A stretch of 64,000 nt of DNA from Clostridiales bacterium. GTDB taxonomy: Bacteria > Bacillota > Clostridia > TANB77 > CAG-508. The translations under genes and the position numbers were made by a program. The first letter of the stretch is position 1, and each line of letters opens with the position of its first letter. The stretch covers positions 4,127 to 68,126 of the forward strand of contig DPDV01000007.1 in NCBI GenBank assembly GCA_003534295.1. The letters are read 5' to 3'. The notes beneath the pieces were generated by a model that worked only from the letters and a program-made list of their open reading frames with translations, had not been told where the DNA came from and did not search any database. Positions 1-64,000 of the stretch are shown here, one piece after another.

Positions 1-595
1 TACCGTTTCCTTGTTCATATAGATTAAATATTAATCTAATTACATCGCTGGCTTCTTCATCTATAACAAGTTTATTTTTGCTTTCTGGGTTTCTTTTATA
101 GCCATAACATACAAAAGAGCCAATATGTAATCCTTGCTGTCTTTTACTATCAAATGTTCTTCTAATATTTTCAGATAAATCTTCTAAATACCACTCATTA
201 ACTAAACCATTAATTTGTCTTGATTTTTTGTTTCCTTTATCTAATGTATCAACATGATCTACAAGGCTAACAAATCTAACATTCCACTCTACAAACTTAT
301 TATGAAGATATTTCTCAACCATTTCCATATCACGAGTAAATCTACTTTGTGTTTTACAAAGTACAATATCAAATTTATGATTTTTAGCATCTTCTAATAA
401 TTTATTAAATTCAGGTCTTTCACTGTCAATTCCAGAATAATCCTCATCACAGTAAATGTTATAAATATCCCAACTCCTTTCTATTGCATAGTTAATTAGC
501 ATAGATTTTTGATTTTGGATACTTTCGCTTTCATCGTTTTCATGAAGCTTGTCATCATCTTCACGAGAAAGCCTACAATAAATTGCTACTCTCAT
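1..595 (-). CDS. large serine recombinase; N-terminal resolvase catalytic domain, 3' end lies beyond the window edge
   Basis: Reading frame is open to position 1. The N-terminus is MRVAIYCRLSREDDDKLHENDESESIQNQK..., the classic Y-x-R-x-S catalytic-serine context of the resolvase/invertase family. Start codon is at 593-595. Confidence 0.75.
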   Translation of the reverse strand, partial: MRVAIYCRLSREDDDKLHENDESESIQNQKSMLINYAIERSWDIYNIYCDEDYSGIDSERPEFNKLLEDAKNHKFDIVLCKTQSRFTRDMEMVEKYLHNKFVEWNVRFVSLVDHVDTLDKGNKKSRQINGLVNEWYLEDLSENIRRTFDSKRQQGLHIGSFVCYGYKRNPESKNKLVIDEEASDVIRLIFNLYEQGNG

Positions 596-660
596 AAGTT
601 TACCCTCCAATCGGTAAACTACTCATTTTGTACAATCTCATTATACAATAACAAGTAGTT

Positions 661-882
661 TTAATTAAGGCTCTTTGCAAATTCATTTACAATTAATTTA
701 TTGACAATATTATTTATAAATTTTGTAATATCATCTATATTGTCATATTTATTCTTTTCAATAACATTAAAATTTACTTTCTCACACATGATATAATCCT
801 CCCATGATATTAATTTATATTCAAAAAGGATTGTATTCGTGCAAAAATACCATTTATTGTAGGATAACTGTATTTTTGTCAA
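661..882 (-). CDS. hypothetical small protein
   Basis: 73-aa ORF between the recombinase start and the cotJC fragment. No recognisable motif. Confidence 0.25.
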   Translation of the reverse strand: MTKIQLSYNKWYFCTNTILFEYKLISWEDYIMCEKVNFNVIEKNKYDNIDDITKFINNIVNKLIVNEFAKSLN

Positions 883-1018
883 GTGAAAAATGGTTCAATT
901 TATAATTGAAAAACGGACCACTTTTAGTTTATCAAAAACAATAAATAATGCCGACAAAAAATGTAGGCATAAAATTACTTGTACAAAATAAGTAGTTACA
1001 TATATATTTTCTTTTAGG

Positions 1019-1366
1019 ATAGTTTACAAACACACACCACATGGAATAGATGTATATCCAGTATCTGCTGCTGGAAATCCATGGACTGCAAGCTATATTG
1101 CAGCAAAAGGAGATCCAATTGCTAACCTTCAAGAAGATTTAGCGGCAGAACAGAAAGCTAGGGCAACTTATGAAAAGCTAATAGATCTTTCAAAAGATGA
1201 TCCGGATGTTGTTGATGTTCTTAGATTTTTACGTCAAAGAGAAGTAGTGCACTTCCAAAGATTTGGAGAGGCGCTTCGAGGAGTGCAGGATAAACTTGCA
1301 GAAAAGAAGTTTTATATGGCAAGTTGTAATAAACAAATGTGTAATAGTAATGATAATAACACCTAA
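1019..1366 (+). pseudogene. cotJC: CotJC-like manganese-catalase-family spore coat protein, 3' fragment (lacks ~100 N-terminal codons and a start)
   Basis: Translation ...HGIDVYPVSAAGNPWTASYIAAKGDPIANLQEDLAAEQKARATYEKLIDLSKDDPDVVDVLRFLRQREVVHFQRFGEAL... matches the C-terminal half of CotJC/Mn-catalase proteins. The frame is closed by a stop at 992-994 and there is no start codon. Confidence 0.6.
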
Positions 1367-1515
1367 TAATAATTGAACTTAAAGAATGCTATAGATAAAA
1401 ATAAATTGACATGAAATTTAAATAGTGTTATAAATATATGCAATGGTAAAAAGTTGCATATATTTTGTTTATTTTATTAAGAAGAGAATAATTCAAGGAG
1501 AAGAATAAGAAATAA

Positions 1516-2403
1516 ATGGAAGAATTAAAGAAATGCGTAATATGTCCTCATAATTGCAATGTGAATAGATTAGAAGGAAAGATGGGAAGGTGCAAGTGTA
1601 AAGACAAAATTAAACTAGCATTAGTATCAACACATAATTACGAAGAACCTTGTATATCAGGAAATAATGGCTCAGGAACAATATTTTTTTCTAACTGTAA
1701 TTTGAATTGCATGTATTGCCAAAATTATGAAATAAGTCAATTGGGCAAAGGAAGAGAAATATCTATAGAAGAATTAGCAAATATTTTTAATGAACAACAG
1801 CAAAGGAAAGTGAATAACATTAATTTAGTTACTCCAACAATGTATGCATTTCAAATAATAGAAGCAATTAAAATAGCAAGAAAGAATGGACTTTCAATAC
1901 CAATTATATATAACACAAATGGATATGAAAAAGTTGAAACATTAAAAGCTTTAGATGGATACATAGACATATATTTGCCAGATTTAAAATATTATTCAAA
2001 TGAACTCTCAAAAAAGTATTCTAAGGTGGATAATTATTTTGATATAGCAACAGAAGCAATAAAAGAAATGTATAGACAAGTTGGCAAACCCAAATTTAAT
2101 AAAGATGGTATAATACAAAAAGGTGTAATTATAAGACATTTGGTTTTACCAAATCATATTCAAAACAGCAAAAATATTTTAAAATGGATAAAGCAAAATA
2201 TGCCAAAAGACATATATGTTAGTGTAATGGCTCAGTATTTTCCAACATATAAAGCCAAAGAAGACAATTATATAAACAGAAAGCTTACAAAAAATGAGTA
2301 TAAAGAAATAGAAAATTATTTATATACACTAGAACTTCAAAATGGATACATACAAGAATTAGGAGAACATGAAGAAGAATATGTTCCAAAGTTTGATTTT
2401 TAA
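1516..2403 (+). CDS. radical SAM protein, PflX/PFL-activase-like
   Basis: N-terminal Cys cluster (CVICPHNCNVNRLEGKMGRCKC) followed by the radical-SAM motif CNLNCMYCQN, which is activase-like (CxxxCxYCxN). About 295 aa, typical of the PflX family. Confidence 0.6.
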   Translation: MEELKKCVICPHNCNVNRLEGKMGRCKCKDKIKLALVSTHNYEEPCISGNNGSGTIFFSNCNLNCMYCQNYEISQLGKGREISIEELANIFNEQQQRKVNNINLVTPTMYAFQIIEAIKIARKNGLSIPIIYNTNGYEKVETLKALDGYIDIYLPDLKYYSNELSKKYSKVDNYFDIATEAIKEMYRQVGKPKFNKDGIIQKGVIIRHLVLPNHIQNSKNILKWIKQNMPKDIYVSVMAQYFPTYKAKEDNYINRKLTKNEYKEIENYLYTLELQNGYIQELGEHEEEYVPKFDF

Positions 2404-2474
2404 TTGAAAGAATGATATAAATAACATATATTTATTATCAATATGAAATGTAATAATATAAGGAGCAATAAAAT

Positions 2475-3668
2475 ATGAAGAAAAAAGTATTAGCCTCAAC
2501 TAAACCAGGATATGAATTGCCAATTGAGCAAGCTATAGAATTTTCAGGATTAGAAGCGGGAATGTGCTATATGCCGGATAATGTAGATGCTCTTTTCTCT
2601 GAAGATAAAGAAAAAACAATAAAAAGAGCGCAAGGAACAATGACATCTGGGCATCATAGCGTATTCGGACATGTGAAGTATAATTTTGCCTTTGAGGAGA
2701 TTCCTAAAATTTTAGCAATGGTTTTAAACAATGAAAAAGTATACGATACATCTGAGAAATCAGCTAGATATACCAAAATGAAAGCATCAGAGGAAGAAGA
2801 AGCATTATATGAAAAGTGGATAAAAATTTATTCTAACGAAATAGAAAAAATATATCCAAAGGTAAAGATAGCAGAAAAGACAGAACAGCAACTGGAAAAG
2901 GAAATAAAAAATAGAAATACAGCAATAAGAAAAAAGGCTCAGGAAAATGCCAGATATTTAATATCTGTATTCACACCAGCAACTACAATGGGACATACTA
3001 TAGATATTAGACAATTTAGCTATATATTGCACTGGATGGACGATTTTTGTAGGAAAGAGCAAAATTCAAAATTTAATGTAATGCTAAAGCAAGTTTTTAA
3101 AGAATTTGAAGAATTATGTGAAAAATATAAAATAGAAAGAGTAAATACAGAAGTAAAGCAACGAGGACTTTCGTTGTTTGCAAAAAGAGAAAGAGAAGAA
3201 GAGTGGGGCGAAAATTATTCTACTAATTATTTAGCAAGCTTTGCGGAGGTCGCACAAGCGCAAAGGCATAGAACAATATATTATGAAATTACATTATTAG
3301 ATGAGCCACAATATTATATTCCTTTAATTATAAAGGATACTGAACTGGAGAAAGAATGGTTAAAAGATATATCATCTTTAGCTAATAGATTTCCACAAGG
3401 AATGCTTGTAAAAGTAAATGAGAGAGGAACTGTAGAAAATTTTATTCTAAAATGTAAAGAAAGATTATGCGGAGAAGCACAATTGGAAATAGAATTACAA
3501 ACTAATGAAACACTACATAAATACTTAGAAAATACAAAAGAAAGTAAACCGATAATATATAATTACTTGTTGCCATATGCAAAAGGTGTAAGATGTACTT
3601 TTCCAGGTTTTAAATGTACTAAACCATGTATATGGGGTGCAAAAGAAGCTTTACAGAGAAAATTTTAG
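2475..3668 (+). CDS. ThyX-like (Thy1-fold) tandem-domain protein
   Basis: The first half carries the ThyX GHxSVFxH motif (TSGHHSVFGHV), a YxxxSxRY segment (VYDTSEKSARY) and an R..L....T.....T.N.R.L..F..LR-like segment. The second half carries QRHRTIYYE (RHR motif). At 397 aa it is about twice canonical ThyX. Confidence 0.45.
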   Translation: MKKKVLASTKPGYELPIEQAIEFSGLEAGMCYMPDNVDALFSEDKEKTIKRAQGTMTSGHHSVFGHVKYNFAFEEIPKILAMVLNNEKVYDTSEKSARYTKMKASEEEEALYEKWIKIYSNEIEKIYPKVKIAEKTEQQLEKEIKNRNTAIRKKAQENARYLISVFTPATTMGHTIDIRQFSYILHWMDDFCRKEQNSKFNVMLKQVFKEFEELCEKYKIERVNTEVKQRGLSLFAKREREEEWGENYSTNYLASFAEVAQAQRHRTIYYEITLLDEPQYYIPLIIKDTELEKEWLKDISSLANRFPQGMLVKVNERGTVENFILKCKERLCGEAQLEIELQTNETLHKYLENTKESKPIIYNYLLPYAKGVRCTFPGFKCTKPCIWGAKEALQRKF

Positions 3669-3711
3669 CAACAGATAAATTAAATATAGAGAATTTCAAA
3701 ATAGAAATTCT

Positions 3712-4407
3712 CTATATTTTTATACCTTCAAGTTCGTGCTCATATTTTTTATAATTAGGACAATACTTTTCAATTATATTCCAAAAACCTTTACTGTGAG
3801 TTTTATATTTTAAATGACAGAATTCGTGTATTACTATATAATCTATAATTTCAGACCTATATCTTGCTATACAAGGGCTAAAGGAAATACATCTATCATC
3901 AAAAGAAAATTTAGCAATAGTATTACCTAAGTCTTCAATGCAATAATCTTCTGGAGCAATGCCTAACAATAACCTAGCTTTTTCCATAGATTTTTCTAAT
4001 TCATTACAGCAAACTTTGAAATATAACTTTTCCATTAATATTCTCAAGATATCAGAATCTTCAAGTTTTTTATATTTAGCAGGTAAAATAACCTCAACTT
4101 TACCATTGATTAAATTGATTGTTGGTTTAATATGGTTTTTATAAAGGATGCAAATATGGTAATCATTTCCTAGTAATTTAATAACACCTTTGTCTAAAAA
4201 AGAATTGCGATTCTTATTATACTCTTCAATTTTGGAAATAATCCATTGCCTTTTTTCAATTATAACTTCTTGAATATGTCGTCTAGAAACATACCAAGGA
4301 GCGTTAACAATAACCTCATTACCATCTACGCAAATACATAAAGCGCCAGACATAGCTTTGTTCACAGTATATGGAATTACGTTATTTTTAAATTTTAAAA
4401 TACTCAT
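3712..4407 (-). CDS. YgjP/DUF45-family M48-like zinc metallohydrolase
   Basis: HEFCHL (HExxH) motif near the C-terminus. About 230 aa, with layout typical of the YgjP family. Start assigned to MSILKFKN. Confidence 0.6.
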   Translation of the reverse strand: MSILKFKNNVIPYTVNKAMSGALCICVDGNEVIVNAPWYVSRRHIQEVIIEKRQWIISKIEEYNKNRNSFLDKGVIKLLGNDYHICILYKNHIKPTINLINGKVEVILPAKYKKLEDSDILRILMEKLYFKVCCNELEKSMEKARLLLGIAPEDYCIEDLGNTIAKFSFDDRCISFSPCIARYRSEIIDYIVIHEFCHLKYKTHSKGFWNIIEKYCPNYKKYEHELEGIKI

Positions 4408-4510
4408 AAGAATTACCTCCAAACGAAAATGATTTCTCAAAAACTTTGTTCGATTATGATTATACAAAATATTGTTCGGTTTGTCAATAACTTTTTAAAA
4501 AAAATATTAG

Positions 4511-4572
4511 GACAATTAGGGACAGTCCCCAAATGTTTCATTTGCACATTTGGGGACTGTCCCTAATTGTTC
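4511..4572. repeat. perfect palindrome with 25-bp arms (CAATTAGGGACAGTCCCCAAATGT / 9-nt loop / reverse complement)
   Basis: Read directly. 4512-4536 pairs perfectly with 4546-4570. T-runs flank it on both strands. It sits in the divergent promoter region between the YgjP-like gene and ylxM. Confidence 0.8.
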
Positions 4573-4596
4573 TTTTTAGATTTTTGAGGTTAAAAG

Positions 4597-4632
4597 TATT
4601 GACAAATTGATAAAAATAGTGTAAAGTATAAT
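4597..4632 (+). promoter_or_regulatory. putative sigma-A promoter for ylxM-ffh (TTGACA, 17-nt spacer, extended -10 TGTAAAGT)
   Basis: TTGACA at 4597-4602. The downstream TAGTGTAAAGTATAAT has the same 15-mer (TAGTGTAAAGTAAT) as the repeated leader motif. Confidence 0.35.
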
Positions 4633-4683
4633 AGCATTACAAATTGAGGAAGTGATTTATTGGAAAAGAAGGTTCAAATAAGT

Positions 4684-5010
4684 ATGCTATTACAAATATA
4701 TGGTGCAATGCTTACGGAAAAACAATATGGACTTTTAGATGATTATTACAATAACGATTTGTCACTTTCGGAAATTGCTGAAAACTATGATATAACAAGG
4801 CAGGCAGTAAGAGACATTATAAAAAAGGGGGAAAATAAACTTTTCGAATTGGAAGAAAAGCTTTCGGTTATGGATAGAATGTTAAAACAAGATAAGAAGA
4901 TTCAACAGATTTTAGAAGAGCTTTGTAAAATACAAAATAGTTCATCTGATAAAAAAATTGAGAAAATTCTTAATAATGTTACAAAAGAATTAAGTTTAAT
5001 GCGAATATAA
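4684..5010 (+). CDS. ylxM: YlxM/UPF0122 putative DNA-binding protein upstream of ffh
   Basis: MLLQIYGAMLTEKQYGLLDDYYNNDLSLSEIAENYDITRQAV... matches the YlxM family. Conserved position before ffh. Confidence 0.7.
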   Translation: MLLQIYGAMLTEKQYGLLDDYYNNDLSLSEIAENYDITRQAVRDIIKKGENKLFELEEKLSVMDRMLKQDKKIQQILEELCKIQNSSSDKKIEKILNNVTKELSLMRI

Positions 5011-5028
5011 TGCAAAGGAGAGTTATTA

Positions 5029-6381
5029 ATGGCTTTTGAAGGTTTAAGTTCTAAATTACAAGCTATAACAAATAAATTAAGAGGTAAAACAAGGATTACA
5101 GAATCTGATTTAAAAGAAATGTTAAGAGAAGTAAAGCTTGCTTTACTTGAAGCAGACGTTAATTATATGATTGTAAAAGAATTTATAGGAACTATACAGG
5201 AAAAGGCTTTAGGGCAAGATGTATTAAAGTCATTAACCCCAGGACAACAGGTTGTTAAAATCGTAAAAGACGAATTAATAGAACTATTAGGAGGAACAGA
5301 GAGCAAAATTAATTTCACTCCAAATCCACCAACAATAATAATGCTTGTGGGATTACAAGGCTCAGGAAAGACAACAACAGCTGGAAAACTGGCAAATATT
5401 TTACGAAAGCAAGGAAAAAAACCATTGCTTGTTGCTTGTGATGTATATAGGCCAGCAGCGATAAAACAACTTCAAGTAGTTGGAGCACAGCTAAATATTC
5501 CGGTATTTGCAAATGAAAATTCGAAAGATGTAGTACACATAGCTAAACAAGCGTTGAATGTGGCAATTAGTAAATTAAATGATGTAATAATACTAGATAC
5601 TGCAGGACGTTTACATATTGACCAAGAGTTAATGACTGAATTGAAGAATGTAAAATCAAATGTAAAACCACATGAAATATTATTAGTAGTTGATAGCATG
5701 ACAGGGCAAGATGCTGTGAATGTTGCAACAGCGTTTAATGAGCAATTGGGAATTGATGGAGTAATACTTACTAAATTAGATGGTGATACTCGTGGTGGAG
5801 CTGCAATTTCAGTTAAAAAAGTTACTAACAGACCTATAAAATTTGTAGCTACAGGAGAAAAATTAAGTGATATAGAAGTGTTTCATCCAGATAGAATGGC
5901 ACAAAGAATCTTGGGAATGGGAGATGTTCTGTCTGTTATAGAAAAGGCAGAAGAGGCATTTGATATTGAAGAAGCAGAAAAAATAGAAAAGCAATTGAAA
6001 AAGAAAGAATTAGACTTAGATGATTATTTAATTCAATTAAGACAGATAAAAAAAATGGGGTCTTTTTCATCCTTATTAAAAATGATACCGGGAATGAATC
6101 AACTTAAAGATATAAAAGTTGATGATAAAGAATTTGAAAAAATAGAATCAATTATATGTTCTATGACAAAAGCAGAGAGAAAGAATCCTAGAATTTTAAA
6201 TGGAAGCAGAAGACTAAGAATTGCAAAAGGTAGTGGTACTACAGTACAGGAAATAAACAAATTTATGAATTCCTTTGAAATGACACAAAAGATGATGAAA
6301 AAAATGCAATCTAACAAAGGCGGAATGAAAAATATGTTAAAAAATATGGACATAGATTCATTAAAAAATATAAAAATGTAG
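5029..6381 (+). CDS. ffh: signal recognition particle protein Ffh
   Basis: GLQGSGKTTTAGKLA P-loop, SRP54 GTPase domain and Met-rich C-terminal M-domain. 450 aa. Confidence 0.95.
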   Translation: MAFEGLSSKLQAITNKLRGKTRITESDLKEMLREVKLALLEADVNYMIVKEFIGTIQEKALGQDVLKSLTPGQQVVKIVKDELIELLGGTESKINFTPNPPTIIMLVGLQGSGKTTTAGKLANILRKQGKKPLLVACDVYRPAAIKQLQVVGAQLNIPVFANENSKDVVHIAKQALNVAISKLNDVIILDTAGRLHIDQELMTELKNVKSNVKPHEILLVVDSMTGQDAVNVATAFNEQLGIDGVILTKLDGDTRGGAAISVKKVTNRPIKFVATGEKLSDIEVFHPDRMAQRILGMGDVLSVIEKAEEAFDIEEAEKIEKQLKKKELDLDDYLIQLRQIKKMGSFSSLLKMIPGMNQLKDIKVDDKEFEKIESIICSMTKAERKNPRILNGSRRLRIAKGSGTTVQEINKFMNSFEMTQKMMKKMQSNKGGMKNMLKNMDIDSLKNIKM

Positions 6382-6393
6382 GAGACTGTTATT

Positions 6394-6966
6394 GTGAGTA
6401 TAAAGATAGTATCAGAAAGAACAAAAGCAGAAAAAGAATGGGAAAAAAGAAAAATAGAAATAGAAGAAATGCTAGAAAATGCAATAATAGAAATTTGTTA
6501 TTTTTTTGAAGGTACTGAAACAAATGTGGGAGAGCGCTTAATTGAGTTAGTACATTACTGTGCTCAAAAGCTAATGCAGAAAGATATAAAAGATGAGGAA
6601 AAGGCTAATTTTGAAAAATACTTAAAGGAGCCAATAGAAGAAGGATTAAAGTATATGATATGCGAATACTGCAATGATGATAGAGCAAATCTCAAAAAAA
6701 ATAATAGAAAATATATAGAATATTTTTTAGGCATGTCAATGATATTAAATGAAACTATGGAAATAAACATAAAAGCTCCAAAACTATTACCATACTATAG
6801 GAACTTGGAAAGGCAATATAAACAAGCAAAACTACAAATGAATCCAAATCATCAAAAAAGAATAGAACAAATGGAAAGAGCATTAGGACTTATAGAACCA
6901 AGTAACGATGAAAGAACAGAGGGAAAAGTAATAGAAATAATAAAAAGAAATGATAGGGAAAAATAA
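6394..6966 (+). CDS. hypothetical protein inserted between ffh and rpsP
   Basis: 190-aa ORF with a GTG start and no recognisable domain. It sits where ffh and rpsP are usually adjacent. Confidence 0.45.
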   Translation: MSIKIVSERTKAEKEWEKRKIEIEEMLENAIIEICYFFEGTETNVGERLIELVHYCAQKLMQKDIKDEEKANFEKYLKEPIEEGLKYMICEYCNDDRANLKKNNRKYIEYFLGMSMILNETMEINIKAPKLLPYYRNLERQYKQAKLQMNPNHQKRIEQMERALGLIEPSNDERTEGKVIEIIKRNDREK

Positions 6967-7025
6967 ATAAGTATTTAATTTTTTAGATTTATATAAATAA
7001 AAGCATTTTGAAAGGGGTGAATTAC

Positions 7026-7259
7026 ATGGTAAAAATAAGATTACAAAGACAAGGTGCAAAAAAAGCTCCATTTTATCACATCGTTGTTGCGGATTCTAGA
7101 TGTCCAAGAGATGGAAAAATAATAGAAAAAATAGGAACATATAATCCTATGACAGAACCATCTACAATAGTATTAGACAAAGAAAAAGTAGAACAATGGA
7201 TAAAAAACGGTGCAAAACCAACAGATTCTGTTAAGGCTTTGATAGAAAAAGCTAAATAG
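7026..7259 (+). CDS. rpsP: 30S ribosomal protein S16
   Basis: [41 protein letters not shown], with an AGGGGTG RBS. Confidence 0.9.
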
Positions 7260-7278
7260 AAAAAAGGAGAATTTAATT

Positions 7279-7509
7279 ATGAAAGAAATTCTAGAAACTA
7301 TAGTACTTAACATTGTGGAAAATAAGAATAATGTTGAAGTACTAGAAAAAATAGAAGAAACCACTATAGTATATGAAGTAAAAGTTGAAAAAGAAGATAT
7401 GGGTAAAATTATAGGTAAGCAAGGAAAAGTTGCTCAGGCTATAAGGACACTTATAAAATCTATTGGTGCAAAAGAAAAGAAAAAAATAGTGGTTAAATTT
7501 GTTGAGTAA
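7279..7509 (+). CDS. KH-domain RNA-binding protein (YlqC-like)
   Basis: GKIIGKQGKVAQAIRTLI KH motif. Conserved position between rpsP and rimM. Confidence 0.75.
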   Translation: MKEILETIVLNIVENKNNVEVLEKIEETTIVYEVKVEKEDMGKIIGKQGKVAQAIRTLIKSIGAKEKKKIVVKFVE

Positions 7510-7515
7510 GAGGAA

Positions 7516-8034
7516 ATGCTAATGCAAAAATATTTTGAAGTTGGTCAAATAGTAAATACATTTGGAATAAATGGAACTGTAAAGGTAAAACCTTTTACAG
7601 ATGAAATTGAAAGATTTGAAGAATTGAAGAATGTATTAATTGACAAAAATAATAAACTTATTAAATGTGAAATAGAAAATGTGAAATATCAAAAGCAAAT
7701 GGTTTTGCTTAAATTTAAAGGATTAGACAACATAAATCAAGTAGAACAATATAAAGGGTGTTACCTAAAAATAGAAAGAAAATATGCAAAAAAATTGCCA
7801 GAGGGAACATATTTTATAGCAGATTTAATAGGGCTAAATGTATTTACAGAGGATGGCAAACTTCTAGGATATTTGGAAGACATATACAATGCAGGAAGTA
7901 GCGACATTTATGTTGTGAAAACAGAATTGGGCAAGCAGGTACTTTTACCATCAATAAAAGAGGTAATAAAGCAAGTAGATTTAGAAAATGAGAAGATAAT
8001 AGTTCATTTACTTAAGGGTTTAGTGGAGGATTAA
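7516..8034 (+). CDS. rimM: 16S rRNA processing protein RimM
   Basis: Conserved operon position. Length and PRC-barrel-like C-terminus are consistent with RimM. Confidence 0.85.
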   Translation: MLMQKYFEVGQIVNTFGINGTVKVKPFTDEIERFEELKNVLIDKNNKLIKCEIENVKYQKQMVLLKFKGLDNINQVEQYKGCYLKIERKYAKKLPEGTYFIADLIGLNVFTEDGKLLGYLEDIYNAGSSDIYVVKTELGKQVLLPSIKEVIKQVDLENEKIIVHLLKGLVED

Positions 8035-8715
8035 ATGAAATTTGATGTACTTACTCTTTTTCCGGAAATGTTTGATGGACTAACTAAAAGCATAATTGGA
8101 AAAGCAAGAGAAAGAAAATTAATTGACATTAATTTAATAAACATTAGGGATTTTTCTACTGATAAGCATAAAAAGGTAGATGATACTCCATATGGTGGAG
8201 GCGCAGGAATGGTTATAAGACCAGATGTTGTATATAGTGCATATTTATCAGTAAAGGATAAAAACGCTAAAGTAATATATTTATCGCCTCAGGGAAAAAC
8301 TTTAAATCAAACTAAAGTAGAAGAACTATCAAAGGAAAAACATTTAATTTTACTATGCGGACATTACGAAGGAATTGATCAAAGAATATTAGATGAAATT
8401 GTAGATGAGGAAATATCCATAGGAGACTATGTTTTGACAGGCGGAGAAATACCAGCAATGGTGTTAATTGATTCTGTAAGTAGATATATAGATGGAGTTA
8501 TAAATAAGAACTCAATTTCAGAAGAAACATTTGCAAATGGACTTCTGGAATATCCACAATATACAAGACCAGAAATATTTTTAGGAAAAAAAGTTCCAGA
8601 TGTTTTATTATCAGGACATCACGAAAATATAAAGAAGTGGAGAAACCAAGTTTCTTTACAAATAACTAAAAATAAAAGACCAGATTTATTAAAAAAGGAA
8701 GGAGGATATCAATAA
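8035..8715 (+). CDS. trmD: tRNA (guanine37-N1)-methyltransferase TrmD
   Basis: [14 protein letters not shown]-terminus and SPOUT fold motifs. Confidence 0.9.
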
Positions 8716-9251
8716 TGGATATCATAAAATCAGTAGAACACGAACAATTGAAAAATAAGATACCAGAACTTAGAGTTGGAAATACTGTAAGAGTACACCA
8801 AAGGATAAAAGAAGGAAACAGAGAGAGAGTTCAAGTATTTGAAGGAATTATAATAAAAAAACAGGGTGGAGGAGTAAATGCTACATTTACTGTAAGAAAA
8901 ATTGCTTATGGAGTAGGTGTAGAAAAAACATTTATGGTTCATTCTCCAATGGTAGAAAAAGTAGAAGTAGTAAGAGTAGGTAAAGCAAGAAGAGCAAAAC
9001 TATATTACCTAAGAGATAGAGTTGGAAAAGCAGCTAAGACAAAAGAAAATATAGGTGCAAGAATAGAAAACAAAGAAATAATAATAAAAGAAGAAGTTAT
9101 AGAAGAACCTATATCTGAAGAAGCAACAGTATCTGTTGAAAATGCAGCAGAAGAAGCACCAGCTGTAACAACAGAAACTACAGTTGTAGAAGAAGTTGTT
9201 GATACAGTAAAAGAAGAAAATGTTGAAACAGTAAAAGAAGAAAATAAATAA
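8715..9251 (+). CDS. rplS: 50S ribosomal protein L19 with ~60-aa acidic C-terminal extension
   Basis: The N-terminal ~115 aa match L19. The tail is rich in E, V and T ([53 protein letters not shown]). Confidence 0.85.
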
Positions 9252-9295
9252 GAAAAGTTACTTCGTCATATGTACGTTGGATTAACTTAATAATG

Positions 9296-9330
9296 AAAAT
9301 AGAATTTGTCTCAAGACAAATTCTATTTTA
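9296..9330 (+). terminator. rho-independent terminator after rplS (bidirectional with the convergent Lon-like gene)
   Basis: AAAATAGAATTTGTC-TCAA-GACAAATTCTATTTT hairpin with a T-run. Confidence 0.6.
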
Positions 9331-9358
9331 GCATTATATGGAAAATTATTTTACTATT

Positions 9359-11755
9359 TCATTTGTTAAAATATTTACTGCTATTAAGTGCGTACTTTTT
9401 TAGTTTTTCATAGGCTAAGTAATTAATACTTCCTGCAGGAAAATTATCATTTTCATCCTTTTTTCCGGCAGGTACGCCAGTTAAGATTTCTATACCTTCA
9501 TCTATTGTAGATACAGCATATATATGAAATTTTCCATCTTTGACAGCTTGTACTATTTCGTCTGATAAATTCAAATTTTTTACATTTTGTTTAGGAATTA
9601 ATACTCCATGAGAACCAGTTAAACCACGCATTTTGCAAATTTGGAAAAAGCCTTCTATTTTGTCATTTACACCACCTACTGGCTGAATTTCGCCTTTTTG
9701 ATTTACAGAGCCAGTAACAGCTATAGATTGGTTAATAGGTATTTCAGAAAGACTTGATAAAATTGCATAAAGTTCTGTACTAGAAGCGCTGTCGCCATCA
9801 ACTCCATTATACAATTGTTCAAAACATATACTAGCATTTAATGACAATGGTATATTTTGGGCAAAGGTTTGACCTAAGTAACCATTTAAAATAAGTATAC
9901 CTTTTGAATGAGTTGCCCCAGAGAGTTCGACTTCTCTTTCAATATTTATGATTCCACCTTTTCCTATATATGTGTTGGCGGTTATTTTTACTGGTTTACC
10001 GAAAGAATAATCACCAATATTCATAATTGTGAGTCCATTTATTTGACCAACAGCATAAGAGTCTGTATTAATTAGCAAAGTACAATCTTTTATCATTTCT
10101 AAATATCTAGAGTCATATTTTTTTATTCTTTCAGCTCTTTCTTTTAATGCCATATCAACATATTTGCCGGTAACAATTTTGGATTTATCTAGTTTAGCCC
10201 ATGTAGCTGCTTCGCCAACTATTTCTGCCAAATCATTAAATTTAGTAGACAATTTGGTTTGGTCATCAGCAAGTTTAGATGCATATTCTACAATTTTTGC
10301 CACAGCAGATTTATCTAATGGAGATAATTCTTCTTGGTCACAAAAGCCTTTTACAAATCTTGCTAACTTGTTCATATTTTCCACTGTTTTAGGAGCATCG
10401 TCTTCAAATTCTACCTTTATTTTAAACAATTTTCTAAAATCCGAATCCATTGATAAAAGAGTTTGATAAATATTTTCATCTCCTATCAATAAAACTTTTA
10501 AATCTAATGGAATAGGCTCTGGCTTTAGTGAAATTATAACCATGGAAGAACGAGCATCTGCAGTATTTTCTATTCCAATCTCTTTTGTCCTTAATACTTT
10601 TTTTAATGCTTCATAACACAAACTATTTGATAAAATATCATTAGCTTGAAATATAATATATCCACCATTTGCCTTATGAAGTAGCCCAGGCTTTAGCATT
10701 GTGAAATCAGTTTTTAATGCACCAAAATAGTTTTCATATTCTAATTTGCCGAAGATATTGTGATAAGAATAGTTTGAGTCCATTATAACAGGAGCTCCTT
10801 CTAGTGTGCTATTATCAATAAAAAGATTAACTCTATAATTAAGCCAAGGTTTAATTATGTCTTGTTTTACTGGTTGAATGGTCTTTCCGCCTTCAGAGTT
10901 TTTATCTTCTGAAATGAAGTGTTCAATATTTTTTAAAATGTCTTTCTTAATATCATCTAAAAATTTATTTATTTTTTTATTTCTTTTGTATTTGGATTTT
11001 ATATAATTTATGTGAGTATTTACAGTCAATAGAGCAACATTAGACTGCCATTCTTGGATTTTCTTCTCGGAATCTCTTTCTATAGATTTTATTTCAACAA
11101 TTGCATCCATAATATGTTCTTGAACAATTGTAGACTTATTTTCATATTCCTGTTTGATTTGATCGTCCAATTTATCAAACTCATCTTCTGCAATAGCTTT
11201 TCCGTTCATAATAGGCATCATATATATACCATTTTGCGAAGATTTAACTTGAAATCCATACTCAGAAGATTTTTTATTTAATTTTTCCATTAAGACACTT
11301 CTTTTGTCCTCGAATTCTTGCTTTATTATTTTTTTCTCTTTTTCAAATTCTTCATTATTAAAGGTAGTTTTAATATCAACTTTAATATCAGTAATAAATC
11401 TGTTCATAGTGTCTTGAAAGTCTTTTCCATTTCCAGCAGGCAAAGAAACAGCAATAGGCTCATTTGGATTGTCAAAGTTATAAATGTAGCACCAGTCACA
11501 AGGAGTTTTCTTTTTTTTGCAAATTGTTTCTAAATAATTTTTAGAATACATTGTTTTTCCAACGCCACTAGGACCCTCTAAATATAGGTTATATCCTTTA
11601 ACATCAACATTCAAACCAAATTCTAATGCTCTTATGCCACGATCCTGACCTATTCCGGTATGAATAGGTTCAACATCATCAGTTGTTTCAAATTTGAAAA
11701 TGCTAGGATCACAAACTGATTTTAAATTTTTATAACTTAATTCATTTTTTTTCAT
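9359..11755 (-). CDS. Lon-like ATP-dependent protease (AAA+ ATPase N-terminal region plus C-terminal S16 protease domain, LonB-like DGDSAS active site)
   Basis: Walker A GPSGVGKT. C-terminal motif GVDGDSASSTELYAILSSLS with catalytic Ser. 798 aa. Confidence 0.75.
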   Translation of the reverse strand: MKKNELSYKNLKSVCDPSIFKFETTDDVEPIHTGIGQDRGIRALEFGLNVDVKGYNLYLEGPSGVGKTMYSKNYLETICKKKKTPCDWCYIYNFDNPNEPIAVSLPAGNGKDFQDTMNRFITDIKVDIKTTFNNEEFEKEKKIIKQEFEDKRSVLMEKLNKKSSEYGFQVKSSQNGIYMMPIMNGKAIAEDEFDKLDDQIKQEYENKSTIVQEHIMDAIVEIKSIERDSEKKIQEWQSNVALLTVNTHINYIKSKYKRNKKINKFLDDIKKDILKNIEHFISEDKNSEGGKTIQPVKQDIIKPWLNYRVNLFIDNSTLEGAPVIMDSNYSYHNIFGKLEYENYFGALKTDFTMLKPGLLHKANGGYIIFQANDILSNSLCYEALKKVLRTKEIGIENTADARSSMVIISLKPEPIPLDLKVLLIGDENIYQTLLSMDSDFRKLFKIKVEFEDDAPKTVENMNKLARFVKGFCDQEELSPLDKSAVAKIVEYASKLADDQTKLSTKFNDLAEIVGEAATWAKLDKSKIVTGKYVDMALKERAERIKKYDSRYLEMIKDCTLLINTDSYAVGQINGLTIMNIGDYSFGKPVKITANTYIGKGGIINIEREVELSGATHSKGILILNGYLGQTFAQNIPLSLNASICFEQLYNGVDGDSASSTELYAILSSLSEIPINQSIAVTGSVNQKGEIQPVGGVNDKIEGFFQICKMRGLTGSHGVLIPKQNVKNLNLSDEIVQAVKDGKFHIYAVSTIDEGIEILTGVPAGKKDENDNFPAGSINYLAYEKLKKYALNSSKYFNK

Positions 11756-11762
11756 TAGTTTT

Positions 11763-12218
11763 TCACTCCTTCTTTAAATATAATGACATTAAGATGGCAT
11801 TATCTGTGTTATTATAATATTTCTTTCTTAAGCCAACTTGTTTAAAATTATATTTTTTATATAATGCTATTGCAGAAGTATTATTTTCATTTACTTCTAA
11901 GGTAATAGAACCGTCTTTTTGAGAAATTGCAAAATTTATTAAAAACTCTAGTAGAGCAGAACCAATACCACATCTACGTAAATCTTTTCTTACAGCAATA
12001 TTCATAATATTTAATTCATCGATAATTCTTAAGGCACCAATAAATCCTAAAATATCACAATTGTTTGTTGCAATAAAATATATGGTATTAATATCAGATT
12101 TAGAGAGTTCAGAACGTAGAGTATTAATATTCCAAAAATCATCAAAATTTTCTAAGCCTATAGAATTAATTTTTTCTAAATCATCTAAAGACATTTTTCT
12201 TACAAAAATGTTAGACAT
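11763..12218 (-). CDS. rimI: ribosomal-protein-alanine N-acetyltransferase RimI (GNAT)
   Basis: GNAT motif RRCGIGSALL. Conserved position after tsaB. Start chosen at MSNIF, overlapping the tsaB stop. An alternative start lies 24 nt downstream. Confidence 0.65.
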   Translation of the reverse strand: MSNIFVRKMSLDDLEKINSIGLENFDDFWNINTLRSELSKSDINTIYFIATNNCDILGFIGALRIIDELNIMNIAVRKDLRRCGIGSALLEFLINFAISQKDGSITLEVNENNTSAIALYKKYNFKQVGLRKKYYNNTDNAILMSLYLKKE

Positions 12219-12930
12219 TTTCAGGATTTTTAATAGACCTTTCTGCTTGACATGCTCGAAGATATGTAGGAACAAGTGAGTTAGAATCCCCAAATTCACC
12301 ATGGTTATATTTATTATAGGCAGCTTTGGCAATACTTATACTATTTGCCAAGTTTTTAGCATCTTCTGCAAAAGTAATATTATTGAATTTATTAGATAAT
12401 TTAGAAACAATTAAATTTTTATATAAATAAGCCCCATCACCGATGAAACTTATAGAACTGTAATTTGTTTGCAAAGTGTCTATATATGTAATTACATTTT
12501 CTATATTATCAGAAGATAATATAAAAGTATTTTTTAATTCGTTATTTTCAAACTCAAATAATCCGTAATAAACATTATTATTTTTTGCATCTATTAATGA
12601 ACAAATAAGACCACTAGAGCCTAAATTATAGGCTAATCCCTCTAACGAAGTAACTCCAACAACAGGAATTTTTTTTACATCAGAGAAGGCTTTTGCTGTG
12701 GCAATTCCAATTCTTATACCTGTAAAAGAGCCTGGGCCTTTCGCACAAGCAATTAAATTTATATCATTTAGAGTAAGATTAACTGATTCAAAAGCTTTTT
12801 GAATCATAGGCATCAACTTTTGAGAATGTGTTCTTTCGTCATCATTATTTAATTCAATTAGAACATTATTATCTTCATAAATACAAACAGTGCATATTTT
12901 AGAAGAAGTATCAATACTTAATATTTTCAA
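12211..12930 (-). CDS. tsaB: tRNA threonylcarbamoyladenosine biosynthesis protein TsaB
   Basis: MKILSIDTSS N-terminus and YeaZ-family fold. Conserved tsaE-tsaB-rimI order. Confidence 0.8.
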   Translation of the reverse strand: MKILSIDTSSKICTVCIYEDNNVLIELNNDDERTHSQKLMPMIQKAFESVNLTLNDINLIACAKGPGSFTGIRIGIATAKAFSDVKKIPVVGVTSLEGLAYNLGSSGLICSLIDAKNNNVYYGLFEFENNELKNTFILSSDNIENVITYIDTLQTNYSSISFIGDGAYLYKNLIVSKLSNKFNNITFAEDAKNLANSISIAKAAYNKYNHGEFGDSNSLVPTYLRACQAERSIKNPENV

Positions 12931-12944
12931 ATTTGTAACCTTCT

Positions 12945-13385
12945 TTATAATTTTATATTTTCAGCATTTTCTATTATTATTTTTCTTTGATTCTCATTTT
13001 CAAAATCTTTGTTAATTGTAATTTTTATATGATTAGTAGGCAATATGCTTTCTATCAATTCACCCCACTCAATAATACAAATTCCCTTGGAAAAGTATTC
13101 TTCTCCACCTATAGCATAGAATTCGTCAACATCTGCTAGTCTATAGACGTCAAAATGATATATAGGTATGGTGCTATTAGTATATTCGTTAACAATTGTA
13201 AATGTGGGACTTGAGATTTCATTTTCTAAGTTGAAGTATTTTAGTATTCCTTGAGTAAATTTCGTTTTCCCAGCGCCCAAGTCACCAGATAGGACAATAA
13301 TATCTCCAATCTTTAAATTAGCTGATAGTCTTGTAGCAAAATTTATAGTATCTTGTTCATTTTTAGAAATATATTCTTTCTGCAT
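12945..13385 (-). CDS. tsaE: tRNA threonylcarbamoyladenosine biosynthesis ATPase TsaE
   Basis: LSGDLGAGKTKFTQGILK P-loop, 146 aa. Confidence 0.8.
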   Translation of the reverse strand: MQKEYISKNEQDTINFATRLSANLKIGDIIVLSGDLGAGKTKFTQGILKYFNLENEISSPTFTIVNEYTNSTIPIYHFDVYRLADVDEFYAIGGEEYFSKGICIIEWGELIESILPTNHIKITINKDFENENQRKIIIENAENIKL

Positions 13386-13467
13386 AAAACCACCTTATTT
13401 AAGTACAAAATTCTATTCATATTTTATATTAAAACAGAGGTTTTGTAAAGCAAAAAAACAAATTTAT

Positions 13468-14187
13468 TTATAAAAACTGTGATATATGTAATAAATATAA
13501 AACTAATAAATGAATAGGGTAAAAGAAATATAATAAGTATTTTATTTTATGTCCTTGCTGTTTATTATATAAACAGATAAAAATAATGGGTGATATAGTA
13601 CAGCAACATAATATTAAATACATATAATTAGAATTTGCTAAATATAAAATACCGTATTTAATTATACAAACAACGATGTAAGTACCAATCATTGCTATTT
13701 TGTTATTTTTAAATAAATAAAATAAAAATATGACAGCAATCCCAAATAATCCGTAATCTGATTTTAAAAATTCAGCAATAAAACCGATAAATAATACTAT
13801 TGATATACCTAAAACAAATTTTAAAAAATTATTTAGTTTAACATTTGAAGTAATATAAAAGCTGTTAATAATTTTATCATAAATGTAAATTGAAAATAAA
13901 CCTAGAAATAATGTAAAAAAAACATTCAACTTGTAAATGTTATTACTAAATATAGACAAGAAAAGCATAAAAGGAATTTGCGAAAACATAGCAAATAAAA
14001 GCAAACGAGCAAAATATTTTTTTACATTTTTGGTATAATGAAATCCCTCAGAAATTTGAAAGGCAAAAATAGGGAAGGCAACCCTACCGATATAATTAAA
14101 AAAACTAAATTTATTGAATATAGCATAGCCTAGATGATCTATAAACATCGTAATTAAAGCTATAATTTTTAAAGTAAAACTAGTCAT
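13468..14187 (-). CDS. TraX-family membrane protein
   Basis: MTSFTLKIIALITMFIDHLGYAIF N-terminal TraX signature. Polytopic membrane protein. The RBS AAGGAGG precedes the MTS start. Confidence 0.55.
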   Translation of the reverse strand: MTSFTLKIIALITMFIDHLGYAIFNKFSFFNYIGRVAFPIFAFQISEGFHYTKNVKKYFARLLLFAMFSQIPFMLFLSIFSNNIYKLNVFFTLFLGLFSIYIYDKIINSFYITSNVKLNNFLKFVLGISIVLFIGFIAEFLKSDYGLFGIAVIFLFYLFKNNKIAMIGTYIVVCIIKYGILYLANSNYMYLILCCCTISPIIFICLYNKQQGHKIKYLLYFFYPIHLLVLYLLHISQFL

Positions 14188-14311
14188 ACTTAATAAAAAC
14201 CTCCTTATATGATACAATTATCCAATACTTGAAAAAAAAATTCAATATTTTTTAAAAAAATATTGACAAAAGTAAAAAGACCATTTATAATTATACTTGT
14301 TCACACGAAAT

Positions 14312-14385
<74 letters not shown>

Positions 14386-14423
14386 ATAATGTCTATGTTT
14401 GAGCATAGAACATGTAATAAAAA

Positions 14424-14495
14424 AATCAATCAGTAAAATGGTTGATTTTTTTTGCAAAATGTTGGAGTGATTTTAATCACCCGTCCTTCGAAGCG
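14424..14495 (+). promoter_or_regulatory. divergent copy (A) of the repeated promoter-plus-hairpin leader motif
   Basis: CAGTAAAATGG...GTTGGAGTGATTTTAATCACCCGTCCTTCGAAG aligns to copies B, C and D. It carries compensatory stem changes (GTGAT/ATCAC versus GGCGAT/ATCGCC). Confidence 0.35.
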
Positions 14496-14557
14496 TGGGC
14501 GAGCAAGTTCGCCCCTACACATTGTTTGTATCAAATTAATACCTACAACTTATAATC

Positions 14558-14646
14558 TATGGAGCAAATCGCATACAAGTTACGAACTAAATTCTCTTTC
14601 TAAAAACATTATATACAAAATTTTCATGAATTTCAATGAAAGTATA
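14558..14646 (+). repeat. family-2 terminal module copy 1 (left end of unit E1)
   Basis: TATGGAGCAAATCGCATACAAGTTACGAACTAAATTCTCTTTCTAAAAACATTATATAC...CAATGAAAGTATA, near-identical to the copy at 32752 and related to the copy at 25558. Confidence 0.6.
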
Positions 14647-14719
14647 TAAAGCTATCAAATTAGATGATATAATTTGCTTAAAATTACAAATAACTTATTT
14701 TAAGAGGATGTGGTTATAT

Positions 14720-15339
14720 ATGTTAGATATTAATTTTAATCAAATCATTGAAATGATTGAAAAGCGAAAAAATAATGCTTACAGAAAAGTAAATGAAGAA
14801 ATGATTTTATTGTATTTAGAAGTTGGTAAATTCTTATATGAACTAAGAGAAAATAGTAATTATGGTGATAAAATAACAACAAAAGGCTCAGATTTTATGA
14901 AAAATAATTATCCTAACATAAAGGGATTTACTAAAAGAAATATAGAACGTATGATTCAATTTTATAGTACTTATAAAGATGATGAGATTGCGACACCAAT
15001 GGTGACGCAATTGTTCTGGACAAATAATTTGTTGATTTTGAGTGGAGCTAAAAGCAAAGAGAAAAGGCATTTTTATTTAAAATTATCTATTAAAAATAAT
15101 TATTCAAAATGAATTTATATTTAGAAGCCCTAGATAGAGATGTGAAAAAAGAACAAGAGAATCCAAGTGTTGGAGTTATATTATGTAGTTCTAAAGATGA
15201 AGATGTTGTTGAATATTCAATTAGTAAAAATATGTCTCAAACTATGATTTCTGAATATAAGTTAAAATTAATAGATAAAAAAATATTAGAAACAAAACTT
15301 AAAGAAATGAAAAATTTGATAGATAATAATGATAAATAG
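14720..15339 (+). pseudogene. YhcG/DUF1016-family (PD-(D/E)XK nuclease) gene with internal deletion and frameshift
   Basis: ORF1 (to 15112) matches the YhcG N-terminal region (INFNQIIEMIEKRKNNAYRKVNEEMILLYLEVGKFL...RNIERMIQFY...QLFWTNNLLIL). ORF2 (15109-15339) matches the YhcG C-terminal tail (PSVGVILCSSKDEDVVEYSI...). The central nuclease core is missing. Confidence 0.55.
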
Positions 15340-15372
15340 TAAGTTGTCGAACAGATTGGAGAAAATTTTATT

Positions 15373-16023
15373 ATGAGTTTTAAAATAATAGACTTAGAAA
15401 AATATGATAGAAAAGAACATTTTATACATTATTTAAATAATGTACCATGTTCATATAGTATGACAGTTAATATTGATATTACAGACTTATTAAAATTAAC
15501 AAAAGAAAGAAATTATAAATTATATCCAGTAATATTATATGCAATAACAAAAGTAGTTAATAATCATATTGAATTTAGAATGAGTTTAGATGAAAACGAC
15601 AATTTAGGATATTACATTAATGTAAATCCGTCTTATACAATATTTCATAAAGATAATAACACTTTTTCAAATATATGGACCAAATACGATAGTAGTTTTG
15701 AAAAATTTTATAATAATTATGAAAAAGATATTCAAGAGTATGGAAACGAGAAAGGTTTTATAACCAAGAAATGTGAAGAAAATAATTTAATAAACATTTC
15801 GTCTATACCATGGGTAACATTTACTGAATTTAATTTGAATCTACCAAGAGGAGAAAAATATTTATTGCCAATATTTACAGTAGGTAAATTTTATGAACAA
15901 AGTAATAAAATATTATTACCATTAGCAGTACAAGTGCATCATGCAGTATGTGATGGATTTCATACGAGTAGATTTATAAATGATCTACAAGAATTCGTTA
16001 ATAATTTTGAAAATATAGTATAA
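15373..16023 (+). CDS. cat: type A chloramphenicol O-acetyltransferase
   Basis: 216 aa with the CAT active-site signature VQVHHAVCDGFH and overall CAT layout. Confidence 0.8.
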   Translation: MSFKIIDLEKYDRKEHFIHYLNNVPCSYSMTVNIDITDLLKLTKERNYKLYPVILYAITKVVNNHIEFRMSLDENDNLGYYINVNPSYTIFHKDNNTFSNIWTKYDSSFEKFYNNYEKDIQEYGNEKGFITKKCEENNLINISSIPWVTFTEFNLNLPRGEKYLLPIFTVGKFYEQSNKILLPLAVQVHHAVCDGFHTSRFINDLQEFVNNFENIV

Positions 16024-16055
16024 GGTAAATTTATATGTTGAAAGGAGATAAACTT

Positions 16056-16244
16056 ATGGATAGAAGATTAAAAATAGTAATAGAGAATTGTCCTCAAAAT
16101 CATAAATGCCCAGCTGTAAATGTTTGTCCAGTTGGAGCATTATCTCAAAAAGATTTTGAAGCACCTAAAATAGATCATAATAAGTGTATAAGATGTGGTA
16201 AATGTTCAAACTTCTGCCCTAAAAAAGCATTAGTATTAGAATAG
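16056..16244 (+). CDS. small 4Fe-4S ferredoxin-like protein
   Basis: Two Cys clusters (CPQNHKCPAVNVCP and CIRCGKCSNFCP). RBS AAAGGAG. Confidence 0.5.
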   Translation: MDRRLKIVIENCPQNHKCPAVNVCPVGALSQKDFEAPKIDHNKCIRCGKCSNFCPKKALVLE

Positions 16245-16271
16245 AAATATATGCTATAGGAGTGAAAATAG

Positions 16272-16904
16272 ATGAACATTTTAAAACCACAAAATCTTCA
16301 TATTCAAGAATTAGAAAATAAGTATTTAGTTCACATTAAAGAAGATGAAAAAATTAATTATTGCAATTTTGAAAATGAAGAATGTAATAATATAAAATTA
16401 TATGAAATTGAATTTGAGCATTGTAAATTTAATAATATTTGTATGCAAAATGGAACATTAGAAAAAATAACATTTAGAGATGTAGTATTTGAACAATGCA
16501 ATTTTTCTAATACAGAATTTTTAGAAACATCTTTTATTAAGTGCGAATTTAATAATTGTAAAGTGTCTGGGTGCAATTTTGCAGAAGATAGATTATATAA
16601 TGTAGCATTTATAAAAACAAATGCAAGCTATATGAACTTATCAATGGCTAGTATAGAAAATATCTTATTTAAAAATACAGGTTTAAAAAGTAGTTACTTT
16701 CAAGAAACTAAAATAAAGAATCTTTATTTTGAGAATAGCGATTTAACTGGAGCAAGATTTTTTAAAACAAGTCTAAAAGGAATTGATTTATCAAGTAGTA
16801 AAATAGAAGGTATTGCAATTTCAATAGAAGATATTAAAGGTGCAATAATAGACCAATTTCAAGCAACAGATTTACTATATTTAATTGGTGTAAAAATCAA
16901 ATAA
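16272..16904 (+). CDS. pentapeptide-repeat protein, Qnr-like (about 210 aa)
   Basis: Continuous A(D/N)LXX-type pentapeptide repeats (CNFSNTEFLETSFIKCEFNNCKVSGCNFAED...). Size matches the Qnr/MfpA class. Confidence 0.55.
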   Translation: MNILKPQNLHIQELENKYLVHIKEDEKINYCNFENEECNNIKLYEIEFEHCKFNNICMQNGTLEKITFRDVVFEQCNFSNTEFLETSFIKCEFNNCKVSGCNFAEDRLYNVAFIKTNASYMNLSMASIENILFKNTGLKSSYFQETKIKNLYFENSDLTGARFFKTSLKGIDLSSSKIEGIAISIEDIKGAIIDQFQATDLLYLIGVKIK

Positions 16905-16981
16905 GCATTACAGAAAAGGACACTCATTATAGCTAAATTTCATATATTATAGTATATAATATATGAAAGGAATGTTAGAAA

Positions 16982-17473
16982 ATGTATAACTCAAATGATA
17001 TGTATGGAAATAACTATGGTAATTATTATAATCCTTATAATTATATGAATTACTATAATATGAATCCAAATTATATAAGAGATTATGGACCAGAACCATT
17101 TGTTATGAATATAAATGAAGTAACAAAGCAAAACAATAATTTTCGTACAGCTTTATGGACAGGAAATCATTTACAAGTTACCTTAATGAGTATAAATGTA
17201 GGAGAAAGCATAGGGTTAGAAATGCACCCAGATGTAGACCAGTTTATACGAATTGAACAAGGATATGGACTAGTTCAAATGGGTAATAATAAAAATAATC
17301 TAAATTTTGAAAGAAAAGTATATGATGATTTTGCTATTATAATTCCAGCAGGAAAATGGCATAATCTTACCAATATAGGAAATGTACCAATTAAATTATA
17401 CTCAATATATGCACCACCAAATCATCCAAAAGGAACGATTCATAGAACGAAAGCTGATGCAGAACATGAATAA
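16982..17473 (+). CDS. cupin-domain protein with Tyr/Asn-rich N-terminal low-complexity region
   Basis: C-terminal cupin_2-like beta-barrel motifs (GESIGLEMHPDVDQF...IIPAGKWHNLTNIGN). N-terminus is MYNSNDMYGNNYGNYYNPYNY. Confidence 0.5.
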   Translation: MYNSNDMYGNNYGNYYNPYNYMNYYNMNPNYIRDYGPEPFVMNINEVTKQNNNFRTALWTGNHLQVTLMSINVGESIGLEMHPDVDQFIRIEQGYGLVQMGNNKNNLNFERKVYDDFAIIIPAGKWHNLTNIGNVPIKLYSIYAPPNHPKGTIHRTKADAEHE

Positions 17474-17477
17474 AAAA

Positions 17478-17520
17478 TGATAGATTAATCTACTAATTAG
17501 ATTAGTCTATCATTTTTTTA
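17478..17520 (+). terminator. rho-independent terminator
   Basis: TGATAGATTAATCTA / TAGATTAGTCTATCA stem of about 15 bp with one mismatch, then a T-run. Confidence 0.55.
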
Positions 17521-17570
17521 GTAACATATTAAAACTTTTAAGCATATATACATACAAGGAGGATTTATAT

Positions 17571-18098
17571 ATGACTAAAAAAAGTTCTATACTTAAATTT
17601 GAAATAATAAGTGCTATTTTTATGCTGGTAGTAGGAACACTTTTACATTTTACTTTTGGATGGTCTAATAACAATCCATTGATAGGTACATTTAGTGCTG
17701 TAAATGAAAGCACATGGGAACATTTAAAATTATTATTTTTTCCAATGCTGATAAGTACAATTATAGGATATTTTTATAAATGGAAAGTTATACCTAATTA
17801 TTTATGTGCTAAAGTGCTAGGAATTATATTATCTATGTCTTTTATAGTAGTATTTTTTTATACATATACTGGAATAATAGGAACAAACTTTGCTATAGTA
17901 GATATTGCTAGCTTTTTTATAGCAGTAGCATTAGGTCAATATATAGCATATCGAAAAATGGAATCAACATTTTCTTGCAATAAGTTAGTATCTATTATAA
18001 TTTTATTAGTATTATGTTTGTGTTTTTTTGCTTTTACATTTTTCCCACCTCATATTGCATTGTTTAAAGATCCAATAACAGGTATGTTTGGAATTTAA
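17571..18098 (+). CDS. hypothetical polytopic membrane protein
   Basis: 175 aa with several hydrophobic segments. Confidence 0.45.
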   Translation: MTKKSSILKFEIISAIFMLVVGTLLHFTFGWSNNNPLIGTFSAVNESTWEHLKLLFFPMLISTIIGYFYKWKVIPNYLCAKVLGIILSMSFIVVFFYTYTGIIGTNFAIVDIASFFIAVALGQYIAYRKMESTFSCNKLVSIIILLVLCLCFFAFTFFPPHIALFKDPITGMFGI

Positions 18099-18135
18099 AA
18101 GTATAAAATATTAATCTTATAGTAAAGGCAGAAAA

Positions 18136-18165
18136 TTGAAATTTATCTGTCTTTTATGTTATAAT
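18136..18165 (+). promoter_or_regulatory. sigma-A-type promoter (TTGAAA, 18-nt spacer, TG-extended TATAAT) ahead of the leader peptide and ABC transporter
   Basis: TTGAAA at 18136-18141, TGTTATAAT at 18157-18165. A ~100-nt leader follows. Confidence 0.5.
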
Positions 18166-18204
18166 CATCTCGACAACTTACAATCTGTAGGGGAGGTAAT
18201 TAAG

Positions 18205-18258
18205 TTGAAATTATCTCTCTTTTATTATATAATTATAACAAATTATAGTAAGTTGTAA
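18205..18258 (+). CDS. putative 17-aa leader peptide (TTG start) upstream of the ABC exporter
   Basis: Strong GGGGAGG RBS 7 nt before TTG. Peptide is LKLSLFYYIIITNYSKL. Leader segments CAACTTAC and GTAAGTTG can pair. Confidence 0.3.
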   Translation: MKLSLFYYIIITNYSKL

Positions 18259-18268
18259 GGAGAAAATA

Positions 18269-19207
18269 ATGGATAATATTATTGAAGTAAAAAATTTAGT
18301 AAAACAATATAAAGAATTAAAAGCTATAGATAACCTATCTTTTGAAGTACACGAAGGAGAAATATTAGGATTACTTGGACCAAATGGAAGTGGTAAATCT
18401 ACAACAATAAACTGCATATTATCTTTACTTGAATTTAGTAAAGGAACTATAAAAATATTTGGTAAAGATATGAAGCCAGATGCCTATGATATAAAGTCAA
18501 AAATAGGTGTTGTGTTTCAAGAAGTGTCTGTATTTGATGAATTGACTGTGTATGAAAATATAGATTATTTCTGTGGATTATATATAAAAGATAAAAAAAC
18601 TAGAAAACAATACATTGAAGATGCAATAAGATTGGTAGGATTAGAAGATTTCAAAAAATTCTATCCTAAAAAATTATCTGGAGGATTATTGCGAAGATTA
18701 AACATTGCTTGTGGTATTGCACATAAACCAAAACTTATATTCCTAGATGAGCCTACAGTTGCTGTTGATCCACAAAGTAGGAATAACATATTAGATGGAA
18801 TCAAGAAGTTAAGAGAAAATGGAGCTACTATCGTTTATACAACACACTATATGGAAGAGGTTGAAATACTTTGCGATAGAGTAATTATTCTTGATAAAGG
18901 GAAAATACTTGCTACAGGAACAACAGATGAATTGAAGAAAAAAGCTAAAATAGAAGAGAAGGTTACAGTTGAAGTAAATGATTTAGTACCTGGATATATT
19001 GAAAAAATAAAAGAATTAAAAAATGTTGATGGTGTAACATATACTAACAATGTTTTATTTGTTACATATAAAAAAGGAAAAAATAATCTAGTAGATATGA
19101 TAGATTATTTAAAAAAAGAGAGTATAAATTATAACAAAATCTATTCAGAAAGACCTACACTTAATGATGTATTCCTAGAATTAACAGGAAAGGAGCTTCG
19201 TGATTAG
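18269..19207 (+). CDS. ABC transporter ATP-binding protein
   Basis: Walker A GPNGSGKST, signature LSGGLLRRL, Walker B ILDE. Confidence 0.85.
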   Translation: MDNIIEVKNLVKQYKELKAIDNLSFEVHEGEILGLLGPNGSGKSTTINCILSLLEFSKGTIKIFGKDMKPDAYDIKSKIGVVFQEVSVFDELTVYENIDYFCGLYIKDKKTRKQYIEDAIRLVGLEDFKKFYPKKLSGGLLRRLNIACGIAHKPKLIFLDEPTVAVDPQSRNNILDGIKKLRENGATIVYTTHYMEEVEILCDRVIILDKGKILATGTTDELKKKAKIEEKVTVEVNDLVPGYIEKIKELKNVDGVTYTNNVLFVTYKKGKNNLVDMIDYLKKESINYNKIYSERPTLNDVFLELTGKELRD

Positions 19208-20389
19208 ATGTTTATTCATAATTTTAAATATGCTTTTAAAACTCTCTTTAAAAATAGGATGCTAATATTTTGGACTTTTGCTTTTCCAATAATATTAGGA
19301 ACACTTTTCAATATGGCTTTTTCAAATATAGAAAATAGTGAAAAATTAGATATTATAAATATTGCAATAATAAACAACGATGATTTTGAAAACAATGAAG
19401 CCTTTAAAACATCATTTGAAGAATTAAGTGATGAAAATAATGAAGATAGGTTATTTAATACACAATACACCACAGAGGAAAAAGCAAAAGAATTACTAGA
19501 TAATGGCGAAATAGTTGGATATATGAAATTAAAAGAAGATAAGCCAATATTAACTTTTGCCACAAGTGGAATTAATGAAACAATATTCAAATATGTAACA
19601 GAAGAAATTGAGCAAACAAGTGATATTATTAAAAATTTATCAGAAACAGAAACACAAAAACAAATTACATCTGGAAATTATAATATAAACTATGAAGAAA
19701 TCTATAATAAAGTAATAGAACTTGCAAAAGAAGATAAAGTCAAACTAAAAAATATTTCAAATAGTAATTTAAGTTATACAATGATTGAATTTTATACTCT
19801 TATAGCAATGACTTGTTTATATGGTGGAATGTTAAGTATGGGATCAATAAATCAAACACTAGCAAATATGTCTAACAAAGGAAAAAGAATAGCAGTTTCG
19901 CCTACTAAAAAAGGTACAATTATTTTAAGTAGTTTACTTGCGAGCTATATAGCACAGTTAATAGGACTTGCAATATTATTTGTATATACCCTATTCGTTC
20001 TAAAAGTCGATTATGGAGATAATACTAGTTTAATTATACTACTTGCAATGATCGGAAGCTTTGCAGGATTGACACTTGGAACTTTTGTTGGAACACTATT
20101 TAAAACGAACGAAAATGCAAAAACAGGTATTTTAATTGCATTAACAATGTTCTGGTGTTACTTATCTGGAATGATGGGAATTACAATGAAATATGTTGTT
20201 GATAAAAATGTTCCAATCATAAACAAAATCAATCCTGCAAGTATGATAACAGATGGATTATATTCACTATATTATTATGATACATTTGATAGATATTGGT
20301 TTAATATTATTAGTTTATTTATTTTTGCTTTTGTACTAATGCTAATTTCATTTTTTAGTTTAAGGAGGCAGAAATATGACAGTATTTAA
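19208..20389 (+). CDS. ABC-2 family transporter permease
   Basis: N-terminal TM segment, large extracellular loop, C-terminal multi-TM ABC-2 architecture. Translationally coupled to the ATPase gene. Confidence 0.6.
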   Translation: MFIHNFKYAFKTLFKNRMLIFWTFAFPIILGTLFNMAFSNIENSEKLDIINIAIINNDDFENNEAFKTSFEELSDENNEDRLFNTQYTTEEKAKELLDNGEIVGYMKLKEDKPILTFATSGINETIFKYVTEEIEQTSDIIKNLSETETQKQITSGNYNINYEEIYNKVIELAKEDKVKLKNISNSNLSYTMIEFYTLIAMTCLYGGMLSMGSINQTLANMSNKGKRIAVSPTKKGTIILSSLLASYIAQLIGLAILFVYTLFVLKVDYGDNTSLIILLAMIGSFAGLTLGTFVGTLFKTNENAKTGILIALTMFWCYLSGMMGITMKYVVDKNVPIINKINPASMITDGLYSLYYYDTFDRYWFNIISLFIFAFVLMLISFFSLRRQKYDSI

Positions 20390-21524
20390 AACATTTTGGA
20401 AAATTTTAAATAAGAATAAAGTAATAGTAATTATTTATACAGTAATGTTACTTATATTTGGTATTTCTAATATGCAAACAAGTGAAAAAAGTATGAATTT
20501 TGTTGCAAGTAAGCCAGATGTTGTAATCGTAAATTATGATGAAGAAAAAGGCATTACAAAAGATTTTATAAAGTATATAACAGATAATAGCAATATAGTT
20601 GAAATTGAAACAGATGAAGAAAAAATAAATGACGCTTTATTTTATAGGGATGCAAACTATGTTATATACATTCCAGAAAACTATAATAAAGACTTTATGG
20701 AAGGAAAAAATCCCCAAATAGAAATAAAAAGTACAGGAGATTATCAAGCATCACTTGAAGAAATGCTTGTTTCTAGGTACATTAAGGTAGCCAATATATA
20801 TCAAAAGAGTATTGATAATGAATACGAATTGATTGCCAAAATAAATGAAACACTATCAAAACAAGCAAAAACAGAAATTACTTCAAAATTAGATACAAAT
20901 ACTATCTCAAAGGCAACTTTTTACTACAATTTTGCAAGTTATAGTATATTAGCTTGTTTATTACTTATTATTAGTTTAATATTGAGTAGTTTTAAAGAAG
21001 AAAGAACAAGAAAGAGAATTGTTGTAAGCAGTACAAATTATAAAAAGCATAATAGAATATTACTATTATCAAATTGTTGTTATTCTTTAATATTATGGCT
21101 ATTCTATGTTATTATAAGTTTTATTATATTAGGTGATATAATGACAACAGCGACAGGAGTAGTATATATTATAAATTCTCTTGTGTTAACAATTTGTGCA
21201 ACAACAATAGCATTTTTTATAGGAAATTTAGTATCAAATAAAGGTGCAATAAATGGAATTGTAAATGTAGTAGCATTAGGCTCAAGTTTCTTATGTGGGG
21301 CTTTTGTACCTATGGAATGGCTACCAGATTCAGTATTGAAAATAGCACACACATTACCTACATATTATTACATAAGCACAAATGAAGCATTGAAAACTTT
21401 AGAGAAATTTAATTTTGCAACATTAAAACATTTAATTGTAAATATGGTAATTATGTTAGGATTCGCAATAGTATTTATAATATTAGCAAATGTAGTTTCA
21501 AGAAGAAAGAGAAAGATAGAATAA
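20376..21524 (+). CDS. ABC-2 family transporter permease (second subunit)
   Basis: Same architecture as the preceding ORF. Overlapping start. Confidence 0.6.
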   Translation: MTVFKTFWKILNKNKVIVIIYTVMLLIFGISNMQTSEKSMNFVASKPDVVIVNYDEEKGITKDFIKYITDNSNIVEIETDEEKINDALFYRDANYVIYIPENYNKDFMEGKNPQIEIKSTGDYQASLEEMLVSRYIKVANIYQKSIDNEYELIAKINETLSKQAKTEITSKLDTNTISKATFYYNFASYSILACLLLIISLILSSFKEERTRKRIVVSSTNYKKHNRILLLSNCCYSLILWLFYVIISFIILGDIMTTATGVVYIINSLVLTICATTIAFFIGNLVSNKGAINGIVNVVALGSSFLCGAFVPMEWLPDSVLKIAHTLPTYYYISTNEALKTLEKFNFATLKHLIVNMVIMLGFAIVFIILANVVSRRKRKIE

Positions 21525-21582
21525 AAGAGAAATTACAATTTATAATTAAAATTATTTGTAAATTAATAATCTTATTTCCACT

Positions 21583-21856
21583 AAAGGGGATGGGAATTTC
21601 CCATATACGAATTTGTATGGGAGTACAAATTCAGTGCTGGCTAGCTAGACATAAATTTTATTCCCATATTCAAAAAAATAAAAAGAGGATTAAATTATTC
21701 TGATAATTTTTTCCTCTTTTTGGTCGTCAGTAGATACTCTTACATAAATACCACATCTCATAGTTTTCCTCCTTGAAAGAAAGAGAACTTTTGAAGCTTT
21801 ATATAAAATAAAAACTTACGAACTTTTAAGTCCGTAAGTTGATTTCAAATGGAGCG
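21583..21856 (+). repeat. family-1 terminal module copy A (palindromic GGGAATTTCCC box, bidirectional terminator, 24-codon serine-recombinase start stub on the minus strand at 21690-21761, RBS, 11-bp hairpin, TGGAGCG)
   Basis: About 274 bp, nearly identical to 33984-34268. The minus strand reads AAGGAGG-ATG AGA TGT GGT ATT TAT GTA AGA GTA TCT ACT GAC GAC CAA... = MRCGIYVRVSTDDQKEEKIIRII*. Confidence 0.7.
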
Positions 21857-22026
21857 ATAACGTTACTTATATTCGAAAAATTATACTCCCAAGATTGATT
21901 AAATCAACTAAATAAATTATAGCAGTTTTAAAAATTATTACAATACTTTTGATAAAAAAATTGCTCGATAATATATTAAAAAAAACAGAAATATGATAAA
22001 ATTAAATTACAATGGGAGGTGAAATT

Positions 22027-22575
22027 ATGTGGATTTACATTATCATTGCAATTATCGTTTTGATTGTAATTTATGCTTTAGCTCTATATAATAGTTTTGT
22101 GAAACTAAACAATAAAGTAAAAGAGGCTTTTTCTACTATGGATGTTTATCTAAAGAAAAGATGGGATTTAATTCCTAATATAGTAGAAACAGTAAAAGGA
22201 TATGCTAAGCACGAAAAAGATACTTTAAAAGAAGTTGTAGAATTAAGAAACAGTACTTATGATAAAATGTCTGATGAAGAGAAAATTAAGACAAATGAAC
22301 AATTATCTAGTGGTATTAACAAGATTATGGCCTTAGCAGAGGCTTATCCTGATTTAAAAGCAAATGAAAATTTCAAAGATTTAAGTAAACAATTAACAAA
22401 AGTTGAAGATGATATTACTAATTCAAGAAAATATTACAATGGCGTTGTTAGAATTTATAATAATAAAGTTGAAATGTTCCCAAGTAATATTTTTGCAGGA
22501 TTGTTTGGTTACAAATCAAAAGCAATGTTTGAAGCAAGTGCAAATGAAAGAGAAAATGTAAAAGTTGAATTATAG
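22027..22575 (+). CDS. lemA: LemA-family protein
   Basis: N-terminal TM segment plus LemA-family sequence (KLNNKVKEAFSTMDVYLKKRWDLIPNIVETVKGYAKHEKDTL...). Confidence 0.75.
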   Translation: MWIYIIIAIIVLIVIYALALYNSFVKLNNKVKEAFSTMDVYLKKRWDLIPNIVETVKGYAKHEKDTLKEVVELRNSTYDKMSDEEKIKTNEQLSSGINKIMALAEAYPDLKANENFKDLSKQLTKVEDDITNSRKYYNGVVRIYNNKVEMFPSNIFAGLFGYKSKAMFEASANERENVKVEL

Positions 22576-22589
22576 TTATGGAGGATACA

Positions 22590-25085
22590 ATGAAAAGAAT
22601 CATTAAGGGAATTTTTTTATTTGTTGTAATTGCACTATCTCTAGTATTTGCTTACCCATTAAATACTTATGCGCTAACTGAACAAACATCTTATGTAAGT
22701 ATTGATAATACACAAAATTTAAAAGTTGGAAGTTTATCTTTCTCAAGTATTTCATTTAGGAATTATTCTTCCACTTCTACTCAAGCATTTGGATTAACAG
22801 GTGTAGTTGCTAATAGATCTAGCGATACTATTAGTTATACTTCAACAGCTTATTATTATGATTCAAACTATAATTTAATAGCGCAAGGGTATAATTCAGG
22901 AACAGCAATTTCAGGAACTAGCAATTTTAATCAAATGTCTAATTTAAGTATTTTAGGGGAACATAGTATTAATGAAATATATTATTATCGTTTATCAATT
23001 AATATAAGTGGTACTACTAATTCAGCAGGAACAATCAATTCATCGAGTTTAACACCTAGTAAAAATTGTCAATATAGTTCTTACGATTATGTTCTTGATA
23101 AGTATGATATTAATATTATTGTTAATGAAAATAATACTTTTGATATAACTGAAACAATTACAGCATATTTCAATGTTACCAAACACGGAATATTTAGAAC
23201 TATTCCATTAAAAAATACAATTACAAGATTAGATGGTACAACATCAACCAACCGTACTCAAGTGACAAATGTTAGTGTTGATAATGAATATACAATATCT
23301 AGAAAAAATGGTAATTATAAATTACAAATTGGGTCTGCTAATCGCACGTTAACTGGTGAGCAAAAATATGTCATTAAATATACATATAATTTAGGAAAAG
23401 ATCCAGCGAAAAATTATGATGAATTATATTATAATATAATTGGAAATGAGTGGGACACAGTCATTGGTAATATAACTTTTTCAATTACCATGCCTAAAGA
23501 CTTTGATTCCAGTAAATTAGGCTTTTCATCAGGAAATATAGGTTCAACAGATAATAGTAAAGTTAAATATAATGTTAGTGGAAACAAAATAACAGGAAGC
23601 TATAATGGTGTTCTTAGTGTTGGACAAGCACTAACTGTTAGATGTGAATTGCCTGAAGGATATTTTGTAGGTGCAGGGCTAAATATAAATATAATGGATT
23701 ATATTATGTTCTTAATTCCTGTTATATTTTTAGTAATAGCAATATTATTGTGGTATAAATTTGGTCGTGATGATCAAGTTATAGAAACGGTTGAGTTTTA
23801 CCCACCAGAAGGATTAAATAGTTTAGATGTTGGCTTTTTATATAAAGGTAAGGCTGAAAATAAAGATATAACATCATTATTAATATTTTTAGCAAATAAG
23901 GGATATCTTGAAATTAATAACAAAAAAATTAATTTAAATTCTGAAAAGATAAATTTAAATCAAGATTCAGAAAATAGTGCTAATCAAAAAATAATTGAAT
24001 TGCAAAATAAAATAAATGAAGAAAGAATAAATAATCCAAATTCTAAAAAAATTAAGTATTATGAAAATATGTTAGACATTTATAAAAATATTGATACTCC
24101 AATTGATTATGAACAATATGGCCTTAAATCTTCAATTAATAAACTAAATAGAAAAAATAAGTTTTTTATAAAAAAATTGAAAGATTATGATGGAACAAAT
24201 ATAAATGAACAATGGTTTATGGATGGATTGTTTGAATATGATAGAACAGAAGTTACAGATAAAATGCTATACAATAATTTCTATATAACAAATAATAGAA
24301 TATTGCATAATGTTAACAACAAACAAAATATGGATAAAATATTTGAAAAATCTGCTACAAACAAAAAATTTCTAATTATTTTAATGATTATTGCTACCTA
24401 CTGTTTGATTACAATACCGCCAATATTTAATTATGGACAACCAGAAACATTAATTTTTGCATTACTTTTTTCAGGTATTGGTTTTTCGGTTTTATTTAGA
24501 ATGTTATTTGGTAAGACACCTATTCCAGTTAAAATATTTGGTTTAATTTGGGGATTGGGATTTGGTGGAATGCCTTGGACATTTATGGTATTACCCGCAA
24601 TAACTCAAGATATATCATATCTAATTGGTTATGTTGTAGGAATAATATGTGTGTTAGGAATGATATTGTGTCTAGTATATCTTCCCAAAAGAACAAAGTA
24701 TGGTAATGAAATGCTAGGAAAATTAAAAGGATTTAAAAACTTTTTGGAAACTGTAGAAAAAGAAAGATTAAAAGCATTAGTTATGCAAAATCCAAATTAT
24801 TTTTATGATATTCTACCATATACTTATGTTTTAGGTGTATCTGATAAGTGGATTAAAAAATTTGAATCAATATCATTACAAGCTCCATCTTGGTATGATA
24901 GTTCTAATGGTTTTGATTTTTCTTCTTTTGGAACATTTATAAAATCTACTATGGTTTCTGCTCAAAGTGCTATGTCGTCAAGTCCATCTAGTTCTTCTGG
25001 TGGATCCTCAAGTGGCGGTGGGGGATCTTCTGGTGGAGGTTCATCTGGAGGCGGCTCCGGCGGTGGCGGTGGCGGCTCTTGGTAA
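22590..25085 (+). CDS. DUF2207-like membrane protein with long N-terminal extension and C-terminal poly-Gly/Ser tail
   Basis: Typical LemA partner architecture: signal peptide, extracellular domain, TM segments, Gly/Ser-rich tail (SSGGSSSGGGGSSGGGSSGGGSGGGGGGSW). An extra ~150-aa Ser/Thr/Asn-rich N-terminal region and an internal Asn/Lys-rich insert are present. Confidence 0.55.
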   Translation: MKRIIKGIFLFVVIALSLVFAYPLNTYALTEQTSYVSIDNTQNLKVGSLSFSSISFRNYSSTSTQAFGLTGVVANRSSDTISYTSTAYYYDSNYNLIAQGYNSGTAISGTSNFNQMSNLSILGEHSINEIYYYRLSINISGTTNSAGTINSSSLTPSKNCQYSSYDYVLDKYDINIIVNENNTFDITETITAYFNVTKHGIFRTIPLKNTITRLDGTTSTNRTQVTNVSVDNEYTISRKNGNYKLQIGSANRTLTGEQKYVIKYTYNLGKDPAKNYDELYYNIIGNEWDTVIGNITFSITMPKDFDSSKLGFSSGNIGSTDNSKVKYNVSGNKITGSYNGVLSVGQALTVRCELPEGYFVGAGLNINIMDYIMFLIPVIFLVIAILLWYKFGRDDQVIETVEFYPPEGLNSLDVGFLYKGKAENKDITSLLIFLANKGYLEINNKKINLNSEKINLNQDSENSANQKIIELQNKINEERINNPNSKKIKYYENMLDIYKNIDTPIDYEQYGLKSSINKLNRKNKFFIKKLKDYDGTNINEQWFMDGLFEYDRTEVTDKMLYNNFYITNNRILHNVNNKQNMDKIFEKSATNKKFLIILMIIATYCLITIPPIFNYGQPETLIFALLFSGIGFSVLFRMLFGKTPIPVKIFGLIWGLGFGGMPWTFMVLPAITQDISYLIGYVVGIICVLGMILCLVYLPKRTKYGNEMLGKLKGFKNFLETVEKERLKALVMQNPNYFYDILPYTYVLGVSDKWIKKFESISLQAPSWYDSSNGFDFSSFGTFIKSTMVSAQSAMSSSPSSSSGGSSSGGGGSSGGGSSGGGSGGGGGGSW

Positions 25086-25271
25086 AATAATATTATTAAA
25101 AAGGCAATTTAGGTCATTGTGACCTAGAATTGTCTTTTTCTCTTTTACCCATGAGATTTTTATATTCTTCATAGTTTGTTTTAGCAAAGTTATCTAAATC
25201 TTCTTTTGTTTAATTTTATTAGTAGCCATAAATCTTACTTGTTCTGAATATTCATTTAATTTCTTTATATC

Positions 25272-25523
<252 letters not shown>

Positions 25524-25557
25524 TCATTAACGTCACATTGGTGCGACGATTTTTGCT

Positions 25558-25650
25558 TCTGGAGCGGTTAAGCAGCAGCTTACGAACCATAACGCTCTCT
25601 TTCTAAAAATATTATATATGAATTCTTATTAGATTTCAATGGGAGTATGG
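25558..25650 (+). repeat. family-2 terminal module copy 2 (divergent; left end of unit E2)
   Basis: TGGAGCGGTTAAGCAGCAGCTTACGAACCATAACGCTCTCTTTCTAAAAATATTATATATG...CAATGGGAGTATGG, followed by TAGTATAAT. Confidence 0.6.
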
Positions 25651-25718
25651 AGAATTTTGTTATTTTATAGTATAATATATTCAAACTTAAACTTGATTCT
25701 ATATAAGGAGGAAGTATA

Positions 25719-26186
25719 ATGGATATAAGATATGCGGTAAGAGTATTTGCTTTTAAAGATAACAAGGTTGCCTGTATTAAATATAAGAATATTAACAAAG
25801 ATTATTTTGATATACCTGGTGGAAAGATTGAAGATGGTGAAACTGAAATACAGACTTGTATAAGAGAATTTAAAGAAGAAACTGGAATGGATATTAATGA
25901 TTTAAAATGTATTGGAAATGTTGAAATTATATATCCAGGTAAAAATAAAAAATTTGTTATGAAAACATATATCGCAAATAAAGTGAATGGTAACCCATTG
26001 GATTTAGATGATAACTATGCTTATTGGCTACCTATAAATGAATTAACTAAGAATGAAAAAAGATTTGCAATAACTCATTTGTTAGATGATGATTTAATTA
26101 ATTATTTTGAATCAGAGAAAATCAATATTTTATTTACTTGCGATGATAATCATAATATTACTAATATGGAAATAAAGGAGGCATAA
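25719..26186 (+). CDS. NUDIX hydrolase
   Basis: Nudix box GGKIEDGETEIQTCIREFKEETG. Confidence 0.75.
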   Translation: MDIRYAVRVFAFKDNKVACIKYKNINKDYFDIPGGKIEDGETEIQTCIREFKEETGMDINDLKCIGNVEIIYPGKNKKFVMKTYIANKVNGNPLDLDDNYAYWLPINELTKNEKRFAITHLLDDDLINYFESEKINILFTCDDNHNITNMEIKEA

Positions 26187-26187
26187 A

Positions 26188-26394
26188 ATGAATGCAAATT
26201 TGTGGACACAATTACTTATAGCAATAGTTCCTGCACTTATTACTGGTGTTGGAAGTTTAATAATTGCTATTAAGAAATGTAAGAATGAAATTAATACACT
26301 TGAAACTAATAATAAAAAAGATTATATAGAGTTTGTGTTAGAAAAAAGTAAAGGGTATGGGAATTCCCACAGTAGAATTTATGCGGGAGTATAA
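26188..26394 (+). CDS. small hypothetical membrane protein whose 3' end runs into the partial family-1 repeat
   Basis: 68 aa with one TM segment. The last ~15 codons are encoded by repeat sequence. Confidence 0.3.
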   Translation: MNANLWTQLLIAIVPALITGVGSLIIAIKKCKNEINTLETNNKKDYIEFVLEKSKGYGNSHSRIYAGV

Positions 26395-26487
26395 ATTCAG
26401 TGCTGGCTAGACACGACTTTTACTCTCATACTCTCAAAAAATATAAAAAGAGGATTAAATTATTTTGATAATTTTTTCCTCTTTTTT
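26350..26487 (+). repeat. family-1 terminal module, partial divergent copy B (GGGAATTCCC box and terminator only)
   Basis: AAAGGGTATGGGAATTCCCACAGTAGAATTTATGCGGGAGTATAAATTCAGTGCTGGCTAG...AAAAAGAGGATTAAATTATTTTGATAATTTTTTCCTCTTTTTT. It lacks the recombinase stub and the TGGAGCG end. Confidence 0.55.
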
Positions 26488-27003
26488 AAAGATTATTTAC
26501 ACAAAAACATATTCATTTAAGACAATTTCTTCAGCCATATTCTTGTAATTATTCATTAACTTTGTCCATTCTAATGGATTTAATTCTTTATTTTTTTCAG
26601 ACAATCTTTCATCATATATGATTATAATCTTTCAATAAATAGAAAGAAAAGTAATTTTGACAAAACTGAAAACATTTTTAGTGATTTAAAAAGCTTTTCA
26701 ATATTAGAAGATAATGATGAAAATTCTAGTGTTCCGATTGAATATAAAAATCACTTATTTGATTTTTTAAGTGAATTAGTAAAATTTTCTGAAAAAGGCG
26801 GTATTAATTATCAAAAATATATAGAGTTAGTTAATAAGTATTTTGACGATCCCAATTCTACATATCATGCTAGTCAAATATTATATATTTTAATTTATAA
26901 AAATATTGAGTGGCTTAAAGAAACAAGAATAATTAAAAAAATAGTAAAAATAATTGATAATGATTTTAATATTATATCTGTTGATCCAAGAATTTTTGTA
27001 TCA

Positions 27004-27654
27004 ATGATAGTAAATACGCACGATGAAGAATTGATAAAAAAGTTTTTATTTAAATTATATTGTTGTTCTGAAGAAAAAGATTGGAAAATATCTCATGGTT
27101 TTATGGCATTACAGTATTTATTATATAGAAATTTTTCATCTCCAAAATTATTGAATAAAATGAAACCATATTCTTCAGAAATTGTTGAATTTATATCAAA
27201 GTATTATAAAAATGACTGGCGAAAAAATATAATCAGTATTGAAATTGAAAATCAAATTAATAAATTAATTTATGCTGATACACCAATAAGTTTTTTTAAG
27301 TTTTTGGAAATCATTTCAATAAAGAATAAAAATGTGCTACAAGCACAAGCATATAATAAAAACTATTTTGACTCCATTACAAAAAACATTGAATTAACTA
27401 AGGGACTTACAAATAATAAAAAGAAAATTAATTATACAAAGGATGAATTAAAGGATATTTATTTAAATAAATTAAAAATTGATAGTAACATGTGGCAATC
27501 TATCAACGATTTATGCGATAGAAGAAATAAAAATCCACTTTGTCATGCTAGTTGTGATGCTTTTTCAAATAAGCAAGATATTTCGATTTCAATTTTAAAT
27601 GATATTAATGAAATAAATAATTTAGTTGATGATATTATTAAATTATACATTTAG
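27004..27654 (+). CDS. hypothetical protein; frame is open upstream to ~26635 without a start codon (possibly 5'-truncated)
   Basis: 216-aa ORF. The in-frame upstream extension of ~120 codons has no ATG/GTG/TTG. No domain recognised. Confidence 0.35.
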   Translation: MIVNTHDEELIKKFLFKLYCCSEEKDWKISHGFMALQYLLYRNFSSPKLLNKMKPYSSEIVEFISKYYKNDWRKNIISIEIENQINKLIYADTPISFFKFLEIISIKNKNVLQAQAYNKNYFDSITKNIELTKGLTNNKKKINYTKDELKDIYLNKLKIDSNMWQSINDLCDRRNKNPLCHASCDAFSNKQDISISILNDINEINNLVDDIIKLYI

Positions 27655-27804
27655 CAAGTATAAGTTGTATATCTTTTAGTAATTTTGGACAAATATCTAA
27701 AAATATGATTATCTAAGTTTTGCCAAATTATAAAATTTGTGATATTATAATCACAACAAAAAGAACTGAGTTTCCTCAATTTTTGAAAGTTAGGATAAAT
27801 TAGT

Positions 27805-28669
27805 CTATTTGTTTTCGTATAAACAATTTGAAGAGCATAGCTTGTATATAATTTTGTACAATTTGGTTTCGCATGCAATTATACACTTGTAATGATGTTT
27901 GCCTTCGGATTGTTTTTTTCTGAAAAACAAATAAATAGAATTAGATGTATTAGCATGTGCACTTATTTGAAGTATAATTGTTACGACATTAAAAAGAATT
28001 GTTCTACCAAATTTACATCCCGTTTTAGAAATAGCCCCGTGATACGCAGAAATACCAGATTGAGATGTTACTGAATCAATTCCTAAAAAAGATACAAATT
28101 GATATTTATCATCAAATCTTGTATTGACAAATAAAATAGGATGAGGAAAATCATGTATAAAATTTAAAGCTAAATCATCATATAAATCATTAAAAACAAG
28201 GTTAAATTCGGGAAAAACAATTTCAATTAATTGTTTATATCTGTTCTTTAATCTTGTTTGTCCTTCAAATAATGACCAATATTGTCTAGCAAGTGGATTA
28301 TACATAAAGTATTCATCATTTTTATAGTAAAAATTATCGATTGTGCCTAAATAACATCTAGCAATTTTAAAACAATCTAATTTATCAGTTTTAGATTTAT
28401 TTAAAGTATCTTTAAATTGTTTAACTAGTTTAGGATTCATAACAACAGTATCAATGCCTTTTGATCTAAAATAATTTTCTACAGGCAAATGATAAATAGA
28501 AGTTGATTCCATCACAACAATTAAATTGGAATAATTTTTGATAGAATTAAATAAATTATCAAACTCATTTTTATTGTGCTCAATTAAAGTGGCATCAATA
28601 ATAATGTTTTTCAACTCATCAATAAACACTTTTGCCTTTAGCAATATCAAAACTTAAAATATGTTTCAT
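27805..28669 (-). mobile_element. IS110-family transposase gene, frameshifted near codon 14
   Basis: RBS-ATG MKHILSFDIAKGKSVY* carries the conserved GIDVAK-type N-terminus. A +1 frame continues ...VVMESTSIYHLPV...SFLGIDSVTSQSGISAYHGAISKTGCKFGRTILF, the IS110 C-terminal motif. A single-nucleotide indel in an A-run gives a pseudogene or a sequencing error. Confidence 0.65.
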
Positions 28670-28958
28670 AAAAACTCCTTTCATTAAGATTTTGGTTAAC
28701 ACCATATTGAATTACCTATATTCCTACACGCTTAATCATCCGAACTCTAATATTAAAATTAGTTTCCATTATCTACAACCGAATTAATAAATAATCATAT
28801 GGCAGACATTCATACTTTCGCACTCGAAGTGCCTGTTATACTCCGTCTTTACCGATACTTGTTATAATAACAAAAAACATAAAAAAATCAAAAATTTTAA
28901 CTTGAAGTCTTTATGTTTAACATTATACGTGTTATAATTATCCCAGGAGTTGAGGAAA

Positions 28959-29936
28959 ATGAGATTAGAAGAACTTTTAAAAAAAGAAGGATTATCAAGT
29001 TCTGAAATAAGTGAATTATTATATCGTATAAATACTGAAAAACAAGATGACGAAAAGAAAATAGATATGTATAATAGGGCAATACAAGAAGCTTCTAGAC
29101 TTGGAATTGAAGAACTATACAAGTTGTATAAAGAAATTGGAAATTATAAATTGACTGAAGAAGAAAAAAAATTACTTCAAGGAAATATAACATTTTACAT
29201 AAAAGAACAAAAAAATATGACCAAAGCAAATATACAACAAATGTTATATTTTATAAGTACTGAAAGACAAGAAGATGAAAAGAAAATAGATTTATACAAT
29301 ACAGCTCTATTTGAAGCATCAAAATTTGGTATTTCTTTCTTACATAGTATATATAAAGACATTAAAAATTACAATTTAAGTGAAGAAGAAAAGAAATTAC
29401 TACAAGGTAATGTAACATTCTATATTGGTGAACAAAAAGATATGTCGCCAGAAGATGTAAAGGAAATGCTATATTTTGTAAATGCTGAAAGACAAGATGA
29501 TGAAAAGAAAATAGATTTATTTAATAAAGCATTATTTGAAGCATCAAAATTTGGTGTACCTGTTTTACATAGTATTTATAAAGATATTAAAAATTATAAA
29601 TTAACTGAAGAAGAAAAGAAATTACTACAAGGTAATGTAACATTCTATATTGGTGAACAAAAAGATATGACACCAGAGGATTTACAACAAATGCTATTCT
29701 TTATAAACACTGAAAGACAAGATGATGAAAAGAAAATAGAATTGTATAATAAAGCATTATTTGAAGCTTCTAAACTTGGAAGCGAAGTATTAGAAAAAAT
29801 AAAAAATGAAATAGGAAGCTACAATTTAACAGATGAAGAAAAGGTTTTACTTCAAAGAAATGTAGACTTCTATATTAGTGAACAACAAAAAAATAGTACT
29901 AATACTATTGAAAGTTCAGCTGGAAGAGATAGGTAA
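28959..29936 (+). CDS. tandem-repeat protein (four ~80-aa repeats)
   Basis: Repeat unit ...MLYF(I/V)NTERQDDEKKIDLYNKALFEASKFG...LHSIYKDIKNY(K/N)L(T/S)EEEKKLLQGNVTFYIGEQKDM(T/S)PED... The DNA-level ~240-bp repeats are near identical. Start at MRLEEL, with an AGGAG RBS. Confidence 0.55.
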   Translation: MRLEELLKKEGLSSSEISELLYRINTEKQDDEKKIDMYNRAIQEASRLGIEELYKLYKEIGNYKLTEEEKKLLQGNITFYIKEQKNMTKANIQQMLYFISTERQEDEKKIDLYNTALFEASKFGISFLHSIYKDIKNYNLSEEEKKLLQGNVTFYIGEQKDMSPEDVKEMLYFVNAERQDDEKKIDLFNKALFEASKFGVPVLHSIYKDIKNYKLTEEEKKLLQGNVTFYIGEQKDMTPEDLQQMLFFINTERQDDEKKIELYNKALFEASKLGSEVLEKIKNEIGSYNLTDEEKVLLQRNVDFYISEQQKNSTNTIESSAGRDR

Positions 29937-29953
29937 CAAATAAAGACGATAGT

Positions 29954-31390
<1,437 letters not shown>

Positions 31391-31617
31391 TCAACTCCTT
31401 TTCTACAAAAAAGGGGAGACAAAAGCATTAACAAGTAATACTCTTGACTCCTCTAAAATAATTATTATTTTTTATGTAATTAAAATAGTGCATAGTATCC
31501 CTCCAATAATAAAGACGATACTGCATGTCATTTATTGGTTTTATATAATACATTTTTATTTTAGATTTGTCAAGATTTTTAAATTAATATGGTATAATGG
31601 TTACAGAGGTGAGACTT

Positions 31618-32343
31618 ATGGATAACGCATTTTTAGGTTATGCTTGTGATGTTTTAGCTGATACAGGTAAAGGATTAACTGGGAGCGAAATAGTAAAGTA
31701 TTGTAATAGATTTGCCATAGATTACAATGTTAGAATACCAGTAGATGATGTCAAAATGTTACAAATGAATCATAAACCACAAATTCCTAATAAAAGAACT
31801 GCACTTAAAATGAATCTTGAAACATTTGAATTACAACAACAAATTGAAATAATTAGATTTTTATCAGAATTACCAAAATTAAAAGATAATGAAGATATAA
31901 AAGAATTAATTAATAAAATGAATGTAAGGTTTGGACTGAGTGATAATCAAGAACTAAAAAAAGGCATTAATGAGACAAAACATTGGCTTGAAAAATATCC
32001 AAAGTCTTTTAAAGTTTATAATGAAGCATTAGATAAATATGGTAAAGGTGTTTTTCAACGAAATGTTTTAGATGATATGAGATTATCACTTGAATTATTA
32101 TTAAAGGATTTACTTAATAATGATGCATCTTTAGAAAATCAATGGAAAATTTTAGGAAAAAGATTAAAAGATGAAAATGTTTCAAAAGAAATTAGTAATG
32201 TGTTTGAAAAAATATTAAGTTATTATGGCGATTATCAAAATCAATATATTAAACATAATGATAATGTTAAAGAAAATGAAATAGAATTAATAATCAGTCA
32301 AACAAATACTATTATGCAATTTTTAATTAAAACACTAAGTTAG
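31618..32343 (+). CDS. hypothetical protein
   Basis: About 240-aa ORF. Start assigned to MDNAFLGY. No recognisable domain. Confidence 0.4.
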   Translation: MDNAFLGYACDVLADTGKGLTGSEIVKYCNRFAIDYNVRIPVDDVKMLQMNHKPQIPNKRTALKMNLETFELQQQIEIIRFLSELPKLKDNEDIKELINKMNVRFGLSDNQELKKGINETKHWLEKYPKSFKVYNEALDKYGKGVFQRNVLDDMRLSLELLLKDLLNNDASLENQWKILGKRLKDENVSKEISNVFEKILSYYGDYQNQYIKHNDNVKENEIELIISQTNTIMQFLIKTLS

Positions 32344-32679
32344 TGTTTTTTTTAAGTAATCTTCTAATTCAGATAATTTAATCTTATTAGATAAGTTCTC
32401 AATGTATATCTCATTAGAATAATTAAAAGCAAGAAATGTAATATTATTAATGATTATTCTATGTGGTTCAACATAAGTTAAGTTAGTTCTATCAATCTTT
32501 CTTATACTACCATTTATGATTTTTAGAGTAGTATTAGAAAACGCACATATTAGTTCTAACTTCTTTTTTAATGATTCTTCAATAACAACTTCTTGCTTAA
32601 TAATATTTACCATAAATACCATCCTTTCTTTGTAGGATAGTCTTTGTATGACTTCCAAGCCTGACACGTGTGAGTCCAA
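32335..32679 (-). CDS. hypothetical protein
   Basis: 114-aa ORF convergent with the previous gene. Confidence 0.3.
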   Translation of the reverse strand: MDSHVSGLEVIQRLSYKERMVFMVNIIKQEVVIEESLKKKLELICAFSNTTLKIINGSIRKIDRTNLTYVEPHRIIINNITFLAFNYSNEIYIENLSNKIKLSELEDYLKKTLT

Positions 32680-32751
32680 TACACAAAAAAACTAACCCAA
32701 ACCTTGAGTTAGTTGTATTAAAAAAGCTCGAAAAGTTCGAGCGTATTTCCT

Positions 32752-32840
32752 TATGGAGCAAATCGCATACAAGTTACGAACTAAGTTCTCTTTCTAAAAA
32801 CATTATACATAAAGTTTTATTAAAATTCAATGGGAGTATA
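32752..32840 (+). repeat. family-2 terminal module copy 3 (left end of unit E3)
   Basis: TATGGAGCAAATCGCATACAAGTTACGAACTAAGTTCTCTTTCTAAAAACATTATACAT...CAATGGGAGTATA, followed by ATATAGTATAAT. Confidence 0.6.
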
Positions 32841-32978
32841 TGAAAATTTAATAAAATATAGTATAATTAGTTTTAAATGATATTTATTATGCCACTTCCG
32901 CGAAGTTTCGTGTATATATCTATCCTAACACTAAAATATGTATCATAAAATACTAAAATCTAGAGGAGTGAATTTAAA

Positions 32979-33974
32979 ATGATTAATAAAATAATTAATT
33001 TAGTAAACCCAGATAATAAAGATTTAAGTGAATTATCAAAAGATGAATTATTAGAATTATTAGTAAAGTTAAATAAGTGTTTAAGATGTCTGGATGAATC
33101 CGAAAATGTTCTTGAAGAAAATATGCTAGCAGGTGATTTAGTATCACCTACAAAAGAAGTTCAAATGAAAACACTTGAATATTTAACACAAAATATGTCA
33201 AAAGTTCCAGATAAAAAGGCAAGAGCAACAATGGTATATTATACATTGTTAAATTTACATATGTTTAGTGATGGTAATGGAAGAACATCAAGATTTATGT
33301 ATGATTTAATAAGTGGTGATTTAAATGAAGATAATATTTCATATTATTTTCATAAAAGTTCTAATAATACAACAAACCAAAATAATGATTTAGAAAAAAA
33401 TAAGGGAATATTAGATATATTTATTGCCAATCAAATACCAGATGAGTTAATTTCCAGTCAATTAGGATTTGTTCCTCAAGAAATATTAAAAAACTATAGT
33501 TGGATAACAGTTGGTCACACTAATACTAGTCCATCAACAGAAACAATAATTCCTAAATCTTCACTAGAAAATTTGACACAAAAAGAACTACAGGATTTAG
33601 ATAAAATTTTACACGATAGTTACGGTATGAAGTTATGTCCAAGTGGATTGGCGATGTTATATGTATCAAATAAAAAAGGGCAACTAAGTAAATGGATTGA
33701 CATAAATAAAAACCATATATCATCAATAAAAGGGCTTGAAAGAAGATTTAATTTTTCAATATACAAACATCCTGAAACGATAGCTGATTGGACTCCAGAT
33801 GATTTTAGAGAAGTTATAAATGTGGGTAATGCTGTTAAATATGCAAGGTTGAAGACTTTAATAGATGTTATTGCTCAACCTGAAAAATATATAAATCCAG
33901 ATTCAGGTAATACTTATTGTGATGATATACTTGGTATATCAAAAGCTAAAGAAGTTGGTAGGGTTGACAGGTAA
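32979..33974 (+). CDS. Fic-family protein (AMPylase-type motif)
   Basis: HMFSDGNGRTSR matches the Fic core HxFx(D/E)GNGRxxR. Confidence 0.7.
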   Translation: MINKIINLVNPDNKDLSELSKDELLELLVKLNKCLRCLDESENVLEENMLAGDLVSPTKEVQMKTLEYLTQNMSKVPDKKARATMVYYTLLNLHMFSDGNGRTSRFMYDLISGDLNEDNISYYFHKSSNNTTNQNNDLEKNKGILDIFIANQIPDELISSQLGFVPQEILKNYSWITVGHTNTSPSTETIIPKSSLENLTQKELQDLDKILHDSYGMKLCPSGLAMLYVSNKKGQLSKWIDINKNHISSIKGLERRFNFSIYKHPETIADWTPDDFREVINVGNAVKYARLKTLIDVIAQPEKYINPDSGNTYCDDILGISKAKEVGRVDR

Positions 33975-33983
33975 ATAACATTT

Positions 33984-34261
33984 AAAGAGGGTATGGGAAT
34001 TTCCCATATACGAATTTGTATGGGAGTACAAATTCAGTGCTGGCTAGCTAGCTAGTTAGACATATATTTTATTCACATATTCAAAAAAACTAAAAAGAGG
34101 ATTAAATTATTCTGATAATTTTTTCCTCTTTTTGGTCGTCAGTAGATACTCTTACATAAATACCACATCTCATAGTTTTCCTCCTTGAAAGAAAGAGAAC
34201 TTTTGAAGCTTTATATAAAATAAAAACTTACGAACTTTTAAGTCCGTAAGTTGATTTCAAA

Positions 34262-34268
<7 letters not shown>
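33984..34268 (+). repeat. family-1 terminal module copy C (with recombinase start stub on the minus strand at 34102-34173), directly abutting the tRNA-Gly 3' end
   Basis: Near-identical to 21583-21856 apart from a short CTAGCTAGTTAGACATATATT insert. Its terminal TGGAGCG is the CCA end of the tRNA at 34262-34335. Confidence 0.7.
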
Positions 34269-34335
<67 letters not shown>

Positions 34336-34405
34336 ACTTTGTTGTAGTAAATACAACAAGCTTATATATATTATAAAATATTAAATTAGTTTTTGCAATA
34401 ATTAA

Positions 34406-34894
34406 TTAATAACCTTTTGATTCTTCTAAACTTTCATCATTATCGATAAAATCTTGAATATCTATTATTCTAAAAGATTCTTTAGTATCTCTTACAATTA
34501 CTTGCTTTAATCCAGCATTTATTATCATTTTTTTACACAAGGCACAAGGATTAGCATTTTGAACATATGTATTATCATTATAATTTATACCTACCAAATA
34601 TAAAGTTCCATTAAGCATATCTTTTCTGCTAGCACTAATAATAGCATTTTGTTCTGCATGAACACTTCTACATAATTCATAACGTTCACCACGTGGAACT
34701 TGTAATTCTTCCCTTAAACATGATTTTAAATCACAGCAATTTTTGCGTCCTCTGGGTGCACCATTATAACCAGTAGAAATTATTTCATCATTTTTTACTA
34801 TAATTGCTCCAAAATTTCTTCTAATGCAAGTACTTCTTTTGGTAACAGTTTCTGCAATATCTAAATAATAGTTTATTTTATCAATTCTATCCAT
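34406..34894 (-). CDS. comEB: dCMP deaminase (ComEB-like cytidine/deoxycytidylate deaminase)
   Basis: HAEQNA zinc-binding motif and PCALCKKMI motif. 162 aa. Confidence 0.7.
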   Translation of the reverse strand: MDRIDKINYYLDIAETVTKRSTCIRRNFGAIIVKNDEIISTGYNGAPRGRKNCCDLKSCLREELQVPRGERYELCRSVHAEQNAIISASRKDMLNGTLYLVGINYNDNTYVQNANPCALCKKMIINAGLKQVIVRDTKESFRIIDIQDFIDNDESLEESKGY

Positions 34895-34998
34895 TACAAG
34901 ACCTCCTATTTAAAACTTTAAAATATTATATCATAAAAATTGAAAAAGAAATAGAAATATGATATATTAAACATATTAATGAAAAAAAGAGGGATAGA

Positions 34999-35865
34999 AT
35001 GAGTTTGTTATTTAACAATAATATTGAAAACACAAAGGTCTATGCATTTGTTGGGCCTTCTGGAACAGGAAAAAGTTATAGAGCGCAGATGGTGGCAAAT
35101 GAAAATGGAATAAGCTATATAATAGACGATGGACTTTTAATAAAGGAAAATAATGTCATAGCGGGAACGTCTGCAAAAAAGGCTCCTACTAAAATAGAAA
35201 CGGTTAAAAGAGCTATCTTTGTGAATGAACAGGAAAAGCAAGAAATGAAAAAAGCTATAAAAAAATACAAGCCAGAAGCAATTTTAATATTGGGTACTTC
35301 TGACGGAATGGTAGAAAAAATAGCAGAAAATTTGGGATTGCAAAAACCTGCAAAGACCATATATATAAATGAAGTCGCAACAGAAACGGAGATGCAAACC
35401 GCCAAAACAATAAGGAAGACAGAAGGAAAACACGTAATACCTGTGCCAACATTTGAAATAAAAAAAGATTTTTCAGGCTATATATTAGATCCGTTACAAA
35501 TATTTAAATCAAAGGGAAAAGGGAATGCACCATATATATCTGAAAAGTCAATAATAAGACCAACATTCAGCTATTTAGGAAATTTTGTAATATCAGATAC
35601 AGTTTTTAGACAGATTGCAGAATATTTGGCTAAAAGAACAGATGCAATAAATAAAATTATAAGAATTAGAGTAGAAAAAACACCGGAGGGACCGACAATT
35701 TATATGGAAGTGATTGTTACATATGGTTATAATGTATTAGTTGCGTTGCGAGAATTTAAAGAAAAAGTTATAAAGGAAATAGAAAAATTAACAACAATGA
35801 ACGTAGTTGATATTACGATTGTTGCAAAAGGTATATATATGCCTGAAGAAAAAAAAGATATTTAA
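34999..35865 (+). CDS. hypothetical protein with N-terminal P-loop (GPSGTGKS) and C-terminal Asp23/Gls24-like region
   Basis: Walker A near the N-terminus. The C-terminal ~100 aa resemble the alkaline-shock Asp23 family. Confidence 0.4.
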   Translation: MSLLFNNNIENTKVYAFVGPSGTGKSYRAQMVANENGISYIIDDGLLIKENNVIAGTSAKKAPTKIETVKRAIFVNEQEKQEMKKAIKKYKPEAILILGTSDGMVEKIAENLGLQKPAKTIYINEVATETEMQTAKTIRKTEGKHVIPVPTFEIKKDFSGYILDPLQIFKSKGKGNAPYISEKSIIRPTFSYLGNFVISDTVFRQIAEYLAKRTDAINKIIRIRVEKTPEGPTIYMEVIVTYGYNVLVALREFKEKVIKEIEKLTTMNVVDITIVAKGIYMPEEKKDI

Positions 35866-35889
35866 ATTAACGGAAAGGATAAGGTTATT

Positions 35890-36570
35890 ATGAGCTTTAT
35901 AGTTGCAATAGATGGACCAGCGGGAACTGGAAAGGGAACAATTACAAAATTAATTGCAAAAGACTTTGGACTTATTAATATAGATACGGGAGCGACATAT
36001 AGATGTGTTACATTAGAAATGATTAACCAAAATGTTTCTATAAACGAAAAAGATAAAATAATAAAAATATCAGAAACTATAAAAATAGATATAAAAAATA
36101 ATGAAGGCATACAAACTATTTTCCTAAATGGAGAAGATGTTACAGATAAAATAAGAAGTAAAGAAGTAACAGCTTTAGTTTCACAGGTCTCTGCTATAGT
36201 AGAAGTAAGGTTAAATATGGTAAAATTGCAAAGAAAATTAGCAGAAGGAAAAGATGTTATTATGGAAGGAAGAGACATTACAACATATGTATTTCCAAAT
36301 GCAGATGTAAAAATATATTTAGATGCAGATGTAAAAGAAAGAGCTAGAAGAAGGTATAAAGAAAACCTAGAAAAGGGCATAAATATGACCTATGAGGAAG
36401 TCTTAGAAAAAATAAAAATTAGAGATCATAATGACAGCAACAAAGAAATAGGTTCGTTAAAAATTGCAGAAGATGCTATAGTTATTGATACTACATATTT
36501 GACAATAGAACAAGTTAAAGAAAAAGTAGCTGATATAATAAATAAAGTAAAAGGAGGTCAACAATGTTAA
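35890..36570 (+). CDS. cmk: cytidylate kinase
   Basis: IAIDGPAGTGKGTITKLIA P-loop. 226 aa. Confidence 0.9.
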   Translation: MSFIVAIDGPAGTGKGTITKLIAKDFGLINIDTGATYRCVTLEMINQNVSINEKDKIIKISETIKIDIKNNEGIQTIFLNGEDVTDKIRSKEVTALVSQVSAIVEVRLNMVKLQRKLAEGKDVIMEGRDITTYVFPNADVKIYLDADVKERARRRYKENLEKGINMTYEEVLEKIKIRDHNDSNKEIGSLKIAEDAIVIDTTYLTIEQVKEKVADIINKVKGGQQC

Positions 36571-37151
36571 GAAAAATAGTTATTTTTCTGGTATATATAT
36601 TTAATCTTGTAGTATTTAGAGTAGAAAAAAATGGAGAAGAAAATATAAAGGAAAAAGGGGCATATTTGATATGTGCTAATCATAGGTCAAACTGGGATGC
36701 ACCAATATTGGTATCAAATTTAAAAAGAAAAGTATATGTAATGGCAAAAGCAGAATTATTTAAAAATAAATTCATTAAATGGTTTGGCAGAAAGTGTTGT
36801 GTATTTCCTGTTAAAAGGGGAATGAGAGATATAGAGTCTATAAAGTATTCATTAAATTTATTAAAAGATGGGGAAATATTGGTTATATTTCCAGAAGGAA
36901 CAAGAAATGGAATGGAGAAAAATGGAAAAGCACAAAATGGAGTGGCCTATATGGCGATAAGAACAGGAGTTCCGGTAATCCCAGTTGGAATTCATGGAGA
37001 GATGAAGCCTTTTAAAAAAGTAAAATTAAATATAGGGGAACCATTGGACTTTAGCCAGTATAAAACAAATAAACCTGAAAAAGAAATACTAGATAAGGTA
37101 AGCAAAGAAATAATGGATAACATAATTATGTTGACAAATGAAAAGAAATAG
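36564..37151 (+). CDS. plsC: 1-acyl-sn-glycerol-3-phosphate acyltransferase
   Basis: HRSNWD (HxxxxD) and FPEGTR motifs. Confidence 0.75.
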   Translation: MLRKIVIFLVYIFNLVVFRVEKNGEENIKEKGAYLICANHRSNWDAPILVSNLKRKVYVMAKAELFKNKFIKWFGRKCCVFPVKRGMRDIESIKYSLNLLKDGEILVIFPEGTRNGMEKNGKAQNGVAYMAIRTGVPVIPVGIHGEMKPFKKVKLNIGEPLDFSQYKTNKPEKEILDKVSKEIMDNIIMLTNEKK

Positions 37152-37217
37152 GGTAAAATATAAGGGTTAGTAATATAGAAATTAACATAAAAATACGAAG
37201 AAAAGAGAAGGGGAAAA

Positions 37218-39035
37218 ATGATAAACGAAAACATAAGAAATATAGCAATTATAGCACACGTAGACCATGGCAAAACAACACTTGTAGATGCACTTTTAAA
37301 ACAAAGCCATATATTTAGAGAAAATGAGCAAGTACAAGAAAGAGTAATGGATTCAAATGATTTGGAGAAAGAAAGAGGAATAACAATTCTTTCTAAAAAC
37401 ACATCCGTAATGTACAAAGACATCAAAATTAATATAGTAGATACACCAGGACATGCTGACTTTGGAGGAGAAGTTGAACGTGTTTTAAAAATGGTTGATG
37501 GTGTACTTTTATTGGTGGATGCTTTTGAAGGCCCAATGCCTCAAACAAGAGAAGTATTAAAAAAATCTCTTGCATTAAATTTAAAACCAATAGTAGTAAT
37601 TAATAAAATAGATAGACCAGGTGCAAATCCACTAAAAGTAGTTGACCAAGTATTAGAATTATTTATAGAATTAAACGCAACAGATGAACAACTAGATTTT
37701 CCAGTTGTTTATGCATCTGCAAAAAATGGAATTGCAAAAATGAACTTAGACGAAGAAAGCGATAATGTAAATTGCATTTTTGAGACCATAATAAATAATA
37801 TTGAGCCTCCAAAATGTGATATAGATGGAACAATGCAAATGTTAGTATCAAATATAGACTATGATGAATATTTAGGAAGGATAGCAGTAGGAAGAGTAGA
37901 GAGAGGAACAATAAACAATGGAACAACAGTAGCTGTTTGCAAAAAGGATAAAACAGAACAAGGCAAAATAGCAAAATTATTTACATATGTAGGATTAAAG
38001 AGAACAGAGGTTGAAAATGTTTCTGCAGGGGATATAGTTTGTCTATCAGGTATTTCGGATATAAACATAGGGGATACAATTTGTGATGTAAATAATCCAG
38101 AAAAAATAGATTTTGTAGATATAGATGAACCAACAGTATCTATGACATTTAGTGTAAACAATGGTCCATTTGCAGGAAAAGAAGGTCAATTTGTAACCTC
38201 AAGACATATAAGAGATAGATTATTTAAAGAGCTAGAAAGAAATGTTAGTTTAAGAGTAAAAGAAACAGATTCTGCAGATAGTTTTGAGGTTTGCGGTCGT
38301 GGAGAATTGCACTTATCTGTTTTAATAGAGACTATGAGGAGAGAAGGTTTTGAATTATTAGTTTCTAGACCAAAAGTAATAATAAAGGAAATAGATGGAG
38401 TTAAATGTGAGCCTATGGAAAGACTTGTAGTTAACGTTCCAGATGAATGCATAGGTAATGTTATAGAAAAATTGGGAAGAAGAAAAGCAGAAATGCTTAA
38501 TATGGAACCAGCAGAAGTTGGACATACAAAGGTAGAATTTAAAGTTCCTGCTAGAGGGTTAATTGGTTATAGAACAGAATTCTTAACAGATACAAAAGGT
38601 GTAGGAACAATGAATAGTATTTTTGACTGCTATGAGCCATATAAAGGTGAAATACAAGCAAGAACAAGAGGAGTACTTGTGGCATTTGAACAAGGAACAT
38701 CAATAACATATGGATTATATAATGCTCAAGAAAGAGGAGAGTTGTTTATAGGACCAGGTGTTGATGTATATGAAGGAATGATAGTAGGCATAAATTCTAG
38801 AAATGAGGATATATCAATAAATGTATGCAAAGAAAAACACCTAACTAATACAAGGGCTTCTGGTTCAGATGACGCTTTACGTTTAGTGCCACCAATTCAG
38901 TTATCACTAGAAAAAGCAATAGAATTTATAGAAGAAGATGAGTTAGTGGAAGTTACACCAAAAAGCTTAAGACTAAGAAAGAAAATATTAGATAATAAGA
39001 CAAGAGAAAGAATGGCGGCAAGAGCAAAGAAATGA
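37218..39035 (+). CDS. typA: translational GTPase TypA/BipA
   Basis: IAIIAHVDHGKTTLVDALL G1 motif, DTPGHADF G3 motif, 605 aa. Confidence 0.9.
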   Translation: MINENIRNIAIIAHVDHGKTTLVDALLKQSHIFRENEQVQERVMDSNDLEKERGITILSKNTSVMYKDIKINIVDTPGHADFGGEVERVLKMVDGVLLLVDAFEGPMPQTREVLKKSLALNLKPIVVINKIDRPGANPLKVVDQVLELFIELNATDEQLDFPVVYASAKNGIAKMNLDEESDNVNCIFETIINNIEPPKCDIDGTMQMLVSNIDYDEYLGRIAVGRVERGTINNGTTVAVCKKDKTEQGKIAKLFTYVGLKRTEVENVSAGDIVCLSGISDINIGDTICDVNNPEKIDFVDIDEPTVSMTFSVNNGPFAGKEGQFVTSRHIRDRLFKELERNVSLRVKETDSADSFEVCGRGELHLSVLIETMRREGFELLVSRPKVIIKEIDGVKCEPMERLVVNVPDECIGNVIEKLGRRKAEMLNMEPAEVGHTKVEFKVPARGLIGYRTEFLTDTKGVGTMNSIFDCYEPYKGEIQARTRGVLVAFEQGTSITYGLYNAQERGELFIGPGVDVYEGMIVGINSRNEDISINVCKEKHLTNTRASGSDDALRLVPPIQLSLEKAIEFIEEDELVEVTPKSLRLRKKILDNKTRERMAARAKK

Positions 39036-39095
39036 TAGTGTAAAGTAATCCATGAAAAATATAGGGGCGATTTTAATCGCCCGCACTTCAAAGAA
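39032..39095 (+). promoter_or_regulatory. copy B of the repeated promoter-plus-hairpin leader motif
   Basis: ATGATAGTGTAAAGTAATCCATGAAAAATATAGGGGCGATTTTAATCGCCCGCACTTCAAAGAAATA, immediately before the RBS of ORF 39107. Confidence 0.4.
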
Positions 39096-39106
39096 ATAAA
39101 GGAGGA

Positions 39107-39481
39107 ATGAGAATGAGTAAAAAAGGCTTTCATGGGAATGGGAGATATTATTATGAAAACGGATATCGTTCAAAAAAAGCAGTGAGAGACACTTATCCAG
39201 AAGGAAATGATGAAGAAATTCGTGGAATTAATAAAGTAAGAGATGAACTTATGCGAAAAATTGATAGTGTAACAAGAGCTTATGCAAGTAAGTGTGCAGG
39301 AAGAATGTTAAGTGATGTGGTTAATGAGATATATGGTATATTTGCAGAAGAATGTGAGAAACATAGAGAAGCTGGTTATGTAGAATCCGTTAGCGAAGAA
39401 ATAATTAAAAATAGAATAAAAGATGTATTAATTAGAGAATATAATAAGCTAAATGCTAGTGGAGAGCATGATGAAAGATAG
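39107..39481 (+). CDS. hypothetical protein
   Basis: 124-aa ORF with an AAGGAGG RBS. No recognised domain. Confidence 0.4.
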   Translation: MRMSKKGFHGNGRYYYENGYRSKKAVRDTYPEGNDEEIRGINKVRDELMRKIDSVTRAYASKCAGRMLSDVVNEIYGIFAEECEKHREAGYVESVSEEIIKNRIKDVLIREYNKLNASGEHDER

Positions 39482-40046
39482 CATTAAGCAGAAAGCTTTG
39501 GAAAACCATATTCCAATATTAATGGATGATACATTAGAAGTTATAGCCAAGATATTAAAACAGAATAATCCCAAAAGCATATTGGAAATAGGAACTGCTG
39601 TGGGTTATTCTGCAATATGCTTTTCTGAGTTTCTTACAGAAGGTGGAAAAATAGATACAATAGAGAGAGATGTTCAAAGAGCAGAAGAGGCGATTGAGAA
39701 CATAAAACAAGTTGGGGTAGAAGATAAAATAAATGTAATAATAGGTGATGCTGTAGATATTCTCCCTACACTAAACAATAAATATGATATTGTTTTTATT
39801 GATGCTGCAAAAGGAAAGTATCCATTTTTCCTAGAACAAGCTATTAGAATGGTTAATAAAAATGGAATAATAATAGCAGATAATGTTTTATATAAAGGCT
39901 ATGTATTGGGCGATTATAACAAACATAAGCAACGAACAGCAGTAAGAAACTTAAGAGAGTATATATATAAAATAACAAATACCCCTAATATTCAAACAGA
40001 AATATTAGAGGTAGGAGATGGATTAGCTATTTCTAAAATGATTTAA
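39468..40046 (+). CDS. class I SAM-dependent O-methyltransferase (YrrM/TrmR-like)
   Basis: LEIGTAVGYS SAM-binding motif I and the DIVFIDAAKGKY motif typical of the caffeoyl-CoA-OMT-like family. Confidence 0.65.
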   Translation: MMKDSIKQKALENHIPILMDDTLEVIAKILKQNNPKSILEIGTAVGYSAICFSEFLTEGGKIDTIERDVQRAEEAIENIKQVGVEDKINVIIGDAVDILPTLNNKYDIVFIDAAKGKYPFFLEQAIRMVNKNGIIIADNVLYKGYVLGDYNKHKQRTAVRNLREYIYKITNTPNIQTEILEVGDGLAISKMI

Positions 40047-40582
40047 ATAATATATCGTATACAAGAAAGGACGGTGTCTGCTATAAAAACAACCAAAACA
40101 GTTGATATAGCAGTCACTTGAATTTTATGTGGGATTTTTGCTAAAATTAAATTGACATGTTTTTTTATAAAAGGATACAAATGATTTATAAAAAGTATAG
40201 CAATAAACCCCCATGCAAATGCGTGAAAAATACTAATACGACCATTTATATTTAAAAAGCGCTCAGAATAGTCCCACCATTTTAAACCGAATAAAGCATC
40301 CAAACCAAAACTTACAATATATTCGAAAAAAGTGAATATAGCAACTGAAGAAAAAAATAACTTTATTGAATTTTTTCTATATTTACTTAAAATTATTATT
40401 AAAATTAATGCACCATATCCATAAATAGGGCATATTGGACCATATAAAAAGCCTCTTTTAGAAAAATAGCCCATTACATAAGCACAATAAAAGGTTTCCA
40501 TTATCCAACCCAATAATGCAAATGTAAAAAAATAGATTATGTATATGTAATGCCTAGATAGTTTTTTATTATTAATTTCCAT
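40043..40582 (-). CDS. polytopic membrane protein (DUF1113-like)
   Basis: 179 aa with 5-6 TM segments. Confidence 0.4.
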   Translation of the reverse strand: MEINNKKLSRHYIYIIYFFTFALLGWIMETFYCAYVMGYFSKRGFLYGPICPIYGYGALILIIILSKYRKNSIKLFFSSVAIFTFFEYIVSFGLDALFGLKWWDYSERFLNINGRISIFHAFAWGFIAILFINHLYPFIKKHVNLILAKIPHKIQVTAISTVLVVFIADTVLSCIRYII

Positions 40583-40717
40583 ATATAATGCTCCTTTAAC
40601 ATTAATATAATAACAGATTATACTAAAAAAGTAAAATAAATTTATGAAAATTATGAAATGATTTATAATTATTTAAGTAATAATTATGGATTGATGAAAG
40701 GAATGATGGTTAATATG

Positions 40718-41944
40718 AAAAAAGTAGAATTATTGGCTCCGGCAGGTTCTTTTGAAAAGGCTAAAACAGCTTTTTTATACGGCGCAGACGCTGTTTATTG
40801 CGGAACAGGAAGTCTGTCACTAAGAAGTAGATCAGAAGTGAATGATAATGAATTAGCAAAAACGATACAATACGCACATAGTATAGGCAAAAAAGTTTAT
40901 GCGGCAATTAATATTTATGCTTGGGATAGTTATTATGATGAAATAAAAAAACAAGCCAAAATGCTAAATGAATTGAAAGTAGACGGAATTATTGCTTCAG
41001 ATGGAGGAGTAATTGATGTTATAAAAAAAGAAGCACCAGATATAGACATACATATAAGTACACAAGCAAATACGGTTAGTTATCATAGTGCAAATTTTTG
41101 GCATAAAAATGGTGCTAAAAGAGTAATTTTGGGAAGAGAATTAAACAAAGAACAAATTAAGGAAATAATAAAAAATAAAGAAGCGGGATTGGAAGTAGAA
41201 ATATTTGTACATGGAGCAATTTGCTTTGGATATTCTGGTAGGTGTTTTTTAAGTGACTTTTTAGCAAGTAGAAGTGCAAATTTAGGTGATTGTGCACAAA
41301 GTTGCAGATGGGCATATAATGTGTATGTAGAAGAAAACAATAACCCAGGAAATTTGATGCCTGTAGAACACGATGAAAAGGGAACATATATATTTTCATC
41401 AAAGGATTTATGTTTGATAAAAGAAATTCCAGAAATAATAGATATGGGAGTAGAAAGTCTAAAAATTGAAGGAAGATTAAAAACAGAATATTATTTAGCC
41501 TCAGTAGTTAATGCATACAGAAATGCTATAGATGATTATATGAAAAATCCAAATGAATATGATTATAATAAATATTTAAAAGAGCTGGAAAAAACTAAAA
41601 CAAGGGGATTAACAACATTTTATTTTAATGACAGAAATAATAAGGATTTTCAAGAATATGATGGAAAGCAATACAATCCTAACTTTGAATTTGGAGGAAA
41701 GGTATTAGAAAACCAAGCAAATAAAACATTAATAGAAATACGCAATAAATTAAGTATAGGAGATAAAATGGAAATATTAATTCCAGGAAAAATAGAAGTT
41801 GAAGAGTTTACCATACAAAAAATGTGGGATTCTGATACTGAAGAAGAGATTACAACCGTAAATCCAGGGAAACAAGGACAAACTGTAAAATTAGAACTGC
41901 CAATTGAAGCAAAAACAGGATGGATATTAAGAAGAAGAAAATAA
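40718..41944 (+). CDS. U32-family peptidase
   Basis: MKKVELLAPAGSFEKAKTAFLYGADAVY N-terminus and the ExHGAxC motif (EIFVHGAICFGYSGRC) of peptidase U32. Confidence 0.75.
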   Translation, partial: KKVELLAPAGSFEKAKTAFLYGADAVYCGTGSLSLRSRSEVNDNELAKTIQYAHSIGKKVYAAINIYAWDSYYDEIKKQAKMLNELKVDGIIASDGGVIDVIKKEAPDIDIHISTQANTVSYHSANFWHKNGAKRVILGRELNKEQIKEIIKNKEAGLEVEIFVHGAICFGYSGRCFLSDFLASRSANLGDCAQSCRWAYNVYVEENNNPGNLMPVEHDEKGTYIFSSKDLCLIKEIPEIIDMGVESLKIEGRLKTEYYLASVVNAYRNAIDDYMKNPNEYDYNKYLKELEKTKTRGLTTFYFNDRNNKDFQEYDGKQYNPNFEFGGKVLENQANKTLIEIRNKLSIGDKMEILIPGKIEVEEFTIQKMWDSDTEEEITTVNPGKQGQTVKLELPIEAKTGWILRRRK

Positions 41945-41948
41945 AATA

Positions 41949-42758
41949 TTATTTTTCTTCAAGCTTTTCGAAATTTAGAGCTAAACAGAAACAAATAATA
42001 AATAAACCAATGGAAATAATACCTTCAAAATTCAAATTGAAAGAAGGAATTAACACTAAAACAGAACCAATTATAAAACCAATAATGCAATAAAAAGTTT
42101 TGGTGTAATAATAGTCTAAAAGATATTTTATTAAATTTAAAAATACAAGCCCACCAATAATAACGCCAATTCCCAATGGAAATAAAACTGGCAAGTATAA
42201 GGTTGAAATAGAATCTAAATAAATATTATATATACCAAGTAATATTAAAATTACACTACTACTAACACCAGGAACAACAATTCCTATGGACATTAAAAAA
42301 CCACACAAAACAAGGTAGAAAAAATTTGAGTTTTCAATTGAAAGAAAATTAATATTACATTTATTTTCAATGAAAATAAGCAGAACGGCAATAGCAAAAG
42401 TTGCAATCAAATACAACATATAAGTTAAGCGAAAGCCAACATCTTTATTGGCTTTTTTGCATAAAATAGGAACTTCTCCTACTATTAATCCGATAAATGC
42501 AAATTTTGTTGGCGTTGGAAAAGTGGTAAATAGAAATTTTAGGACATTTCCTAAAGCTATAATACCAACAAAACTGCCAGATGCAATTGGAAATAAAAAT
42601 TTAAAATTATTTTTAGTGTCTTTAAAAAAATTTAAAACACTGTTTACTAGTTTTTCGTAAATACCGAATATTACGCATAAAACTCCACTGCTTATTCCAG
42701 GAAGTATTGCGCCAGCGCCTATTAAAATACCAATACAAAAATTTAAAATGTAATTCAT
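41949..42758 (-). CDS. DUF368-family membrane protein
   Basis: Duplicated PG(I/V)SSSG motifs (LPGISSGVL, VPGVSSSVI) in a polytopic membrane protein. Confidence 0.6.
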   Translation of the reverse strand: MNYILNFCIGILIGAGAILPGISSGVLCVIFGIYEKLVNSVLNFFKDTKNNFKFLFPIASGSFVGIIALGNVLKFLFTTFPTPTKFAFIGLIVGEVPILCKKANKDVGFRLTYMLYLIATFAIAVLLIFIENKCNINFLSIENSNFFYLVLCGFLMSIGIVVPGVSSSVILILLGIYNIYLDSISTLYLPVLFPLGIGVIIGGLVFLNLIKYLLDYYYTKTFYCIIGFIIGSVLVLIPSFNLNFEGIISIGLFIICFCLALNFEKLEEK

Positions 42759-42806
42759 AAAATACCTCTATATAAAAATATTATATAGAGGTAAAAAATA
42801 TTACAA

Positions 42807-43508
42807 TTATTCTTCAATTATTTCTTGAGCTAATTTGCCTATAGCTTTTGTTTCAATTCTGGATACATAAGAACGTGATATTCCCATCATTTGCGCTATT
42901 TCACTTTGCGTTTTTGGCTTATCACCATTTAGGCCAAATCTTAACTCTAGGATAGTTTTTTCTCTTAGTTTAAGTACTTCTTTCATTTTATTATATAATT
43001 TTTTTATTTTGAATTTTAAATCAACTTCATCTTCTATAGGCTTGCTATTACTTTCCAAAATTTCTTGAAGGGTTATAGTATTATCATCTTTATCTTTTCC
43101 AATTGGATCTTCCAAGTATACTTCTGCACTTAATTTTTTAGTACTTCTTAAATACATTAAAATTTCATTATCAACGCATCTAGAAACATATGTAGCAAGA
43201 CGTACACCCTTAGAAGAATTGAAACTATTAATACCTTTTATTAACCCAATAGTACCAATTGAGATTAAATCATCTAATTCAATATTGGTGGAACTATATT
43301 TTTTACAAACATGAGCTACAAGTCTTAGATTTCGTTCAATTAAAATGTTTTTTGCTTCATCATTTCCTTGAGAAAGTAGTTCCAAATAATATTGTTCTTC
43401 ACTAGAAGAAAGTGGCTCAGGAAATAAACTATTGTTAGAAATATAACCAACTAAAAATATAGCAGATTCTAAAAAATGTAAAAAACCATTTAGTAAAAAT
43501 GCAAGCAT
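42807..43508 (-). CDS. sigK: sporulation sigma factor K precursor (pro-sigma-K), uninterrupted
   Basis: Pro-sequence then YISNNSLFPEPLSSSEEQYYLELLSQGNDEAKNILIERNLRLVAHVCKKY...DLISIGTIGLIKGINSF, very close to the sigma-K region 2. GGAGG RBS before MLAF. Contiguous, with no intervening element. Confidence 0.8.
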   Translation of the reverse strand: MLAFLLNGFLHFLESAIFLVGYISNNSLFPEPLSSSEEQYYLELLSQGNDEAKNILIERNLRLVAHVCKKYSSTNIELDDLISIGTIGLIKGINSFNSSKGVRLATYVSRCVDNEILMYLRSTKKLSAEVYLEDPIGKDKDDNTITLQEILESNSKPIEDEVDLKFKIKKLYNKMKEVLKLREKTILELRFGLNGDKPKTQSEIAQMMGISRSYVSRIETKAIGKLAQEIIEE

Positions 43509-43704
43509 AAAAACCTCCATAAAATATTTTTTTAGACCATTTGCTAAATTATATGAACAGAAAAAAATAAAGTGCATGACTTATTAAATAAAAATAAAAA
43601 AAGTTGAGTTTATCCTTGATATTTTACGTAGTTTATTGTATTATATAATATGTAAGAAAAATGGAATAAAGGATGAAATATAAGATATAGAAAGGGGAAA
43701 AGCT

Positions 43705-44109
43705 ATGAAAAAATTTATAGCAGTCATAACAGTTTTTATGTGCCTATTAAGTGCAACCACAGTATATGCAGCAAATACAGAAAATGTAATAGAACCAACG
43801 AAAACAAGTGGAACTCTAGTTGAAATTAAGCAAAAAGAAATTAAAACAATGGAAGATTATGTAGAACAATATGGAAATGAAACATATGGATATGTTGCAT
43901 ACATACTAAACTTAGTTAGAATATATAGTATACCTTTTTGTTTTGTAGGAATAGTTATTAGTGCTATATATCGTTACGTAATAGGAATAAGAAAACTGGA
44001 TGTGCAAGACAAAGGTTTTGGTGTAATGATAGGTATAGTAACAGTTTTAGTAATATGCCAAATATTACCATTGATTTTTGCAATAGTAGTAAAAGGTTGG
44101 AGGGGTTAA
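43705..44109 (+). CDS. small membrane protein
   Basis: Signal/TM at the N-terminus and two C-terminal TM segments. Confidence 0.35.
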   Translation: MKKFIAVITVFMCLLSATTVYAANTENVIEPTKTSGTLVEIKQKEIKTMEDYVEQYGNETYGYVAYILNLVRIYSIPFCFVGIVISAIYRYVIGIRKLDVQDKGFGVMIGIVTVLVICQILPLIFAIVVKGWRG

Positions 44110-44113
44110 ACAA

Positions 44114-46540
44114 ATGAAGGTATTGTTTGCAGTTGGCAATGAAAAAATATCAGAAGCGATTATAAAAGAATATCAAAAGAATTATTCAGAAGAAATAATA
44201 AGCAAAAATGTATATTATTTTAATGCAATACAGAAGGAATTACAAAAAGATAAGTCATATGATAGAATAATTATAAGTGAAGATTTAGAAGCATTTTCAA
44301 ACAATAATTATGACGAGATTGATAGATTTATAAGAGGCAAGTTAGACAACATATCAGCAGAAGCAACAAGCAATTCGGGAGCAGACATACCAATAATACT
44401 TATATGCAATGACAGAAGGGCTAAATCAGAAATTTTCTTAAATGAAATATTAAAAAGCAAAATCTATAATGCGTTATTAGGACAAGATAGAAACGTATCA
44501 AAAATTTGTGAATTAGTCTACAAACCTAGAAATCAAAAAGAAGCAATAGCATATTATCAAGTGAGAACAGAAGATTCAGAAGCTATGTTTAGCAGAGAAG
44601 AAGACGTAAGCGAGACAGAAATTCAAAATATCATTAATCACTATAAAAAGTTAGGCAAAAATGAAGAAAAATATATTGAAAGCTTTAATAGTATTGCAAC
44701 TCAATATACAGATGCACAATTAAGATTAATTGCACAATTTTTACCATTAAATGTTAAAGCTGTACTTGAGGCTAGATGTGAAAAATATCAAAAAATTGTA
44801 AGCTATGGTTCTAGCAGAAGCTCAGATGGAAAAAATAAAAAAACTCAAACAGCATATGAACCACCAAGTGTTAAAGTTAAAAAGATAAAATCTAATATTA
44901 ATGATAAAGAAGAAAATAAAAAAATAAAACTGATAGAAGAACAGTTAAAAAAGAATAAATTAACCAAACCAGTAATTATACCAGAAGAAGTAAATGTATC
45001 AAATGTAAAAAAAGTTAAAACCAAACCAATAGAAGTGCAAGAAAAATTGAAAAAAGATCAACTAGATGAAAAAGAAAAAACTAGTATAACTGAAGAGATA
45101 AAAACAGCGAAAGATATGAAAAAAGAAATAGAAGAAACACCACTAAGAAAAAGAGGAAGACCTAAAAAGGAAACTATTGCAGACAACAGTGAAGTAGAAC
45201 CTCAAATAAAGAAAAAAAGAGGAAGGCCTAGAAAGGAACAGTCAGAAATAGATAACAGTGATATACGAGATGATTCTGAGCCAAAGGATATTGTTAATTT
45301 GTTTGATATGGATGAAGAAAAAGAAGATGATATTTTGCCAGGCCTTGAGGACCTAGAAGAAACAACATTGCCGGGGTTAGATGATAAACTTCCTGAATCT
45401 GAAGAAATTGAAGAAAATGATAATATATTGCCAGGCCTTGAAGAGAGCAACGAAAAAGGAAGTTCATTGTCAGAATCAGACGAAGAACAGCAAAATATAC
45501 TACCAGGATTTGAGGATTTTAGTAAAATGTCAGACGAAGATGATACAGTGCCTAAGTTTGAAAGTTTAGATAGGAATGAATACACAAATAAGGTTGCAAG
45601 CGAACAAGAGCAAAAAATAGAACCAATTAAAAATGTAGATATCGATATGAATTTGTCTAGCTTACTCACAAAAGATAAGAAAATAGTGGCTTTTGTAGGA
45701 ACTTCAAAAAATGGGACATCCTTTATAGTTAATAATATAGCACAATTATTATCAGAAAAAGGCATAAAAACAGCAATACTTGATTTGACAAAAAATAAAA
45801 ATGCATATTATGTATATACGGACAATCAAGAAGAATTAAGACAAACAGCAATTTCTTCTATACCAAACTTAATTAATGGAATAGTAGAAGGAATTGTGGT
45901 AAACAAGAATTTAAGCGTATTTACTACTTTACCAAATGAAAATGATGTAATAAATAATTATTCTGAGATACTGGAAACTTTAATTAAAAATTATTCATTA
46001 ATATTATTGGACTGTGATTTTGAAACAAATTTTGGATATTTTAAAGAAGCACAAGAAATTTATTTGGTGCAAAGCTTTGATGTCTTAACAATTCAACCAT
46101 TAACAGCATTTTTAAGGGATTTGAAAGCAAAAAGTATTTTAAATCCAGAAAAATTAAGAATAATTTTAAACAAATCTTTAAGAGTAAGAAATGTGACTGA
46201 CAAACTGATAATAGGTGGAATATCAGTATATAATGACCCTGCTATGTCATATATGACAGAATTATTCAATAAGGACTTAATTAAATATTGTTCTATACCG
46301 TTTGAAGAACAGACATATTCAAGATATCTTGAAGGATTAGTAGAATGTAAAATTTCCTTAAAAGGATATTCTAAAAAATTCTTAATGTATCTGTCAAAAT
46401 TAGGAAATATGGTTTATCCACTAATTAATAGTATGCCTCAAAAATCAATGAGCAATTATAATAATATATATAAAAATAGTGAATCAAAATTTACAAATCA
46501 AATGAATGAAACATTAAATAAAATGAAAAATAAGTATTAA
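44114..46540 (+). CDS. large multidomain protein: receiver-like N-terminus, AT-hook motifs, acidic LPG(L/F)E(D/E) repeats, C-terminal degenerate MinD/ParA-like domain
   Basis: The N-terminus MKVLFAVGNEKISEAI... is CpaE/REC-like. AT-hooks are KRGRPKKE and KKRGRPRKE. There are five ILPGLE-type acidic repeats. The C-terminus VAFVGTSKNGTSFIVNNIAQLLSEKGIKTAILDL resembles the deviant Walker A of MinD/ParA with the Lys/Thr replaced. Confidence 0.4.
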   Translation: MKVLFAVGNEKISEAIIKEYQKNYSEEIISKNVYYFNAIQKELQKDKSYDRIIISEDLEAFSNNNYDEIDRFIRGKLDNISAEATSNSGADIPIILICNDRRAKSEIFLNEILKSKIYNALLGQDRNVSKICELVYKPRNQKEAIAYYQVRTEDSEAMFSREEDVSETEIQNIINHYKKLGKNEEKYIESFNSIATQYTDAQLRLIAQFLPLNVKAVLEARCEKYQKIVSYGSSRSSDGKNKKTQTAYEPPSVKVKKIKSNINDKEENKKIKLIEEQLKKNKLTKPVIIPEEVNVSNVKKVKTKPIEVQEKLKKDQLDEKEKTSITEEIKTAKDMKKEIEETPLRKRGRPKKETIADNSEVEPQIKKKRGRPRKEQSEIDNSDIRDDSEPKDIVNLFDMDEEKEDDILPGLEDLEETTLPGLDDKLPESEEIEENDNILPGLEESNEKGSSLSESDEEQQNILPGFEDFSKMSDEDDTVPKFESLDRNEYTNKVASEQEQKIEPIKNVDIDMNLSSLLTKDKKIVAFVGTSKNGTSFIVNNIAQLLSEKGIKTAILDLTKNKNAYYVYTDNQEELRQTAISSIPNLINGIVEGIVVNKNLSVFTTLPNENDVINNYSEILETLIKNYSLILLDCDFETNFGYFKEAQEIYLVQSFDVLTIQPLTAFLRDLKAKSILNPEKLRIILNKSLRVRNVTDKLIIGGISVYNDPAMSYMTELFNKDLIKYCSIPFEEQTYSRYLEGLVECKISLKGYSKKFLMYLSKLGNMVYPLINSMPQKSMSNYNNIYKNSESKFTNQMNETLNKMKNKY

Positions 46541-46561
46541 CAGTATAGTAAATTTAAAGAG

Positions 46562-47665
46562 GTGAGTTTTTTGACATTAGCAATAATACTACTGCTTGTA
46601 ATAATAATAGTAATTTTAATGATATACAATGTATCTATACATAAAAAAATAGAAAGTTTTTCCAACCTTAATCAAAAAGTAACAAGTTTAAATGTACTTC
46701 AAGATTTGCTTGATACAATTAGTGAATACACAACTACTAAGGAAAAATTTGCAAAAATTAATAATATTCTGATAGAAAAGTATGGCATAAAATATTCAAC
46801 AATAGTTGTTTATGATGGAGTTGAGTATGTTGTAAAAGCATCTAATGTTGATGAAAAACATTGGGATACATTAAGCAAATTACAAACAGAGCCGATATTT
46901 AAAGATAGTATACAGACAGCTACACCAAAATATTTAACAGTAGAAAGAGAAGGCGAAAAATTGCCATATCAAAAAAGTGAATTTGCAAGGGCAAAAGCTG
47001 CAATATTTTTCCCCTTATATATAGATAATGTATATATAGGATATTGGATAATAGAAGGAACACAACCACATGAGTTTGATAATTTGGATGTTACAATTTT
47101 AGAGGTAGTAAAAAATAATATAGTGTCAGTTGTGAAAACAGTAACAACTCAACAGATATTAGAAAATATAGTAAGAGAAGACAAATTTAGTGGATTAAAA
47201 TCAGTTGAATATTTATATGGCGACGGTAGAAAAATAATAGATAAATATACAATTTCGGCAGTATGCTTATTTAAAATAATTAATATAGAAGAAATTAATA
47301 ATAATATAAACAGAGAAACAGGAAATAATGTTATTACACAGGTTTCGCAAACAATAAAGGACAAACTTCAATCGGAATATATATTTGTTAGATACATGGG
47401 ACCAAAATTTGCAATAATTTTTTCAGGAATAGATCCACAATCAGCAGAGGAAATTTTAAAGGAAATAAAGGAATCTGTAGAAGAACTAAAAATTTCGCCA
47501 GTAGAAAATAATGAAAATCAAGATTACGGTATATATGCAAGAGCAAAGTTAAATTTTGCAGTAGCGGCATACTATAAGGGAACAGCTTTAGAAGAAGTTA
47601 TGAGAAGATTAGAAGAATATTTAGACAATGCAGATAAAGAGGAAAATAGTATAAATTTTTTATAG
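46562..47665 (+). CDS. membrane-anchored protein with degenerate GGDEF-like domain
   Basis: N-terminal TM segment. The C-terminal region has FVRYMGPKFAIIF in place of RYGGEEF. Confidence 0.4.
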   Translation: MSFLTLAIILLLVIIIVILMIYNVSIHKKIESFSNLNQKVTSLNVLQDLLDTISEYTTTKEKFAKINNILIEKYGIKYSTIVVYDGVEYVVKASNVDEKHWDTLSKLQTEPIFKDSIQTATPKYLTVEREGEKLPYQKSEFARAKAAIFFPLYIDNVYIGYWIIEGTQPHEFDNLDVTILEVVKNNIVSVVKTVTTQQILENIVREDKFSGLKSVEYLYGDGRKIIDKYTISAVCLFKIINIEEINNNINRETGNNVITQVSQTIKDKLQSEYIFVRYMGPKFAIIFSGIDPQSAEEILKEIKESVEELKISPVENNENQDYGIYARAKLNFAVAAYYKGTALEEVMRRLEEYLDNADKEENSINFL

Positions 47666-47679
47666 GAGGTAATTGATAT

Positions 47680-47934
47680 ATGTCTATGGATGAAACAATG
47701 AGTTTTGAAGTAGAAAGAGAGAAGAATGTTAAAACAAAAGAAATACTTACAAAAGTATATCAAGCATTAGAAGAAAAGGGGTATAATCCAATAAATCAGA
47801 TTGTGGGATATATATTATCAGGAGATCCTACATATATAACAAGCCATAATAATGCTAGAAATTTGATAAGACAGTTAGAAAGAGATGAACTATTGGAAAA
47901 AATGGTAAGAAATTATATAGGATTAGGCGAATAA
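47680..47934 (+). CDS. ireB: IreB-family regulatory phosphoprotein (UPF0297)
   Basis: [53 protein letters not shown] matches UPF0297. It lies upstream of ruvX, as in the conserved arrangement. Confidence 0.7.
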
Positions 47935-47935
47935 T

Positions 47936-48352
47936 ATGCGAAAACTTGGAATTGATTATGGTGATAGCAGAGTTGGAATAGCTATAAGTGATGAACTAGG
48001 AATAACTGCTCAAGGACTATGTACAATAAGTCATAATGGAAATGATAAAATAGTTCTAAAAAAATTAGAAGAAATATTAGACAATTATCAAGTAGACACA
48101 ATTATAATAGGAATTCCTATAAATATGGATGGTACAGAAGGTTTTAGAGTAGAAGTAACAAAGAAATTTATACATAAATTAAAATGTAAATTTAATAAAA
48201 TAAAAATAGAAGAAATAGATGAACGTTTAACAACAGTTGCAGCACATAAAACAATGAATTATTTAGGAATAAAAAAGGAAAATAAAAAAAATATTGTAGA
48301 TACAATATCTGCAGTATACATTTTAGAAACATATATGAATAAGCCTAAGTAA
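47936..48352 (+). CDS. ruvX: putative pre-16S rRNA nuclease / Holliday-junction resolvase-like YqgF
   Basis: MRKLGIDYGDSRVGIAISD N-terminus. Confidence 0.85.
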   Translation: MRKLGIDYGDSRVGIAISDELGITAQGLCTISHNGNDKIVLKKLEEILDNYQVDTIIIGIPINMDGTEGFRVEVTKKFIHKLKCKFNKIKIEEIDERLTTVAAHKTMNYLGIKKENKKNIVDTISAVYILETYMNKPK

Positions 48353-48432
48353 AGAGAGCATAATAGTGATTAAGTTATTAAAGTTGTAGAAATACAAATA
48401 ATATAAATAATTATAATTGAAAGGAGAAAAAA

Positions 48433-48756
48433 ATGAGTGAAGATTTAAACAATGAAATCCCAGAGAACATAGAGGGAGAAGAAGTTGACAATATAGTAAT
48501 ACTTAATGATGAAGAAGGAAACGAAGTACAATTTGAATTTTTAGACTTAATTGAATATAATGAAGAAGAATATGTAATATTATTACCAGTGGAAGATGAA
48601 ATATCTGAAGAACCAGGAGAAGTAGTAATATTGAAAGTTGAAAGTACATCAGAGGACGAAGAATCTTATGTAAGTGTAGAAGATGAAGAAGTACTAAATA
48701 ATGTATTTGAGATATTCAAAGAAAAATTCAAAGATGAATTTAATTTTACAGATTAG
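48433..48756 (+). CDS. DUF1292/UPF0473 acidic protein
   Basis: Highly acidic 107-aa protein in the conserved position after ruvX. Confidence 0.7.
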   Translation: MSEDLNNEIPENIEGEEVDNIVILNDEEGNEVQFEFLDLIEYNEEEYVILLPVEDEISEEPGEVVILKVESTSEDEESYVSVEDEEVLNNVFEIFKEKFKDEFNFTD

Positions 48757-48875
48757 TAAATTTTAAAAAAGGTATAATGGTAAGACATTATACTTTTTTT
48801 CTTGTATAGCGTATATTTTGTGCTTGCAACTTAATTTAATTATGTGGTACAATAATAAAGAAGGAGTTGATACAA

Positions 48876-49349
48876 ATGAGAAATTTTACAACATGGTTAA
48901 TTGTCATTTTTGGTTTTATGTTTTGGGGATTTAGAGTAGCAGGAGCATTTGCCGCTGGAACAGGTATGGATTTTATGATAAAACCAATGGACTTGGCAAT
49001 AGAAATACCAGTATTGTTTATAAGTTTTACGTGCATTTGTTTTATAATAAAAAGAAAAATTTTAGCAGCAATAATTTATCTTGTAACACATGGATTTTAT
49101 TATGGAGTATTTTTATATCAAAATATTAATACAATATTATATGGACAAGTAACAGAAGAAAATTATATTTCTATTTTCTTTTCATTCATAGGAATATTGC
49201 TACCAATTTTGGCATTATTGGACTTAGTATTAGATAAATCAAGAACTATGAGACCAAAGGATAAGAAAACAGATTGGTATTATGGAAATGAAAAATATGA
49301 TAGGAAAATGGACGAAAGAGCAGACAAAAATAATTACCGTACATTATAA
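48876..49349 (+). CDS. hypothetical membrane protein
   Basis: Four predicted TM segments. Start assigned to MRNFTTW. Confidence 0.35.
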   Translation: MRNFTTWLIVIFGFMFWGFRVAGAFAAGTGMDFMIKPMDLAIEIPVLFISFTCICFIIKRKILAAIIYLVTHGFYYGVFLYQNINTILYGQVTEENYISIFFSFIGILLPILALLDLVLDKSRTMRPKDKKTDWYYGNEKYDRKMDERADKNNYRTL

Positions 49350-49617
49350 AGAAAATATATAGATAGAGAATTACTAGATAAAGGTAAATATTTGCAATGA
49401 AGAATTTGAAGAAAATAAAGAAAGATATAAAGCAGGATTATTAAAATACAAAGAAAAGATGATTGTTTTGAAAAATAAAAAGGAAATAAAAACATATTTA
49501 AGAGAAACAATATAAAGTAGTTATATACAAAACGTTTAAAAAATTTCCAATAAAAAATCAAATAAAAAAAATAAAAATAAGTATACTAATAATATAAAAC
49601 AAAAAGGAGGTTTTTTT

Positions 49618-49782
49618 ATGGAAGATAAACAAAAAATAAATTGTACAGTAGAAAGTTGTGTATATAATAATTTGAATAATCACAAATGCACTTTAAAAGA
49701 AATACAAGTTACACCAATAGCAGGTTGCAATACAAAAGAACCAGATGAATCAATGTGCAGTAGTTATAAATTTGAAAAGTAA
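49618..49782 (+). CDS. DUF1540-like small Cys-rich protein (54 aa; below the ORF-track cutoff)
   Basis: AAAAGGAGG RBS. Duplicated motif: INCTVESCVYNNLNNHKCTLKEIQV...AGCNTKEPDESMCSSY. Confidence 0.5.
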   Translation: MEDKQKINCTVESCVYNNLNNHKCTLKEIQVTPIAGCNTKEPDESMCSSYKFEK

Positions 49783-49871
49783 AAAAGGCATAAAGACTTG
49801 AAAAATGTTTGGAGATAGAATATAATGTTACTACAAAGTGATTCTTTGAATAATTTTGGAGGTAAAAAGTT

Positions 49872-51296
49872 ATGGGTCGTGGTAAGCTGCAGAAGCGGCC
49901 TTGCGCTGACATTATGTCAACAAGTTCGGCTGTGACTGGTTCATGTAACTGGGTAGTTGTAAAACTGCCAAATGATTCCACAATCAGATTCATAGTTGAC
50001 TGTGGACTTTTTCTTGAAAAAGAATGTGAAAATTACAACGAAAATTTTCCATTCGACCCGCGAAAAGTGGATTTTGCGTTGTTAACGCATATTCACAATG
50101 ACCATTGTGGAAGATTACCGCTATTGGTCAGAAAAGGATTTGAAGGAACTATATACGCTTCAAATGAAACCTGTATTTTTGCTCCTTTGGCCTTGAATGA
50201 TTCATTAAAAGTGTTGAAGGACACAGCAAAGAGAAAGCATACAAAGGAACTGTATGCAGAGAGGGATGTTCAAAACACAATTGGTCAGTGTTCTGCGATA
50301 GAATACAATACAACCATATGTGTTAATGAACACATAAAAGTGACGGGATTTAAAAATGGTCACTTGGTTGGTGCAATGATGTTTCTGGTACAGATTTGTT
50401 ATCCGGGATGCGATAACATAAATCTGCTCTTCACAGGGGATTACAACTCGAAAAATTTGTTTTTTGAGGTTCCAGACTTGCCCCAATGGGTTCTTGAATT
50501 ACCTGTAACGGTAATTCAAGAAAGCACATATGGCAACATGGAATCATCAGAGATGATTCCGGTGTTTGGCACTAATATTGCCCAAAGCACAAGAAATGGG
50601 GAGACGGTAATTATACCTGTATTCTCATTGGGAAGAAGTCAGGAAATCCTGTATTTCTTGAAGAGAATGCAAGAAAATAATGAATTGGAAAGAGAAGTTC
50701 CAATATTCTTCGATGGAAAACTTGCCCAAAATTATTCTTCTCTCTACAAGAAAAAGGAATTGGGATTAAAAGCAGAAATGCTAGATTTCCTTCCTGAGAA
50801 CCTTATCATGGTTAATAAGGAAAATAGGGAAAGAATAATTAAGGAACCATCCCAAAAGATTGTTATTACAACATCTGGGATGGGAACCCATGGACCTGCT
50901 CCCATGTATATCCAGGAATATGTGTCTAGAGACAATGCTTTGATACATTTTACCGGTTATACGGCAGAAGGAACTTTAGGAAGAATCCTTCAGGAGACAC
51001 CAACTGGTAAAATGGTGCTAGTAAACTCATTGGCACGCAGAAAGCAAGCTAGAGTTGTGTCTACAAAGGAATTCTCTGCCCACGCAAAGGCAGATGAAAT
51101 GTGTGATTTTTTGAAAAAATTCAAAAAACTGCAAATGGTTCTCGTAACTCATGGAGAACCAAAAACTAAAGAAAGCTTTGCCGATAGAATATTGGCGGAA
51201 GTTAGGCCAAAGTCGGTAGGCATTCTCAATAGAGAATATCTACACAGAATAGATGAATTCGGATTTAGAAAGACGATGTCAACTAAATTCGAGTAA
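49872..51296 (+). CDS. MBL-fold metallo-hydrolase of the beta-CASP/COG1236 RNA-metabolising type
   Basis: LLTHIHNDHCGRLP (HxHxDH) and the conserved N-terminal GS...VDCGLF block. 474 aa. GC content is visibly higher than the surrounding sequence. Confidence 0.7.
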   Translation: MGRGKLQKRPCADIMSTSSAVTGSCNWVVVKLPNDSTIRFIVDCGLFLEKECENYNENFPFDPRKVDFALLTHIHNDHCGRLPLLVRKGFEGTIYASNETCIFAPLALNDSLKVLKDTAKRKHTKELYAERDVQNTIGQCSAIEYNTTICVNEHIKVTGFKNGHLVGAMMFLVQICYPGCDNINLLFTGDYNSKNLFFEVPDLPQWVLELPVTVIQESTYGNMESSEMIPVFGTNIAQSTRNGETVIIPVFSLGRSQEILYFLKRMQENNELEREVPIFFDGKLAQNYSSLYKKKELGLKAEMLDFLPENLIMVNKENRERIIKEPSQKIVITTSGMGTHGPAPMYIQEYVSRDNALIHFTGYTAEGTLGRILQETPTGKMVLVNSLARRKQARVVSTKEFSAHAKADEMCDFLKKFKKLQMVLVTHGEPKTKESFADRILAEVRPKSVGILNREYLHRIDEFGFRKTMSTKFE

Positions 51297-51301
51297 AAAA
51301 A

Positions 51302-51339
51302 GCCCCCAAATGTTAGAACAGATTTTAACATTTGGGGGC
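51302..51339. repeat. GC-rich palindrome GCCCCCAAATGTTA / loop / TAACATTTGGGGGC (same core as the 4511-4572 palindrome)
   Basis: 14-bp perfect stem. A-run upstream and no T-run downstream on the plus strand, so it is terminator-like only on the minus strand. Confidence 0.7.
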
Positions 51340-51434
51340 ACATCTCACTATTGAAGGTGAAAATTTTATTAAGTATTGAATATAAAATTTAAAAGATATA
51401 TAATGTTAAAAAATAAATTTGAGGAGGAATATGT

Positions 51435-52364
51435 ATGCCATTAGTAACAACAAAAAATATGTTTGAAAAATCAATGAAGGAACATTTTGCAATAGGAGCT
51501 TTTAATGTAAATAATATGGAAATAATACAAGGAATAGTAGATGCAGCAGCAGAGGAAAATGCACCAGTTATATTGCAAGCATCTTCTAGTGCCATAAAAT
51601 ATGCTAGAATAGGATACTTAAAGAAAATGGTTGAGGCAGCATTAGAAGAACATGATATTCCAGTTGTACTACATTTAGACCATGGACCAGACTTTGAAAC
51701 TTGTAAAATGTGTATAGATAATGGATTTTCATCAGTTATGATAGATGGTTCAAAATATGATTTTGAAGAAAATGTAAGACTAACAAAACAGGTAGTTGAT
51801 TATGCACATGAACATGGGGTAGTTGTAGAAGCAGAGCTAGGAAAATTAGCTGGAATAGAGGATGAGGTTAAGGTTACGGAATCAGATGCAATGTTTACAG
51901 ACCCAGAACAGGCAAAAGAATTTGTAGAAAGGACAGGATGTGATTCATTGGCAATAGCTATAGGAACAAGCCATGGAGCATATAAGTTTAAAGGGGAACC
52001 AAAACTTAGATTTGATATTCTACAAAAGGTAAAAGAACTAATACCAAACACACCAATTGTATTGCACGGAGCTTCAACGGTTATACCAGAACTAGTAGAA
52101 ACATGTAATAAATATGGTGGAAATATTCCTGGAGCAAAGGGAGTACCAGACGAAATATTAAACCAAGCAAGTAAACTTGGAGTATCAAAGATTAATGTTG
52201 ATACAGACTTAAGATTAGCAATGACATCAGAAATACGAAGAGTATTTGTGGAAGATCCTTCTGCATTTGACCCAAGAAAATATTTAACACCAGCAAGAGA
52301 AGCAGTAAAACAGACTGTAAAGCATAAAATAAGAGATGTATTTGGTGCAAGTAATAAGGCATAA
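51435..52364 (+). CDS. fba: class II fructose-bisphosphate aldolase
   Basis: GAFNVNNMEIIQGIVDAAAEENAPVILQ and HLDHG motifs. GAGGAGG RBS. Confidence 0.9.
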   Translation: MPLVTTKNMFEKSMKEHFAIGAFNVNNMEIIQGIVDAAAEENAPVILQASSSAIKYARIGYLKKMVEAALEEHDIPVVLHLDHGPDFETCKMCIDNGFSSVMIDGSKYDFEENVRLTKQVVDYAHEHGVVVEAELGKLAGIEDEVKVTESDAMFTDPEQAKEFVERTGCDSLAIAIGTSHGAYKFKGEPKLRFDILQKVKELIPNTPIVLHGASTVIPELVETCNKYGGNIPGAKGVPDEILNQASKLGVSKINVDTDLRLAMTSEIRRVFVEDPSAFDPRKYLTPAREAVKQTVKHKIRDVFGASNKA

Positions 52365-52391
52365 TATTAAAAGCCGTGATGATACTCACGG

Positions 52392-52844
52392 CTATATTTT
52401 TTTACCAAATTCCTTCTTTATTCTCATTTCAGCATCTTTTTTAGCAATATCTTCTCTTTTATCATATAACTTTTTTCCTTTACCGATTCCCAAAGTTATT
52501 TTTAAGAAATTACCGGAAAAGTATAAATCCATTGGAATAAGAGAATAACCTTTTTGTTTAGTTTGACCAATAAGTTTTGCTATTTCCAATTTATGTAGTA
52601 ATAATTTTTTAACTCTTAAAGGATCTTTATTAAAAATATTGCCATGTTCATATGGGCTAATATGCATTCCATAAACAAGAACTTCACCATTTTTTATAAT
52701 AGCATAACTATCTTTCATATTAATTTTGCCATTGCGTATAGACTTTATTTCTGTTCCAGTTAAAACAATACCAGCTTCTAAAGTTTTTTCAATTGAATAA
52801 TTATGTTTGGCAGTAGGATTAGTTGCAACAACTTTTTTTGCCAT
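52392..52844 (-). CDS. smpB: SsrA-binding protein SmpB
   Basis: KVVATNPTAKHNYSIEKTLEAGIVLTGTEIKS. GGAGG RBS before MAKK. Confidence 0.9.
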   Translation of the reverse strand: MAKKVVATNPTAKHNYSIEKTLEAGIVLTGTEIKSIRNGKINMKDSYAIIKNGEVLVYGMHISPYEHGNIFNKDPLRVKKLLLHKLEIAKLIGQTKQKGYSLIPMDLYFSGNFLKITLGIGKGKKLYDKREDIAKKDAEMRIKKEFGKKI

Positions 52845-53074
52845 AAAAAACCTCCTTGTCATTTTGAAGACATTTCTTTTGGTAACAATTTGTTACTTTA
52901 GGGATACATCTTAATAATAAATATTATATCACTAAAACAGCAAAAAACAAGACATTTTAAAGTTTATGTTCCAGCATTTTAGCTGTATAAATAGTAGCAA
53001 TTAAAAATAACATAATGTTTTAAAGCTTATTAAAAACATTATATTATTTTTAATTATAGGTCATTAATTCAAAA

Positions 53075-53521
53075 TTATCTGTTATTACTATTGCTGTCAT
53101 CATAAAAATTAGAAGAATTTTTTTGACCACCATAATATACAACAAGTGCTATTATTACAATGGCAATTACGGCTAACAAAATCCACATCCAAGTAGAAGA
53201 AGTCATATTGGTGCCAGTTGCATTTGAAGTACGAGTTGTTGTGTAGTTTCCTGGATTAGCATTAAAATTAGATGTATTATTGTTGTGGTCAGTATTATTG
53301 TTTTTCATAGTATTGGTCATATCTTTTCCGTCGTTTTCTAATTTATTAGTGCCTTCTTTTACACCATTTACAATACCTTTGCCGGCATCTTCTACGGCAT
53401 TTTCTGCTCCGCCTACAACATTTCTAACATCATTAACAACATTATTTGCAGCAAATGTATAAGAAAAAGCAAAAAGTGAAATAACAAATATAATAATAAA
53501 TAAAACAATCTTCTTATTCAT
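53075..53521 (-). CDS. secreted/membrane-anchored low-complexity protein
   Basis: Signal peptide, Asn/Thr-rich region, C-terminal TM anchor. Confidence 0.35.
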   Translation of the reverse strand: MNKKIVLFIIIFVISLFAFSYTFAANNVVNDVRNVVGGAENAVEDAGKGIVNGVKEGTNKLENDGKDMTNTMKNNNTDHNNNTSNFNANPGNYTTTRTSNATGTNMTSSTWMWILLAVIAIVIIALVVYYGGQKNSSNFYDDSNSNNR

Positions 53522-53664
53522 AAAATAAAAACCTCCTTAAAAAATGTACAACTTAAAATAATTGTTCAATAATATTATTGTTTTTTTAAAATAAAATATA
53601 CATAAAAATAAAATTGGAAAATTATTTTCTAATTTCCCAATTTTACTAAAAAATTTTATAATGA

Positions 53665-53928
53665 CTATTTTAATCTTATTAATATGGCTATTGCTAATAA
53701 TATTAATAATACTCCAACAACTATTAACAAAATATTTAGAATATTTGTTAAACCTAAACTCGCTTCTGGTAAAGAAGATAAAGCATTTAGAGGCGAAGCT
53801 GTATTAGATGCGCCACTTGTTGTTGTATTATTTTGTAAATTCATATTAATATCACTTGCACAAACAAATAAACATGATGAAAGTAATATAAATACAAGTA
53901 ATAAGACAATATATATTTTTTTAAACAT
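53665..53928 (-). CDS. small secreted/membrane-anchored protein
   Basis: GGAGG RBS before MFKK. Signal peptide plus C-terminal TM segment. Confidence 0.3.
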   Translation of the reverse strand: MFKKIYIVLLLVFILLSSCLFVCASDINMNLQNNTTTSGASNTASPLNALSSLPEASLGLTNILNILLIVVGVLLILLAIAILIRLK

Positions 53929-54033
53929 GACTACCTCCAAGTACTGAACTTATACTATTAATAATACACAATAAATAAAAAAAAGTCTATATTATTTTTA
54001 AAAAATATTGAATAATATAGACTTGAAATTTAA

Positions 54034-55014
54034 TTAATGTACATAAACTGGAGTTCCTAAACCAGCATTTTGAAAAATAATTGGCATTTTATTAGGTGGA
54101 ATGTTTACACATCCATGACTTCCAGAATACTTTGAACCTGCTCTACCATTTTGTTTATAAACAACTCCGCCAAAATAATTAAAATTCTCTGTAGCACCTC
54201 TCCAGTTAGCATCATGTAACCCTTGCGCTTTGGCATTGTTAAATCTCATCCAATATTTAACAAAGGCGTTAGAAGGTTGTAAATATCTATTTGTGTCTGT
54301 AAACATTATTTCATAATAGCCTTTTTGTGTGTCATAAGAACCTTTTTTTCCAGTTGTAATTGCAGAATCTAAAAATAAAAATCCATTTTTATAAAATCTT
54401 AAAGTCTGTGATACTATATCTACTTCCACAAATGTTCTTTTTACATATTTGGTATGTCCTGATATGTAACCAGGTTTTCCATTATATAGTATTTTATACC
54501 ATCTTACACCGTTAACCCAAGTTTCTCCTAAGACAGCAGGCATACTACCTGTTGTTAAAACTCCTATAATTGTAGAACCAGATGTGCCAGCTTTATTTCT
54601 TACATTTAAAGATTTGTCTTTAACAAGTATTTTTTTATACTTATATGCAACATTTAAAAAATTTCTTGTTGTTGCATCTACATTTCCTGTTACAGGAAGG
54701 TTATATTTTTTTTGAAATTGTTTTAGATATGCTCTCGTTGAATAAGATACAACACCTGTTGTATCTAAAGTACAGTCCATTACAGCATTTAATTCTTTTT
54801 GTAAGTATCTTGCTTGTGTAGTATCATATGTTGCACCAATATTTTGGGATAAAAAAGATACATATTTTGAATATGGCGAAATTATAGGTGTTTCCGTATT
54901 AGTTTTTTCAATATTAACTTCTGCACTTAAATCTAATTCATTAGCCGTACAAATTGGAATGATACCTAAAAACAATAAAATAATAGTTAACAAAATTAAA
55001 AACATTTTTTTCAT
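54034..55014 (-). CDS. L,D-transpeptidase (YkuD domain) with N-terminal signal/TM
   Basis: Catalytic motif SHGCVNIPP near the C-terminus. GGAGG RBS before MKKMF. Confidence 0.7.
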   Translation of the reverse strand: MKKMFLILLTIILLFLGIIPICTANELDLSAEVNIEKTNTETPIISPYSKYVSFLSQNIGATYDTTQARYLQKELNAVMDCTLDTTGVVSYSTRAYLKQFQKKYNLPVTGNVDATTRNFLNVAYKYKKILVKDKSLNVRNKAGTSGSTIIGVLTTGSMPAVLGETWVNGVRWYKILYNGKPGYISGHTKYVKRTFVEVDIVSQTLRFYKNGFLFLDSAITTGKKGSYDTQKGYYEIMFTDTNRYLQPSNAFVKYWMRFNNAKAQGLHDANWRGATENFNYFGGVVYKQNGRAGSKYSGSHGCVNIPPNKMPIIFQNAGLGTPVYVH

Positions 55015-55121
55015 AAATAAATTACCTCCAAAAACTATATTAACATAAAATGGCAAAAAAGTCAATATATGTAAACAATAATTATTAATAATAAAATATA
55101 AAAAAATATGCAAAATATAAT

Positions 55122-55195
55122 ATGATAGTGTAAAGTAATCTATGAAAATGTAGGGGCGATTTTAATCGTCTGTACTTCGAAGAAATTACTAAAGA
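55122..55195 (+). promoter_or_regulatory. copy C of the repeated promoter-plus-hairpin leader motif (upstream of splB)
   Basis: ATGATAGTGTAAAGTAATCTATGAAAATGTAGGGGCGATTTTAATCGTCTGTACTTCGAAGAAATTACTAAAGAAG. The C-to-T change in the 3' stem keeps a G-U pair. Confidence 0.4.
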
Positions 55196-55217
55196 AGAAC
55201 ACAAGGAGAGAATTTAT

Positions 55218-56216
55218 ATGTTTTTACCAAAGCAAATTTTATATGAAAAGAATGTTAAAAATTACGAGTTGGGAAGAGAATTATTAGAACAATACAAAGA
55301 CATCCCTAAAATGATTATAGAAAACCATAATAATATACCTGAGATGAGAGGTAAACAAAATTGTGAATTTGTAGACATGAAAAAGAACTTGATTATAGGA
55401 ATAAGAAAGACACATAAATTTGTTCCAAACCATAAGACTTCTGATTTTCTAGTACCATATACTTCTTCTGGTTGTACAGCAATGTGTATGTACTGCTATT
55501 TAGTGTGTAACTATAATAAATGTTCATATTTAAGGCTGTTCGTAAATAGAGAAGACATGCTTTCAAAAATAATAAAAGTTGCTAATCAAAGTGACAAAGA
55601 ATTAACTTTTGAGATTGGTAGCAATAGTGATTTAATATTAGAAAACACAATTACAAACAATTTAGAGTGGACAATACCAAAATTTGCCCAAAATAATAAA
55701 GGATATTTAACGTTTCCAACTAAATTTGATATGGTTGAGCCAATACTAAATTTAGAACATAATAATAGAGTTATAGTAAGAATGAGTGTAAATCCAAGTA
55801 TAATTATACAAAAGGTGGAGCTTGGTACATCTAGCTTGGAGAAGAGAGTTGAAGCGGTAAATAAGTTGAAAGATGCAGGATATAAAGTAGGGATATTAAT
55901 AGCACCAATTATTTTAATTGATAACTGGCAAGATAAATATGAAAAGTTAATAATATATCTTAAGGAGAAATTGAATGATAATGTTAAAAAAGATGTATTT
56001 TTTGAACTTATTTTTATGACATATAGTTATGTTCATAAAATGATAAACAATGATGCATTTCCCAATGCAATAAAATTATTTGACGAGAATATAATGACAG
56101 GAAGAGGCAAAGGAAAATACATGTATAAAGAAAAAGTAAAAGATGAGGCAAGATTATTTTTTGAGAAAAAAATGAAAGAATATTTTCCAGATAATAAAAT
56201 AATGTATATAGTGTAA
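55218..56216 (+). CDS. splB: spore photoproduct lyase (radical SAM)
   Basis: CTAMCMYCY radical-SAM cluster in the SPL-typical context. 332 aa, with SplB-like overall layout. Confidence 0.8.
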   Translation: MFLPKQILYEKNVKNYELGRELLEQYKDIPKMIIENHNNIPEMRGKQNCEFVDMKKNLIIGIRKTHKFVPNHKTSDFLVPYTSSGCTAMCMYCYLVCNYNKCSYLRLFVNREDMLSKIIKVANQSDKELTFEIGSNSDLILENTITNNLEWTIPKFAQNNKGYLTFPTKFDMVEPILNLEHNNRVIVRMSVNPSIIIQKVELGTSSLEKRVEAVNKLKDAGYKVGILIAPIILIDNWQDKYEKLIIYLKEKLNDNVKKDVFFELIFMTYSYVHKMINNDAFPNAIKLFDENIMTGRGKGKYMYKEKVKDEARLFFEKKMKEYFPDNKIMYIV

Positions 56217-56261
56217 AAAAATTTGAATATCACTTGACAAAAGGGTTAATAATAGAATAAA

Positions 56262-56475
56262 ATATGAAAGTATAAAAAGTGCGTTAGTACAATGCAAAGC
56301 TGTATTAGGTTACTAGTAGAGAATAAGGGTCACCGGCTGCAAGCCCTTTTAGAAAACAATACAAAGTGAAACACATTGGAGCATATAATGAGAGAAGAAT
56401 TTTTAATTCTTAAGTTAGGGTGGTACCGCGGATTATATTCGTCCCTGCATATTGTTGCAGAGGGCTTTTTTTGTA
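56262..56475 (+). promoter_or_regulatory. T-box leader (Asn-type) with terminator, upstream of asnS
   Basis: TTGACA promoter at 56233-56238. T-box consensus AGGGTGGTACCGCGG at 56417-56431. Terminator hairpin CCCTGCATATTGTTGCAGAGGG followed by a T-run. AAC codon present in the proposed specifier region. Confidence 0.75.
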
Positions 56476-56507
56476 CTTCTGTAACATGAAAAAAAAGGAG
56501 GTTCAAT

Positions 56508-57902
56508 ATGGAAAGAGTAAAAGTAAAAGAAATTTTCAGAAACAAAGAAGAATATTTAGGAAAGGAAATTAATGTAGCTGGTTGGATAAGACAAAAAAGG
56601 GATGCAAAGAAAATAGCATTTATTGAGTTAAACGATGGTAGTTTTTTTAAGCCAATTCAAATAATAGTTGAAGATGAAAAAATAGAGAACTTTGCAGAAA
56701 TCGTAAAGTTAAATATCAGTTCAAGTATTGTAGTTAAAGGCTTATTAGTTGACGCACCAAATGGAAAGGACTCTCTTGAAATTCATGCAAATAAAATAGA
56801 AATAATGGGAAAGGCAGATGATGACTACCCAATTCAGCCTAAAAAACATTCAATGGAATATTTAAGAACAGTTGCACATTTAAGACCAAGAACTAATACA
56901 TTTATGGCGGTATTTAGAGTAAGATCACTTGTTGCATTTGCAATACACAAGTTTTTTCAAGAGCAAGGATTTGTATATGTGCATACGCCAATAATTACAG
57001 GTAGCGATTGCGAAGGGGCAGGTGAAATGTTTAGAGCAACAACTCTTGATTTAGAAAAACTACCAACAAACGAAAACGGAAAAATAGATTACACAAAGGA
57101 TTTTTTTGGAAAGCCTGTTAACCTAACTGTTAGTGGACAATTAAATGGTGAAACATTTGCAACAGCATTTGGCAATATATATACATTTGGCCCAACATTT
57201 AGAGCAGAAAATTCTTACACACCTAGACATGCCGCTGAGTTTTGGATGATAGAACCAGAAATGGCATTTGCAGATATAGAAGATAATATGGATATGGCAG
57301 AGGCTATGGTAAAATATATTATAAAATATGTGCTTGAGCAAGCACCAGAAGAAATGGAATTCTTTAATAAATTTATAGAGCCAGGTTTAATAGAAAGACT
57401 TGAAAATATTATAAATAATGAGTTTGAAAGAATAACATATACAAAGGCAATAGAACTGTTAACTCCTCATAAAGAACAATTTAAATATCCTGTAGAATGG
57501 GGAATTGGATTGCAAACTGAACATGAAAGATTTTTAACAGAAAAAATATATAAAAAGCCAGTATTTGTAACAGGATATCCAGCAGGAACAACAGCTTTTT
57601 ACATGAGATTAAACGAAGATGAAAAAACAGTTGCAGCAATGGATTTACTTGTTCCAGGAGTTGGAGAAATAATTGGAGGTAGTCAACGTGAAGAACGTTA
57701 TGATGTGTTAAAAGAAAAAATTCATAAATTAGGAATGAAGGAAGAAGACTATGCATGGTATCTTGATACAAGAAAGTATGGAACAGTAACACATTCTGGA
57801 TATGGATTAGGATTTGAAAGAATGGTAATGTATTTAACTGGTATGCAAAATATTCGTGATGTAATCCCATTTCCTAGAACAGCAGGAAATGCAGACTTTT
57901 AG
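56508..57902 (+). CDS. asnS: asparaginyl-tRNA synthetase
   Basis: Class II aaRS motifs. AsnRS-type N-terminal anticodon-binding domain. 464 aa. Confidence 0.9.
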
Positions 57903-57947
57903 TTATAAAATTTTTATTAAAAGTATAAAAAAATAGTATGCAAATAA

Positions 57948-57975
57948 AAACAGATAATTGGTTATCTGTTTTTAT
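57948..57975 (+). terminator. rho-independent terminator after asnS
   Basis: AAACAGATAA-TTGG-TTATCTGTTT followed by a T-run. Confidence 0.6.
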
Positions 57976-58032
57976 GCTATTGTAATAGGAATATAAAAAG
58001 TATAAAAAATATATTACAGTATTAACTAATAG

Positions 58033-58110
58033 TAAGATAGTGTAAAGTAATCTATGAAAAATGTAGAGGCGATTTTAACTGCCTGCACTTCGAGGAAATT
58101 ACTAAAAAAG
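58033..58110 (+). promoter_or_regulatory. copy D of the repeated promoter-plus-hairpin leader motif
   Basis: AAGATAGTGTAAAGTAATCTATGAAAAATGTAGAGGCGATTTTAACTGCCTGCACTTCGAGGAAATTACTAAAAAAG. Confidence 0.4.
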
Positions 58111-58142
58111 AATATTGAAAAGTCTAAAATAAGAGAGGATTA

Positions 58143-58356
58143 TTATGAGTAAGTTAATAGTATATTTATATGGTGGTATAGACCTGTTCCAGCAATAAGA
58201 ACATTTTTAACAAGAAATGACTTGTCAGGTAAAACTATTAAACCATATGCAACAAATGCAGGATGGTTAGGCAGAACATTTAAAGAAATAGAAAAATTAT
58301 GTCCTAATTCTAATGTGGAACAGGGAATGAACATTGTTGAAATATTAATAAAATAA
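58143..58356 (+). pseudogene. flavodoxin-like (Flavodoxin_4-type) gene remnant: N-terminal MSKLIVYLYGG stub, then a frame-shifted C-terminal segment
   Basis: The second frame reads ...IKPYATNAGWLGRTFKEIEKLCPNSNVEQGMNIVEIL, resembling the C-terminus of short flavodoxin-family proteins. The middle ~90 codons are absent. Confidence 0.4.
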
Positions 58357-58489
58357 TATTACAAATTGATGATATATGTGATATAATAAGAAAAAATTAT
58401 TTAAGGAGGTATTTTTTGAGGAAAATTAATATAGGTGTATTGGATCTCGTAATTGATTTAAAATAACAAATCAATAGGAGGAAACAAGA

Positions 58490-59206
58490 ATGAAATATGA
58501 AAAAACTTTAAAATACAATACAGATTTAATTAATCAAAAAATTATGGGACCTAACCCACTAAAATTGGAAGAAGAACTTATGAAAGACAACAAAATAAAA
58601 GCAGGTTCAATAGTTATGGACTTAGGAAGTGGTCAAGGAATCACATCAGTTTTCTTAGCAAAGGAATATGGTTTTAAGGTATATGCAACAGACCTTTGGA
58701 GTGACGCAGAAGAAAATAGAAAATTTTTCGCTGAAATGGGATTGACAGATGATCAAATCATTCCAGTAAAAGTAGATGCGACAGATCTAAAATATGAAAA
58801 AGAATTTTTTGATGCAGTTGTTAGCACAGATTCTTACAACTACTTTGGAAGAGACGAAAAGTATTTAGATGAAAAACTTTTGCCATTTGTAAAAAAAGGA
58901 GGCTATATTTATATAGTTGTTCCAGGAATGAAGAAAGACTGCCATAACAATATTCCAAAAGAGTTACTATTATCTTGGACACCAGAGCAACTTGATTATC
59001 TTCATGACATAGAATATTGGAAAAATATAATTTTAAAATCAAGAAATAGTGAAATTGTATCAATATATGAAATGGAAAGTAATGAGGAGTGCTGGGAGGA
59101 CTGGATAAACTGCGACAATGAGTATTCTAAAAGCGACAGAAAATCTATAGAAGCAGGAGCTTGTAAGTATATAAACTTTATTGCTATTGTTTTGAAGAAA
59201 ATATAA
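58490..59206 (+). CDS. class I SAM-dependent methyltransferase
   Basis: VMDLGSGQGITSVFLA motif I. Acidic motif II at VYATDLWSD. Confidence 0.7.
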   Translation: MKYEKTLKYNTDLINQKIMGPNPLKLEEELMKDNKIKAGSIVMDLGSGQGITSVFLAKEYGFKVYATDLWSDAEENRKFFAEMGLTDDQIIPVKVDATDLKYEKEFFDAVVSTDSYNYFGRDEKYLDEKLLPFVKKGGYIYIVVPGMKKDCHNNIPKELLLSWTPEQLDYLHDIEYWKNIILKSRNSEIVSIYEMESNEECWEDWINCDNEYSKSDRKSIEAGACKYINFIAIVLKKI

Positions 59207-59225
59207 GTTTGTAGAGAGTAATTTT

Positions 59226-60435
59226 TGAAGTGAACCCAAATTATTAGACAAAAAAGTTTAATAAGGAGGGTTCATTTTATGTCTAAATATTCAAATAATT
59301 TTAAATTAGAAGTAGTAAAATATTACAATAAACAACATTACGGATATCAATGTACAGCAAATAAATTTAACATTCCATCTCTAACAACCGTAAAAAAATG
59401 GGTAAAAAAATATAATGAACATGGAGAAAAAGGATTATTAAAAAATTTAAAGTCATCTTATAGTGGTGAATTTAAGCAAAGTGTGATAGAATATATGCAT
59501 AAAAACCATTTATCAGCTCAAGAAACAGCAATACACTTTAATTTAGGAAGTGTAGACCAAGCAACTAGATGGGAACGTATATATTATGAGGAAGGACCAC
59601 AAGTTTTCTATGAGAAGCGACGTGGTAGAAATAAAAATATGAGTTCTAAACCAAGAAAAAAGAAATTATCTAAAGAAAATGAAGAAGATTTAATAGAAGA
59701 AGTACAAAGACTTAGAATGGAAAATGCATACTTAAAAAAATTGCAAGCCTTAGTTCAGAAAAGGACAAAGCCAAAACAATCGAAAAAGTAATTGTAATAG
59801 ATGAATTAAGGCATGAGTTTAGATTAGAGGCCTTGTTAAAATATGCAGAAGTAACGAGGAGCACATTTTATTATCAATTAAACAGAATCAAAGAACCAGA
59901 TAAATATAAAGAAATAAAAGAAGAAATTACAGCTATTTACCATGAAAATAAAGGAAGATATGGATATAGAAGAATTACATTAGAATTACATAACAGAGGA
60001 TTTATTATCAACCATAAAACAGTCAGAAGACTTATGAAAGAATTAGAATTACAATGTTTTGTAAGAGCACAAAAGTATAAATCATATAAAGGTGAAGTAG
60101 GAAAAATTTGTGATAATCTTTTAAATAGAGAATTTGAGACTAAAGAACCAAACCAAAAATGGGTTACAGATGTAACAGAATTTAAAGTTCATAATGAAAA
60201 ACTTTATTTATCACCAATATTAGATTTATTTAATGGTGAAGTAATTAGCTTTAATTTATCAAGACATCCAGTATTTGCACAAGTGGTTGATATGTTAGAA
60301 AAAGCATTTAATAAGATACCAGATAATACAAATTTAATATTACACTCAGACCAAGGTTGGCAATATCAAATGAAGCAGTATCAACACTTATTAAAAGAAA
60401 AAGGAATTAGACAAATTGTCATCAAAATAAAATGA
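59226..60435 (+). mobile_element. IS3-family insertion sequence, right end deleted (orfA 59279-59791 intact, orfB truncated after about 200 aa)
   Basis: OrfA is an HTH protein with a leucine zipper. OrfB has the DDE D residues (WVTDVTEF, HSDQGWQY) but stops at GIRQ before the catalytic E region. The AAAAAG slippery-like sequence lies at the orfA/orfB overlap. The left end starts TGAAGTG. Confidence 0.7.
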
Positions 60436-60676
60436 CGTAAATTTAAAATGTCGAAAATTGTCAAAAATAAATTAACAAAAGTTAAGGAAAATGCGATAAA
60501 ATACTTGATTTTAAGTGTAATTGATGTTAAAATGTATAAAAGTTTTTATAGAAATATTAATTGGAGCAATTAGATATGGATATAAACGAAGTAATTTATA
60601 TTGTAAAAATGATAATCAAAAAAAGTTTTTGTAAAAAGGTATTTTTTAACCTTGTTTTAGTGTGCAATTAATTAAA

Positions 60677-60703
60677 CCAGAGAAGTTTTTCTCTGGTTTT
60701 GTT
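60677..60703 (+). terminator. rho-independent terminator
   Basis: AACCAGAGAA-GTTTTT-CTCTGGTTTT. Confidence 0.55.
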
Positions 60704-60769
60704 TTTGTTAATCCCCTAATAAGGGTTTATATATATTCTACAATTTTTCTGAAAGGAAGGTAATTTACT

Positions 60770-61462
60770 ATGAAAAATCAAACTGAAAAAATTCAAGGAC
60801 TATTTTTGGACCCAAATCAAAGTCCAAGTCAATTCTTGGAAAGGCGGCTGGTAACTCTCTTTGGAATTAATTCAATGGCAATAAAAGCACTTGATTTAGT
60901 TCGGGAAGAAATGTGCGTTGAAAAGGGATTCAAACGAGACAATGGCACTGATTATTATAATCATTGTGTTGATGTCGCAAATACGTTGATTTCTTTTGGT
61001 ATAAAAGATGAAGATGTAATTTGTGCAGCATTATTGCATGATATAATTGAAGATGTCGAAGGCTATAGAGAAATAACCATAGCCAAGATGTTTAATCCAA
61101 ATGTTGCAAGGTTGGTAATGCTTGTTACAAAAAAGGAAGGCGTAAATTACAAACATCCAGAAGCAATTAAAGAATATCTGCAAAATATATCTACAGATAT
61201 GAATGCAGCAGCAATTAAGGCTTCTGATAGAATGCACAACATGTTGACTTTGGATGAAAAAACTTTTGAAGCCAGATACAGAAAGGCTATTGAAACGAAA
61301 ACGTATTATTTACCGTTTTTTAAACAGTGTAGATATATGTATCCGAGATACGAAAATCTTTTTTACGCTGCAAGAGCACAAATCGAACCTTTGATTTATC
61401 ATATAGAATCATTCTATAATGAACTTCAAAGATTGCAAGAAGAAATAAATAATTTGAAATAA
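60770..61462 (+). CDS. HD-domain protein of the RelA/SpoT hydrolase type (small alarmone hydrolase-like)
   Basis: HCVDVANTLISFGIKDEDVICAALLHDIIEDVEGYREITIAKMFNPNVARLVMLVTKK matches the (p)ppGpp hydrolase HD motifs. It is 230 aa with no synthetase domain. Confidence 0.6.
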   Translation: MKNQTEKIQGLFLDPNQSPSQFLERRLVTLFGINSMAIKALDLVREEMCVEKGFKRDNGTDYYNHCVDVANTLISFGIKDEDVICAALLHDIIEDVEGYREITIAKMFNPNVARLVMLVTKKEGVNYKHPEAIKEYLQNISTDMNAAAIKASDRMHNMLTLDEKTFEARYRKAIETKTYYLPFFKQCRYMYPRYENLFYAARAQIEPLIYHIESFYNELQRLQEEINNLK

Positions 61463-61568
61463 AGAGAAAGGAAATTTGTAGATGTTGGGTGTCCTTATGT
61501 AAGGACACCCAGTTCATAAATAATTTTAGAAAGGTGATTATAATATGGAAAAAATCAATAAAACATAA

Positions 61569-62045
61569 TCAGGAAGAGGGTATTTGTTTAGGGTATCAGC
61601 AAGTGATATTTGTAATTATGATTGTTCGTTTTGCCATCCAGGTCAAAATGAAAGTGTAAAAATACTAACAGATGAGGAATTTTTAAGAGTTTTTAAAGTC
61701 GCAAATGAGCTATATAAAATTAAAACTCTACACTTTACTGAGGGAGAACCGCTAATGCGAAAAACCTTACCAGATGTTATTCATCAATGTAGATTAATAG
61801 CTGGTGAAGATTTAGATATAGCTATGACAACTAATGCATCTTTATTAGAAAGAAATCTGGATAAGCTTGTTGAAGCAGGGTTAAATAGAGCAAATATTAG
61901 TTTCCATTCAATAGATGATAAAAAGTATAAAGAATTTACAGGAAGCAAGGTTAATGTTACAGACATAATGAATACTATTCGAAAAGCCAAAAATGCAGGT
62001 TTGAAAATAAAAATTAATTCAGTTGTTATTAGAGAGTTAGTGTAA
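61569..62045 (+). pseudogene. moaA: moaA-like radical-SAM gene fragment (5' and 3' truncated)
   Basis: SGRGYLFRVSASDICNYDCSFCHP matches the MoaA N-terminal motif (YLRISVTDRCNLRCxYCMP) but has no start codon. The ORF ends at about one-half of MoaA length. Confidence 0.6.
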
Positions 62046-62159
62046 AATATTTGTAGGCAAAAATAAAAATTTTGTCTACATTTTTTAATTTAATATTGAA
62101 AAAACATGGTTAATCCAATACAATGTAATCGCCAAAAAACAACGAAAGGATTGATAACC

Positions 62160-63533
62160 ATGTTTGAAGAAATTATAGCAAGTAAAGAAGTAAAATTCAA
62201 TGATTTAGAGAAAAAAGTTTTTAAATTTGTATGTTTTTTTGGATGTTTAATAATAAAATTAATGTTAGAAGTGTACGATAGGAAATTAATGGAAAATAGA
62301 GATAAGAAAAAATATAGACATAAAGGATTACGACAAACATCAGTAAATACAATAATGGGAGAAATAAAATATAAAAGAGTAATGTATGAAGTTCAAGAAG
62401 AAGGAATAACAAAAACAGTATATTTATTAGATGAAACATTAAAAATAAGTGCGGAAGGAAAAGCATCAAGTAATTTAGTAGAAAAAGTAATAGAAACAGT
62501 ACCAGTAACAGATTCATATAGAAAAGCAGAAGAAGTAATAGATACAACAACAAATACATCTCTAAGTCATGAGAAAATAAGAAATATTATAGTAAAGATA
62601 GGAGATAAAATAACAAATAAAGAAAAAAAAGAAAGAAAATTATTTGATAAAAACCAGTTAGTAGCAGGACTAAAAGAAGTAACAGCATTATTTGAAGAAG
62701 CAGATGGAATATGGATAAATTTACAAGGAAAAGATAGAAAAGAAAGATTAGAAAAAAACAAACAAAAAGTAGAAAGAGAAAACAAAGAATTTAATCCAAA
62801 GATGAAAATAAAAACAGAGCTTAAATTACATGTAATGTATGAAGGATGGAAAAAAGAAGATTCCAGACATAGTTTAGTAAATAAGCAATATATAGCAAGA
62901 ATAATGAAATCAAAAGAAATAGCAAGATTAAGAGATGCAAGAGCATTTAGTCAATATGATGAAAGTAAAATAAAATTAAGAGTAACAAATGGAGATAGAG
63001 CAAAATGGACAAAAGGAACAACAGCCAAAGGAGGAATATATCAAAAAGACCAATTTCATATAATGCAAGAAATAGTAAGAGGTGTACCAATAGAATATAA
63101 AAATATATTTATTGAATTAATAAATAAAAAAGAATTTGAAAAAATAGAACCAGCAATAGATGGATTAAAATACGAATTAAATGGAGAATATCAGGCAGTA
63201 AAGAAATTGAATAAGTTAGAAAGTTATTTAAGCAGTGATTTAGAAAGATATCAAGATATAGTAGAAATCCCAGAAGCACCAGAAGGAATAGAATATAGGA
63301 ATATGGGAACACAAGAAAGTTAAATATTTAGTAAATTAAAGAAAAGATTTTGTAGCGGAAGAAAAGCATTTGGAATACATGGAGCAAATGCATTAAGTAG
63401 AATATGTGTATTAAGTGAGAAGTTTAATATAGATGAATTAGAAACCCCAACACCAATAGACACAAGTGCAGAAGATTGGATAAAAGAAATAATGAAATTA
63501 AAAGAATTTTCAGAAATGAGATGTAGTTTTTAA
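62160..63533 (+). pseudogene. ISLre2/UPF0236-type transposase gene with in-frame TAA at 63321-63323
   Basis: MFEEIIASKEVKFNDLEKKVFKF...DRKLMENRDKKKYRHKGLRQTSVNTIMGEIKYKRVMY follows the UPF0236 N-terminal pattern. The same frame continues after the TAA for 69 more codons (IFSKLKKRFCSGRKAFGIHGANALSRICVL...). The combined length of about 457 aa is in the range expected for the family. Confidence 0.5.
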
Positions 63534-63736
63534 AGATAAAAAGACAATGTTTTATTAAATGAACAAAAATATAATAAAGTGTTGAAGCAATTGACATTGA
63601 AGTATTAGAAAAAAAGATAAAAAAATTGCCTACATTTAGTTGACACATACGGATATTTAATTGATACTTGTTTAAATGCACAAGATCAATATATCAAAAT
63701 GATAGAATATTATCTGAAAGGATAGGGTAAAGGATA

Positions 63737-63979
63737 ATGGAAGAAATAGAAAAGATGAAGTTAACTAAAAGTATAGTAGAAATTCAAAATAAAATTATAA
63801 ATTATGATAGAAATAGTGCAATTGAATTAATAAAAAAAGTGAGAGAAGATCATAAAGGAAAGGAACAAATTGCATATGTTTTAAATAGTATTCCGTTAGA
63901 AATGGGAACAGATGAGATGATAATAAAAACGTTACAAGCTGAAGAGATTAGATTAACTTTAAAACTAAAAAATGAATAG
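63737..63979 (+). CDS. hypothetical protein
   Basis: 80-aa ORF followed by a terminator. Confidence 0.3.
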   Translation: MEEIEKMKLTKSIVEIQNKIINYDRNSAIELIKKVREDHKGKEQIAYVLNSIPLEMGTDEMIIKTLQAEEIRLTLKLKNE

Positions 63980-63980
63980 C

Positions 63981-64000
63981 AGGTGATCCCTGCTTTTTCT
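63981..64000 (+). terminator. rho-independent terminator
   Basis: GCAGGTGATCCCTGC followed by TTTTT. Confidence 0.5.

Follow-up and report, generated by a model that had tools for sequence, protein, structure and literature searches.

The window, the whole 64-kb stretch of DNA that was analysed, begins with parts of two genes. On the minus strand lies the 5′ part of a large serine recombinase gene (in the following called LSR1) that leaves the window, and on the plus strand the 3′ part of cotJC. Both features are real, far beyond chance. The translation of positions 992–1366 (+) matches the Mn_catalase family (Pfam PF05067) with an E-value of 1.7e-25 and covers positions 114–198 of the 284 in the profile, the C-terminal part only, as an earlier note on this DNA had recognized. 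Its assignment of an open reading frame of ~115 aa at 1019–1366 to the C-terminal part of cotJC also holds. The proposed start does not, because cotJC-derived sequence begins only with His100 at position 1040 and comprises the last 108 codons of the gene. Positions 992–1039 are element DNA read through in frame, and the stop codon closing this frame is a TAA at 989–991, not at 992–994. The cotJC segment is 100% identical to residues 100–207 of a natural intact allele (P0413). A second cotJC, cotJA or cotJB was not found within the 64-kb window.

LSR1 starts with a reverse-strand ATG (595–593). Its N-terminus (MRVAIYCRLSREDD...) contains the motif YCRLSRED, within the window itself, and the part encoded in the window matches the Resolvase domain (PF00239) with E=3e-23. 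The complete protein of 521 aa is encoded in contig L001, which is 99.9% identical to the window, in agreement with the large serine recombinase predicted from its start at 595. In L001, Resolvase (PF00239, 1.3e-22), Recombinase (PF07508, 1.6e-28) and Zn_ribbon_recom (PF13408, 2.1e-08) domains are combined with a DUF4368 domain, the composition of a large serine recombinase. The protein further matches the integrase family PHROG 95 (8e-109), and its nearest named relative is the transposon resolvase TndX, with 31% identity over the full length. As the matches in NCBIfam (XisF, the best, CcrB and CcrC) were all sub-threshold, LSR1 was given no named recombinase equivalog.

Contigs that share 99.9% identity with the window place the partner junction 2,917 bp upstream. 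This is the length of the inserted element (element 1), and positions 1–1039 of the window are its right end. The near-identical contigs have the order cotJA, cotJB, cotJC[1–65], element 2, cotJC[66–101], element 1, cotJC[102–207] and a radical SAM gene. Element 2 is 17.2 kb long and carries its own recombinase, LSR2, which ends ~100 bp from the attR of this element. Because element 2 splits cotJC again at codon 65/66 (Glu65/Leu66), the direct partner of the window fragment is a middle piece of 36 codons. The pieces expected by the earlier note were thus found upstream, only that the immediate partner is not the 5′ half. In scaffold_6 of ERZ28642313, from which both L001 and L187 derive, cotJA, cotJB and cotJC codons 1–65 have the same orientation, and 17,184 bp separate them from the middle piece further downstream.

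The species' own N-terminal piece was absent among the best 120 matches listed for queries with the middle plus C-terminal part, the N-terminus of a relative and CotJB; it was reached by protein-cluster membership (P0376). Outside the sister species the radical SAM gene is located elsewhere, and synteny with relatives gave no upstream neighbour. Two further candidates, P0248 and P0169, were rejected as pieces of this species: they come from different species, whose cotJC is occupied by different elements.

In some strains, a third element is present at codon 135/136 (Ala135/Glu136). The species includes strains with all combinations of filled and vacant sites, among them strains with element 1 only (L196, L197, L199 and L200), with element 2 only (L004), with three elements together (L218) and without any element (L201–L210). 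In one strain (L188), element 2 holds a nested phage-like segment.

Table 1 Features at the right end of element 1 and predicted recombination junctions. Positions are those of the window; a dot stands for features without strand.
Feature	Position	Strand	Details
LSR1, 5′ part (aa 1–198 of 521)	1..595	-	start codon is the complement of 593–595; gene leaves the window
Stem-loop immediately 5′ of the LSR1 start codon	597..620	-	stem AGTTTACC/GGTAAACT; invariant loop GATTGGAG holds the Shine-Dalgarno sequence
Conserved orf42-LSR1 leader	616..661	-	perfect TATAAT (645–640) between the inverted repeats AAACTACT (661–654) and AGTAGTTT (623–616)
orf42	661..789	-	conserved 42-aa ORF directly upstream of LSR1; ribosome-binding site GGGAGG
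Conserved block of ~40 bp upstream of orf42	808..845	-	TTGCAC-N17-AATATAAAT, includes ATACAA; six family members aligned
Terminator-like hairpin just inside the right end of element 1	948..970	-	ATGCCTACA-TTTTT-TGTCGGCAT, then a T-rich run; read directly
Element-side (P) arm of attR, element 1	1017..1039	.	GGATAGTTTACAAACACACACCA; imperfect inverted repeat of the attL-adjacent arm GGTGGGTTTGGAATATATCC
Crossover core CATGG, element 1	1040..1044	.	codons His100-Gly101; common to attL, attR and the empty site attB
cotJC 3′ segment	1040..1366	+	codons His100-Thr207 (1040–1363), stop codon 1364–1366
Predicted attB junction, element 1 (attB1)			TATACAGATCATGGAATAGATGTATATCC
Predicted attP junction, element 1 (attP1)			ACACACCACATGGGGTGGGTTTGG; also given as ACACACCACATGGGGTGGGTTTGGAATA
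Predicted junctions, element 2			attB2 GGTACTGAAGAATTAGCGCATTTAG; attP2 CATGGGCGAACGAATATGGCCCATAAAG

The crossover core of element 1 is located at the first codons of the cotJC segment, not in a short direct repeat at 995–1018, where it had been sought. The attL of element 1 in L001 (6608–6612) reads ...GATCATGGGGTGGG..., its attR ...ACCACATGGAATAGATG..., and the attB in L004 ...ACAGATCATGGAATAGATG.... Empty sites were seen in L004 and L196. The arms of attP are GGATAGTTTACAAACACACACC and GGTGGGTTTGGAATATATCC around CATGG for element 1, AAGCGACCTCTTTCATGGGC and GCCCATAAAGAGGTCGCTT around GAAT for element 2, and GTTGCACT and AGTGCAAC around CAGA for element 3. In all three cases, imperfect inverted-repeat arms thus flank a core of 4–5 bp that is identical in attB. 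Core-to-core deletion of both elements in silico yields a 207-aa CotJC identical to the natural P0413, which was found in 431 blocks of the collection, in element-free strains of the same species and at the same locus. Element 1 was therefore inserted in cotJC by conservative site-specific recombination at the 5-bp core. At the level of sequence, the junctions, the empty sites and the in-silico excision demonstrate both its integration and its precise reversibility, and they bear out the structural prediction that a recombinase-bearing element splits cotJC.

Element 1 encodes, on the minus strand and in this order, orf42, LSR1, orf64, a putative antitoxin and a ParE-family toxin. It is a non-phage mini-element of 2.9 kb and thus not of prophage size. 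A search against PHROGs matched the integrase and the ParE-like toxin only, the small ORFs had no match, and no phage genes were found in the element. Its DNA had no match in the phage collection, and neither this collection nor IMG/VR gave anything useful on an excised circular copy or a relative. We rejected a prophage or defective prophage because phage structural, replication and lysis genes are lacking. We also rejected a mobilisable or conjugative transposon of the TnpX/TndX type, because Pfam searches detected no Mob, Tra or transfer genes in the 2.9 kb and because the element occupies one and the same cotJC site in all of the 24 longest orf42-bearing contigs.

The distance from the LSR1 start codon to the attR junction, previously estimated at ~400 bp, is 444 bp, and this gap is occupied by orf42, already called as a gene on public contigs. 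In the collection, 7,567 blocks contain exactly this orf42 protein. In the five other family members where it was detected, with 66–81% identity to the window copy, it adjoins the recombinase, while the remaining cargo varies. It was not detected beside the recombinase of L078, on a contig that stops ~1 kb beyond this gene. Searches of Pfam and PHROGs gave no match for orf42, and there was no homology to known directionality factors. If the element encodes a recombination directionality factor or a regulator, orf42 is the most promising candidate.

Several conserved segments accompany these two genes (Table 1). The stem-loop before LSR1 recurs in L114, L130 and L078, where both sides of the stem change and the loop is constant (judged by eye, without a formal covariation count). 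The leader between orf42 and LSR1 is also conserved in L082, L127 and L114 and is possibly an internal promoter plus operator, whereas the block upstream of orf42 is probably a promoter or operator. The hairpin near the right end was missed by the terminator scan because its stem has one mismatch. In positions 1–1600, the sigma-70 and terminator scan returned sites no more numerous than expected by chance. Its one "terminator" on the plus strand was rejected, being the LSR1 ribosome-binding-site stem-loop read on the wrong strand, and a TTGACA...TACAAT promoter upstream of orf42 was dropped for its 15-nt spacer and lack of conservation in the family. Neither LSR1 nor orf42 could be given a clear promoter of the sigmaE or sigmaK type; in this respect the conserved upstream block is ambiguous.

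The target, a gene of 624 bp, is the third in the operon cotJA-cotJB-cotJC (Pfam CotJA, CotJB and Mn_catalase). The Mn_catalase fold and the location of the reconstructed gene 3′ of cotJA and cotJB place the product among the CotJC-type manganese catalases. The match to NCBIfam ManCatBAC fell short of the cutoff, as one would expect from the short CotJC subfamily. SpoIIP is encoded upstream of the cotJ genes, and a spore photoproduct lyase inside the window. CotJA/B/C and a LonC-type protease are also present in this organism, which is known from metagenomes only, and such a gene content suggests that the uncultured host sporulates. We take the cotJ genes to be expressed in the mother cell, as in B. 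subtilis. By eye, a sigmaE-like motif (AAATATT-N16-TATACAAA) can be seen upstream of cotJA. In B. subtilis, CotJC is not essential for spore formation.

Split alleles are far commoner than the intact one, with the site-2 fragment in 2,414 blocks and orf42 in 7,567, against the 431 blocks with the intact allele. Between this and the sister species, in both of which most sampled cotJC copies carry the site-2 insertion, dN/dS is 0.027 for the N-terminal piece and 0.044 for the middle and C-terminal pieces. The corresponding values are 0.083 for pyruvate kinase, 0.054 for GlgP and 0.05–0.15 for neighbouring genes. For LSR1, dN/dS ranges from 0.05 to 0.14 across family members, and within the species 5 non-synonymous stand against 20 synonymous substitutions. 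By these substitution patterns, all cotJC pieces as well as LSR1 are under strong purifying selection. As the elements are polymorphic and dN/dS integrates over a long time, the values may in part stem from times or lineages in which cotJC was intact. Among the best 120 N-terminal CotJC fragments, 45 show the same site-1 junction followed by the same element-derived tail (..YYTDHG, then VGLE(Y/S)IQ..), in many species-level variants, and 32 have site-2 tails.

Recombinase elements that interrupt genes are known from several systems. The heterocyst-specific elements in nifD, fdxN and hupL of Anabaena involve XisF, a large serine recombinase, and excision from the terminally differentiated cell restores the gene. 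The similarity extends to XisF being the best, sub-threshold NCBIfam match of LSR1; phylum, cell type and target genes differ. Tn5397 and Tn4451, with TndX and TnpX, are small elements of clostridia whose excised form is a circle, and a GA dinucleotide has been reported as their core. These enzymes are the closest named relatives of LSR1 and share its DUF4368 tail. In contrast to both transposons, element 1 has neither Mob or conjugation genes nor resistance cargo, and all its sampled copies use a single conserved site with the core CATGG.

Sporulation offers four precedents: skin, SPbeta, gin and yin (PMC5595907, PMC4191935, PMC5025042, PMC10747680). The skin element in sigK measures 48 kb in B. 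subtilis and 14.6 kb in C. difficile, with a range of 2.6–48 kb in 15 Firmicutes (bioRxiv 10.1101/2022.02.25.481979). As in skin, a sporulation gene of the mother cell is interrupted within its coding sequence, the recombinase gene at the element edge adjoins the 3′ gene fragment, a short core is shared and precise excision restores the reading frame. Cargo other than the recombinase differs between elements, and minimal versions of a few kb exist. Unlike skin, element 1 targets cotJC and not sigK, has a recombinase closer to the TndX type, carries the ParE toxin-antitoxin pair and the conserved 42-aa ORF, and is one of two or three independent elements in one 624-bp gene; its excision during development is presumed. 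The gin element in gerE of Bacillus cereus ATCC 10987 is 28.6 kb long and has three recombinase genes, and its excision and directionality factor were shown experimentally (PMC5595907). Like gin, element 1 is a non-phage element in a small mother-cell gene, has att sites with inverted repeats and a short shared core, and combines a serine recombinase (GirC in gin) with a small factor (GirX in gin, a candidate here). It differs in its 2.9 kb and single recombinase. The SPbeta prophage in spsM and yin in yabG of C. botulinum are cut out by a serine integrase, which restores a gene of the spore envelope in the mother cell (PMC4191935, PMC5499854, PMC10747680). Both are prophages or prophage-like and tens of kb long; element 1 lacks phage genes. 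SPbeta expresses its integrase constitutively and has the small directionality factor under sporulation control (PMC4191935, PMC5499854), one possible model for orf42.

The gene cotJC itself has been named as an element target before. It is given as an integration target in Abe et al. 2013, as cited in bioRxiv 10.1101/2021.11.22.469490, and is interrupted in Laceyella sacchari (bioRxiv 10.1101/2022.02.25.481979). These are one-line bioinformatic mentions of a recombinase-bearing element in the same host gene in other taxa. Element 1 is therefore a well-documented new example of a known gene-interrupting kind, and for an abundant gut species our analysis adds the att and empty sites, the occurrence of several sites within one gene, and data on frequencies in the population and on selection.

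We consider it likely, with a probability of roughly 60%, that element 1 is a skin-like intervening element, excised to rebuild cotJC, probably in the sporulating mother cell. The elements would then behave like skin, SPbeta and gin. LSR1, probably aided by orf42 as directionality factor, would excise element 1 from the mother-cell chromosome during sporulation and restore cotJC in the only cell needing CotJC. The forespore chromosome would retain the element, which would thereby be inherited, and the toxin-antitoxin pair would penalise its loss in growing cells. In strains with two or three elements, each would be excised by its own recombinase. The purifying selection and the prevalence of split alleles support a sporulation-specific excision in the mother cell only indirectly, and the developmental timing is presumed. 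Several points speak against this reading: no sample showed the occupied and the empty junction together, a clear sigmaE- or sigmaK-type promoter was lacking for LSR1 and orf42, and B. subtilis can form spores without CotJC. TndX and TnpX perform insertion and excision without a directionality factor. Because enzymes of this type excise in this way and LSR1 resembles TndX (31%, DUF4368), excision need not be developmental.

In a broader and tentative reading, for which we see somewhat less than even chances, cotJC of this gut Clostridia clade would be a multi-site landing pad for up to three unrelated serine-recombinase elements in series within 624 bp, all excised in the mother cell to make CotJC, a combinatorial developmental DNA rearrangement. 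The 2.9-kb element would be a minimal, domesticated module stabilised by its toxin-antitoxin pair, and orf42 would represent a new family of directionality factors.

Alternatively, the insertions may be plain knock-outs by elements that spread horizontally, are held by the toxin-antitoxin pair and land in the conserved cotJC, its inactivation being tolerated as CotJC is dispensable and the intact frames reflecting recent insertion. The polymorphism of the elements among strains fits this possibility, as do the affiliation of LSR1 with the TndX-like, DUF4368-bearing group, the lack of an identified sporulation promoter and the ParE toxin module, which could raise the frequency of the element whatever its cost. 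We nevertheless regard it as rather unlikely, since few genes are as constrained as the cotJC pieces and the split allele is the majority in both species. Moreover, there was no frameshift or premature stop in the sampled split copies of the species or in the fragment proteins that occur in 466 and 2,414 blocks, and in an unsystematic check the 45 site-1 and 32 site-2 clusters reached their junctions in open frame; a 1-nt frameshift does occur in a distinct set of contiguous cotJC copies from other species. At least four unrelated recombinase lineages target this one mother-cell gene, which is the pattern of experimentally proven intervening elements.

An improbable alternative is a reversible switch without a developmental tie. 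Integration and excision at low frequency in growing cells would yield mixed spores with or without CotJC, a kind of bet hedging resembling phase variation. Recombinases of the TndX/TnpX type, similar to LSR1, are bidirectional without an accessory factor, and all site combinations coexist within the species. However, the toxin-antitoxin module should select against element loss in growing cells, a small ORF is kept beside the recombinase as in systems depending on a directionality factor, and no sample holding both the occupied and the empty junction was found. A dead remnant, foreseen in the earlier note if a matching 5′ half were missing, or a chimeric assembly was suggested by the lack of a 5′ part, cotJA and cotJB within the window but rejected as next to impossible, because the same junction occurs in dozens of independent assemblies, the 5′ pieces with cotJA and cotJB are linked to it on the record of L001, and the pieces join exactly into the natural allele.

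The preferred reading, mother-cell excision of a skin-like element, concerns a common and abundant, uncultured Clostridia species of the human gut with a small genome, most sampled genomes of which carry a split cotJC. The split cotJC takes gene interruption, precisely reversible at least and perhaps programmed, beyond the cultured Bacillus and Clostridium models. Should excision prove developmental, the dependence of one gene on two or three separate excisions would be unusual among spore formers. The three natural recombinase/att sets, with attB, attL, attR and attP each defined as a sequence of ~50 bp, are potential tools for genome engineering, and the set of element 1 belongs to a highly compact 2.9-kb unit that encodes a candidate directionality factor of 42 aa. 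For annotators, the insertions explain why cotJC appears as "manganese catalase" fragments of 65–137 aa in thousands of metagenome assemblies.

The left end of the window holds the right end (1-1039) of a 2,917-bp element, element 1, inserted into the spore-coat gene cotJC. The part of its large serine recombinase LSR1 encoded here matches the resolvase catalytic domain (E=3e-23), and the adjoining open frame hits the manganese-catalase/CotJC profile in its C-terminal portion (positions 114-198 of 284; E=1.7e-25). Both the start-less cotJC fragment and the recombinase starting at 595 and reading out of the window had been noted from the sequence alone and are confirmed; the in-frame stop bounding the fragment is TAA at 989-991, not at 992-994 as then placed. 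No further cotJC, cotJA or cotJB was found in the 64 kb of the window, which otherwise consists of ordinary chromosome (a radical-SAM gene, thyX, ffh, rpsP, rimM, trmD, rplS and others), with a G+C content of ~28% in element and host DNA alike.

Features located in the window and the genes of element 1
Feature	Position	Strand	Remarks
LSR1, 5′ part	ATG complementary to 593-595; leaves window at left edge	-	198 residues, begins MRVAIYCRLSREDD
Stem-loop in orf42-LSR1 spacer	597-620	-	loop GATTGGAG
Inverted-repeat region in orf42-LSR1 spacer	616-661	-	TATAAT in 8-bp inverted repeat
cotJC 3′ fragment ORF	992-1366	+	open, without start codon
Core of element 1	1040-1044		His100-Gly101
Element 1 genes		all -	orf42; LSR1; 64-aa ORF; 73-aa ORF; ParE-family toxin
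DUF2207 protein	22578-25085		835 aa; upstream of mobile patch
Mobile patch	27004-31384		unrelated to element 1
HEPN/AbiA-like gene	27004-27654
IS110-family transposase	27805-28650	-
Mob_Pre relaxase	29954-31153	-	73-aa resolvase fragment just after
Fic-domain gene	32979-33974		a little beyond mobile patch
Sigma-70-family factor	42807-43577
Spore photoproduct lyase	55218-56216

Public gut-metagenome scaffolds, obtained by looking up the radical-SAM protein, extended the locus to the left. Contig L001 matches window 1-12000 at 99.92% identity (subtracting 8485 from an L001 position gives the window position) and encodes the full LSR1 of 521 aa (Resolvase, Recombinase, Zn_ribbon_recom and DUF4368). 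A cotJC middle piece of 36 codons (ELAHLEMVGSLVHQLTEGVTIEELEKAGLSAYYTDHG) lies 2.9 kb left of the window's fragment, followed further left by a second large serine recombinase gene, LSR2 (535 aa), of element 2. Via cluster membership, the species' own N-terminal fragment was identified as P0376 (68 aa, ending ...NDVGTEE|YGP; indexed in 2,414 blocks of the collection), a 'manganese containing catalase' fragment in NCBI nr. Its locus L187 shares one record with L001 (ERZ28642313 scaffold_6), where the sought 5′ part, codons 1-65, together with cotJA and cotJB, shares the orientation of the middle piece and precedes it by 17,184 bp.

The junctions of element 1 read ...TATACAGAT-CATGG-GGTGGGTTTGGAATATATCC... 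(attL) and ...GGATAGTTTACAAACACACACCA-CATGG-AATAGATGTATATCC... (attR), and the empty site in L004, from the same species, reads ...TATACAGAT-CATGG-AATAGATGTATATCC... Because CATGG is common to all three, it constitutes the core, whereas the earlier note had expected a short direct repeat at 995-1018. The element-side arms form an imperfect inverted repeat, resembling in this the attP sites of serine integrases. The 73-aa ORF is probably an antitoxin. Neither phage nor mobilisation genes were found in element 1, and a DNA search of the phage collection gave no match to it.

Across the family, a 40-bp block preceding orf42, the conserved 42-aa ORF, appears to be kept; it could be assigned to no sigma factor. 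In the orf42-LSR1 spacer, the inverted repeat around an apparently conserved TATAAT looks like an operator. The spacer also holds a stem-loop whose invariant loop presents the LSR1 Shine-Dalgarno/ribosome-binding site, with possible compensatory stem changes among relatives; the same site had been a 'terminator-like' candidate on the + strand, a reading discarded since on the coding strand it is this ribosome-binding-site stem-loop. A sigmaE-like motif may lie upstream of cotJA, judged by eye. The spore photoproduct lyase and sigma-70-family factor in the window, together with SpoIIP upstream of cotJ on related contigs, are consistent with a spore-forming organism.

Element 2 is inserted at Glu65/Leu66 (site 2) with the core GAAT, and its arms AAGCGACCTCTTTCATGGGC and GCCCATAAAGAGGTCGCTT are nearly perfect inverted repeats. 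Its cargo varies by strain: a 17.2-kb form encodes a surface protein of 1,530 aa along with an epimerase and a two-component system, the form in L192 measures 7.6 kb, and in L188 a phage-like segment with a tyrosine integrase is nested inside. Overall, this cargo (L187 10390-20207, L001 1-6500, L192, L188) is adhesion- or surface-related, including a sortase, a repetitive surface protein of ~1,300-1,660 aa, a HisKA_7TM kinase with response regulator, and the epimerase; the kinase/379-aa protein/regulator module recurs in the sister species' element at ~74% DNA identity. Element 3, at Ala135/Glu136 (site 3), has the core CAGA, arms GTTGCACT and AGTGCAAC, two tandem recombinases and sortase/pilin cargo. 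It is present in L003, L198 and L218, the last of which carries all three elements.

Joining the three cotJC pieces core to core in silico yields a 207-aa CotJC. By exact-sequence look-up this is P0413 (nr MBS1339839.1; 431 blocks), which on long contigs lies between cotJB and the radical-SAM gene without any element. Other strains carry element 1 alone (L196, L197, L199, L200; corresponding fragment P0362, 466 blocks) or element 2 alone (L004). Insertion is thus precise, and the elements are polymorphic and independent of one another. With the missing pieces upstream and empty sites in the same species, the skin-like intervening element proposed for the split gene is supported. For orf42, the exact protein sequence has index entries in 7,567 blocks, and the 24 longest orf42-bearing contigs read all have the element at the same cotJC site.

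We compared this species with its sister (nr entries under the name Clostridium sp. CAG:798) by dN/dS; in both, most sampled cotJC copies carry a site-2 insertion. Values were 0.027 for cotJC codons 1-65 and 0.044 for the middle and C-terminal pieces (dS ~1), compared with 0.054 for GlgP, 0.083 for pyruvate kinase and 0.13-0.15 for cotJA, cotJB and acyl-ACP thioesterase. Comparisons among family members gave 0.05-0.14 for LSR1, in which two strains differ by 5 non-synonymous and 20 synonymous changes. Where detected in family members, orf42 lies beside the recombinase (66-81% identity to the window's copy); the toxin module is variable or absent. All this is consistent with a recombination module that works and a cotJC still in use. 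Given continued use and split alleles in the large majority, we infer that precise excision would be required in the CotJC-making cell, where it would rebuild cotJC. The nearest named relative of LSR1 is the transposon resolvase TndX (31% identity), whose group works both ways without a helper.

Similar insertions occur in related uncultured Clostridia. Among the best 120 matches to the CotJC N-terminus, 45 are fragments from many species-level variants ending at site 1, the element 1 insertion point, and sharing the tail VGLE(Y/S)IQ... derived from the element; 32 end at site 2. We compared reference genomes of related uncultured Clostridia (L049, L053, L060, L078, L081, L085). L081 has both cotJC halves around a 3.85-kb relative of element 1 (recombinase 89% identical to LSR1), L078 a version without the toxin module, and L053 a recombinase 60% identical to LSR1 at site 3; LSR2 relatives occupy site 2 in L049, L060 and L085. 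The sister species (cotJC fragment P0375, 3,556 blocks) carries at site 2 a 14.0-kb element whose two ends were recovered in L117 and L049, and in yet another species a recombinase element lies close to the cotJC start. cotJC alone thus has at least four insertion sites, used by at least four lineages of recombinase.

Serine-recombinase elements are known to be excised from the mother-cell genes sigK, spsM, spoVFB, spoVR, gerE and yabG (PMC5595907, PMC4191935, PMC5025042, PMC10747680), with skin elements down to 2.6 kb on record. A skin-like element was noted in Laceyella sacchari cotJC (bioRxiv 10.1101/2022.02.25.481979), and bioRxiv 10.1101/2021.11.22.469490 cites Abe et al. 2013 for cotJC as a frequent integration locus. 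Both the kind of element and its target were therefore known; new are the fully resolved att sites, two or three elements in series within cotJC, the compact element, with its toxin and the conserved 42-aa ORF as partner, and how very prevalent it is in a common gut species.

Several further observations concern cotJ loci of other species. In L086-L092 (the CotJB P0248 species, common in the gut), an element with a 537-aa serine recombinase and Big_14 proteins near the cotJC start leaves a 158-aa 3′ fragment, and some strains have more elements nested behind (Mob_Pre relaxase, sigma factors, another resolvase). In L009 (4441-14341; also L111), a ~4.7-kb insert ending in a serine recombinase gene parts cotJA and cotJB from an intact cotJC, with an orphan second copy of residues 62-198 located 3.3 kb downstream; this layout suggests an element that carried in its own replacement cotJC 3′ part. 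Eleven of ~169 collected cotJC copies, all from other species than the window's, where it is absent, contain an extra C (L063, L066, L070, L072, L073, L074, L075, L121, L122, L123, L133). Located at about locus position 10175-10200 (gene start 10001), at Ile61/Gly62 (AT(A/T/C) C GGN ACN GAA) or Leu66/Gly67 ((C/T)T(T/A) C GGA CAY), it gives rise to a rare CGG codon in the zero frame and falls within 5 codons of site 2. The upstream frame is open from Met where the 5′ end is present (L066 begins at the contig end), and the downstream +1 frame stays open for 135-160 aa, ending at an apparently normal C-terminus. The pattern resembles conserved, programmed +1 frameshifting by the ribosome at a hungry codon.

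Upstream of the window's mobile patch, the exact DUF2207 protein sequence occurs on only 12 contigs. Finally, GenBank 'Bacteriophage sp.' records of 4-9 kb from human faecal samples (MT837840.1, MT839718.1, MT838398.1 and others) encode full-length LSR1 relatives (29-46% identity) and may represent excised circles of small recombinase elements, not phages.

Follow-up and report, generated by a model that had tools for sequence, protein, structure and literature searches.

Flavin-dependent thymidylate synthase (ThyX) is essential in many bacteria and absent from humans, and it is an antimicrobial target under active study. We take the canonical enzyme (ThyX/FDTS) to be that of Pfam PF02511 and EC 2.1.1.148, with T. 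maritima TM0449 and M. tuberculosis (Mtb) ThyX as examples. In the literature that we searched, every ThyX enzyme described is a homotetramer whose subunits each consist of a single Thy1 domain, and its four sites are identical. Each site is assembled from three monomers of the homotetramer, and roles have been assigned to individual residues; R78 stabilises the reduced flavin, and R174 contacts both the flavin and uracil (PMC11940539, PMC3498832, PMC5954106).

Here, we describe a relative of these enzymes, Thy1L, that departs from this plan. The protein has two domains per chain and about twice the usual length, and its chains would be expected to pair into a dimer with two complete sites rather than a tetramer with four. 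Further differences are a linker, two long helical inserts and four additional cysteines that are nearly invariant. Like canonical ThyX, it shows the Thy1 fold (in both halves), contains the FAD/dUMP-binding and critical catalytic residues, is annotated as ThyX in databases and sits among folate and thymidylate genes. A ThyX with an additional domain has a precedent in Thermus thermophilus Thy1 (PDB 6j61, among the Foldseek matches), but that protein, going by the title of its entry, has an added C-terminal domain, with no sign of a repeated Thy1 unit whose motifs complement those of the first. PolB (PDB 4p5a), which we take to be a ThyX paralogue of polyoxin biosynthesis that methylates C5 of UMP/dUMP, is a single-domain protein of a Streptomyces secondary-metabolite cluster, whereas Thy1L is tandem and occurs in housekeeping or thymidylate contexts in gut Clostridia. 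Literature searches for fused, tandem or Fe-S ThyX, and also for PflX and ThyX-like proteins, returned no description of the Thy1L architecture.

Two Thy1 domains and a divided signature

In the window (the whole 64-kb stretch of DNA analysed here), the Thy1L gene occupies 2475..3668 on the forward strand and encodes 397 aa, a candidate single-chain ThyX variant. The original prediction had placed it beside a radical-SAM gene on the same strand, and both ORFs are indeed there, 71 bp apart. No ThyA or canonical ThyX signature was found elsewhere within the window.

The N-terminal Thy1 domain (2475..3119, forward strand; residues 1 to about 215) is delimited by Pfam Thy1, by alignment to the Mtb and H. 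pylori ThyX proteins and by conservation. It retains GHHSVFGH (residues 59-66), S96-A-R98-Y99 and E157-N-A-R160-Y, has N85-N86-E87 at the position of RHR, and lacks an equivalent of R174. PF02511 matches this half at 49.3 bits against a cutoff of 24.8 (residues 28-188), and the family profile aligns it with the solved Mtb and H. pylori chains, with N-N-E replacing RHR. The C-terminal Thy1-fold domain (3138..3665, forward strand; residues 222-397) retains R264-H265-R266, within QRHRTIYYE (263-271), and R330...A335-Q336-x-E338-I, which by motif correspondence would be the canonical R174..AQxEI block; it lacks S-x-RY. Nowhere does one domain hold the contiguous RHR-x7-S-x-RY of canonical ThyX. 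Considering that the N-half combines N-N-E with SARY (96-99) while the C-half has RHR without S-x-RY, the ThyX signature is split across the two domains. The claim of a fused tandem Thy1 protein with complementary motif retention, motif quotations included, is thus borne out, and the split is what a pseudo-dimeric single-chain enzyme would be expected to need. A structure lacking the Thy1 fold, named with the original prediction as a refutation, did not turn up: the fold is present in both halves.

The internal duplication is visible in structure only. Comparison of the N-half and C-half profiles with hhalign found no similarity (probability 0.2%), and the C-half profile retrieved nothing relevant from PDB sequences; sequence models miss the second domain. 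The thyX equivalog TIGR02170, with a cutoff of 87.9 bits, scores Thy1L at 44.1, through the N-half alone, and the family profile matches solved ThyX sequences weakly (E about 1e-4). Both the sub-threshold score and these weak matches count against assignment to ThyX.

The divided arrangement is conserved throughout a large family, carried by roughly 456 GTDB species. About 308 Thy1L clusters (50% identity) were found at E <= 1e-30; the best 150 of these are mostly 380-420 aa long, and the match spans nearly the whole query. Relatives are therefore as long as Thy1L itself, and a misassembly or duplication artefact, which the original prediction had allowed for, is rejected by hundreds of independent full-length relatives of equal length. 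Across a set of 96 family members reaching down to 36% identity, the N-half residues H60 (95/96), S96 (95/96), R98 (96/96), Y99 (94/96) and R160 (95/96) are conserved, as are R264 (95/96), H265 (90/96), R266 (94/96) and R330 (95/96) in the C-half. These counts indicate that complementary motif retention reflects selection and not chance. A chain carries a single copy of each catalytic motif, and conservation of these motifs stays at 90% or more among members as distant as 34-36% identity. The equivalents of H53, R78-R80, S88, R90, Y91, R147 and R174, which cover catalysis and FAD/dUMP binding, are all found, in 90-96 of the 96 proteins; the equivalences come from an HMM alignment for the N-half and, more tentatively, from motif correspondence for the C-half. 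In NCBI and JGI records, family members go by FAD-dependent thymidylate synthase or ThyX; for distant representatives, cluster-member names are almost all empty. The family is named like ordinary ThyX despite failing the equivalog threshold.

How might such a chain work? The two-domain fold, the motif partition with its conservation, and the gene neighbourhoods are direct observations, and alongside them we infer that Thy1L is probably a flavin-dependent thymidylate synthase that is duplicated within a single chain. Its origin would lie in an ancient duplication and fusion of a Thy1 domain, followed by complementary motif loss. The N-domain would have kept the flavin/folate-stacking H60 (H53 of T. 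maritima), the active-site loop with E94, S96, R98 and Y99 (E86, S88, R90 and Y91) and the dUMP-phosphate arginine R160 (R147), and the C-domain would have kept the RHR of R264-R266 (R78-R80) together with the R330..AQxEI block (R174). Since a canonical site is built from three monomers, two Thy1L chains would be expected to form a pseudo-tetramer with two complete and two degenerate sites, the complete ones taking the loop and histidine from the N-domains and RHR plus the R174 equivalent from one C-domain. The architecture therefore predicts an enzyme with two working and two vestigial sites, and so large a fused-Thy1 family with divided motifs would be a natural experiment on which residues must come from which subunit. 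The chemistry would be the ThyX reaction, CH2-THF + dUMP + reduced FAD -> dTMP + THF, and Thy1L most likely still makes thymidylate.

The radical-SAM gene and other neighbours

The neighbouring gene (1516..2403, forward strand) encodes a 295-aa protein of the PflA/NrdG/QueE-like 'Fer4_12' type, as judged from the ORF and from comparisons with Pfam (Radical_SAM, 54 bits; Fer4_12, 29.9 bits), NCBIfam and the PDB. As in PflA, NrdG and QueE, a CX3CX2C motif in the N-terminal region lies in a GxG..FF..C context. This canonical radical-SAM cluster motif, CNLNCMYC (C61-x3-C65-x2-C68; 1696..1719, forward strand), is invariant in 34/34 orthologues. The best matches, NrdG2, PflA and QueE, are weak; PflA is the best solved relative (E 0.009). 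A homology search with the protein retrieved variants of at least 80% identity and no others, and in JGI its relatives bear the name 'putative pyruvate formate lyase activating enzyme'; PflX (COG1313), the label of the original prediction, is a candidate family. Unlike the activases and the PflX/AmmeMemoRadiSam-type proteins, it falls below every curated cutoff, with NrdG2 best among the NCBIfam equivalogs (43.5 vs 131.15) and PFLA (31.5 vs 231.75) and PFLE_PFLC (26.1 vs 174.35) further off. A second motif, C7-x2-C10-x3-C14...C26 (1534..1593, forward strand), has four cysteines that are invariant in the 34 full-length orthologues, and is a putative auxiliary Fe-S site. This motif and the AmmeMemoRadiSam radical-SAM model align from the start, the TIGR04337 match (24.9 bits vs 220) beginning at residue 6; in contrast to AmmeMemoRadiSam, the protein has no AMMECR1 or Memo partner.

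Nor is there a glycyl-radical substrate nearby. A cognate enzyme with the C-terminal RVxG[FYW] motif was sought in the window and in about 100 loci, with no match, and the motif occurs in 0/97 Thy1L proteins. Because the motif is missing from Thy1L and from the neighbouring ORFs, the classic activase-and-substrate reading of the pair was rejected.

The local layout suggests a single transcription unit. The radical-SAM start codon is preceded, at a distance of about 80 bp, by a promoter-like site, TTGACA-17 nt-TATAAA (1406..1434, forward strand). This consensus match comes from inspection of the sequence itself; the scanner passed over it because that program demands T at the last -10 position. 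The spacer between the genes (2404..2474, 71 bp, forward strand) is free of terminators and holds an AAGGAG ribosome-binding site 8 nt ahead of the Thy1L ATG. In the clade of the window, the two genes are probably co-transcribed. Downstream, Thy1L and a YgjP-like gene converge, and a 16-bp palindromic hairpin between them (3682..3719, no strand assigned) is a likely bidirectional terminator. Scanned with Rfam, the whole window yielded just two tRNAs, and the region 5' of the pair no riboswitch.

How general is the pairing? In 31/75 species-level loci the radical-SAM gene is found no more than 250 bp upstream of Thy1L, and 41/75 have it within 6 kb; it is missing from that 6-kb range in 34/75 and from 6/6 distant contexts. 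The gap shrinks to 4 bp, or to an overlap, in some loci, which suggests translational coupling, and the genes that flank the pair are of at least three kinds (ffh, DHFR-SPL and others). A check of neighbourhood conservation, proposed with the original prediction, thus shows a recurrent same-strand neighbour in several chromosomal contexts. The radical-SAM protein is a partner of Thy1L only in one branch of gut Clostridia, and not an obligate partner of the family. A search for Thy1L residues that separate linked from unlinked proteins found none.

Other neighbours recur as well. Among 80 species-level loci, DHFR lies directly 3' of Thy1L in 20, and FolD (10), dCMP deaminase (8) and ThyA (1) are also found; further, housekeeping, contexts include ylxM-ffh-rpsP-rimM-trmD, ftsZ, dxs-folD and eno. 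The DHFR, dCMP deaminase, FolD and ThyA context is at best supportive of dTMP activity. In the single ThyA locus (L049), a full-length ThyA (258 bits), unrelated to ThyX, lies between Thy1L and DHFR, and two paralogues of Thy1L occur together in some MAGs (L015/L044, L014/L081). Either observation could mean that Thy1L is something other than simply the housekeeping enzyme. Linkage to DHFR is typical of ThyA chemistry and unneeded for ThyX chemistry, which speaks against the ThyX reading; some DHFR activity is required anyway (PMC1971073).

Rival readings and the Cys4 site

Three other accounts of the gene pair deserve consideration. The original prediction favoured a nucleotide or nucleic-acid modification activity over dTMP synthesis, and its most explicit form is a two-enzyme system in which Thy1L carries out flavin-dependent methylene transfer, the radical-SAM protein elaborates or prepares the substrate, and the product is not plain dTMP. 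The frequent close linkage of the genes, with tight gaps in at least three contexts, fits such a system, as do the sub-threshold equivalog score, the co-occurrence with ThyA in L049 and the paralogue pairs; moreover, a phage radical-SAM enzyme acts on thymidine derivatives in DNA (PMC8989533). It is difficult to see, however, why all the residues known to matter for ThyX catalysis would then be retained, why no Thy1L residue tracks radical-SAM linkage, and why the partner would be absent from 34/75 loci and six distant contexts. The other recurrent neighbours are thymidylate-cycle genes rather than modification, kinase or glycosyltransferase genes, and no glycyl-radical motif or enzyme accompanies the pair. 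Comparisons with phage and defence systems gave no match either: a tblastn search of phage genomes came back empty, and PADLOC and PHROGs produced nothing beyond generic matches to radical-SAM proteins and weak ones to thymidylate synthase. The modification claim finds no support here, and we regard the two-enzyme system as quite improbable.

Perhaps the radical-SAM protein instead activates a glycyl-radical enzyme whose gene is elsewhere, be it the anaerobic (class III) ribonucleotide reductase or a different one, and lies beside Thy1L, DHFR and dCMP deaminase only through clustering of dNTP genes. NrdG2 and PflA as the best NCBIfam and PDB matches, a further PHROGs match to the anaerobic RNR small subunit, the clade-typical GxG..FF..C-x3-C-x2-C motif and the dNTP-metabolism theme of the cluster all point this way. 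Against these stand equivalog scores far below cutoff (43.5 vs 131; 31.5 vs 231), some 100 residues more than in NrdG, the additional invariant N-terminal Cys4, and the absence of NrdD or any other glycyl-radical enzyme from the window and about 100 loci, which leave an activase role rather unlikely. The adjacency could also be functionally meaningless, the radical-SAM gene being an inherited operon neighbour in one order-level group of gut Clostridia that was repeatedly lost or separated by insertions. Its patchy distribution on the Thy1L tree, unrelated genes between the pair in L020, L021, L069 and L084, the lack of any co-varying Thy1L residue and the missing linkage outside the clade would all be explained, but the pair persists while its flanks change (ffh vs the clpX...DHFR-SPL context), 4-bp gaps or overlaps suggest coupling, and the radical-SAM protein is better conserved (64-84% identity) than Thy1L (57-86%). 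We consider this explanation unlikely.

Within the single-chain ThyX interpretation, one feature of Thy1L has no canonical counterpart. The Cys-rich tail C374-x6-C381-x3-C385 (3594..3629, forward strand) may form, together with C332 (nt 3468-3470), a Cys4 site whose spatial clustering and metal binding are predicted from sequence. Conservation is high for C332 (96/96), C374 (90/96), C381 (96/96) and C385 (95/96), also in members at 34-41% identity, and C332 is two residues past R330, the putative R174 equivalent. The site would be either structural (Zn) or an Fe-S cluster, and its place beside an active-site arginine raises the possibility of a metal- or Fe-S-dependent ThyX. A doubtful extension joins both proteins: Thy1L would be an iron-sulfur flavoenzyme whose Cys4 site binds [4Fe-4S] and passes electrons from ferredoxin or flavodoxin to FAD, and in the clade of the window the co-transcribed radical-SAM protein would share the low-potential reductant or act on Thy1L or its nucleotide product. 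If so, strict anaerobes would possess a single-chain, half-of-sites ThyX independent of NAD(P)H. The Thy1L family is abundant in the gut, and one member (P0003) is present on at least 1000 contigs, human-gut samples among them.

Domain architecture and catalytic residues

The 397-aa protein Thy1L (window 2475..3668, + strand) was originally predicted to carry two Thy1 domains in tandem, and this architecture was confirmed. Pfam Thy1 covers only the N-half, at residues 28-188 (49.3 bits against a cutoff of 24.8), and the NCBIfam thyX equivalog model gives 44.1 bits, under its cutoff of 87.9. For the C-half, residues 222-397, sequence comparison detected no similarity to the N-half (hhalign probability 0.2%) or to PDB sequences. 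The family profile aligns the N-half '...GHHSV.DH...K....LNNE....TSEKSARY' with M. tuberculosis ThyX '...GHFSVLEH...R....LIRHR...SYSQLSQRY'.

The N-half keeps H60 (H53 in T. maritima numbering), E94 (E86), S96 (S88), R98 (R90), Y99 (Y91) and R160 (R147, in ENARY); it has lost RHR, with N85-N86-E87 instead, and has no R174-type Arg. Judging from motif correspondence, the C-half appears to keep RHR as R264-H265-R266, and its E329-R330-L-C332-G-x-A335-Q336-x-E338-I stretch appears to represent the canonical R174..AQxEI block; the C-half has lost S-x-RY. Across 96 sequences with identities as low as 36%, each of these residues is kept in 90-96, and they are likewise found in members at 34-41% identity. 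In canonical ThyX, R78 stabilises the flavin in its anionic reduced state; H53, which a third monomer contributes, packs against the flavin or folate and forms hydrogen bonds with Y91 and N85; and both S88 and Y91 are critical for activity (PMC11940539, PMC3498832, PMC5954106).

How might such a chain build an active site? ThyX is a homotetramer according to reviews. Every motif survives exactly once per Thy1L chain, such that two complete three-domain sites could be re-formed in a homodimer, with two others remaining vestigial. The searchable literature yielded no account of a ThyX that is tandem, pseudo-dimeric or Cys-rich; known departures from the ordinary enzyme are PolB, a paralogue, and a Thermus protein carrying an additional C-terminal domain (PDB 6j61).

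Four invariant or near-invariant cysteines all lie within the C-domain: C332 (96/96), two residues past the R174 equivalent, and C374 (90/96), C381 (96/96) and C385 (95/96), which are spaced as C-x6-C-x3-C within a C-terminal loop modelled with confidence. A candidate Cys4 Zn or [4Fe-4S] site can reasonably be proposed from this arrangement. Thy1L is moderately interesting already, and would be more so should this site turn out to be a redox cluster. C31 is invariant too, and is not specific to the family because it aligns with a cysteine of H. pylori ThyX.

Family distribution and gene neighbourhood

An exhaustive search returned 643 clusters (50% identity) at E <= 0.001 and 308 at E <= 1e-30, and a word-indexed search gave 4315 matches. 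The best 150 of the matching clusters are mostly 380-420 aa long and align across nearly the whole query, so the length is a family trait, and misassembly was rejected as its cause. Some chlamydial ThyX proteins are unusually long too. Named members are called 'FAD-dependent thymidylate synthase' or 'ThyX'. With one genome scanned per GTDB species, 456 loci came to light, virtually all of them in uncultured gut and rumen Clostridia; one relative (P0003) was seen on at least 1000 contigs, and a phage genome search gave no match. NCBI assigns one 409-aa member, P0427, to a Methanobrevibacter MAG, which reflects either misbinning or acquisition by an archaeon.

In the window (G+C ~28%), a 295-aa radical-SAM ORF (1516..2403, +) lies 71 bp upstream of Thy1L. 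A hairpin scan found no terminator-like hairpin between the two ORFs, the Thy1L ATG is preceded by an AAGGAG ribosome-binding site, a 16-bp palindromic hairpin (3682..3719) lies 3' of the stop codon, and a TTGACA-17-TATAAA site, read by eye, stands ~80 bp 5' of the radical-SAM ORF. This layout is compatible with a bicistronic unit. Further 3' come a convergent YgjP-like gene and the housekeeping cluster ylxM, ffh, rpsP, a KH-domain gene, rimM, trmD and rplS.

Eighty species-level loci were compared, 75 of them with at least 1.2 kb upstream. A same-strand radical-SAM gene precedes Thy1L within 250 bp at 31 of these 75, within 1 kb at 36 and within 6 kb at 41; the smallest gap is 4 bp, and one pair overlaps by 12 bp. 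The pair is kept with differing flanks: ylxM-ffh is one context, another is radical-SAM gene, Thy1L, DHFR and spore photoproduct lyase, 3' of clpP-clpX, and further contexts exist. DHFR follows Thy1L directly in 20 loci (17 with the radical-SAM gene as well), spore photoproduct lyase is nearby in 18-19, FolD in 10, within dxs-folD synteny, and dCMP deaminase in 8. At locus L049 (5980-8740) an inserted gene for a full-length ThyA (258 bits) separates Thy1L from DHFR, whereas in sister loci L024 and L040 DHFR comes directly after Thy1L; L049 may have acquired this second, unrelated thymidylate synthase in situ.

At 27 species-level loci (e.g. L055 4224-4958) the gene immediately 5' of the radical-SAM gene encodes a ~224-aa protein that has a hydrophobic N-terminal segment and matches no Pfam family; this protein is absent from the window. 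At L021 (3702-5906), genes for an AAA_28-like P-loop protein, a NUDIX hydrolase and a PHP-domain phosphoesterase, perhaps related to nucleotide metabolism, are inserted between the pair. Two distant members have surroundings resembling mobile elements or defence islands (L091, with AAA_15/AAA_23 and Metallophos genes; L093, with RNase_T, DpnD-PcfM and PARG genes), unlike the housekeeping contexts of the window's clade.

Probable thymidylate synthesis and the radical-SAM protein

On the best-supported reading, Thy1L is probably a subfunctionalised ThyX in a single chain and continues to make dTMP. In support of this, the full catalytic residue set is kept, the neighbours are thymidylate-cycle genes, and ThyA occupies the same locus in L049, as expected if functionally equivalent genes displace one another. 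The original proposal of a non-canonical modification coupled to the radical-SAM protein found no specific support, and considering the retained residues and these neighbours it is unlikely. 

The radical-SAM protein has a canonical C61-x3-C65-x2-C68 in a GxG..FF..C context, Pfam matches to Radical_SAM and Fer4_12, and an invariant N-terminal C7-x2-C10-x3-C14...C26. Its best matches are weak and all under curated cutoffs: NrdG2 (43.5 bits against 131), PflA, the AmmeMemoRadiSam radical-SAM model and QueE. 'PflX' would be a plausible label. Neither the window nor any locus examined encodes a glycyl-radical enzyme, and Thy1L lacks a glycyl-radical motif; that the radical-SAM protein activates an enzyme encoded elsewhere, e.g. 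class III ribonucleotide reductase, is unlikely. A further alternative is that it is simply a neighbour with no functional link to Thy1L. The radical-SAM gene was not found within 6 kb at 34 of the 75 loci, whole subclades among them, and is missing in all six contexts sampled from members sharing 34-42% identity with the window protein (L091, L093, L095, L097, L098, L099); no alignment column separates 39 linked from 33 unlinked Thy1L proteins. Some MAGs hold two paralogues, one linked and one unlinked, ~10 kb apart on the same contig (L015/L044 on CANQDO010000011.1, L014/L081 on CANQSP010000001.1); the copy 73% identical to the window protein lacks a radical-SAM neighbour, and the ~60% identical copy has both the radical-SAM gene and the ylxM-ffh context. 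Set beside the close pairing across differing flanks, adjacency with no functional link is unlikely.

Other features of the window

The window encodes a bona fide spore photoproduct lyase (55218-56216, +; Pfam SPL, 230 bits) ~52 kb away from Thy1L; many relatives have this gene clustered with the radical-SAM gene, Thy1L and DHFR. The 64-kb window contains no DHFR, ThyA or FolD. At 1010-1366 (+), an open frame encodes no more than the last ~118 residues of a Mn-catalase/CotJC-like protein ('...GIDVYPVSAAGNPWTASYIAAKGDP...VVHFQRFGEAL...') and looks like a 5'-truncated remnant, since it has no usable start codon. Loci L001-L004 have a 137-164 aa Mn_catalase gene at the equivalent position, adjoining a large serine recombinase, and the window's first ~1 kb may form the margin of an inserted element. 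A 190-aa ORF (6394-6966, +; GTG start, no credible Pfam match) lies between ffh and rpsP, and appears to be inserted in this highly conserved cluster because rpsP directly follows ffh in the 86%-identical L001. Near the right end, 62106-63323 (+) encodes a protein (128.7 bits) of UPF0236, a transposase-like family.

Follow-up and report, generated by a model that had tools for sequence, protein, structure and literature searches.

A chloramphenicol acetyltransferase gene of a gut Clostridium, probably carried in a run of fused cassettes bounded by halves of a ~43-nt junction element

The cat gene studied here, which by sequence criteria is a complete type A chloramphenicol O-acetyltransferase gene, lies at the left end of a 2.85-kb block (15336-18184) together with genes for a ferredoxin (Fd), a pentapeptide-repeat protein (PRP), a cupin and a DUF6512 protein. 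We consider it probable that this cat block is not an operon but a run of fused cassettes (cat, then Fd, then PRP, then cupin-DUF6512) belonging to a cassette system, shared by an uncultured human-gut Clostridium with its relatives, that exchanges genes at a TTACAAT core. The following features were located in the window, i.e., the whole 64-kb stretch of DNA that was analyzed.

14312-14385, plus strand: tRNA-Gly(tcc), left edge of a variable island (ARAGORN and Rfam)
14545-14556, minus strand: E-like half-site ACAACTTATAAT with one mismatch, directly before repeat L1
14558-14684: L-type repeat L1, beginning with TGGAGCA; strong minus-strand promoter-like site at 14636-14608
14636-15339, plus strand: disrupted YhcG/DUF1016 PD-(D/E)XK nuclease gene in two ORFs (14636-15112 and 15109-15339)
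15336-15347, plus strand: B half-site ATAGTAAGTTGT, left boundary of the cat block, 25 nt upstream of the cat start codon (ATG)
15373-16023, plus strand: cat, type A chloramphenicol O-acetyltransferase, 216 aa
16035-16244, plus strand: Fd, 4Fe-4S ferredoxin, 69 aa (Pfam Fer4), absent from the original prediction
16272-16904, plus strand: PRP, pentapeptide-repeat protein, 210 aa, distant kin of topoisomerase-protecting PRPs
16982-17473, plus strand: cupin (Pfam)
17571-18098, plus strand: DUF6512 membrane protein (Pfam), forming a two-gene module with the cupin
18136-18165, plus strand: outward-facing promoter-like site, TTGAAA-18-TATAAT
18173-18184, plus strand: E half-site ACAACTTACAAT, right boundary of the cat block, inverted copy of the left 12-mer
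18205-18233, plus strand: second promoter-like site, 5' end of the ABC-2 module
18245-18256, plus strand: B half-site ATAGTAAGTTGT, 5' end of the ABC-2 module
18269-19207, plus strand: ABC ATPase (ABC_tran, 119 bits, plus DrrA C-terminal domain)
19208-20389 and 20376-21524, plus strand: ABC-2 permeases (ABC2_membrane_3, 153 and 106 bits)
21530-21539, plus strand: E core AAATTACAAT, right boundary of the ABC-2 module, starting 6 nt past the permease stop codon
21585-21856: R-type repeat R1, with palindromes and a terminator-like hairpin at 21680-21721
25596-25676 and 32752-32878: L-type copies L2 and L3
26351-26486 and 33988-34268: further R-type copies
34262-34335, minus strand: second, inverted tRNA-Gly(tcc), right edge of the variable island

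The original prediction of a complete type A enzyme with an HHAVCDGFH active-site motif is well supported, as CAT scores 304.1 bits against the cutoff of 270 of the NCBIfam CatA model NF000491, covers all of its profile positions (1-208 of 208) and carries the motif intact in a sequence that includes VQVHHAVCDGFHTSRF. It also exceeds the cutoff of Pfam PF00302 (282.3 against 23.5 bits, E 4e-84) and falls far under those of three NCBIfam CatA-like families (152, 76 and 68 bits against 275, 300 and 250). Like other type A CATs (CAT I and CAT III, catA7, catA13 and those of Clostridium chromosomes), it has a length of 216 aa, and its full-length alignment to the structures of CAT I and CAT III retains HHAVCDGFH and the serine of S-x-x-PW; VQVHHAVCDGFH and ISSIPW match the same residues of CAT I (1NOC), i.e., the catalytic histidine and the transition-state serine. 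By the mechanism of its family, CAT is expected to transfer an acetyl group from acetyl-CoA to the 3-hydroxyl of chloramphenicol and thereby block ribosome binding. The protein is a divergent yet canonical type A CAT, being ca. 54-57% identical to named chromosomal Clostridium CATs and at most ca. 57% identical to any named allele, and the genes are a modest addition to the resistome. Regarding catP and catQ, with which the original prediction had suggested a comparison, CAT shares no more than 52.6% identity with any plasmid-borne cat in PLSDB and ca. 50% with the plasmid-borne catA13, which we take to be the allele closest to catP. Close relatives (64-99% identity) were found in metagenomes only. 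While cat86 and pC194 carry a leader-peptide attenuator, the present cat is a promoterless cassette without one.

It seems quite unlikely to us that this CAT-family protein acts in vivo on some other endogenous or dietary substrate instead of conferring chloramphenicol resistance. Such an activity would explain why a commensal without obvious exposure to chloramphenicol universally retains the gene, and would agree with its near-universal presence and very uniform sequence, with the naming of the three CatA-like families apart from type A chloramphenicol O-acetyltransferase, with the occurrence of the relatives at 64-70% identity as solo genes in housekeeping neighborhoods and with the lack of a chloramphenicol-inducible leader upstream of cat. 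The CatA equivalog cutoff is nevertheless exceeded and the CatA-like cutoffs are missed widely, and the end-to-end alignment with CAT I and CAT III leaves the catalytic residues intact.

Essentially all strains of an uncultured Clostridium that is very common in the human gut carry cat. The index lists the exact CAT in 7,219 blocks and, for comparison, the exact L19 ribosomal protein of this species in 6,181; we chose L19 as a yardstick of prevalence because the exact TsaE allele was too rare (7 contigs). Given this near-universal presence and the absence of any megablast match of the cat block among deposited plasmids and phages, cat behaves largely as an intrinsic gene. The original prediction had set its mobile unit against universally conserved core genes at this locus, a description that nearly fits with regard to presence, though not to position. 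Beyond prevalence and the lack of plasmid or phage matches, a purely vertical inheritance of cat and its neighbors, with other elements turning over around a static block at the tRNA-Gly hotspot, would be compatible with the order of yhcG remnant, cat, Fd, PRP, cupin and DUF6512 kept in most strains and with an island rich in decayed serine-recombinase elements, IS110 and Mob remnants. We regard this scenario as unlikely because the block is also found at a second, unrelated locus, inside a large-serine-recombinase (LSR) element that splits an EPSP_synthase-family gene (on >1-Mb contigs from two samples), where identity starts and stops exactly at the inverted 12-mers. Furthermore, a close strain (L021) has a NUDIX gene and a 102-aa ORF instead of the cat block between the same left and right boundaries, and the block has diverged 6-fold less than the adjacent core genes (0.069% versus 0.44%, p = 1e-15).

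Altogether, the cat block occurs in at least four contexts at 98.4-100% identity with sharp DNA breakpoints; all comparison DNA comes from metagenome assemblies, in which repeats can give chimeric joins, and the right-hand side of L010 may be one. The contexts of the exact CAT include >1-Mb contigs from independent samples, and another species has cat as a cassette of one gene with ACAAATTACAAT at its end. With the identical protein in at least four contexts and other genes at its site in L021, these comparisons indicate that cat is or was mobile, as had been proposed. An absence from close relatives, suggested as a check on this mobility, holds for the site in that one strain, yet cat itself is near-universal in the species.

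Each end of the cat block corresponds to a half-site of a ~43-nt junction element, AAATTACAAT-N19-ATAGTAAKTTG, which is an imperfect palindrome with a conserved spacer and was found in at least 120 metagenome stretches and one viral contig. Its start is mostly found -1 to +20 nt past a stop codon, its end typically 6-26 nt ahead of a start codon; both flanking genes are on its strand in 96 of 106 instances, none of which lies inside a gene, and the edges of its conservation are sharp. The element has the arms ACAAATTAC / GTAATTTGT, its core is readable as an imperfect 9-6-9 palindrome (ACAAATTAC-AATTTA-GTAATTAGT), and single-stranded hairpins gave z-scores of -4.4 and -5.0. An A/A versus T/T signal at one position reflects a near-palindrome read on both strands and was dismissed as general arm covariation, and cassettes do not in general share the C/G pairing seen between the two ends of the cat block. 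A total of 83 protein clusters flank 99 junction elements, at least two different upstream partners were seen for 12 of 38 downstream clusters, and one downstream gene with an identical element follows up to six different upstream sequences that diverge just left of AATTACAAT. Exchange breakpoints fall into the TTACAAT core; some exchanges are instead found in the right arm, including a deletion in L010 relative to L003 with its crossover there. We note that right-arm exchanges would be just as compatible with recombination between conserved stretches of any kind. The arrays sit in conjugative or LSR elements and in tRNA islands.

In the window, the junction element is represented by half-sites alone, without a complete copy. 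Of these half-sites, that of B type at 15336-15347 is a breakpoint in L003, L004, L010 and L021, and the exact 12-mer ATAGTAAGTTGT has three copies in the 64 kb, each at a breakpoint; blastn placed breakpoints at 15332/15334, 18184 and 21527-21537. The window and L007/L024 part just after the half-site at 14545-14556. The right end of the block, a promoter followed by ...TTACAAT, recurs in L121 and on cupin-DUF6512 modules, while the promoter module at 18205-18233 also precedes the cupin in L097, L106, L148 and L039. A further breakpoint near 22004 was not counted as a core-site event because similarity decays gradually there. Aligned at base level, the junctions reveal a 14/15-bp terminal inverted repeat at the block ends (ATAGTAAGTTGTCGA...TCGACAACTTACAAT). 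This repeat, exactly at the breakpoints, together with the IS110-family genes in the island and next to the block in L007, could speak for a non-autonomous transposon of the mobile insertion cassette or MITE-like kind that is served in trans by an IS transposase. We judge this to be very improbable, given that no target-site duplication was seen at four insertion contexts, that no transposase with matching ends was found and that the end motifs are halves of a junction element common to dozens of unrelated single-gene cassettes. To our knowledge, IS110-family elements also lack terminal inverted repeats.

According to the cassette model, genes on the same strand would be separated by the ~43-nt element, which would extend from just past the upstream stop codon to just before the downstream ribosome-binding site, and cassettes would be exchanged by recombination within the TTACAAT core such that the remaining element goes with the downstream gene. 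The cat block would retain half-sites of the right arm (5' end) and of the core (3' end) that together make up its terminal inverted repeat, and would have moved as a unit between the tRNA-Gly island, the LSR element in the EPSP_synthase-family gene and other arrangements. We infer that recombination at the junction element is site-specific rather than homologous and that cassettes pass through a circular intermediate.

Alternatively, the element might mainly be a signal at the RNA or regulatory level (an intercistronic stabilizer, processing site or translation enhancer), with shuffling as a by-product of homologous or microhomology recombination between its copies that needs no dedicated recombinase. 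Consistent with this, it forms a hairpin, is always located between a stop codon and the following ribosome-binding site in the direction of transcription and shows occasional right-arm crossovers, and no recombinase consistently adjoins the arrays (LSR in 10, tyrosine integrase in 4 and Y1 transposase in 1 of 121 loci). Yet core-only junctions serve as exchange points despite sharing just 7-10 nt, which is too short for RecA-dependent recombination, and the copies cluster in mobile-element arrays rather than in operons genome-wide (none complete in the 64 kb of the window versus three in 2.2 kb of L003). An RNA signal would also leave the presence of one element ahead of at least 80 unrelated genes unexplained, and the element has no Rfam match, a permissive scan of L003 6800-13600 being empty; at gathering thresholds, the Rfam scan of the window returned only the two tRNAs. 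We therefore view an RNA-level role as the main function of the element as rather doubtful.

More tentatively, we propose that the ~43-nt element of the cassette model could be the recombination site of a previously undescribed integron-like system for cassette capture and shuffling in gut Clostridia, residing within conjugative or serine-recombinase elements and tRNA islands and relying on a recombinase (tyrosine, serine or HUH) provided in trans. If so, cat, a DD-carboxypeptidase/VanZ pair and dozens of small uncharacterized genes would be mobile cassettes. An HUH/Y1 driver (IS608-like, TTAC-targeting) was considered and set aside, as a homolog appeared in 1 of 121 loci and was not adjacent; this result is only a lead.

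The neighbors of cat appear to be cassettes in their own right. Homologs of Fd (82-84% identity) stand alone in L043 and L121, making it an independent cassette gene elsewhere, and the cupin-DUF6512 pair recurs without cat at 78-83% identity in L097, L106, L148 and L039, with three distinct downstream contexts that diverge directly after TTACAA(T). A cat-Fd-PRP operon conserved across species was rejected, as relatives at 64-73% identity are solo genes in unrelated contexts. Since cat, Fd, PRP and cupin-DUF6512 would thus be independent cassettes that happen to be neighbors, nothing points to a functional "resistance operon."

PRP has the pentapeptide-repeat architecture of ca. 210-220 aa (Pentapeptide_4, 127.5 bits in four stretches), and its PDB matches span residues 26-208. 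Its nearest solved relatives are EfsQnr (2W7Z, the best match: E 2.6e-21, 30% identity), 6FLS, AlbG, QnrB1 and MfpA, i.e., exactly the functional group of topoisomerase-protecting PRPs, and it shares with Gram-positive Qnr-like proteins such as EfsQnr, with QnrB1, AlbG and MfpA a size of ca. 210 aa made up almost entirely of pentapeptide repeats. The original assignment to a Qnr/MfpA class was too specific, given that PRP stays below the NCBIfam Qnr family cutoff (NF033086; 57.9 versus 240 bits), below every Qnr subfamily cutoff (26-48 versus 425-500 bits for the QnrB, E, A, S, VC, C and D models) and below that of MfpA (29 versus 360 bits). With these 57.9 bits and 30% identity to EfsQnr, "Qnr-like" therefore denotes a distant resemblance and not membership. 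PRP may shield gyrase or topoisomerase IV as EfsQnr-type proteins do, which would make protection of these enzymes from quinolones a candidate role and place cat beside a possible quinolone-protection protein; this function is a prediction and, in contrast to EfsQnr and Qnr, the gene is broken in some strains (disrupted in two).

The ORFs of the original prediction were all placed correctly, including the three-gene ABC-2 transporter downstream, whose genes abut or overlap and combine an ATPase with permeases. The ATPase falls short of the DrrA subfamily cutoff (266 versus 312 bits), so no substrate can be assigned to the transporter. It had been counted as an exporter within the unit of cat but forms a module of its own that has a separate promoter-like site and boundary motif and is missing or replaced by other genes in several strains (L002, L006, L008, L009, L003 and L004); in the cassette model, it would be the next, independent module.

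Synteny with other strains stops just past the tRNA-Gly(tcc) at 14312-14385. The yhcG gene near this edge of the island has its domains on separate ORFs (Pfam DUF1016_N, 105 bits, and YhcG_C, 59 bits) and is broken in every strain compared. Repeats had been taken to bound a mobile "unit E1" around cat. They do exist, but L and R belong to distinct repeat families instead of being copies of one repeat, and the cat segment is delimited by the 12-nt half-sites; L1 and R1 were discarded as its mobile ends because the breakpoints lie elsewhere. Truncated minus-strand "Resolvase" genes are located just left of L-type repeats in other strains. R1 holds a truncated serine-recombinase N-terminus on the minus strand (21690-21761, MRCGIYVRVSTDDQ...) and a copy of the terminator and last 7 nt of the minus-strand tRNA-Gly (TGGAGCG, 21850-21856), and 21672-21856 is 99% identical to 34084-34268. 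Together, the L- and R-type repeats seem to represent the promoter and end regions of serine-recombinase elements that have accreted at tRNA-Gly and decayed.

Among known systems, Tn4451 and Tn4453 are Clostridium catP transposons that are moved by the large serine recombinase TnpX, and the present Clostridial cat is likewise associated with LSR elements: A TnpV gene and a 587-aa LSR adjoin the island in strains L007, L020 and L022. In contrast to these systems, the present CAT has only ca. 50% identity to catA13, which we take to be closest to catP, and cat lies outside the TnpV/LSR element, with half-sites of the junction element as boundaries of its block.

Integrons resemble the arrays described here in that their cassettes are mostly promoterless single genes on one strand in an order varying between genomes, in their cargo of resistance-type genes and many small uncharacterized proteins, and in having a promoter and a partial site at the array start with occasional internal promoter modules. 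Like attC, the junction element is an imperfect palindrome that folds with an unpaired position and is exchanged at a short conserved core. It is, however, shorter at ca. 43 nt than attC sites (57-141 nt), lacks RYYYAAC/GTTRRRY (R''/R') boxes when checked by eye and goes with the downstream gene, while attC goes with the upstream gene. No IntI-type integrase is present in the island; tyrosine recombinases were found at only 4 of the 121 loci that bear junction elements, and that of L034, the one next to an array, faces it convergently and gives a generic phage-integrase match. A classical integron was rejected for these reasons, i.e., no IntI gene, no R''/R' boxes and too short an element. Only one complete integron has been reported in all Firmicutes, where integrons, as noted with IntegronFinder 2.0, turn up only very occasionally for reasons that are unclear (PMC9024848). 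The arrays described here are found in a Clostridium host, in tRNA islands and conjugative or LSR elements.

The cat block also has inverted sites at its two ends, like pdif modules. Xer/pdif sites are 28-bp dif-like sites of 11-6-11 structure used by XerC/XerD, and the junction element appears to be unlike the Firmicutes/Bacillus dif. Unlike pdif modules, the units here are mostly single genes in one orientation. In Acinetobacter, pdif modules carry resistance or accessory genes between short inverted sites, are shuffled between replicons and contain no recombinase; they have been described only for plasmids and chromosomes of this genus (PMC6449649, PMC13141974). Literature searches on cassette systems in Clostridia, or on pdif-like modules in genera other than Acinetobacter, returned nothing relevant.

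The larger point lies in the mode of carriage: Our results indicate a cassette system with a defined ~43-nt element, one mapped point of exchange, cargo from at least 80 gene families and a location in conjugative elements. If the integron-like reading is true, the element would serve as a signature when searching gut Firmicutes for mobile genes and would reveal a route for a commensal's cat onto conjugative elements. The junction element resembles both integron cassettes and the pdif modules of Acinetobacter while apparently matching neither, and would, if true, mark a functional integron analogue in a phylum nearly without integrons that would bear on their scarcity in Firmicutes.

The cat gene leads a 2.85-kb segment of five genes (15336-18184, here called the cat block) that is followed by an ABC-2 transporter. 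The cat, 210-aa pentapeptide-repeat and three transporter ORFs were all found where the original prediction had described them, together with a ferredoxin ORF that it had not listed:

15373-16023, cat, 216 aa, ORF containing VQVHHAVCDGFH
16035-16244, 4Fe-4S ferredoxin (Fd), 69 aa
16272-16904, pentapeptide-repeat protein (PRP), 210 aa, Pentapeptide_4 127 bits
16982-17473, cupin, 3' of the PRP gene
17571-18098, DUF6512 membrane protein, after the cupin
18269-19207, ABC-2 ATPase, first gene of the three-gene transporter
19208-20389 and 20376-21524, ABC-2 permeases, ABC2_membrane_3 153 and 106 bits

The family scores of these products lie well above chance level. The cat product scores 304.1 bits against NCBIfam CatA (cutoff 270) with the entire profile covered and 282 bits against Pfam CAT, can be aligned end to end with the CAT I and CAT III structures, and retains their HH catalytic block and S-x-x-PW serine. 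ORF, CatA score and catalytic motifs thus confirm a complete type A cat, and its product is predicted to be a new, divergent type A CAT that is ordinary in kind. All plasmid-borne cat in PLSDB are <60% identical to it (closest, at 52.6%, a Paraclostridium plasmid catA; catA13 ca. 50%, catA7 45%), and named chromosomal Clostridium CATs reach 54-57%. Nearer relatives (64-85%) are unnamed metagenome proteins, and those at 64-73% are solo genes in unrelated settings (adjoining bacA, in a housekeeping neighborhood or in a conjugative-element context), so the five-gene arrangement is specific to this species group. One 73%-identical CAT in a conjugative-element context, from another gut organism (L032, 1-8654), neighbors a VirB4-like ATPase, a CHAP hydrolase and sortases.

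The best solved relative of the PRP is EfsQnr (2W7Z, E 2.6e-21), to which it is 30.3% identical across 175 residues aligned ungapped; with 6FLS, AlbG, QnrB1 and MfpA, its solved relatives are mostly topoisomerase-protecting PRPs. The proposed Qnr/MfpA class is a matter of resemblance rather than of family membership (57.9 bits against the NCBIfam Qnr cutoff of 240), leaving the PRP as a candidate, distant Qnr-like protein that may work like Qnr from outside that family. In two comparison stretches, L003 and L004, its gene is broken into two ORFs. At 266 bits, the ABC ATPase does not reach the 312 bits set for the DrrA subfamily, so the ABC-2 substrate cannot be named.

The exact CAT sequence occurs in 7,219 indexed blocks of the assembly collection, against 6,181 for the exact sequence of L19, whose gene lies 6 kb from cat; this gives cat roughly the prevalence of a ribosomal protein of this species; the exact TsaE allele was dropped as a yardstick for being too rare (7 contigs). 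Exact CAT carriers shown are metagenome assemblies and one MAG, the contigs with informative record names come from human gut, and the MAG 'Clostridium sp. 28_12' is the sole species-representative genome with a near-identical CAT (99%). G+C content of the window is ca. 27%. The L19 gene itself, rplS (8715-9251), encodes 178 aa, consistently across strains; L19 is expected to have ca. 115 aa, so this unexpected length would reflect an extended N-terminus or a start codon further upstream, within trmD.

CAT, PRP and ABC-2 genes are near-universal in the host, as core genes would be, but their position varies between strains. When the variable island between the window's two tRNA-Gly genes was compared to other strains by blastn, shared segments had sharp edges at 15332/15334, 18184 and ~21527-21537. 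The cat block occurs in the following arrangements: (a) that of the window, where it follows tRNA-Gly and a broken yhcG/DUF1016 gene; (b) one at this site too, but with KilA-N upstream and the ABC-2 genes replaced by an HD-domain gene; (c) one in which a TnpV/large-serine-recombinase element has been inserted ahead of it; and (d) one at an unrelated locus, present in >1-Mb contigs of two samples. At that locus it lies in a ~10.8-kb element (L003, 6896-17679; also L004) that splits an EPSP_synthase-family (murA-like) gene and terminates with a 547-aa large serine recombinase. Besides the cat block, this element carries a DD-carboxypeptidase (Peptidase_S11/Beta-lactamase2), VanZ, DUF2651 and RhuM. 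At base level the block ends in 5' ATAGTAAGTTGTCGA and 3' TCGACAACTTACAAT, a 14/15-bp inverted repeat directly outside of which divergence sets in. The 64-kb window contains three exact copies of the 12-mer ATWGTAAGTTGT (15336 +, 18173 -, 18245 +), always at module boundaries, and a one-mismatch copy at 14545 lies directly ahead of L1, the first L-type repeat. In L021, whose flank is 98.4% identical to the window, a NUDIX gene and a 102-aa ORF take the place of cat and ABC-2 between the same boundaries (yhcG remnant and 12-mer on the left, R-type repeat and lemA on the right), so that one close relative lacks them at this site. In seven non-identical strains compared with the window, 13 changes were counted over 18,831 nt of the cat block (0.069%) and 125 over 28,189 nt of the adjacent 4 kb of core genes (0.44%), a 6.4-fold lower divergence of the block (Fisher p = 1.4e-15) that fits recent spread or homogenization within the species. 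With several arrangements, one at an unrelated locus, and base-level breakpoints, the suggested mobility of cat is supported; overall, the observation behind the original prediction is confirmed and its interpretation partly supported.

The block ends are half-sites of a ~43-nt imperfect palindrome, the junction element, that lies between same-strand cassette genes. In L003, AAATTACAAT-N19-ATAGTAAKTTG separates the genes in the order 188-aa ORF / S11 carboxypeptidase and VanZ / DUF2651 / cat block. This array starts with an extended -10 promoter and a right-arm-only site, a layout reminiscent of Pc/attI, and L010 differs from it by a deletion that fuses the first site to cat, with the crossover within the right arm. 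A pattern scan of public collections recovered the element in one viral contig and at least 120 metagenome stretches (median G+C of those listed 25.5%, many record names indicating human gut). The N19 spacer is conserved too, and over 107 separate instances conservation sets in abruptly at A.AAATTACAAT and ends after ATAGTAATTTG. None of the instances examined lies inside a gene, and both flanking genes are on the element's strand in 96 of 106 instances with called genes on either side; the element mostly starts -1 to +20 nt past the stop codon of the upstream gene, and its end typically lies 6-26 nt ahead of the downstream start codon. Folded as single-stranded DNA (z -4.4 and -5.0), it gives a stem of 9 bp plus 4 bp in which a single position is unpaired. 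The genes flanking 99 elements form 83 protein clusters of 40-532 aa (median 164), and 12 of 38 downstream clusters have at least two different upstream partners. Cargo comprises VanZ, DD-carboxypeptidase, GNAT acetyltransferases, a DNA-alkylation repair protein, polysaccharide deacetylase, Xre regulators and numerous small membrane proteins. Long arrays run over 13-19 small same-strand genes with full, core-only and right-arm-only junctions and recurring promoter modules; one starts directly 3' of a tRNA gene, and others adjoin T4SS coupling proteins and large serine recombinases, which places some arrays inside conjugative or integrative elements.

Where one downstream gene follows up to six upstream sequences, the entire element and spacer stay constant and divergence starts just left of AATTACAAT. 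The 3' ends of the cat block and related cupin-DUF6512 modules keep ...TTACAA(T), past which sequences diverge at once in at least three contexts. This puts the crossover within the TTACAAT core and makes the remainder of the element part of the downstream cassette, at its 5' end. Core-only junctions share 7-10 nt; homology of this length is too short for RecA-dependent recombination, which favors a site-specific process at the core. Parts of the block also occur separately: Fd homologs (82-84% identity) stand alone in other arrays, and the cupin-DUF6512 pair (78-83%) is found without cat in four loci that have the window's upstream promoter module and 'promoter + core' end. In L012, from a different species (CAT 73%), the cat stop is followed by 2 nt, ACAAATTACAAT and a terminator, which makes cat there resemble a cassette of one gene. 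That cat and PRP are neighbors thus reflects array history and does not point to an operon serving a single function. In the window, a core-only junction at 22004-22027, where AAATTACAAT is followed by GGGAGG and at ~22027 by what is likely the real start of lemA, suggests that lemA-DUF2207 came from a cassette as well; since other assemblies give a 182-aa product, the ATG chosen by the ORF finder (22012) is probably wrong.

The repeats proposed to bound the unit around cat (E1) are real but belong to two different families, L-type (copies beginning at 14558, 25596 and 32752) and R-type (21585, 26351 and 33988). They lie in an island with the following features:

14312-14385 (+) and 34262-34335 (-), inverted tRNA-Gly(tcc) pair bracketing the ~20-kb variable island
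25719-26186, NUDIX
27004-27654, HEPN_AbiA_CTD, right half
27805-28650 (-), IS110-family fragment, right half
29954-31153 (-), Mob_Pre relaxase, right half
32979-33974, Fic, right half

Part of the first R-type repeat, R1 (21672-21856), matches the sequence directly 3' of the inverted tRNA-Gly (34262-34335) at 99% identity and contains the tRNA-Gly terminator, the final 7 nt of the tRNA and a serine-recombinase gene cut short after 23 codons (MRCGIYVRVSTDDQ...). The L-type repeats have a strong promoter-like site on the minus strand and in other strains lie directly right of truncated 'Resolvase' genes. With these features and the IS110 and Mob_Pre fragments further right, the island looks like decayed serine-recombinase elements that have accumulated there, with cassettes recombined in. 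TGGAGC(A/G), the reverse complement of the tRNA 3' end, coincides with L/R repeat edges (14561, 21850, 25590, 32755, 34262). The right half (27004-33974) holds mobile-element debris and defense-type genes, and an ORF of 328 aa (28950-29936) contains four tandem 225-nt repeats of 74-84% identity (29027-29890). Intergenic REP-like hairpins, GGGGCGATTTTAATCGCCCGCACTTCRAAG, occur at 39034-39097, 55123-55186 and 58036-58099, and a related copy at ~14466-14500 lies directly after tRNA-Gly(+).

At the cotJ site (window 1-1300; L017-L026, 1-2700), L021 has an intact cotJA-cotJB-cotJC and most strains instead a large serine recombinase gene (521-535 aa, DUF4368), which in L026 adjoins a 137-aa Mn_catalase fragment. 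By analogy to skin, this recombinase looks like part of an intervening element in a spore-coat gene, in or near which the window's left end lies.

No recombinase consistently adjoins the arrays among 121 loci (large serine recombinase at 10, tyrosine integrase at 4, IS110 at 2, Y1 transposase at 1). The main alternative is a regulatory intergenic repeat exploited by general recombination, and we give a genuine dedicated recombination system, toward which the short shared core points, somewhat less than an even chance. The element has no Rfam match and was rejected as an attC site, being too short, without R''/R' boxes and with no IntI nearby; unlike attC, it travels with the downstream gene. 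We found no description of such a cassette system in Clostridia in the open-access literature. The genes themselves are ordinary in kind, and it is the vehicle, a cassette system carrying cat, that raises interest. In concept it comes closest to integron cassettes, which are very rare in Firmicutes (PMC9024848), and to pdif modules, described only in Acinetobacter; cat looks like cargo of junction-element-delimited cassettes whose system resembles a new variant of integron/pdif-type exchange.

Follow-up and report, generated by a model that had tools for sequence, protein, structure and literature searches.

The window, that is, the whole stretch of 64,000 nucleotides that was analysed, carries four loci of one repeat family, comprising three near-full copies (B, C and D) and the partial copy A, and nhmmer E-values of 1e-20 to 1e-14 were obtained across the four. 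A single repeated module with a GC hairpin had been proposed in the first-pass annotation of this DNA, and copies were found at the sites that it named. The hairpin core GGGGCGATTTTAATCGCCC was located at 39064, 55153 and 14464 (with no more than three mismatches; none in shuffled sequences) and the 5' part TGATAGTGTAAAGTAATC at 39033, 55123 and 58035. The downstream genes also agreed with the earlier description; they are unrelated, and the module lies directly upstream of them, in a leader or an intercistronic region.

Copy B (39033..39097, + strand) is a 3'-truncated unit whose first bases overlap the TGA stop codon of typA (39033-39035). It consists of the 5' arm GATAGTGTAAAGTAATCCATGAAAAAT, the tag ATAG (39061-39064), the hairpin GGGCGAT-TTTA-ATCGCCC (39065-39082) and the tail CTTCAAAGAAAT, and is directly followed by the ribosome-binding site AAGGAGG, an ATG at 39107 and an unknown 124-aa ORF, after which an O-methyltransferase gene is found. 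The copy was present in all five metagenome contigs spanning the site (100% or 99.3% identity), the contigs compared being from the same species only. An ORF in copy B, MKNIGAILIARTSKK, was considered as a leader peptide and rejected, being broken in copy C by a 1-nt deletion.

Copy C (55124..55194, + strand) is a near-full unit 5' of splB, whose ATG lies at 55218 and whose product is SplB (PF20903). GTAG stands at 55150-55153, the hairpin (55154-55171) includes two G-U positions, the outer stem is AGTAAT/ATTACT, and a TATAAT box (55116-55121) precedes the copy by 2 nt. A sporulation link had been suggested from this neighbour; it was not supported, because the family precedes dozens of unrelated genes and the splB copy is therefore one among many. 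Inspection of splB by eye showed no convincing promoter of the sigma-G/F or another sporulation type, and the family has no particular association with sporulation genes. Copy D (58036..58109, + strand), also near full, has GTAG at 58063-58066 and a degraded hairpin at 58067-58084; 3' of it lie a truncated Flavodoxin_4 remnant (a pseudogene) and then a SAM methyltransferase gene.

The fourth locus, copy A, had been reported as a diverged copy at 14424. Its hairpin part was recovered; the 5' part is absent, and the locus is composed of two tail-to-tail units. Unit 1 (14455..14493, + strand), directly 3' of tRNA-Gly and the tRNA-Gly terminator, is a REP-type unit without the 5' arm, tagged GTTG, and reads AAAATGTTG-GAGTGAT-TTTA-ATCACCC-GTCCTTCGAAG. 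Unit 2 (14486..14527, - strand) is likewise of REP type but inverted, and belongs to a second hairpin family, with GTAG (14518-14515) followed by GGGCGAACTTGCTCGCCC (14514-14497). The palindrome CTTCGAAG is common to both. Such a tail-to-tail doublet is REPIN- or BIME-like, and the same architecture recurs at L029, L067, L048 and L075.

The match of the 5' arm to the ylxM promoter, taken earlier as a putative extended -10, held as an identity of 13 nt (ATAGTGTAAAGTA, 4616..4628, + strand); the -10 there is TAAAGT, 17 bp after TTGACA. This segment was not scored as a family member (nhmmer E = 23), and the identity may be a relic or chance.

Anatomy, spread and mobility of the family

The full unit of ~78 nt can be written GATAGTGTAAAGTAATTTATGAAAAAAT-GTAG-GGGCGATTTTAATCGCCC-GTTCTTCGAAGAAATTACTTAAAAC(A). 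It spans from GATAGTG to CTTAAAAC(A), with the ends GATAGTGTAAAG... and ...CTTAAAAC, and is small, non-coding and multi-copy, within the size range of MITEs. Its core is a REP-like GTAG-tagged palindrome with a 7-bp GC stem, which GTAG immediately precedes in almost every copy. Core hairpins measure 18-25 nt, with stems of 7-9 bp and ~-12 kcal/mol, in a genome of 27.6% GC. Since part of the 5' arm repeats the 3' tail in inverted orientation (AAGTAATTT / AAATTACTT, 9 bp, subterminal), the unit folds as a single long imperfect hairpin, and the consensus fold was predicted at -18.8 kcal/mol (z = -3.3). The tag and the tail are common to several hairpin families, whose stems are fully compensated (GGGTCGGCG/CGCCGACCC, GGGTCGCCG/CGGCGACCC and GGGTCGCTG/CAGCGACCC). 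Each of the three frames of the segment TGATAGTGTAAAGTAA contains a stop codon. The earlier statement that the sense strand is no terminator was borne out, as no U-tract follows the hairpin on the + strand; the reverse complement is a hairpin plus a T-run, and the - strand scores as terminator-like.

The compensatory changes described earlier, GTGAT/ATCAC in copy A and a G-U pair in copy C, do exist, but the covariation of the family equals that of shuffled controls. Among 63 members, 91.1% of cells were paired versus 90.9% in shuffles, both-side changes numbered 4 versus 2.5, and 20 changes in the hairpin were G-U-preserving versus 19 that broke pairing. Selection on RNA structure, which had been argued from those changes, is thus not borne out in the family as a whole.

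A genome scan gave 71 exact pattern matches in MAGs of 12 low-GC Clostridia species. A single MAG accounted for 41 of these, and viral contigs gave no match, by which a phage origin was ruled out. With nhmmer, 113 unique matches (70 full length) were obtained in 476 kb of loci. The hosts form a clade of uncultured gut Clostridia with small genomes of 27% GC. The family is mostly extragenic, 5 of 75 copies lying inside ORFs. Mixed arrays of different GTAG hairpins occur at L018, L024, L047, L057, L060 and L068, and tandem arrays with a 79-nt period at L020. The other family loci have almost no synteny with the window.

Evidence of mobility came from flanks and from orthologous sites. Target duplications of full units are 8 bp and AT-rich. 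Perfect 8/8 flanking direct repeats were found for 9 of 37 copies (24%) versus 0.9% in mismatched-flank controls, and repeats of at least 7/8 for 38% versus 7.6%. Four filled/empty orthologous sites were identified between sister MAGs, one with a clean AAAGTTAA duplication. The first-pass annotation had itself named an IS or MITE repeat as the finding that would overturn its regulatory reading, and with 8-bp target duplications and empty orthologous sites this is essentially what was found. Where copies are orthologous, they are 95.8% identical versus 93.0% in their mostly coding flanks, which is more readily explained by constraint or gene conversion than by pure junk. The family is undescribed so far; the kind of selfish repeat that it represents is already known.

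Genes for RAYT (REP-associated tyrosine transposase) were detected within the clade. L074 holds a decayed relic (PF01797, 24.8 bits; NF047646, E = 2.8e-18), L077 the intact gene P0001 together with three full units, and MAG RGIG1848 the intact gene P0006 together with doublets. Each is paired with inverted GTAG palindromes of another hairpin family than that of the window; none of the three is flanked by the window's own family, and no RAYT gene was found in the 64 kb. The 8-bp duplications indicate a staggered-cut (DDE-type) transposase; none was found for the unit, nor was an autonomous partner or IS with matching ends in ~540 kb. A clean terminal inverted repeat was also lacking, the left end having five extra bases (GATAG).

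Several candidate parents were rejected. In L074 the 5' arm is fused in frame to the RAYT remnant (MKNYNY...), as if it were the start of a RAYT gene; the fusion is secondary, at an AAAAAT microhomology, because the intact homologue P0001, which begins MQSPRRKDIRLKNYNY, is not preceded by an arm. Solo 5' arms at L026, L030, L068 and L074, considered as IS ends, are actually units with internal insertions or deletions. The sole transposase of the window is an unrelated IS3-family remnant (59279-60435), which was dismissed as mobiliser: its left boundary (TGAACCC, ~59223) is unlike the repeat ends, and the duplications are 8 bp, IS3-family duplications being typically 3-5 bp.

Placement relative to genes and competing readings

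Among 54 copies between co-directional genes, 53 are sense and 1 is antisense; 74 of 75 copies are carried by the G-rich strand and the genes are almost all co-oriented, so that orientation is inseparable from the replication or coding strand. The unit ends 8-28 nt 5' of a start codon with an SD in 52 of 63 cases (~83%; median 21 nt), and this spacing is kept in 28 of 35 copies separated by over 40 nt from the end of the upstream gene. Some 21 of 70 copies overlap or adjoin the stop codon of the upstream gene, ~1/3 are intercistronic within operons, and some lie in divergent intergenic regions. Insertion sites are found between the transcription start or the upstream stop codon and the SD, in sense orientation. 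SD and ATG stand outside the repeat and vary by locus, and the native promoter and ribosome-binding site of the host gene are retained. A perfect TATAAT was present no more than 26 nt upstream of 8 of 33 promoter-proximal copies, against 7.8% of control windows, and of none of 28 intercistronic copies.

The reading that we consider probable is that of a non-autonomous mobile repeat, a REP-derived, MITE-like selfish element residing as a co-transcribed hairpin in leaders or intercistronic spacers. The unit would be transcribed within the mRNA leader or the spacer. An antisense unit would terminate transcription and silence the downstream gene, and the terminator-like character of the reverse complement, a hairpin with a T-run, may account at least in part for the lack of antisense copies. 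The RNA hairpin may incidentally shield the 5' end of the message or be a processing site; either would be a side effect, with no shared regulatory switch.

It is unlikely, in our judgement, that the element is retained because an RNA hairpin just 5' of the SD benefits the gene, whatever mobilised it. The benefits proposed are 5'-end stability against RNase J or Y, insulation of the RBS from upstream sequence, translation uncoupled by three-frame stops, and an intercistronic processing site. The tight spacing to the SD and start codon regardless of the distance to the upstream gene, the near-exclusive sense orientation, the divergence of orthologous copies, which is no greater than that of coding flanks, and a stable predicted fold that leaves the A-rich tail and the SD unpaired all speak for such retention, as do the stops in TGATAGTGTAAAGTAA and the ~21 of 70 copies that meet an upstream stop codon. 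Against it stand the covariation, not above controls, and the nearly equal counts of G-U-preserving and pair-breaking changes, as under neutral decay; moreover, truncated (B), degraded (D) and pseudogene-preceding copies persist, sister species are without the element at four orthologous sites, and the functions of the downstream genes are unrelated.

The first-pass annotation had placed a promoter in the 5' arm. In that case the arm (TAGTGTAAAGTAAT) would act as a -10 or extended -10 driving the downstream gene, like Neisseria Correia/REP2 repeats, which we regard as very unlikely. The arm does contain three TAnnnT hexamers and has 13 nt in common with the ylxM promoter, in which TAAAGT lies 17 bp from a perfect TTGACA, and the copies in divergent intergenic regions are placed where a promoter is needed. 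However, no + strand sigma-70-type site was detected in copies B, C or D or in the consensus copy by a scan that covered sigma-70-type sites, alternative sigma factors being outside its scope, and the -35 position, lying beyond the repeat, is unconserved. The filled/empty pair L019/L061 has a complete native TTGACA-17-TATAAT 5' of the insertion, native TATAAT boxes are over-represented shortly before promoter-proximal copies, and the third of copies that are intercistronic lie in operons. Least probable of all, and already disfavoured, is a ligand- or protein-responsive leader with a riboswitch-like regulon. Sequence conservation across many 5' UTRs and a stable predicted fold are what such a leader would have, but covariation is absent and the gene set is unrelated. 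No Rfam family matched the element at the gathering threshold; with the cutoff relaxed to E = 10, the copy B region gave only two weak, unrelated, below-threshold matches. Near-identity over 78 nt, together with target duplications and empty sites, indicates recent transposition and no ancient regulon. For annotation of these common but uncultured gut Clostridia, the selfish-repeat reading would mean that the near-identical 5' leaders, of which there are dozens, arose by transposon insertion and constitute no regulon, riboswitch or shared promoter.

The placement itself bears on how the copies arrived. About 83% of them lie within the ~10% of intergenic DNA that adjoins an SD, a concentration that is hard to reconcile with random insertion followed by purging and so points to targeting or positive selection. 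To our knowledge, this SD-proximal placement (~83%, with a sense bias of 53:1) is unmatched in any described repeat family. A doubtful but specific proposal is that the element homes to an 8-bp site directly 5' of the SD, in sense, by a targeting mode undescribed for REP/RAYT or MITE systems, or that its position reflects positive selection across the genome. In that event, a hairpin of REP origin would serve as a portable 5'-leader cassette for a considerable share of the genes of a reduced genome, and a REP-type unit would be able to insert with a staggered-cut target duplication. The family offers a testable case of insertion targeted beside ribosome-binding sites, or of a selfish hairpin co-opted as an mRNA leader.

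Relation to known repeat systems

The core resembles the REP/REPIN/BIME repeats that accompany RAYT genes, such as E. coli REP, Pseudomonas REPINs and Stenotrophomonas SMAG, in which GTAG stands directly 5' of a short GC-rich palindrome (REP definitions: PMC3733652, PMC2817692). The tag (GTAG or a close variant), the short (20-40 bp) GC-rich imperfect palindrome, extragenic and multicopy, and the inverted dimers or mosaic arrays that mark the GTAG class are all present, as are many extragenic copies and several hairpin families per genome, with mixed arrays and inverted doublets. Y1/HUH RAYT genes also occur within the clade with GTAG palindromes beside them, and RAYT, which in the GTAG class binds and cleaves the single-stranded REP, may act on the hairpins here. 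The differences are the host, a 27%-GC Clostridia clade, the extra 5' arm, the 8-bp target duplication, which is unreported for REPs in the 2013 GTAG survey, and the sense placement upstream of start codons; many bacterial intergenic repeats lie at the 3' ends of genes (Delihas review). The text of the 2013 survey makes no mention of Clostridia or Firmicutes, and the host range of GTAG-tagged REP/RAYT would here extend to a low-GC Clostridia lineage.

Bacterial MITEs (Neisseria Correia, pneumococcal RUP, B. cereus bcr1) are similar in being shorter than 200 bp and non-coding, in target-site duplications and filled/empty sites between close relatives, and in a long-hairpin fold and, as is proposed for the unit here, co-transcription with neighbours. 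They are often 5' of genes, as is the element here (PMC3184786). Target duplications and empty sites are shared, but clean TIRs matching an autonomous IS were not found, nor was a parent IS; the core is a REP-type hairpin, and the 53:1 sense bias and fixed SD-proximal position are extreme. Correia elements have functional promoters, and none is detectable here. As target duplications are absent from published REP surveys, the REP label and the MITE label each fit incompletely, and the element is best seen as a composite, with MITE-like behaviour (8-bp target duplications) on a REP hairpin.

The closest precedent for the module idea of the first-pass annotation is Neisseria REP2 and Borrelia IR-A/IR-B, which lie directly 5' of numerous unrelated genes, contain internal stem-loops and have 5'-UTR character (PMC3184786). 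Those repeats contain a promoter, a ribosome-binding site and the ATG, whereas here SD and ATG are outside and promoter hexamers were not seen within the repeat among the sigma-70-type sites scanned; REP2, moreover, is without TIRs and unrelated to REP sequences.

Mycobacterial MIRUs occur in tandem arrays, like the element here. They are intercistronic, transcribed in polycistronic mRNA and overlap the ends of flanking genes, and they too have GC-rich internal inverted repeats and empty/filled sites with short direct repeats (PMC3184786). They differ in their small translation-coupling ORFs, 4-bp repeats, lack of a GTAG hairpin and unrelated host phylum. Pneumococcal SPRITE is alike in having a hairpin and U-run that resemble an intrinsic terminator and shape its genomic distribution; in the element described here the terminator-like strand is the antisense one, and the copies are in leaders.

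Copies of the repeat in the window

The first-pass annotation described a promoter-plus-hairpin leader module repeated upstream of unrelated genes, and the repeat itself was recovered: the hairpin core GGGGCGATTTTAATCGCCC at 39064 and, with three mismatches or fewer, at 55153 and 14464 (none in shuffled sequences), and the 5' part TGATAGTGTAAAGTAATC at 39033, 55123 and 58035. When a profile was made from copies A (14455-14527), B (39033-39097), C (55124-55194) and D (58036-58109), these four members scored E = 1e-20 to 1e-14 and nothing comparable turned up elsewhere in the window. The downstream genes are indeed unrelated, namely a 124-aa ORF without Pfam matches and the O-methyltransferase behind it; SplB; and a Flavodoxin_4 pseudogene and the SAM methyltransferase behind it. 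At the copy placed at 14424 the hairpin repeat is real (14455-14493), but the 5' part is absent altogether; the profile search also detected an overlooked second hairpin unit, inverted and adjoining the first (14527-14486, minus strand), both units having the palindrome CTTCGAAG in common. Copy A is a REP doublet located after tRNA-Gly and its terminator. Just downstream, a DUF1016/YhcG PDDEXK nuclease gene (14636-15339) has been broken, probably by a frameshift, into ORFs 14636-15112 and 15109-15339, which overlap. The window has two tRNA-Gly(UCC) genes 20 kb apart in opposite orientation (14312-14385, plus; 34262-34335, minus).

Copy B overlaps the typA stop codon and is cut short at ...CTTCAAAGAAAT, continuing directly into AAAGGAGG; the 8 nt preceding the unit are also AAAGAAAT, suggesting that sequence was lost between the unit's tail and the right-hand duplication. 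The copy is fixed here across the five metagenome contigs that span the site. Copy C occupies the divergent spacer upstream of splB, 2 nt past a TATAAT box, and copy D, with a degraded stem, directly precedes the pseudogene (58156-58350; truncated, profile positions 83-137 of 155, E = 3.8e-8). From the first base of copy C onward, window 55124-55711 is 100% identical to positions 334-921 of a locus from UMGS1657 (L022) and the upstream sequences are unrelated, a breakpoint exactly at the repeat that would reflect either recombination or an assembly chimera.

A dispersed family with a REP-type core

No Rfam family matched at the gathering threshold, and none of relevance matched the copy B region at E up to 10. 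A genome scan with one genome per species and the stem bases left free yielded 71 matches in 12 MAG species, all uncultured low-GC Clostridia (one labelled Tenericutes), including 41 in a single MAG (BRZ_BL bin74) and 13 in a sister MAG; viral contigs scanned with the pattern gave none. The typA of the window, annotated only as "Clostridia bacterium", was found on contigs up to 1.33 Mb. The aligned matches define a unit of about 78 nt, (A)GATAGTGTAAAGTAATTTATGAAAAAAT-GTAG-GGGCGAT-TTTA-ATCGCCC-GTTCTTCGAAGAAATTACTTAAAAC(A), in which two stretches close to the ends, AAGTAATTT on the 5' side and AAATTACTT on the 3' side, pair with each other, and the whole is predicted to fold as a single long imperfect hairpin (-18.8 kcal/mol, z = -3.3). 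Across the 476 kb of loci retrieved, a full-unit profile gave 113 unique matches, 70 covering the full length; L020 has a tandem array of period 79 nt. The window's four copies belong to a dispersed repeat family and do not form a set of their own.

Immediately 5' of the stem stands GTAG, the defining tag of the main REP superfamily (PMC3733652). Other GC hairpins in those genomes keep the tag and the CTTCGAAGAAATT tail with different but fully complementary stems (GGGCGAACTTGTTCGCCC; GGGTCGGCG..CGCCGACCC; GGGTCGCCG..CGGCGACCC; GGGTCGCTG..CAGCGACCC). GTAG hairpin units occur singly, as tail-to-tail inverted doublets (copy A and loci L029, L067, L048 and L075) and in mixed arrays (L018, L024, L047, L057, L060 and L068), which is the BIME/REPIN pattern; the repeat core is a REP-type palindrome. 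RAYT genes occur within the clade, and none was found in the window. A decayed RAYT reconstructed from L074 matched the entire PF01797 profile (24.8 bits), and also the NCBIfam "REP-associated tyrosine transposase" at E = 2.8e-18, below the equivalog cut-off, with Y1_Tnp homologues numbering thousands. Its closest homologue, the intact protein P0001, is encoded on a metagenome contig (L077) alongside three full units, and a further intact RAYT, P0006, is present in the goat MAG RGIG1848, which holds doublets too. The text of the 2013 GTAG survey contains no mention of Clostridia or Firmicutes.

In these RAYT genes an inverted GTAG palindrome pair brackets the HUH-coding segment (L077 5151-5176 and 5316-5341; L078, the P0006 locus, 3907-3931 and 4275-4300). 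Both palindromes of P0001 are in frame within the intact ORF, encoding VGVAALGDP and GSPKAATP; one palindrome of P0006 is upstream of the ATG and the other within the ORF. Such a layout is unusual for a REPtron. Solo 5' arms are joined to RAYT remnants at microhomologies CTATGAA and AAAAAT (L059 7823-7710 and L074 6798-6770, both minus strand), fusions which suggest an arm prone to illegitimate recombination. The L074 RAYT pseudogene carries an insertion of a second repeat family, TGTTTTTGTGCGATTGCGAAGCAATCTGTACATGTGGCGAAGCCACTTTTCTTAT, which has two small hairpins and occurs elsewhere as well (L074 ~6690-6640, minus strand, and near position 75-1; L059 8000-7945).

Mobility and placement

In loci compared between the two sister MAGs, 11 insertions were shared, and at four sites only one of the two genomes carried the unit. 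In the clearest pair, the empty site of L061 reads TTGACA-17-TATAAT-cttttt-AAAGTTAA-GAGAGGAG-...ATG, and in the filled L019 AAAGTTAA flanks the unit on both sides. Among 37 copies with definable ends, the flanking 8-mers were identical in 24% (0.9% when flanks were paired at random) and matched at 7/8 or better in 38% (control 7.6%). In its behaviour the full unit resembles a transposon that generates 8-bp target duplications; the 2013 GTAG survey reports no target duplications for REPs. The duplications fix the ends at GATAGTG... and ...CTTAAAAC(A), which, with five extra bases on the left, do not form clean terminal inverted repeats. No IS with matching ends was found in the fetched loci. 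The only transposase of the window is an IS3-family remnant (59279-60435; two ORFs, HTH_28/HTH_32, then HTH_21 plus rve), unrelated to the repeat; TGAACCC... near 59223 may be the left inverted repeat of that element.

Placement was surveyed in 75 unique full copies, of which 53 lay sense and one antisense between co-directional genes, the others being in divergent (3) or convergent (3) spacers, inside ORFs (5) or at locus edges (10). The distance from the unit end to an SD-bearing start codon was 8-28 nt in 52 of 63 (median 21), and the SD followed the right-hand duplication within 0-5 nt. The distance from the upstream stop codon ranged from -18 to 392 nt; with that stop more than 40 nt distant, close downstream spacing was still kept in 28 of 35 copies. 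By rough ORF calls, SD-adjacent windows make up ~10% of intergenic DNA and contain ~83% of copies. A perfect TATAAT within 26 nt upstream was present in 8 of 33 promoter-proximal copies versus 7.8% of AT-rich control windows and 0 of 28 intercistronic copies. The element therefore inserts either upstream of an SD and downstream of the native -10 or transcription start, or in the interval from a stop codon to the next SD, and must be transcribed together with the gene. This placement bias is robust, and SD-proximal enrichment requires either targeting or positive selection; orientation is inseparable from strand, as 74 of 75 copies are on the G-rich strand and the window has positive GC skew throughout. 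Divergence between orthologous copies does not exceed that of their flanks, which are mostly coding (95.8% versus 93.0% identity); constraint or gene conversion could account for this.

The regulatory reading and related systems

The proposal that the element supplies a promoter was not borne out: the consensus scan found no plus-strand sigma-70-type site in copies B, C and D or a consensus copy, a -35 would fall outside the repeat at a position that is not conserved, and the host promoter is intact upstream of the insertion in the L019/L061 pair. The 13-nt identity with the ylxM promoter (TAAAGT spaced 17 bp from TTGACA) is real, with a chance probability in the window of ~0.01 by our own estimate; although possibly a relic, it does not turn the family into a promoter. 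Base changes read as compensatory had been taken as selection on RNA structure, yet in 63 copies paired cells amounted to 91.1% versus 90.9% in shuffles, and both-side changes to 4 versus 2.5. Within the hairpin, G-U-type changes (20 cells) equal pair-breaking ones (19), as expected from neutral C-to-T decay on either strand. For the most part the regulatory reading fails; that the plus strand is not a terminator holds, and the minus strand is terminator-like (GGGCGATTAAAATCGCCC then CTACATTTTTT).

The element is a mobile, multi-copy unit whose core is of REP type; it inserts sense, with 8-bp duplications, beside ribosome-binding sites, and the host gene retains its promoter and SD. In leaders and intercistronic spacers it would be a passenger hairpin, and antisense insertions are presumably purged because they would terminate transcription; any mRNA stabilising or processing effect would be secondary. 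The nearest known systems include REP/REPIN-RAYT elements and Correia-type bacterial MITEs, and the intercistronic habit is common to MIRUs. Nearest to the module idea are Neisseria REP2 and Borrelia IR repeats, which contain a promoter, RBS and ATG (PMC3184786). None of these systems unites a GTAG hairpin core with both 8-bp duplications and a strictly SD-proximal position restricted to the sense orientation.

Elsewhere in the window, a perfect palindrome with arms of ~24 bp, caattagggacagtccccaaatgt ... acatttggggactgtccctaattg (4514-4567), sits between a minus-strand gene (3712-4467) and the ylxM promoter; it may be a terminator acting in both directions or a different repeat. Just after an HD-domain gene, a GTTG-tagged hairpin at 61484-61515, with a perfect 9-bp stem and a loop of 6 (GGGTGTCCT tatgta AGGACACCC), may belong to another REP-type family.
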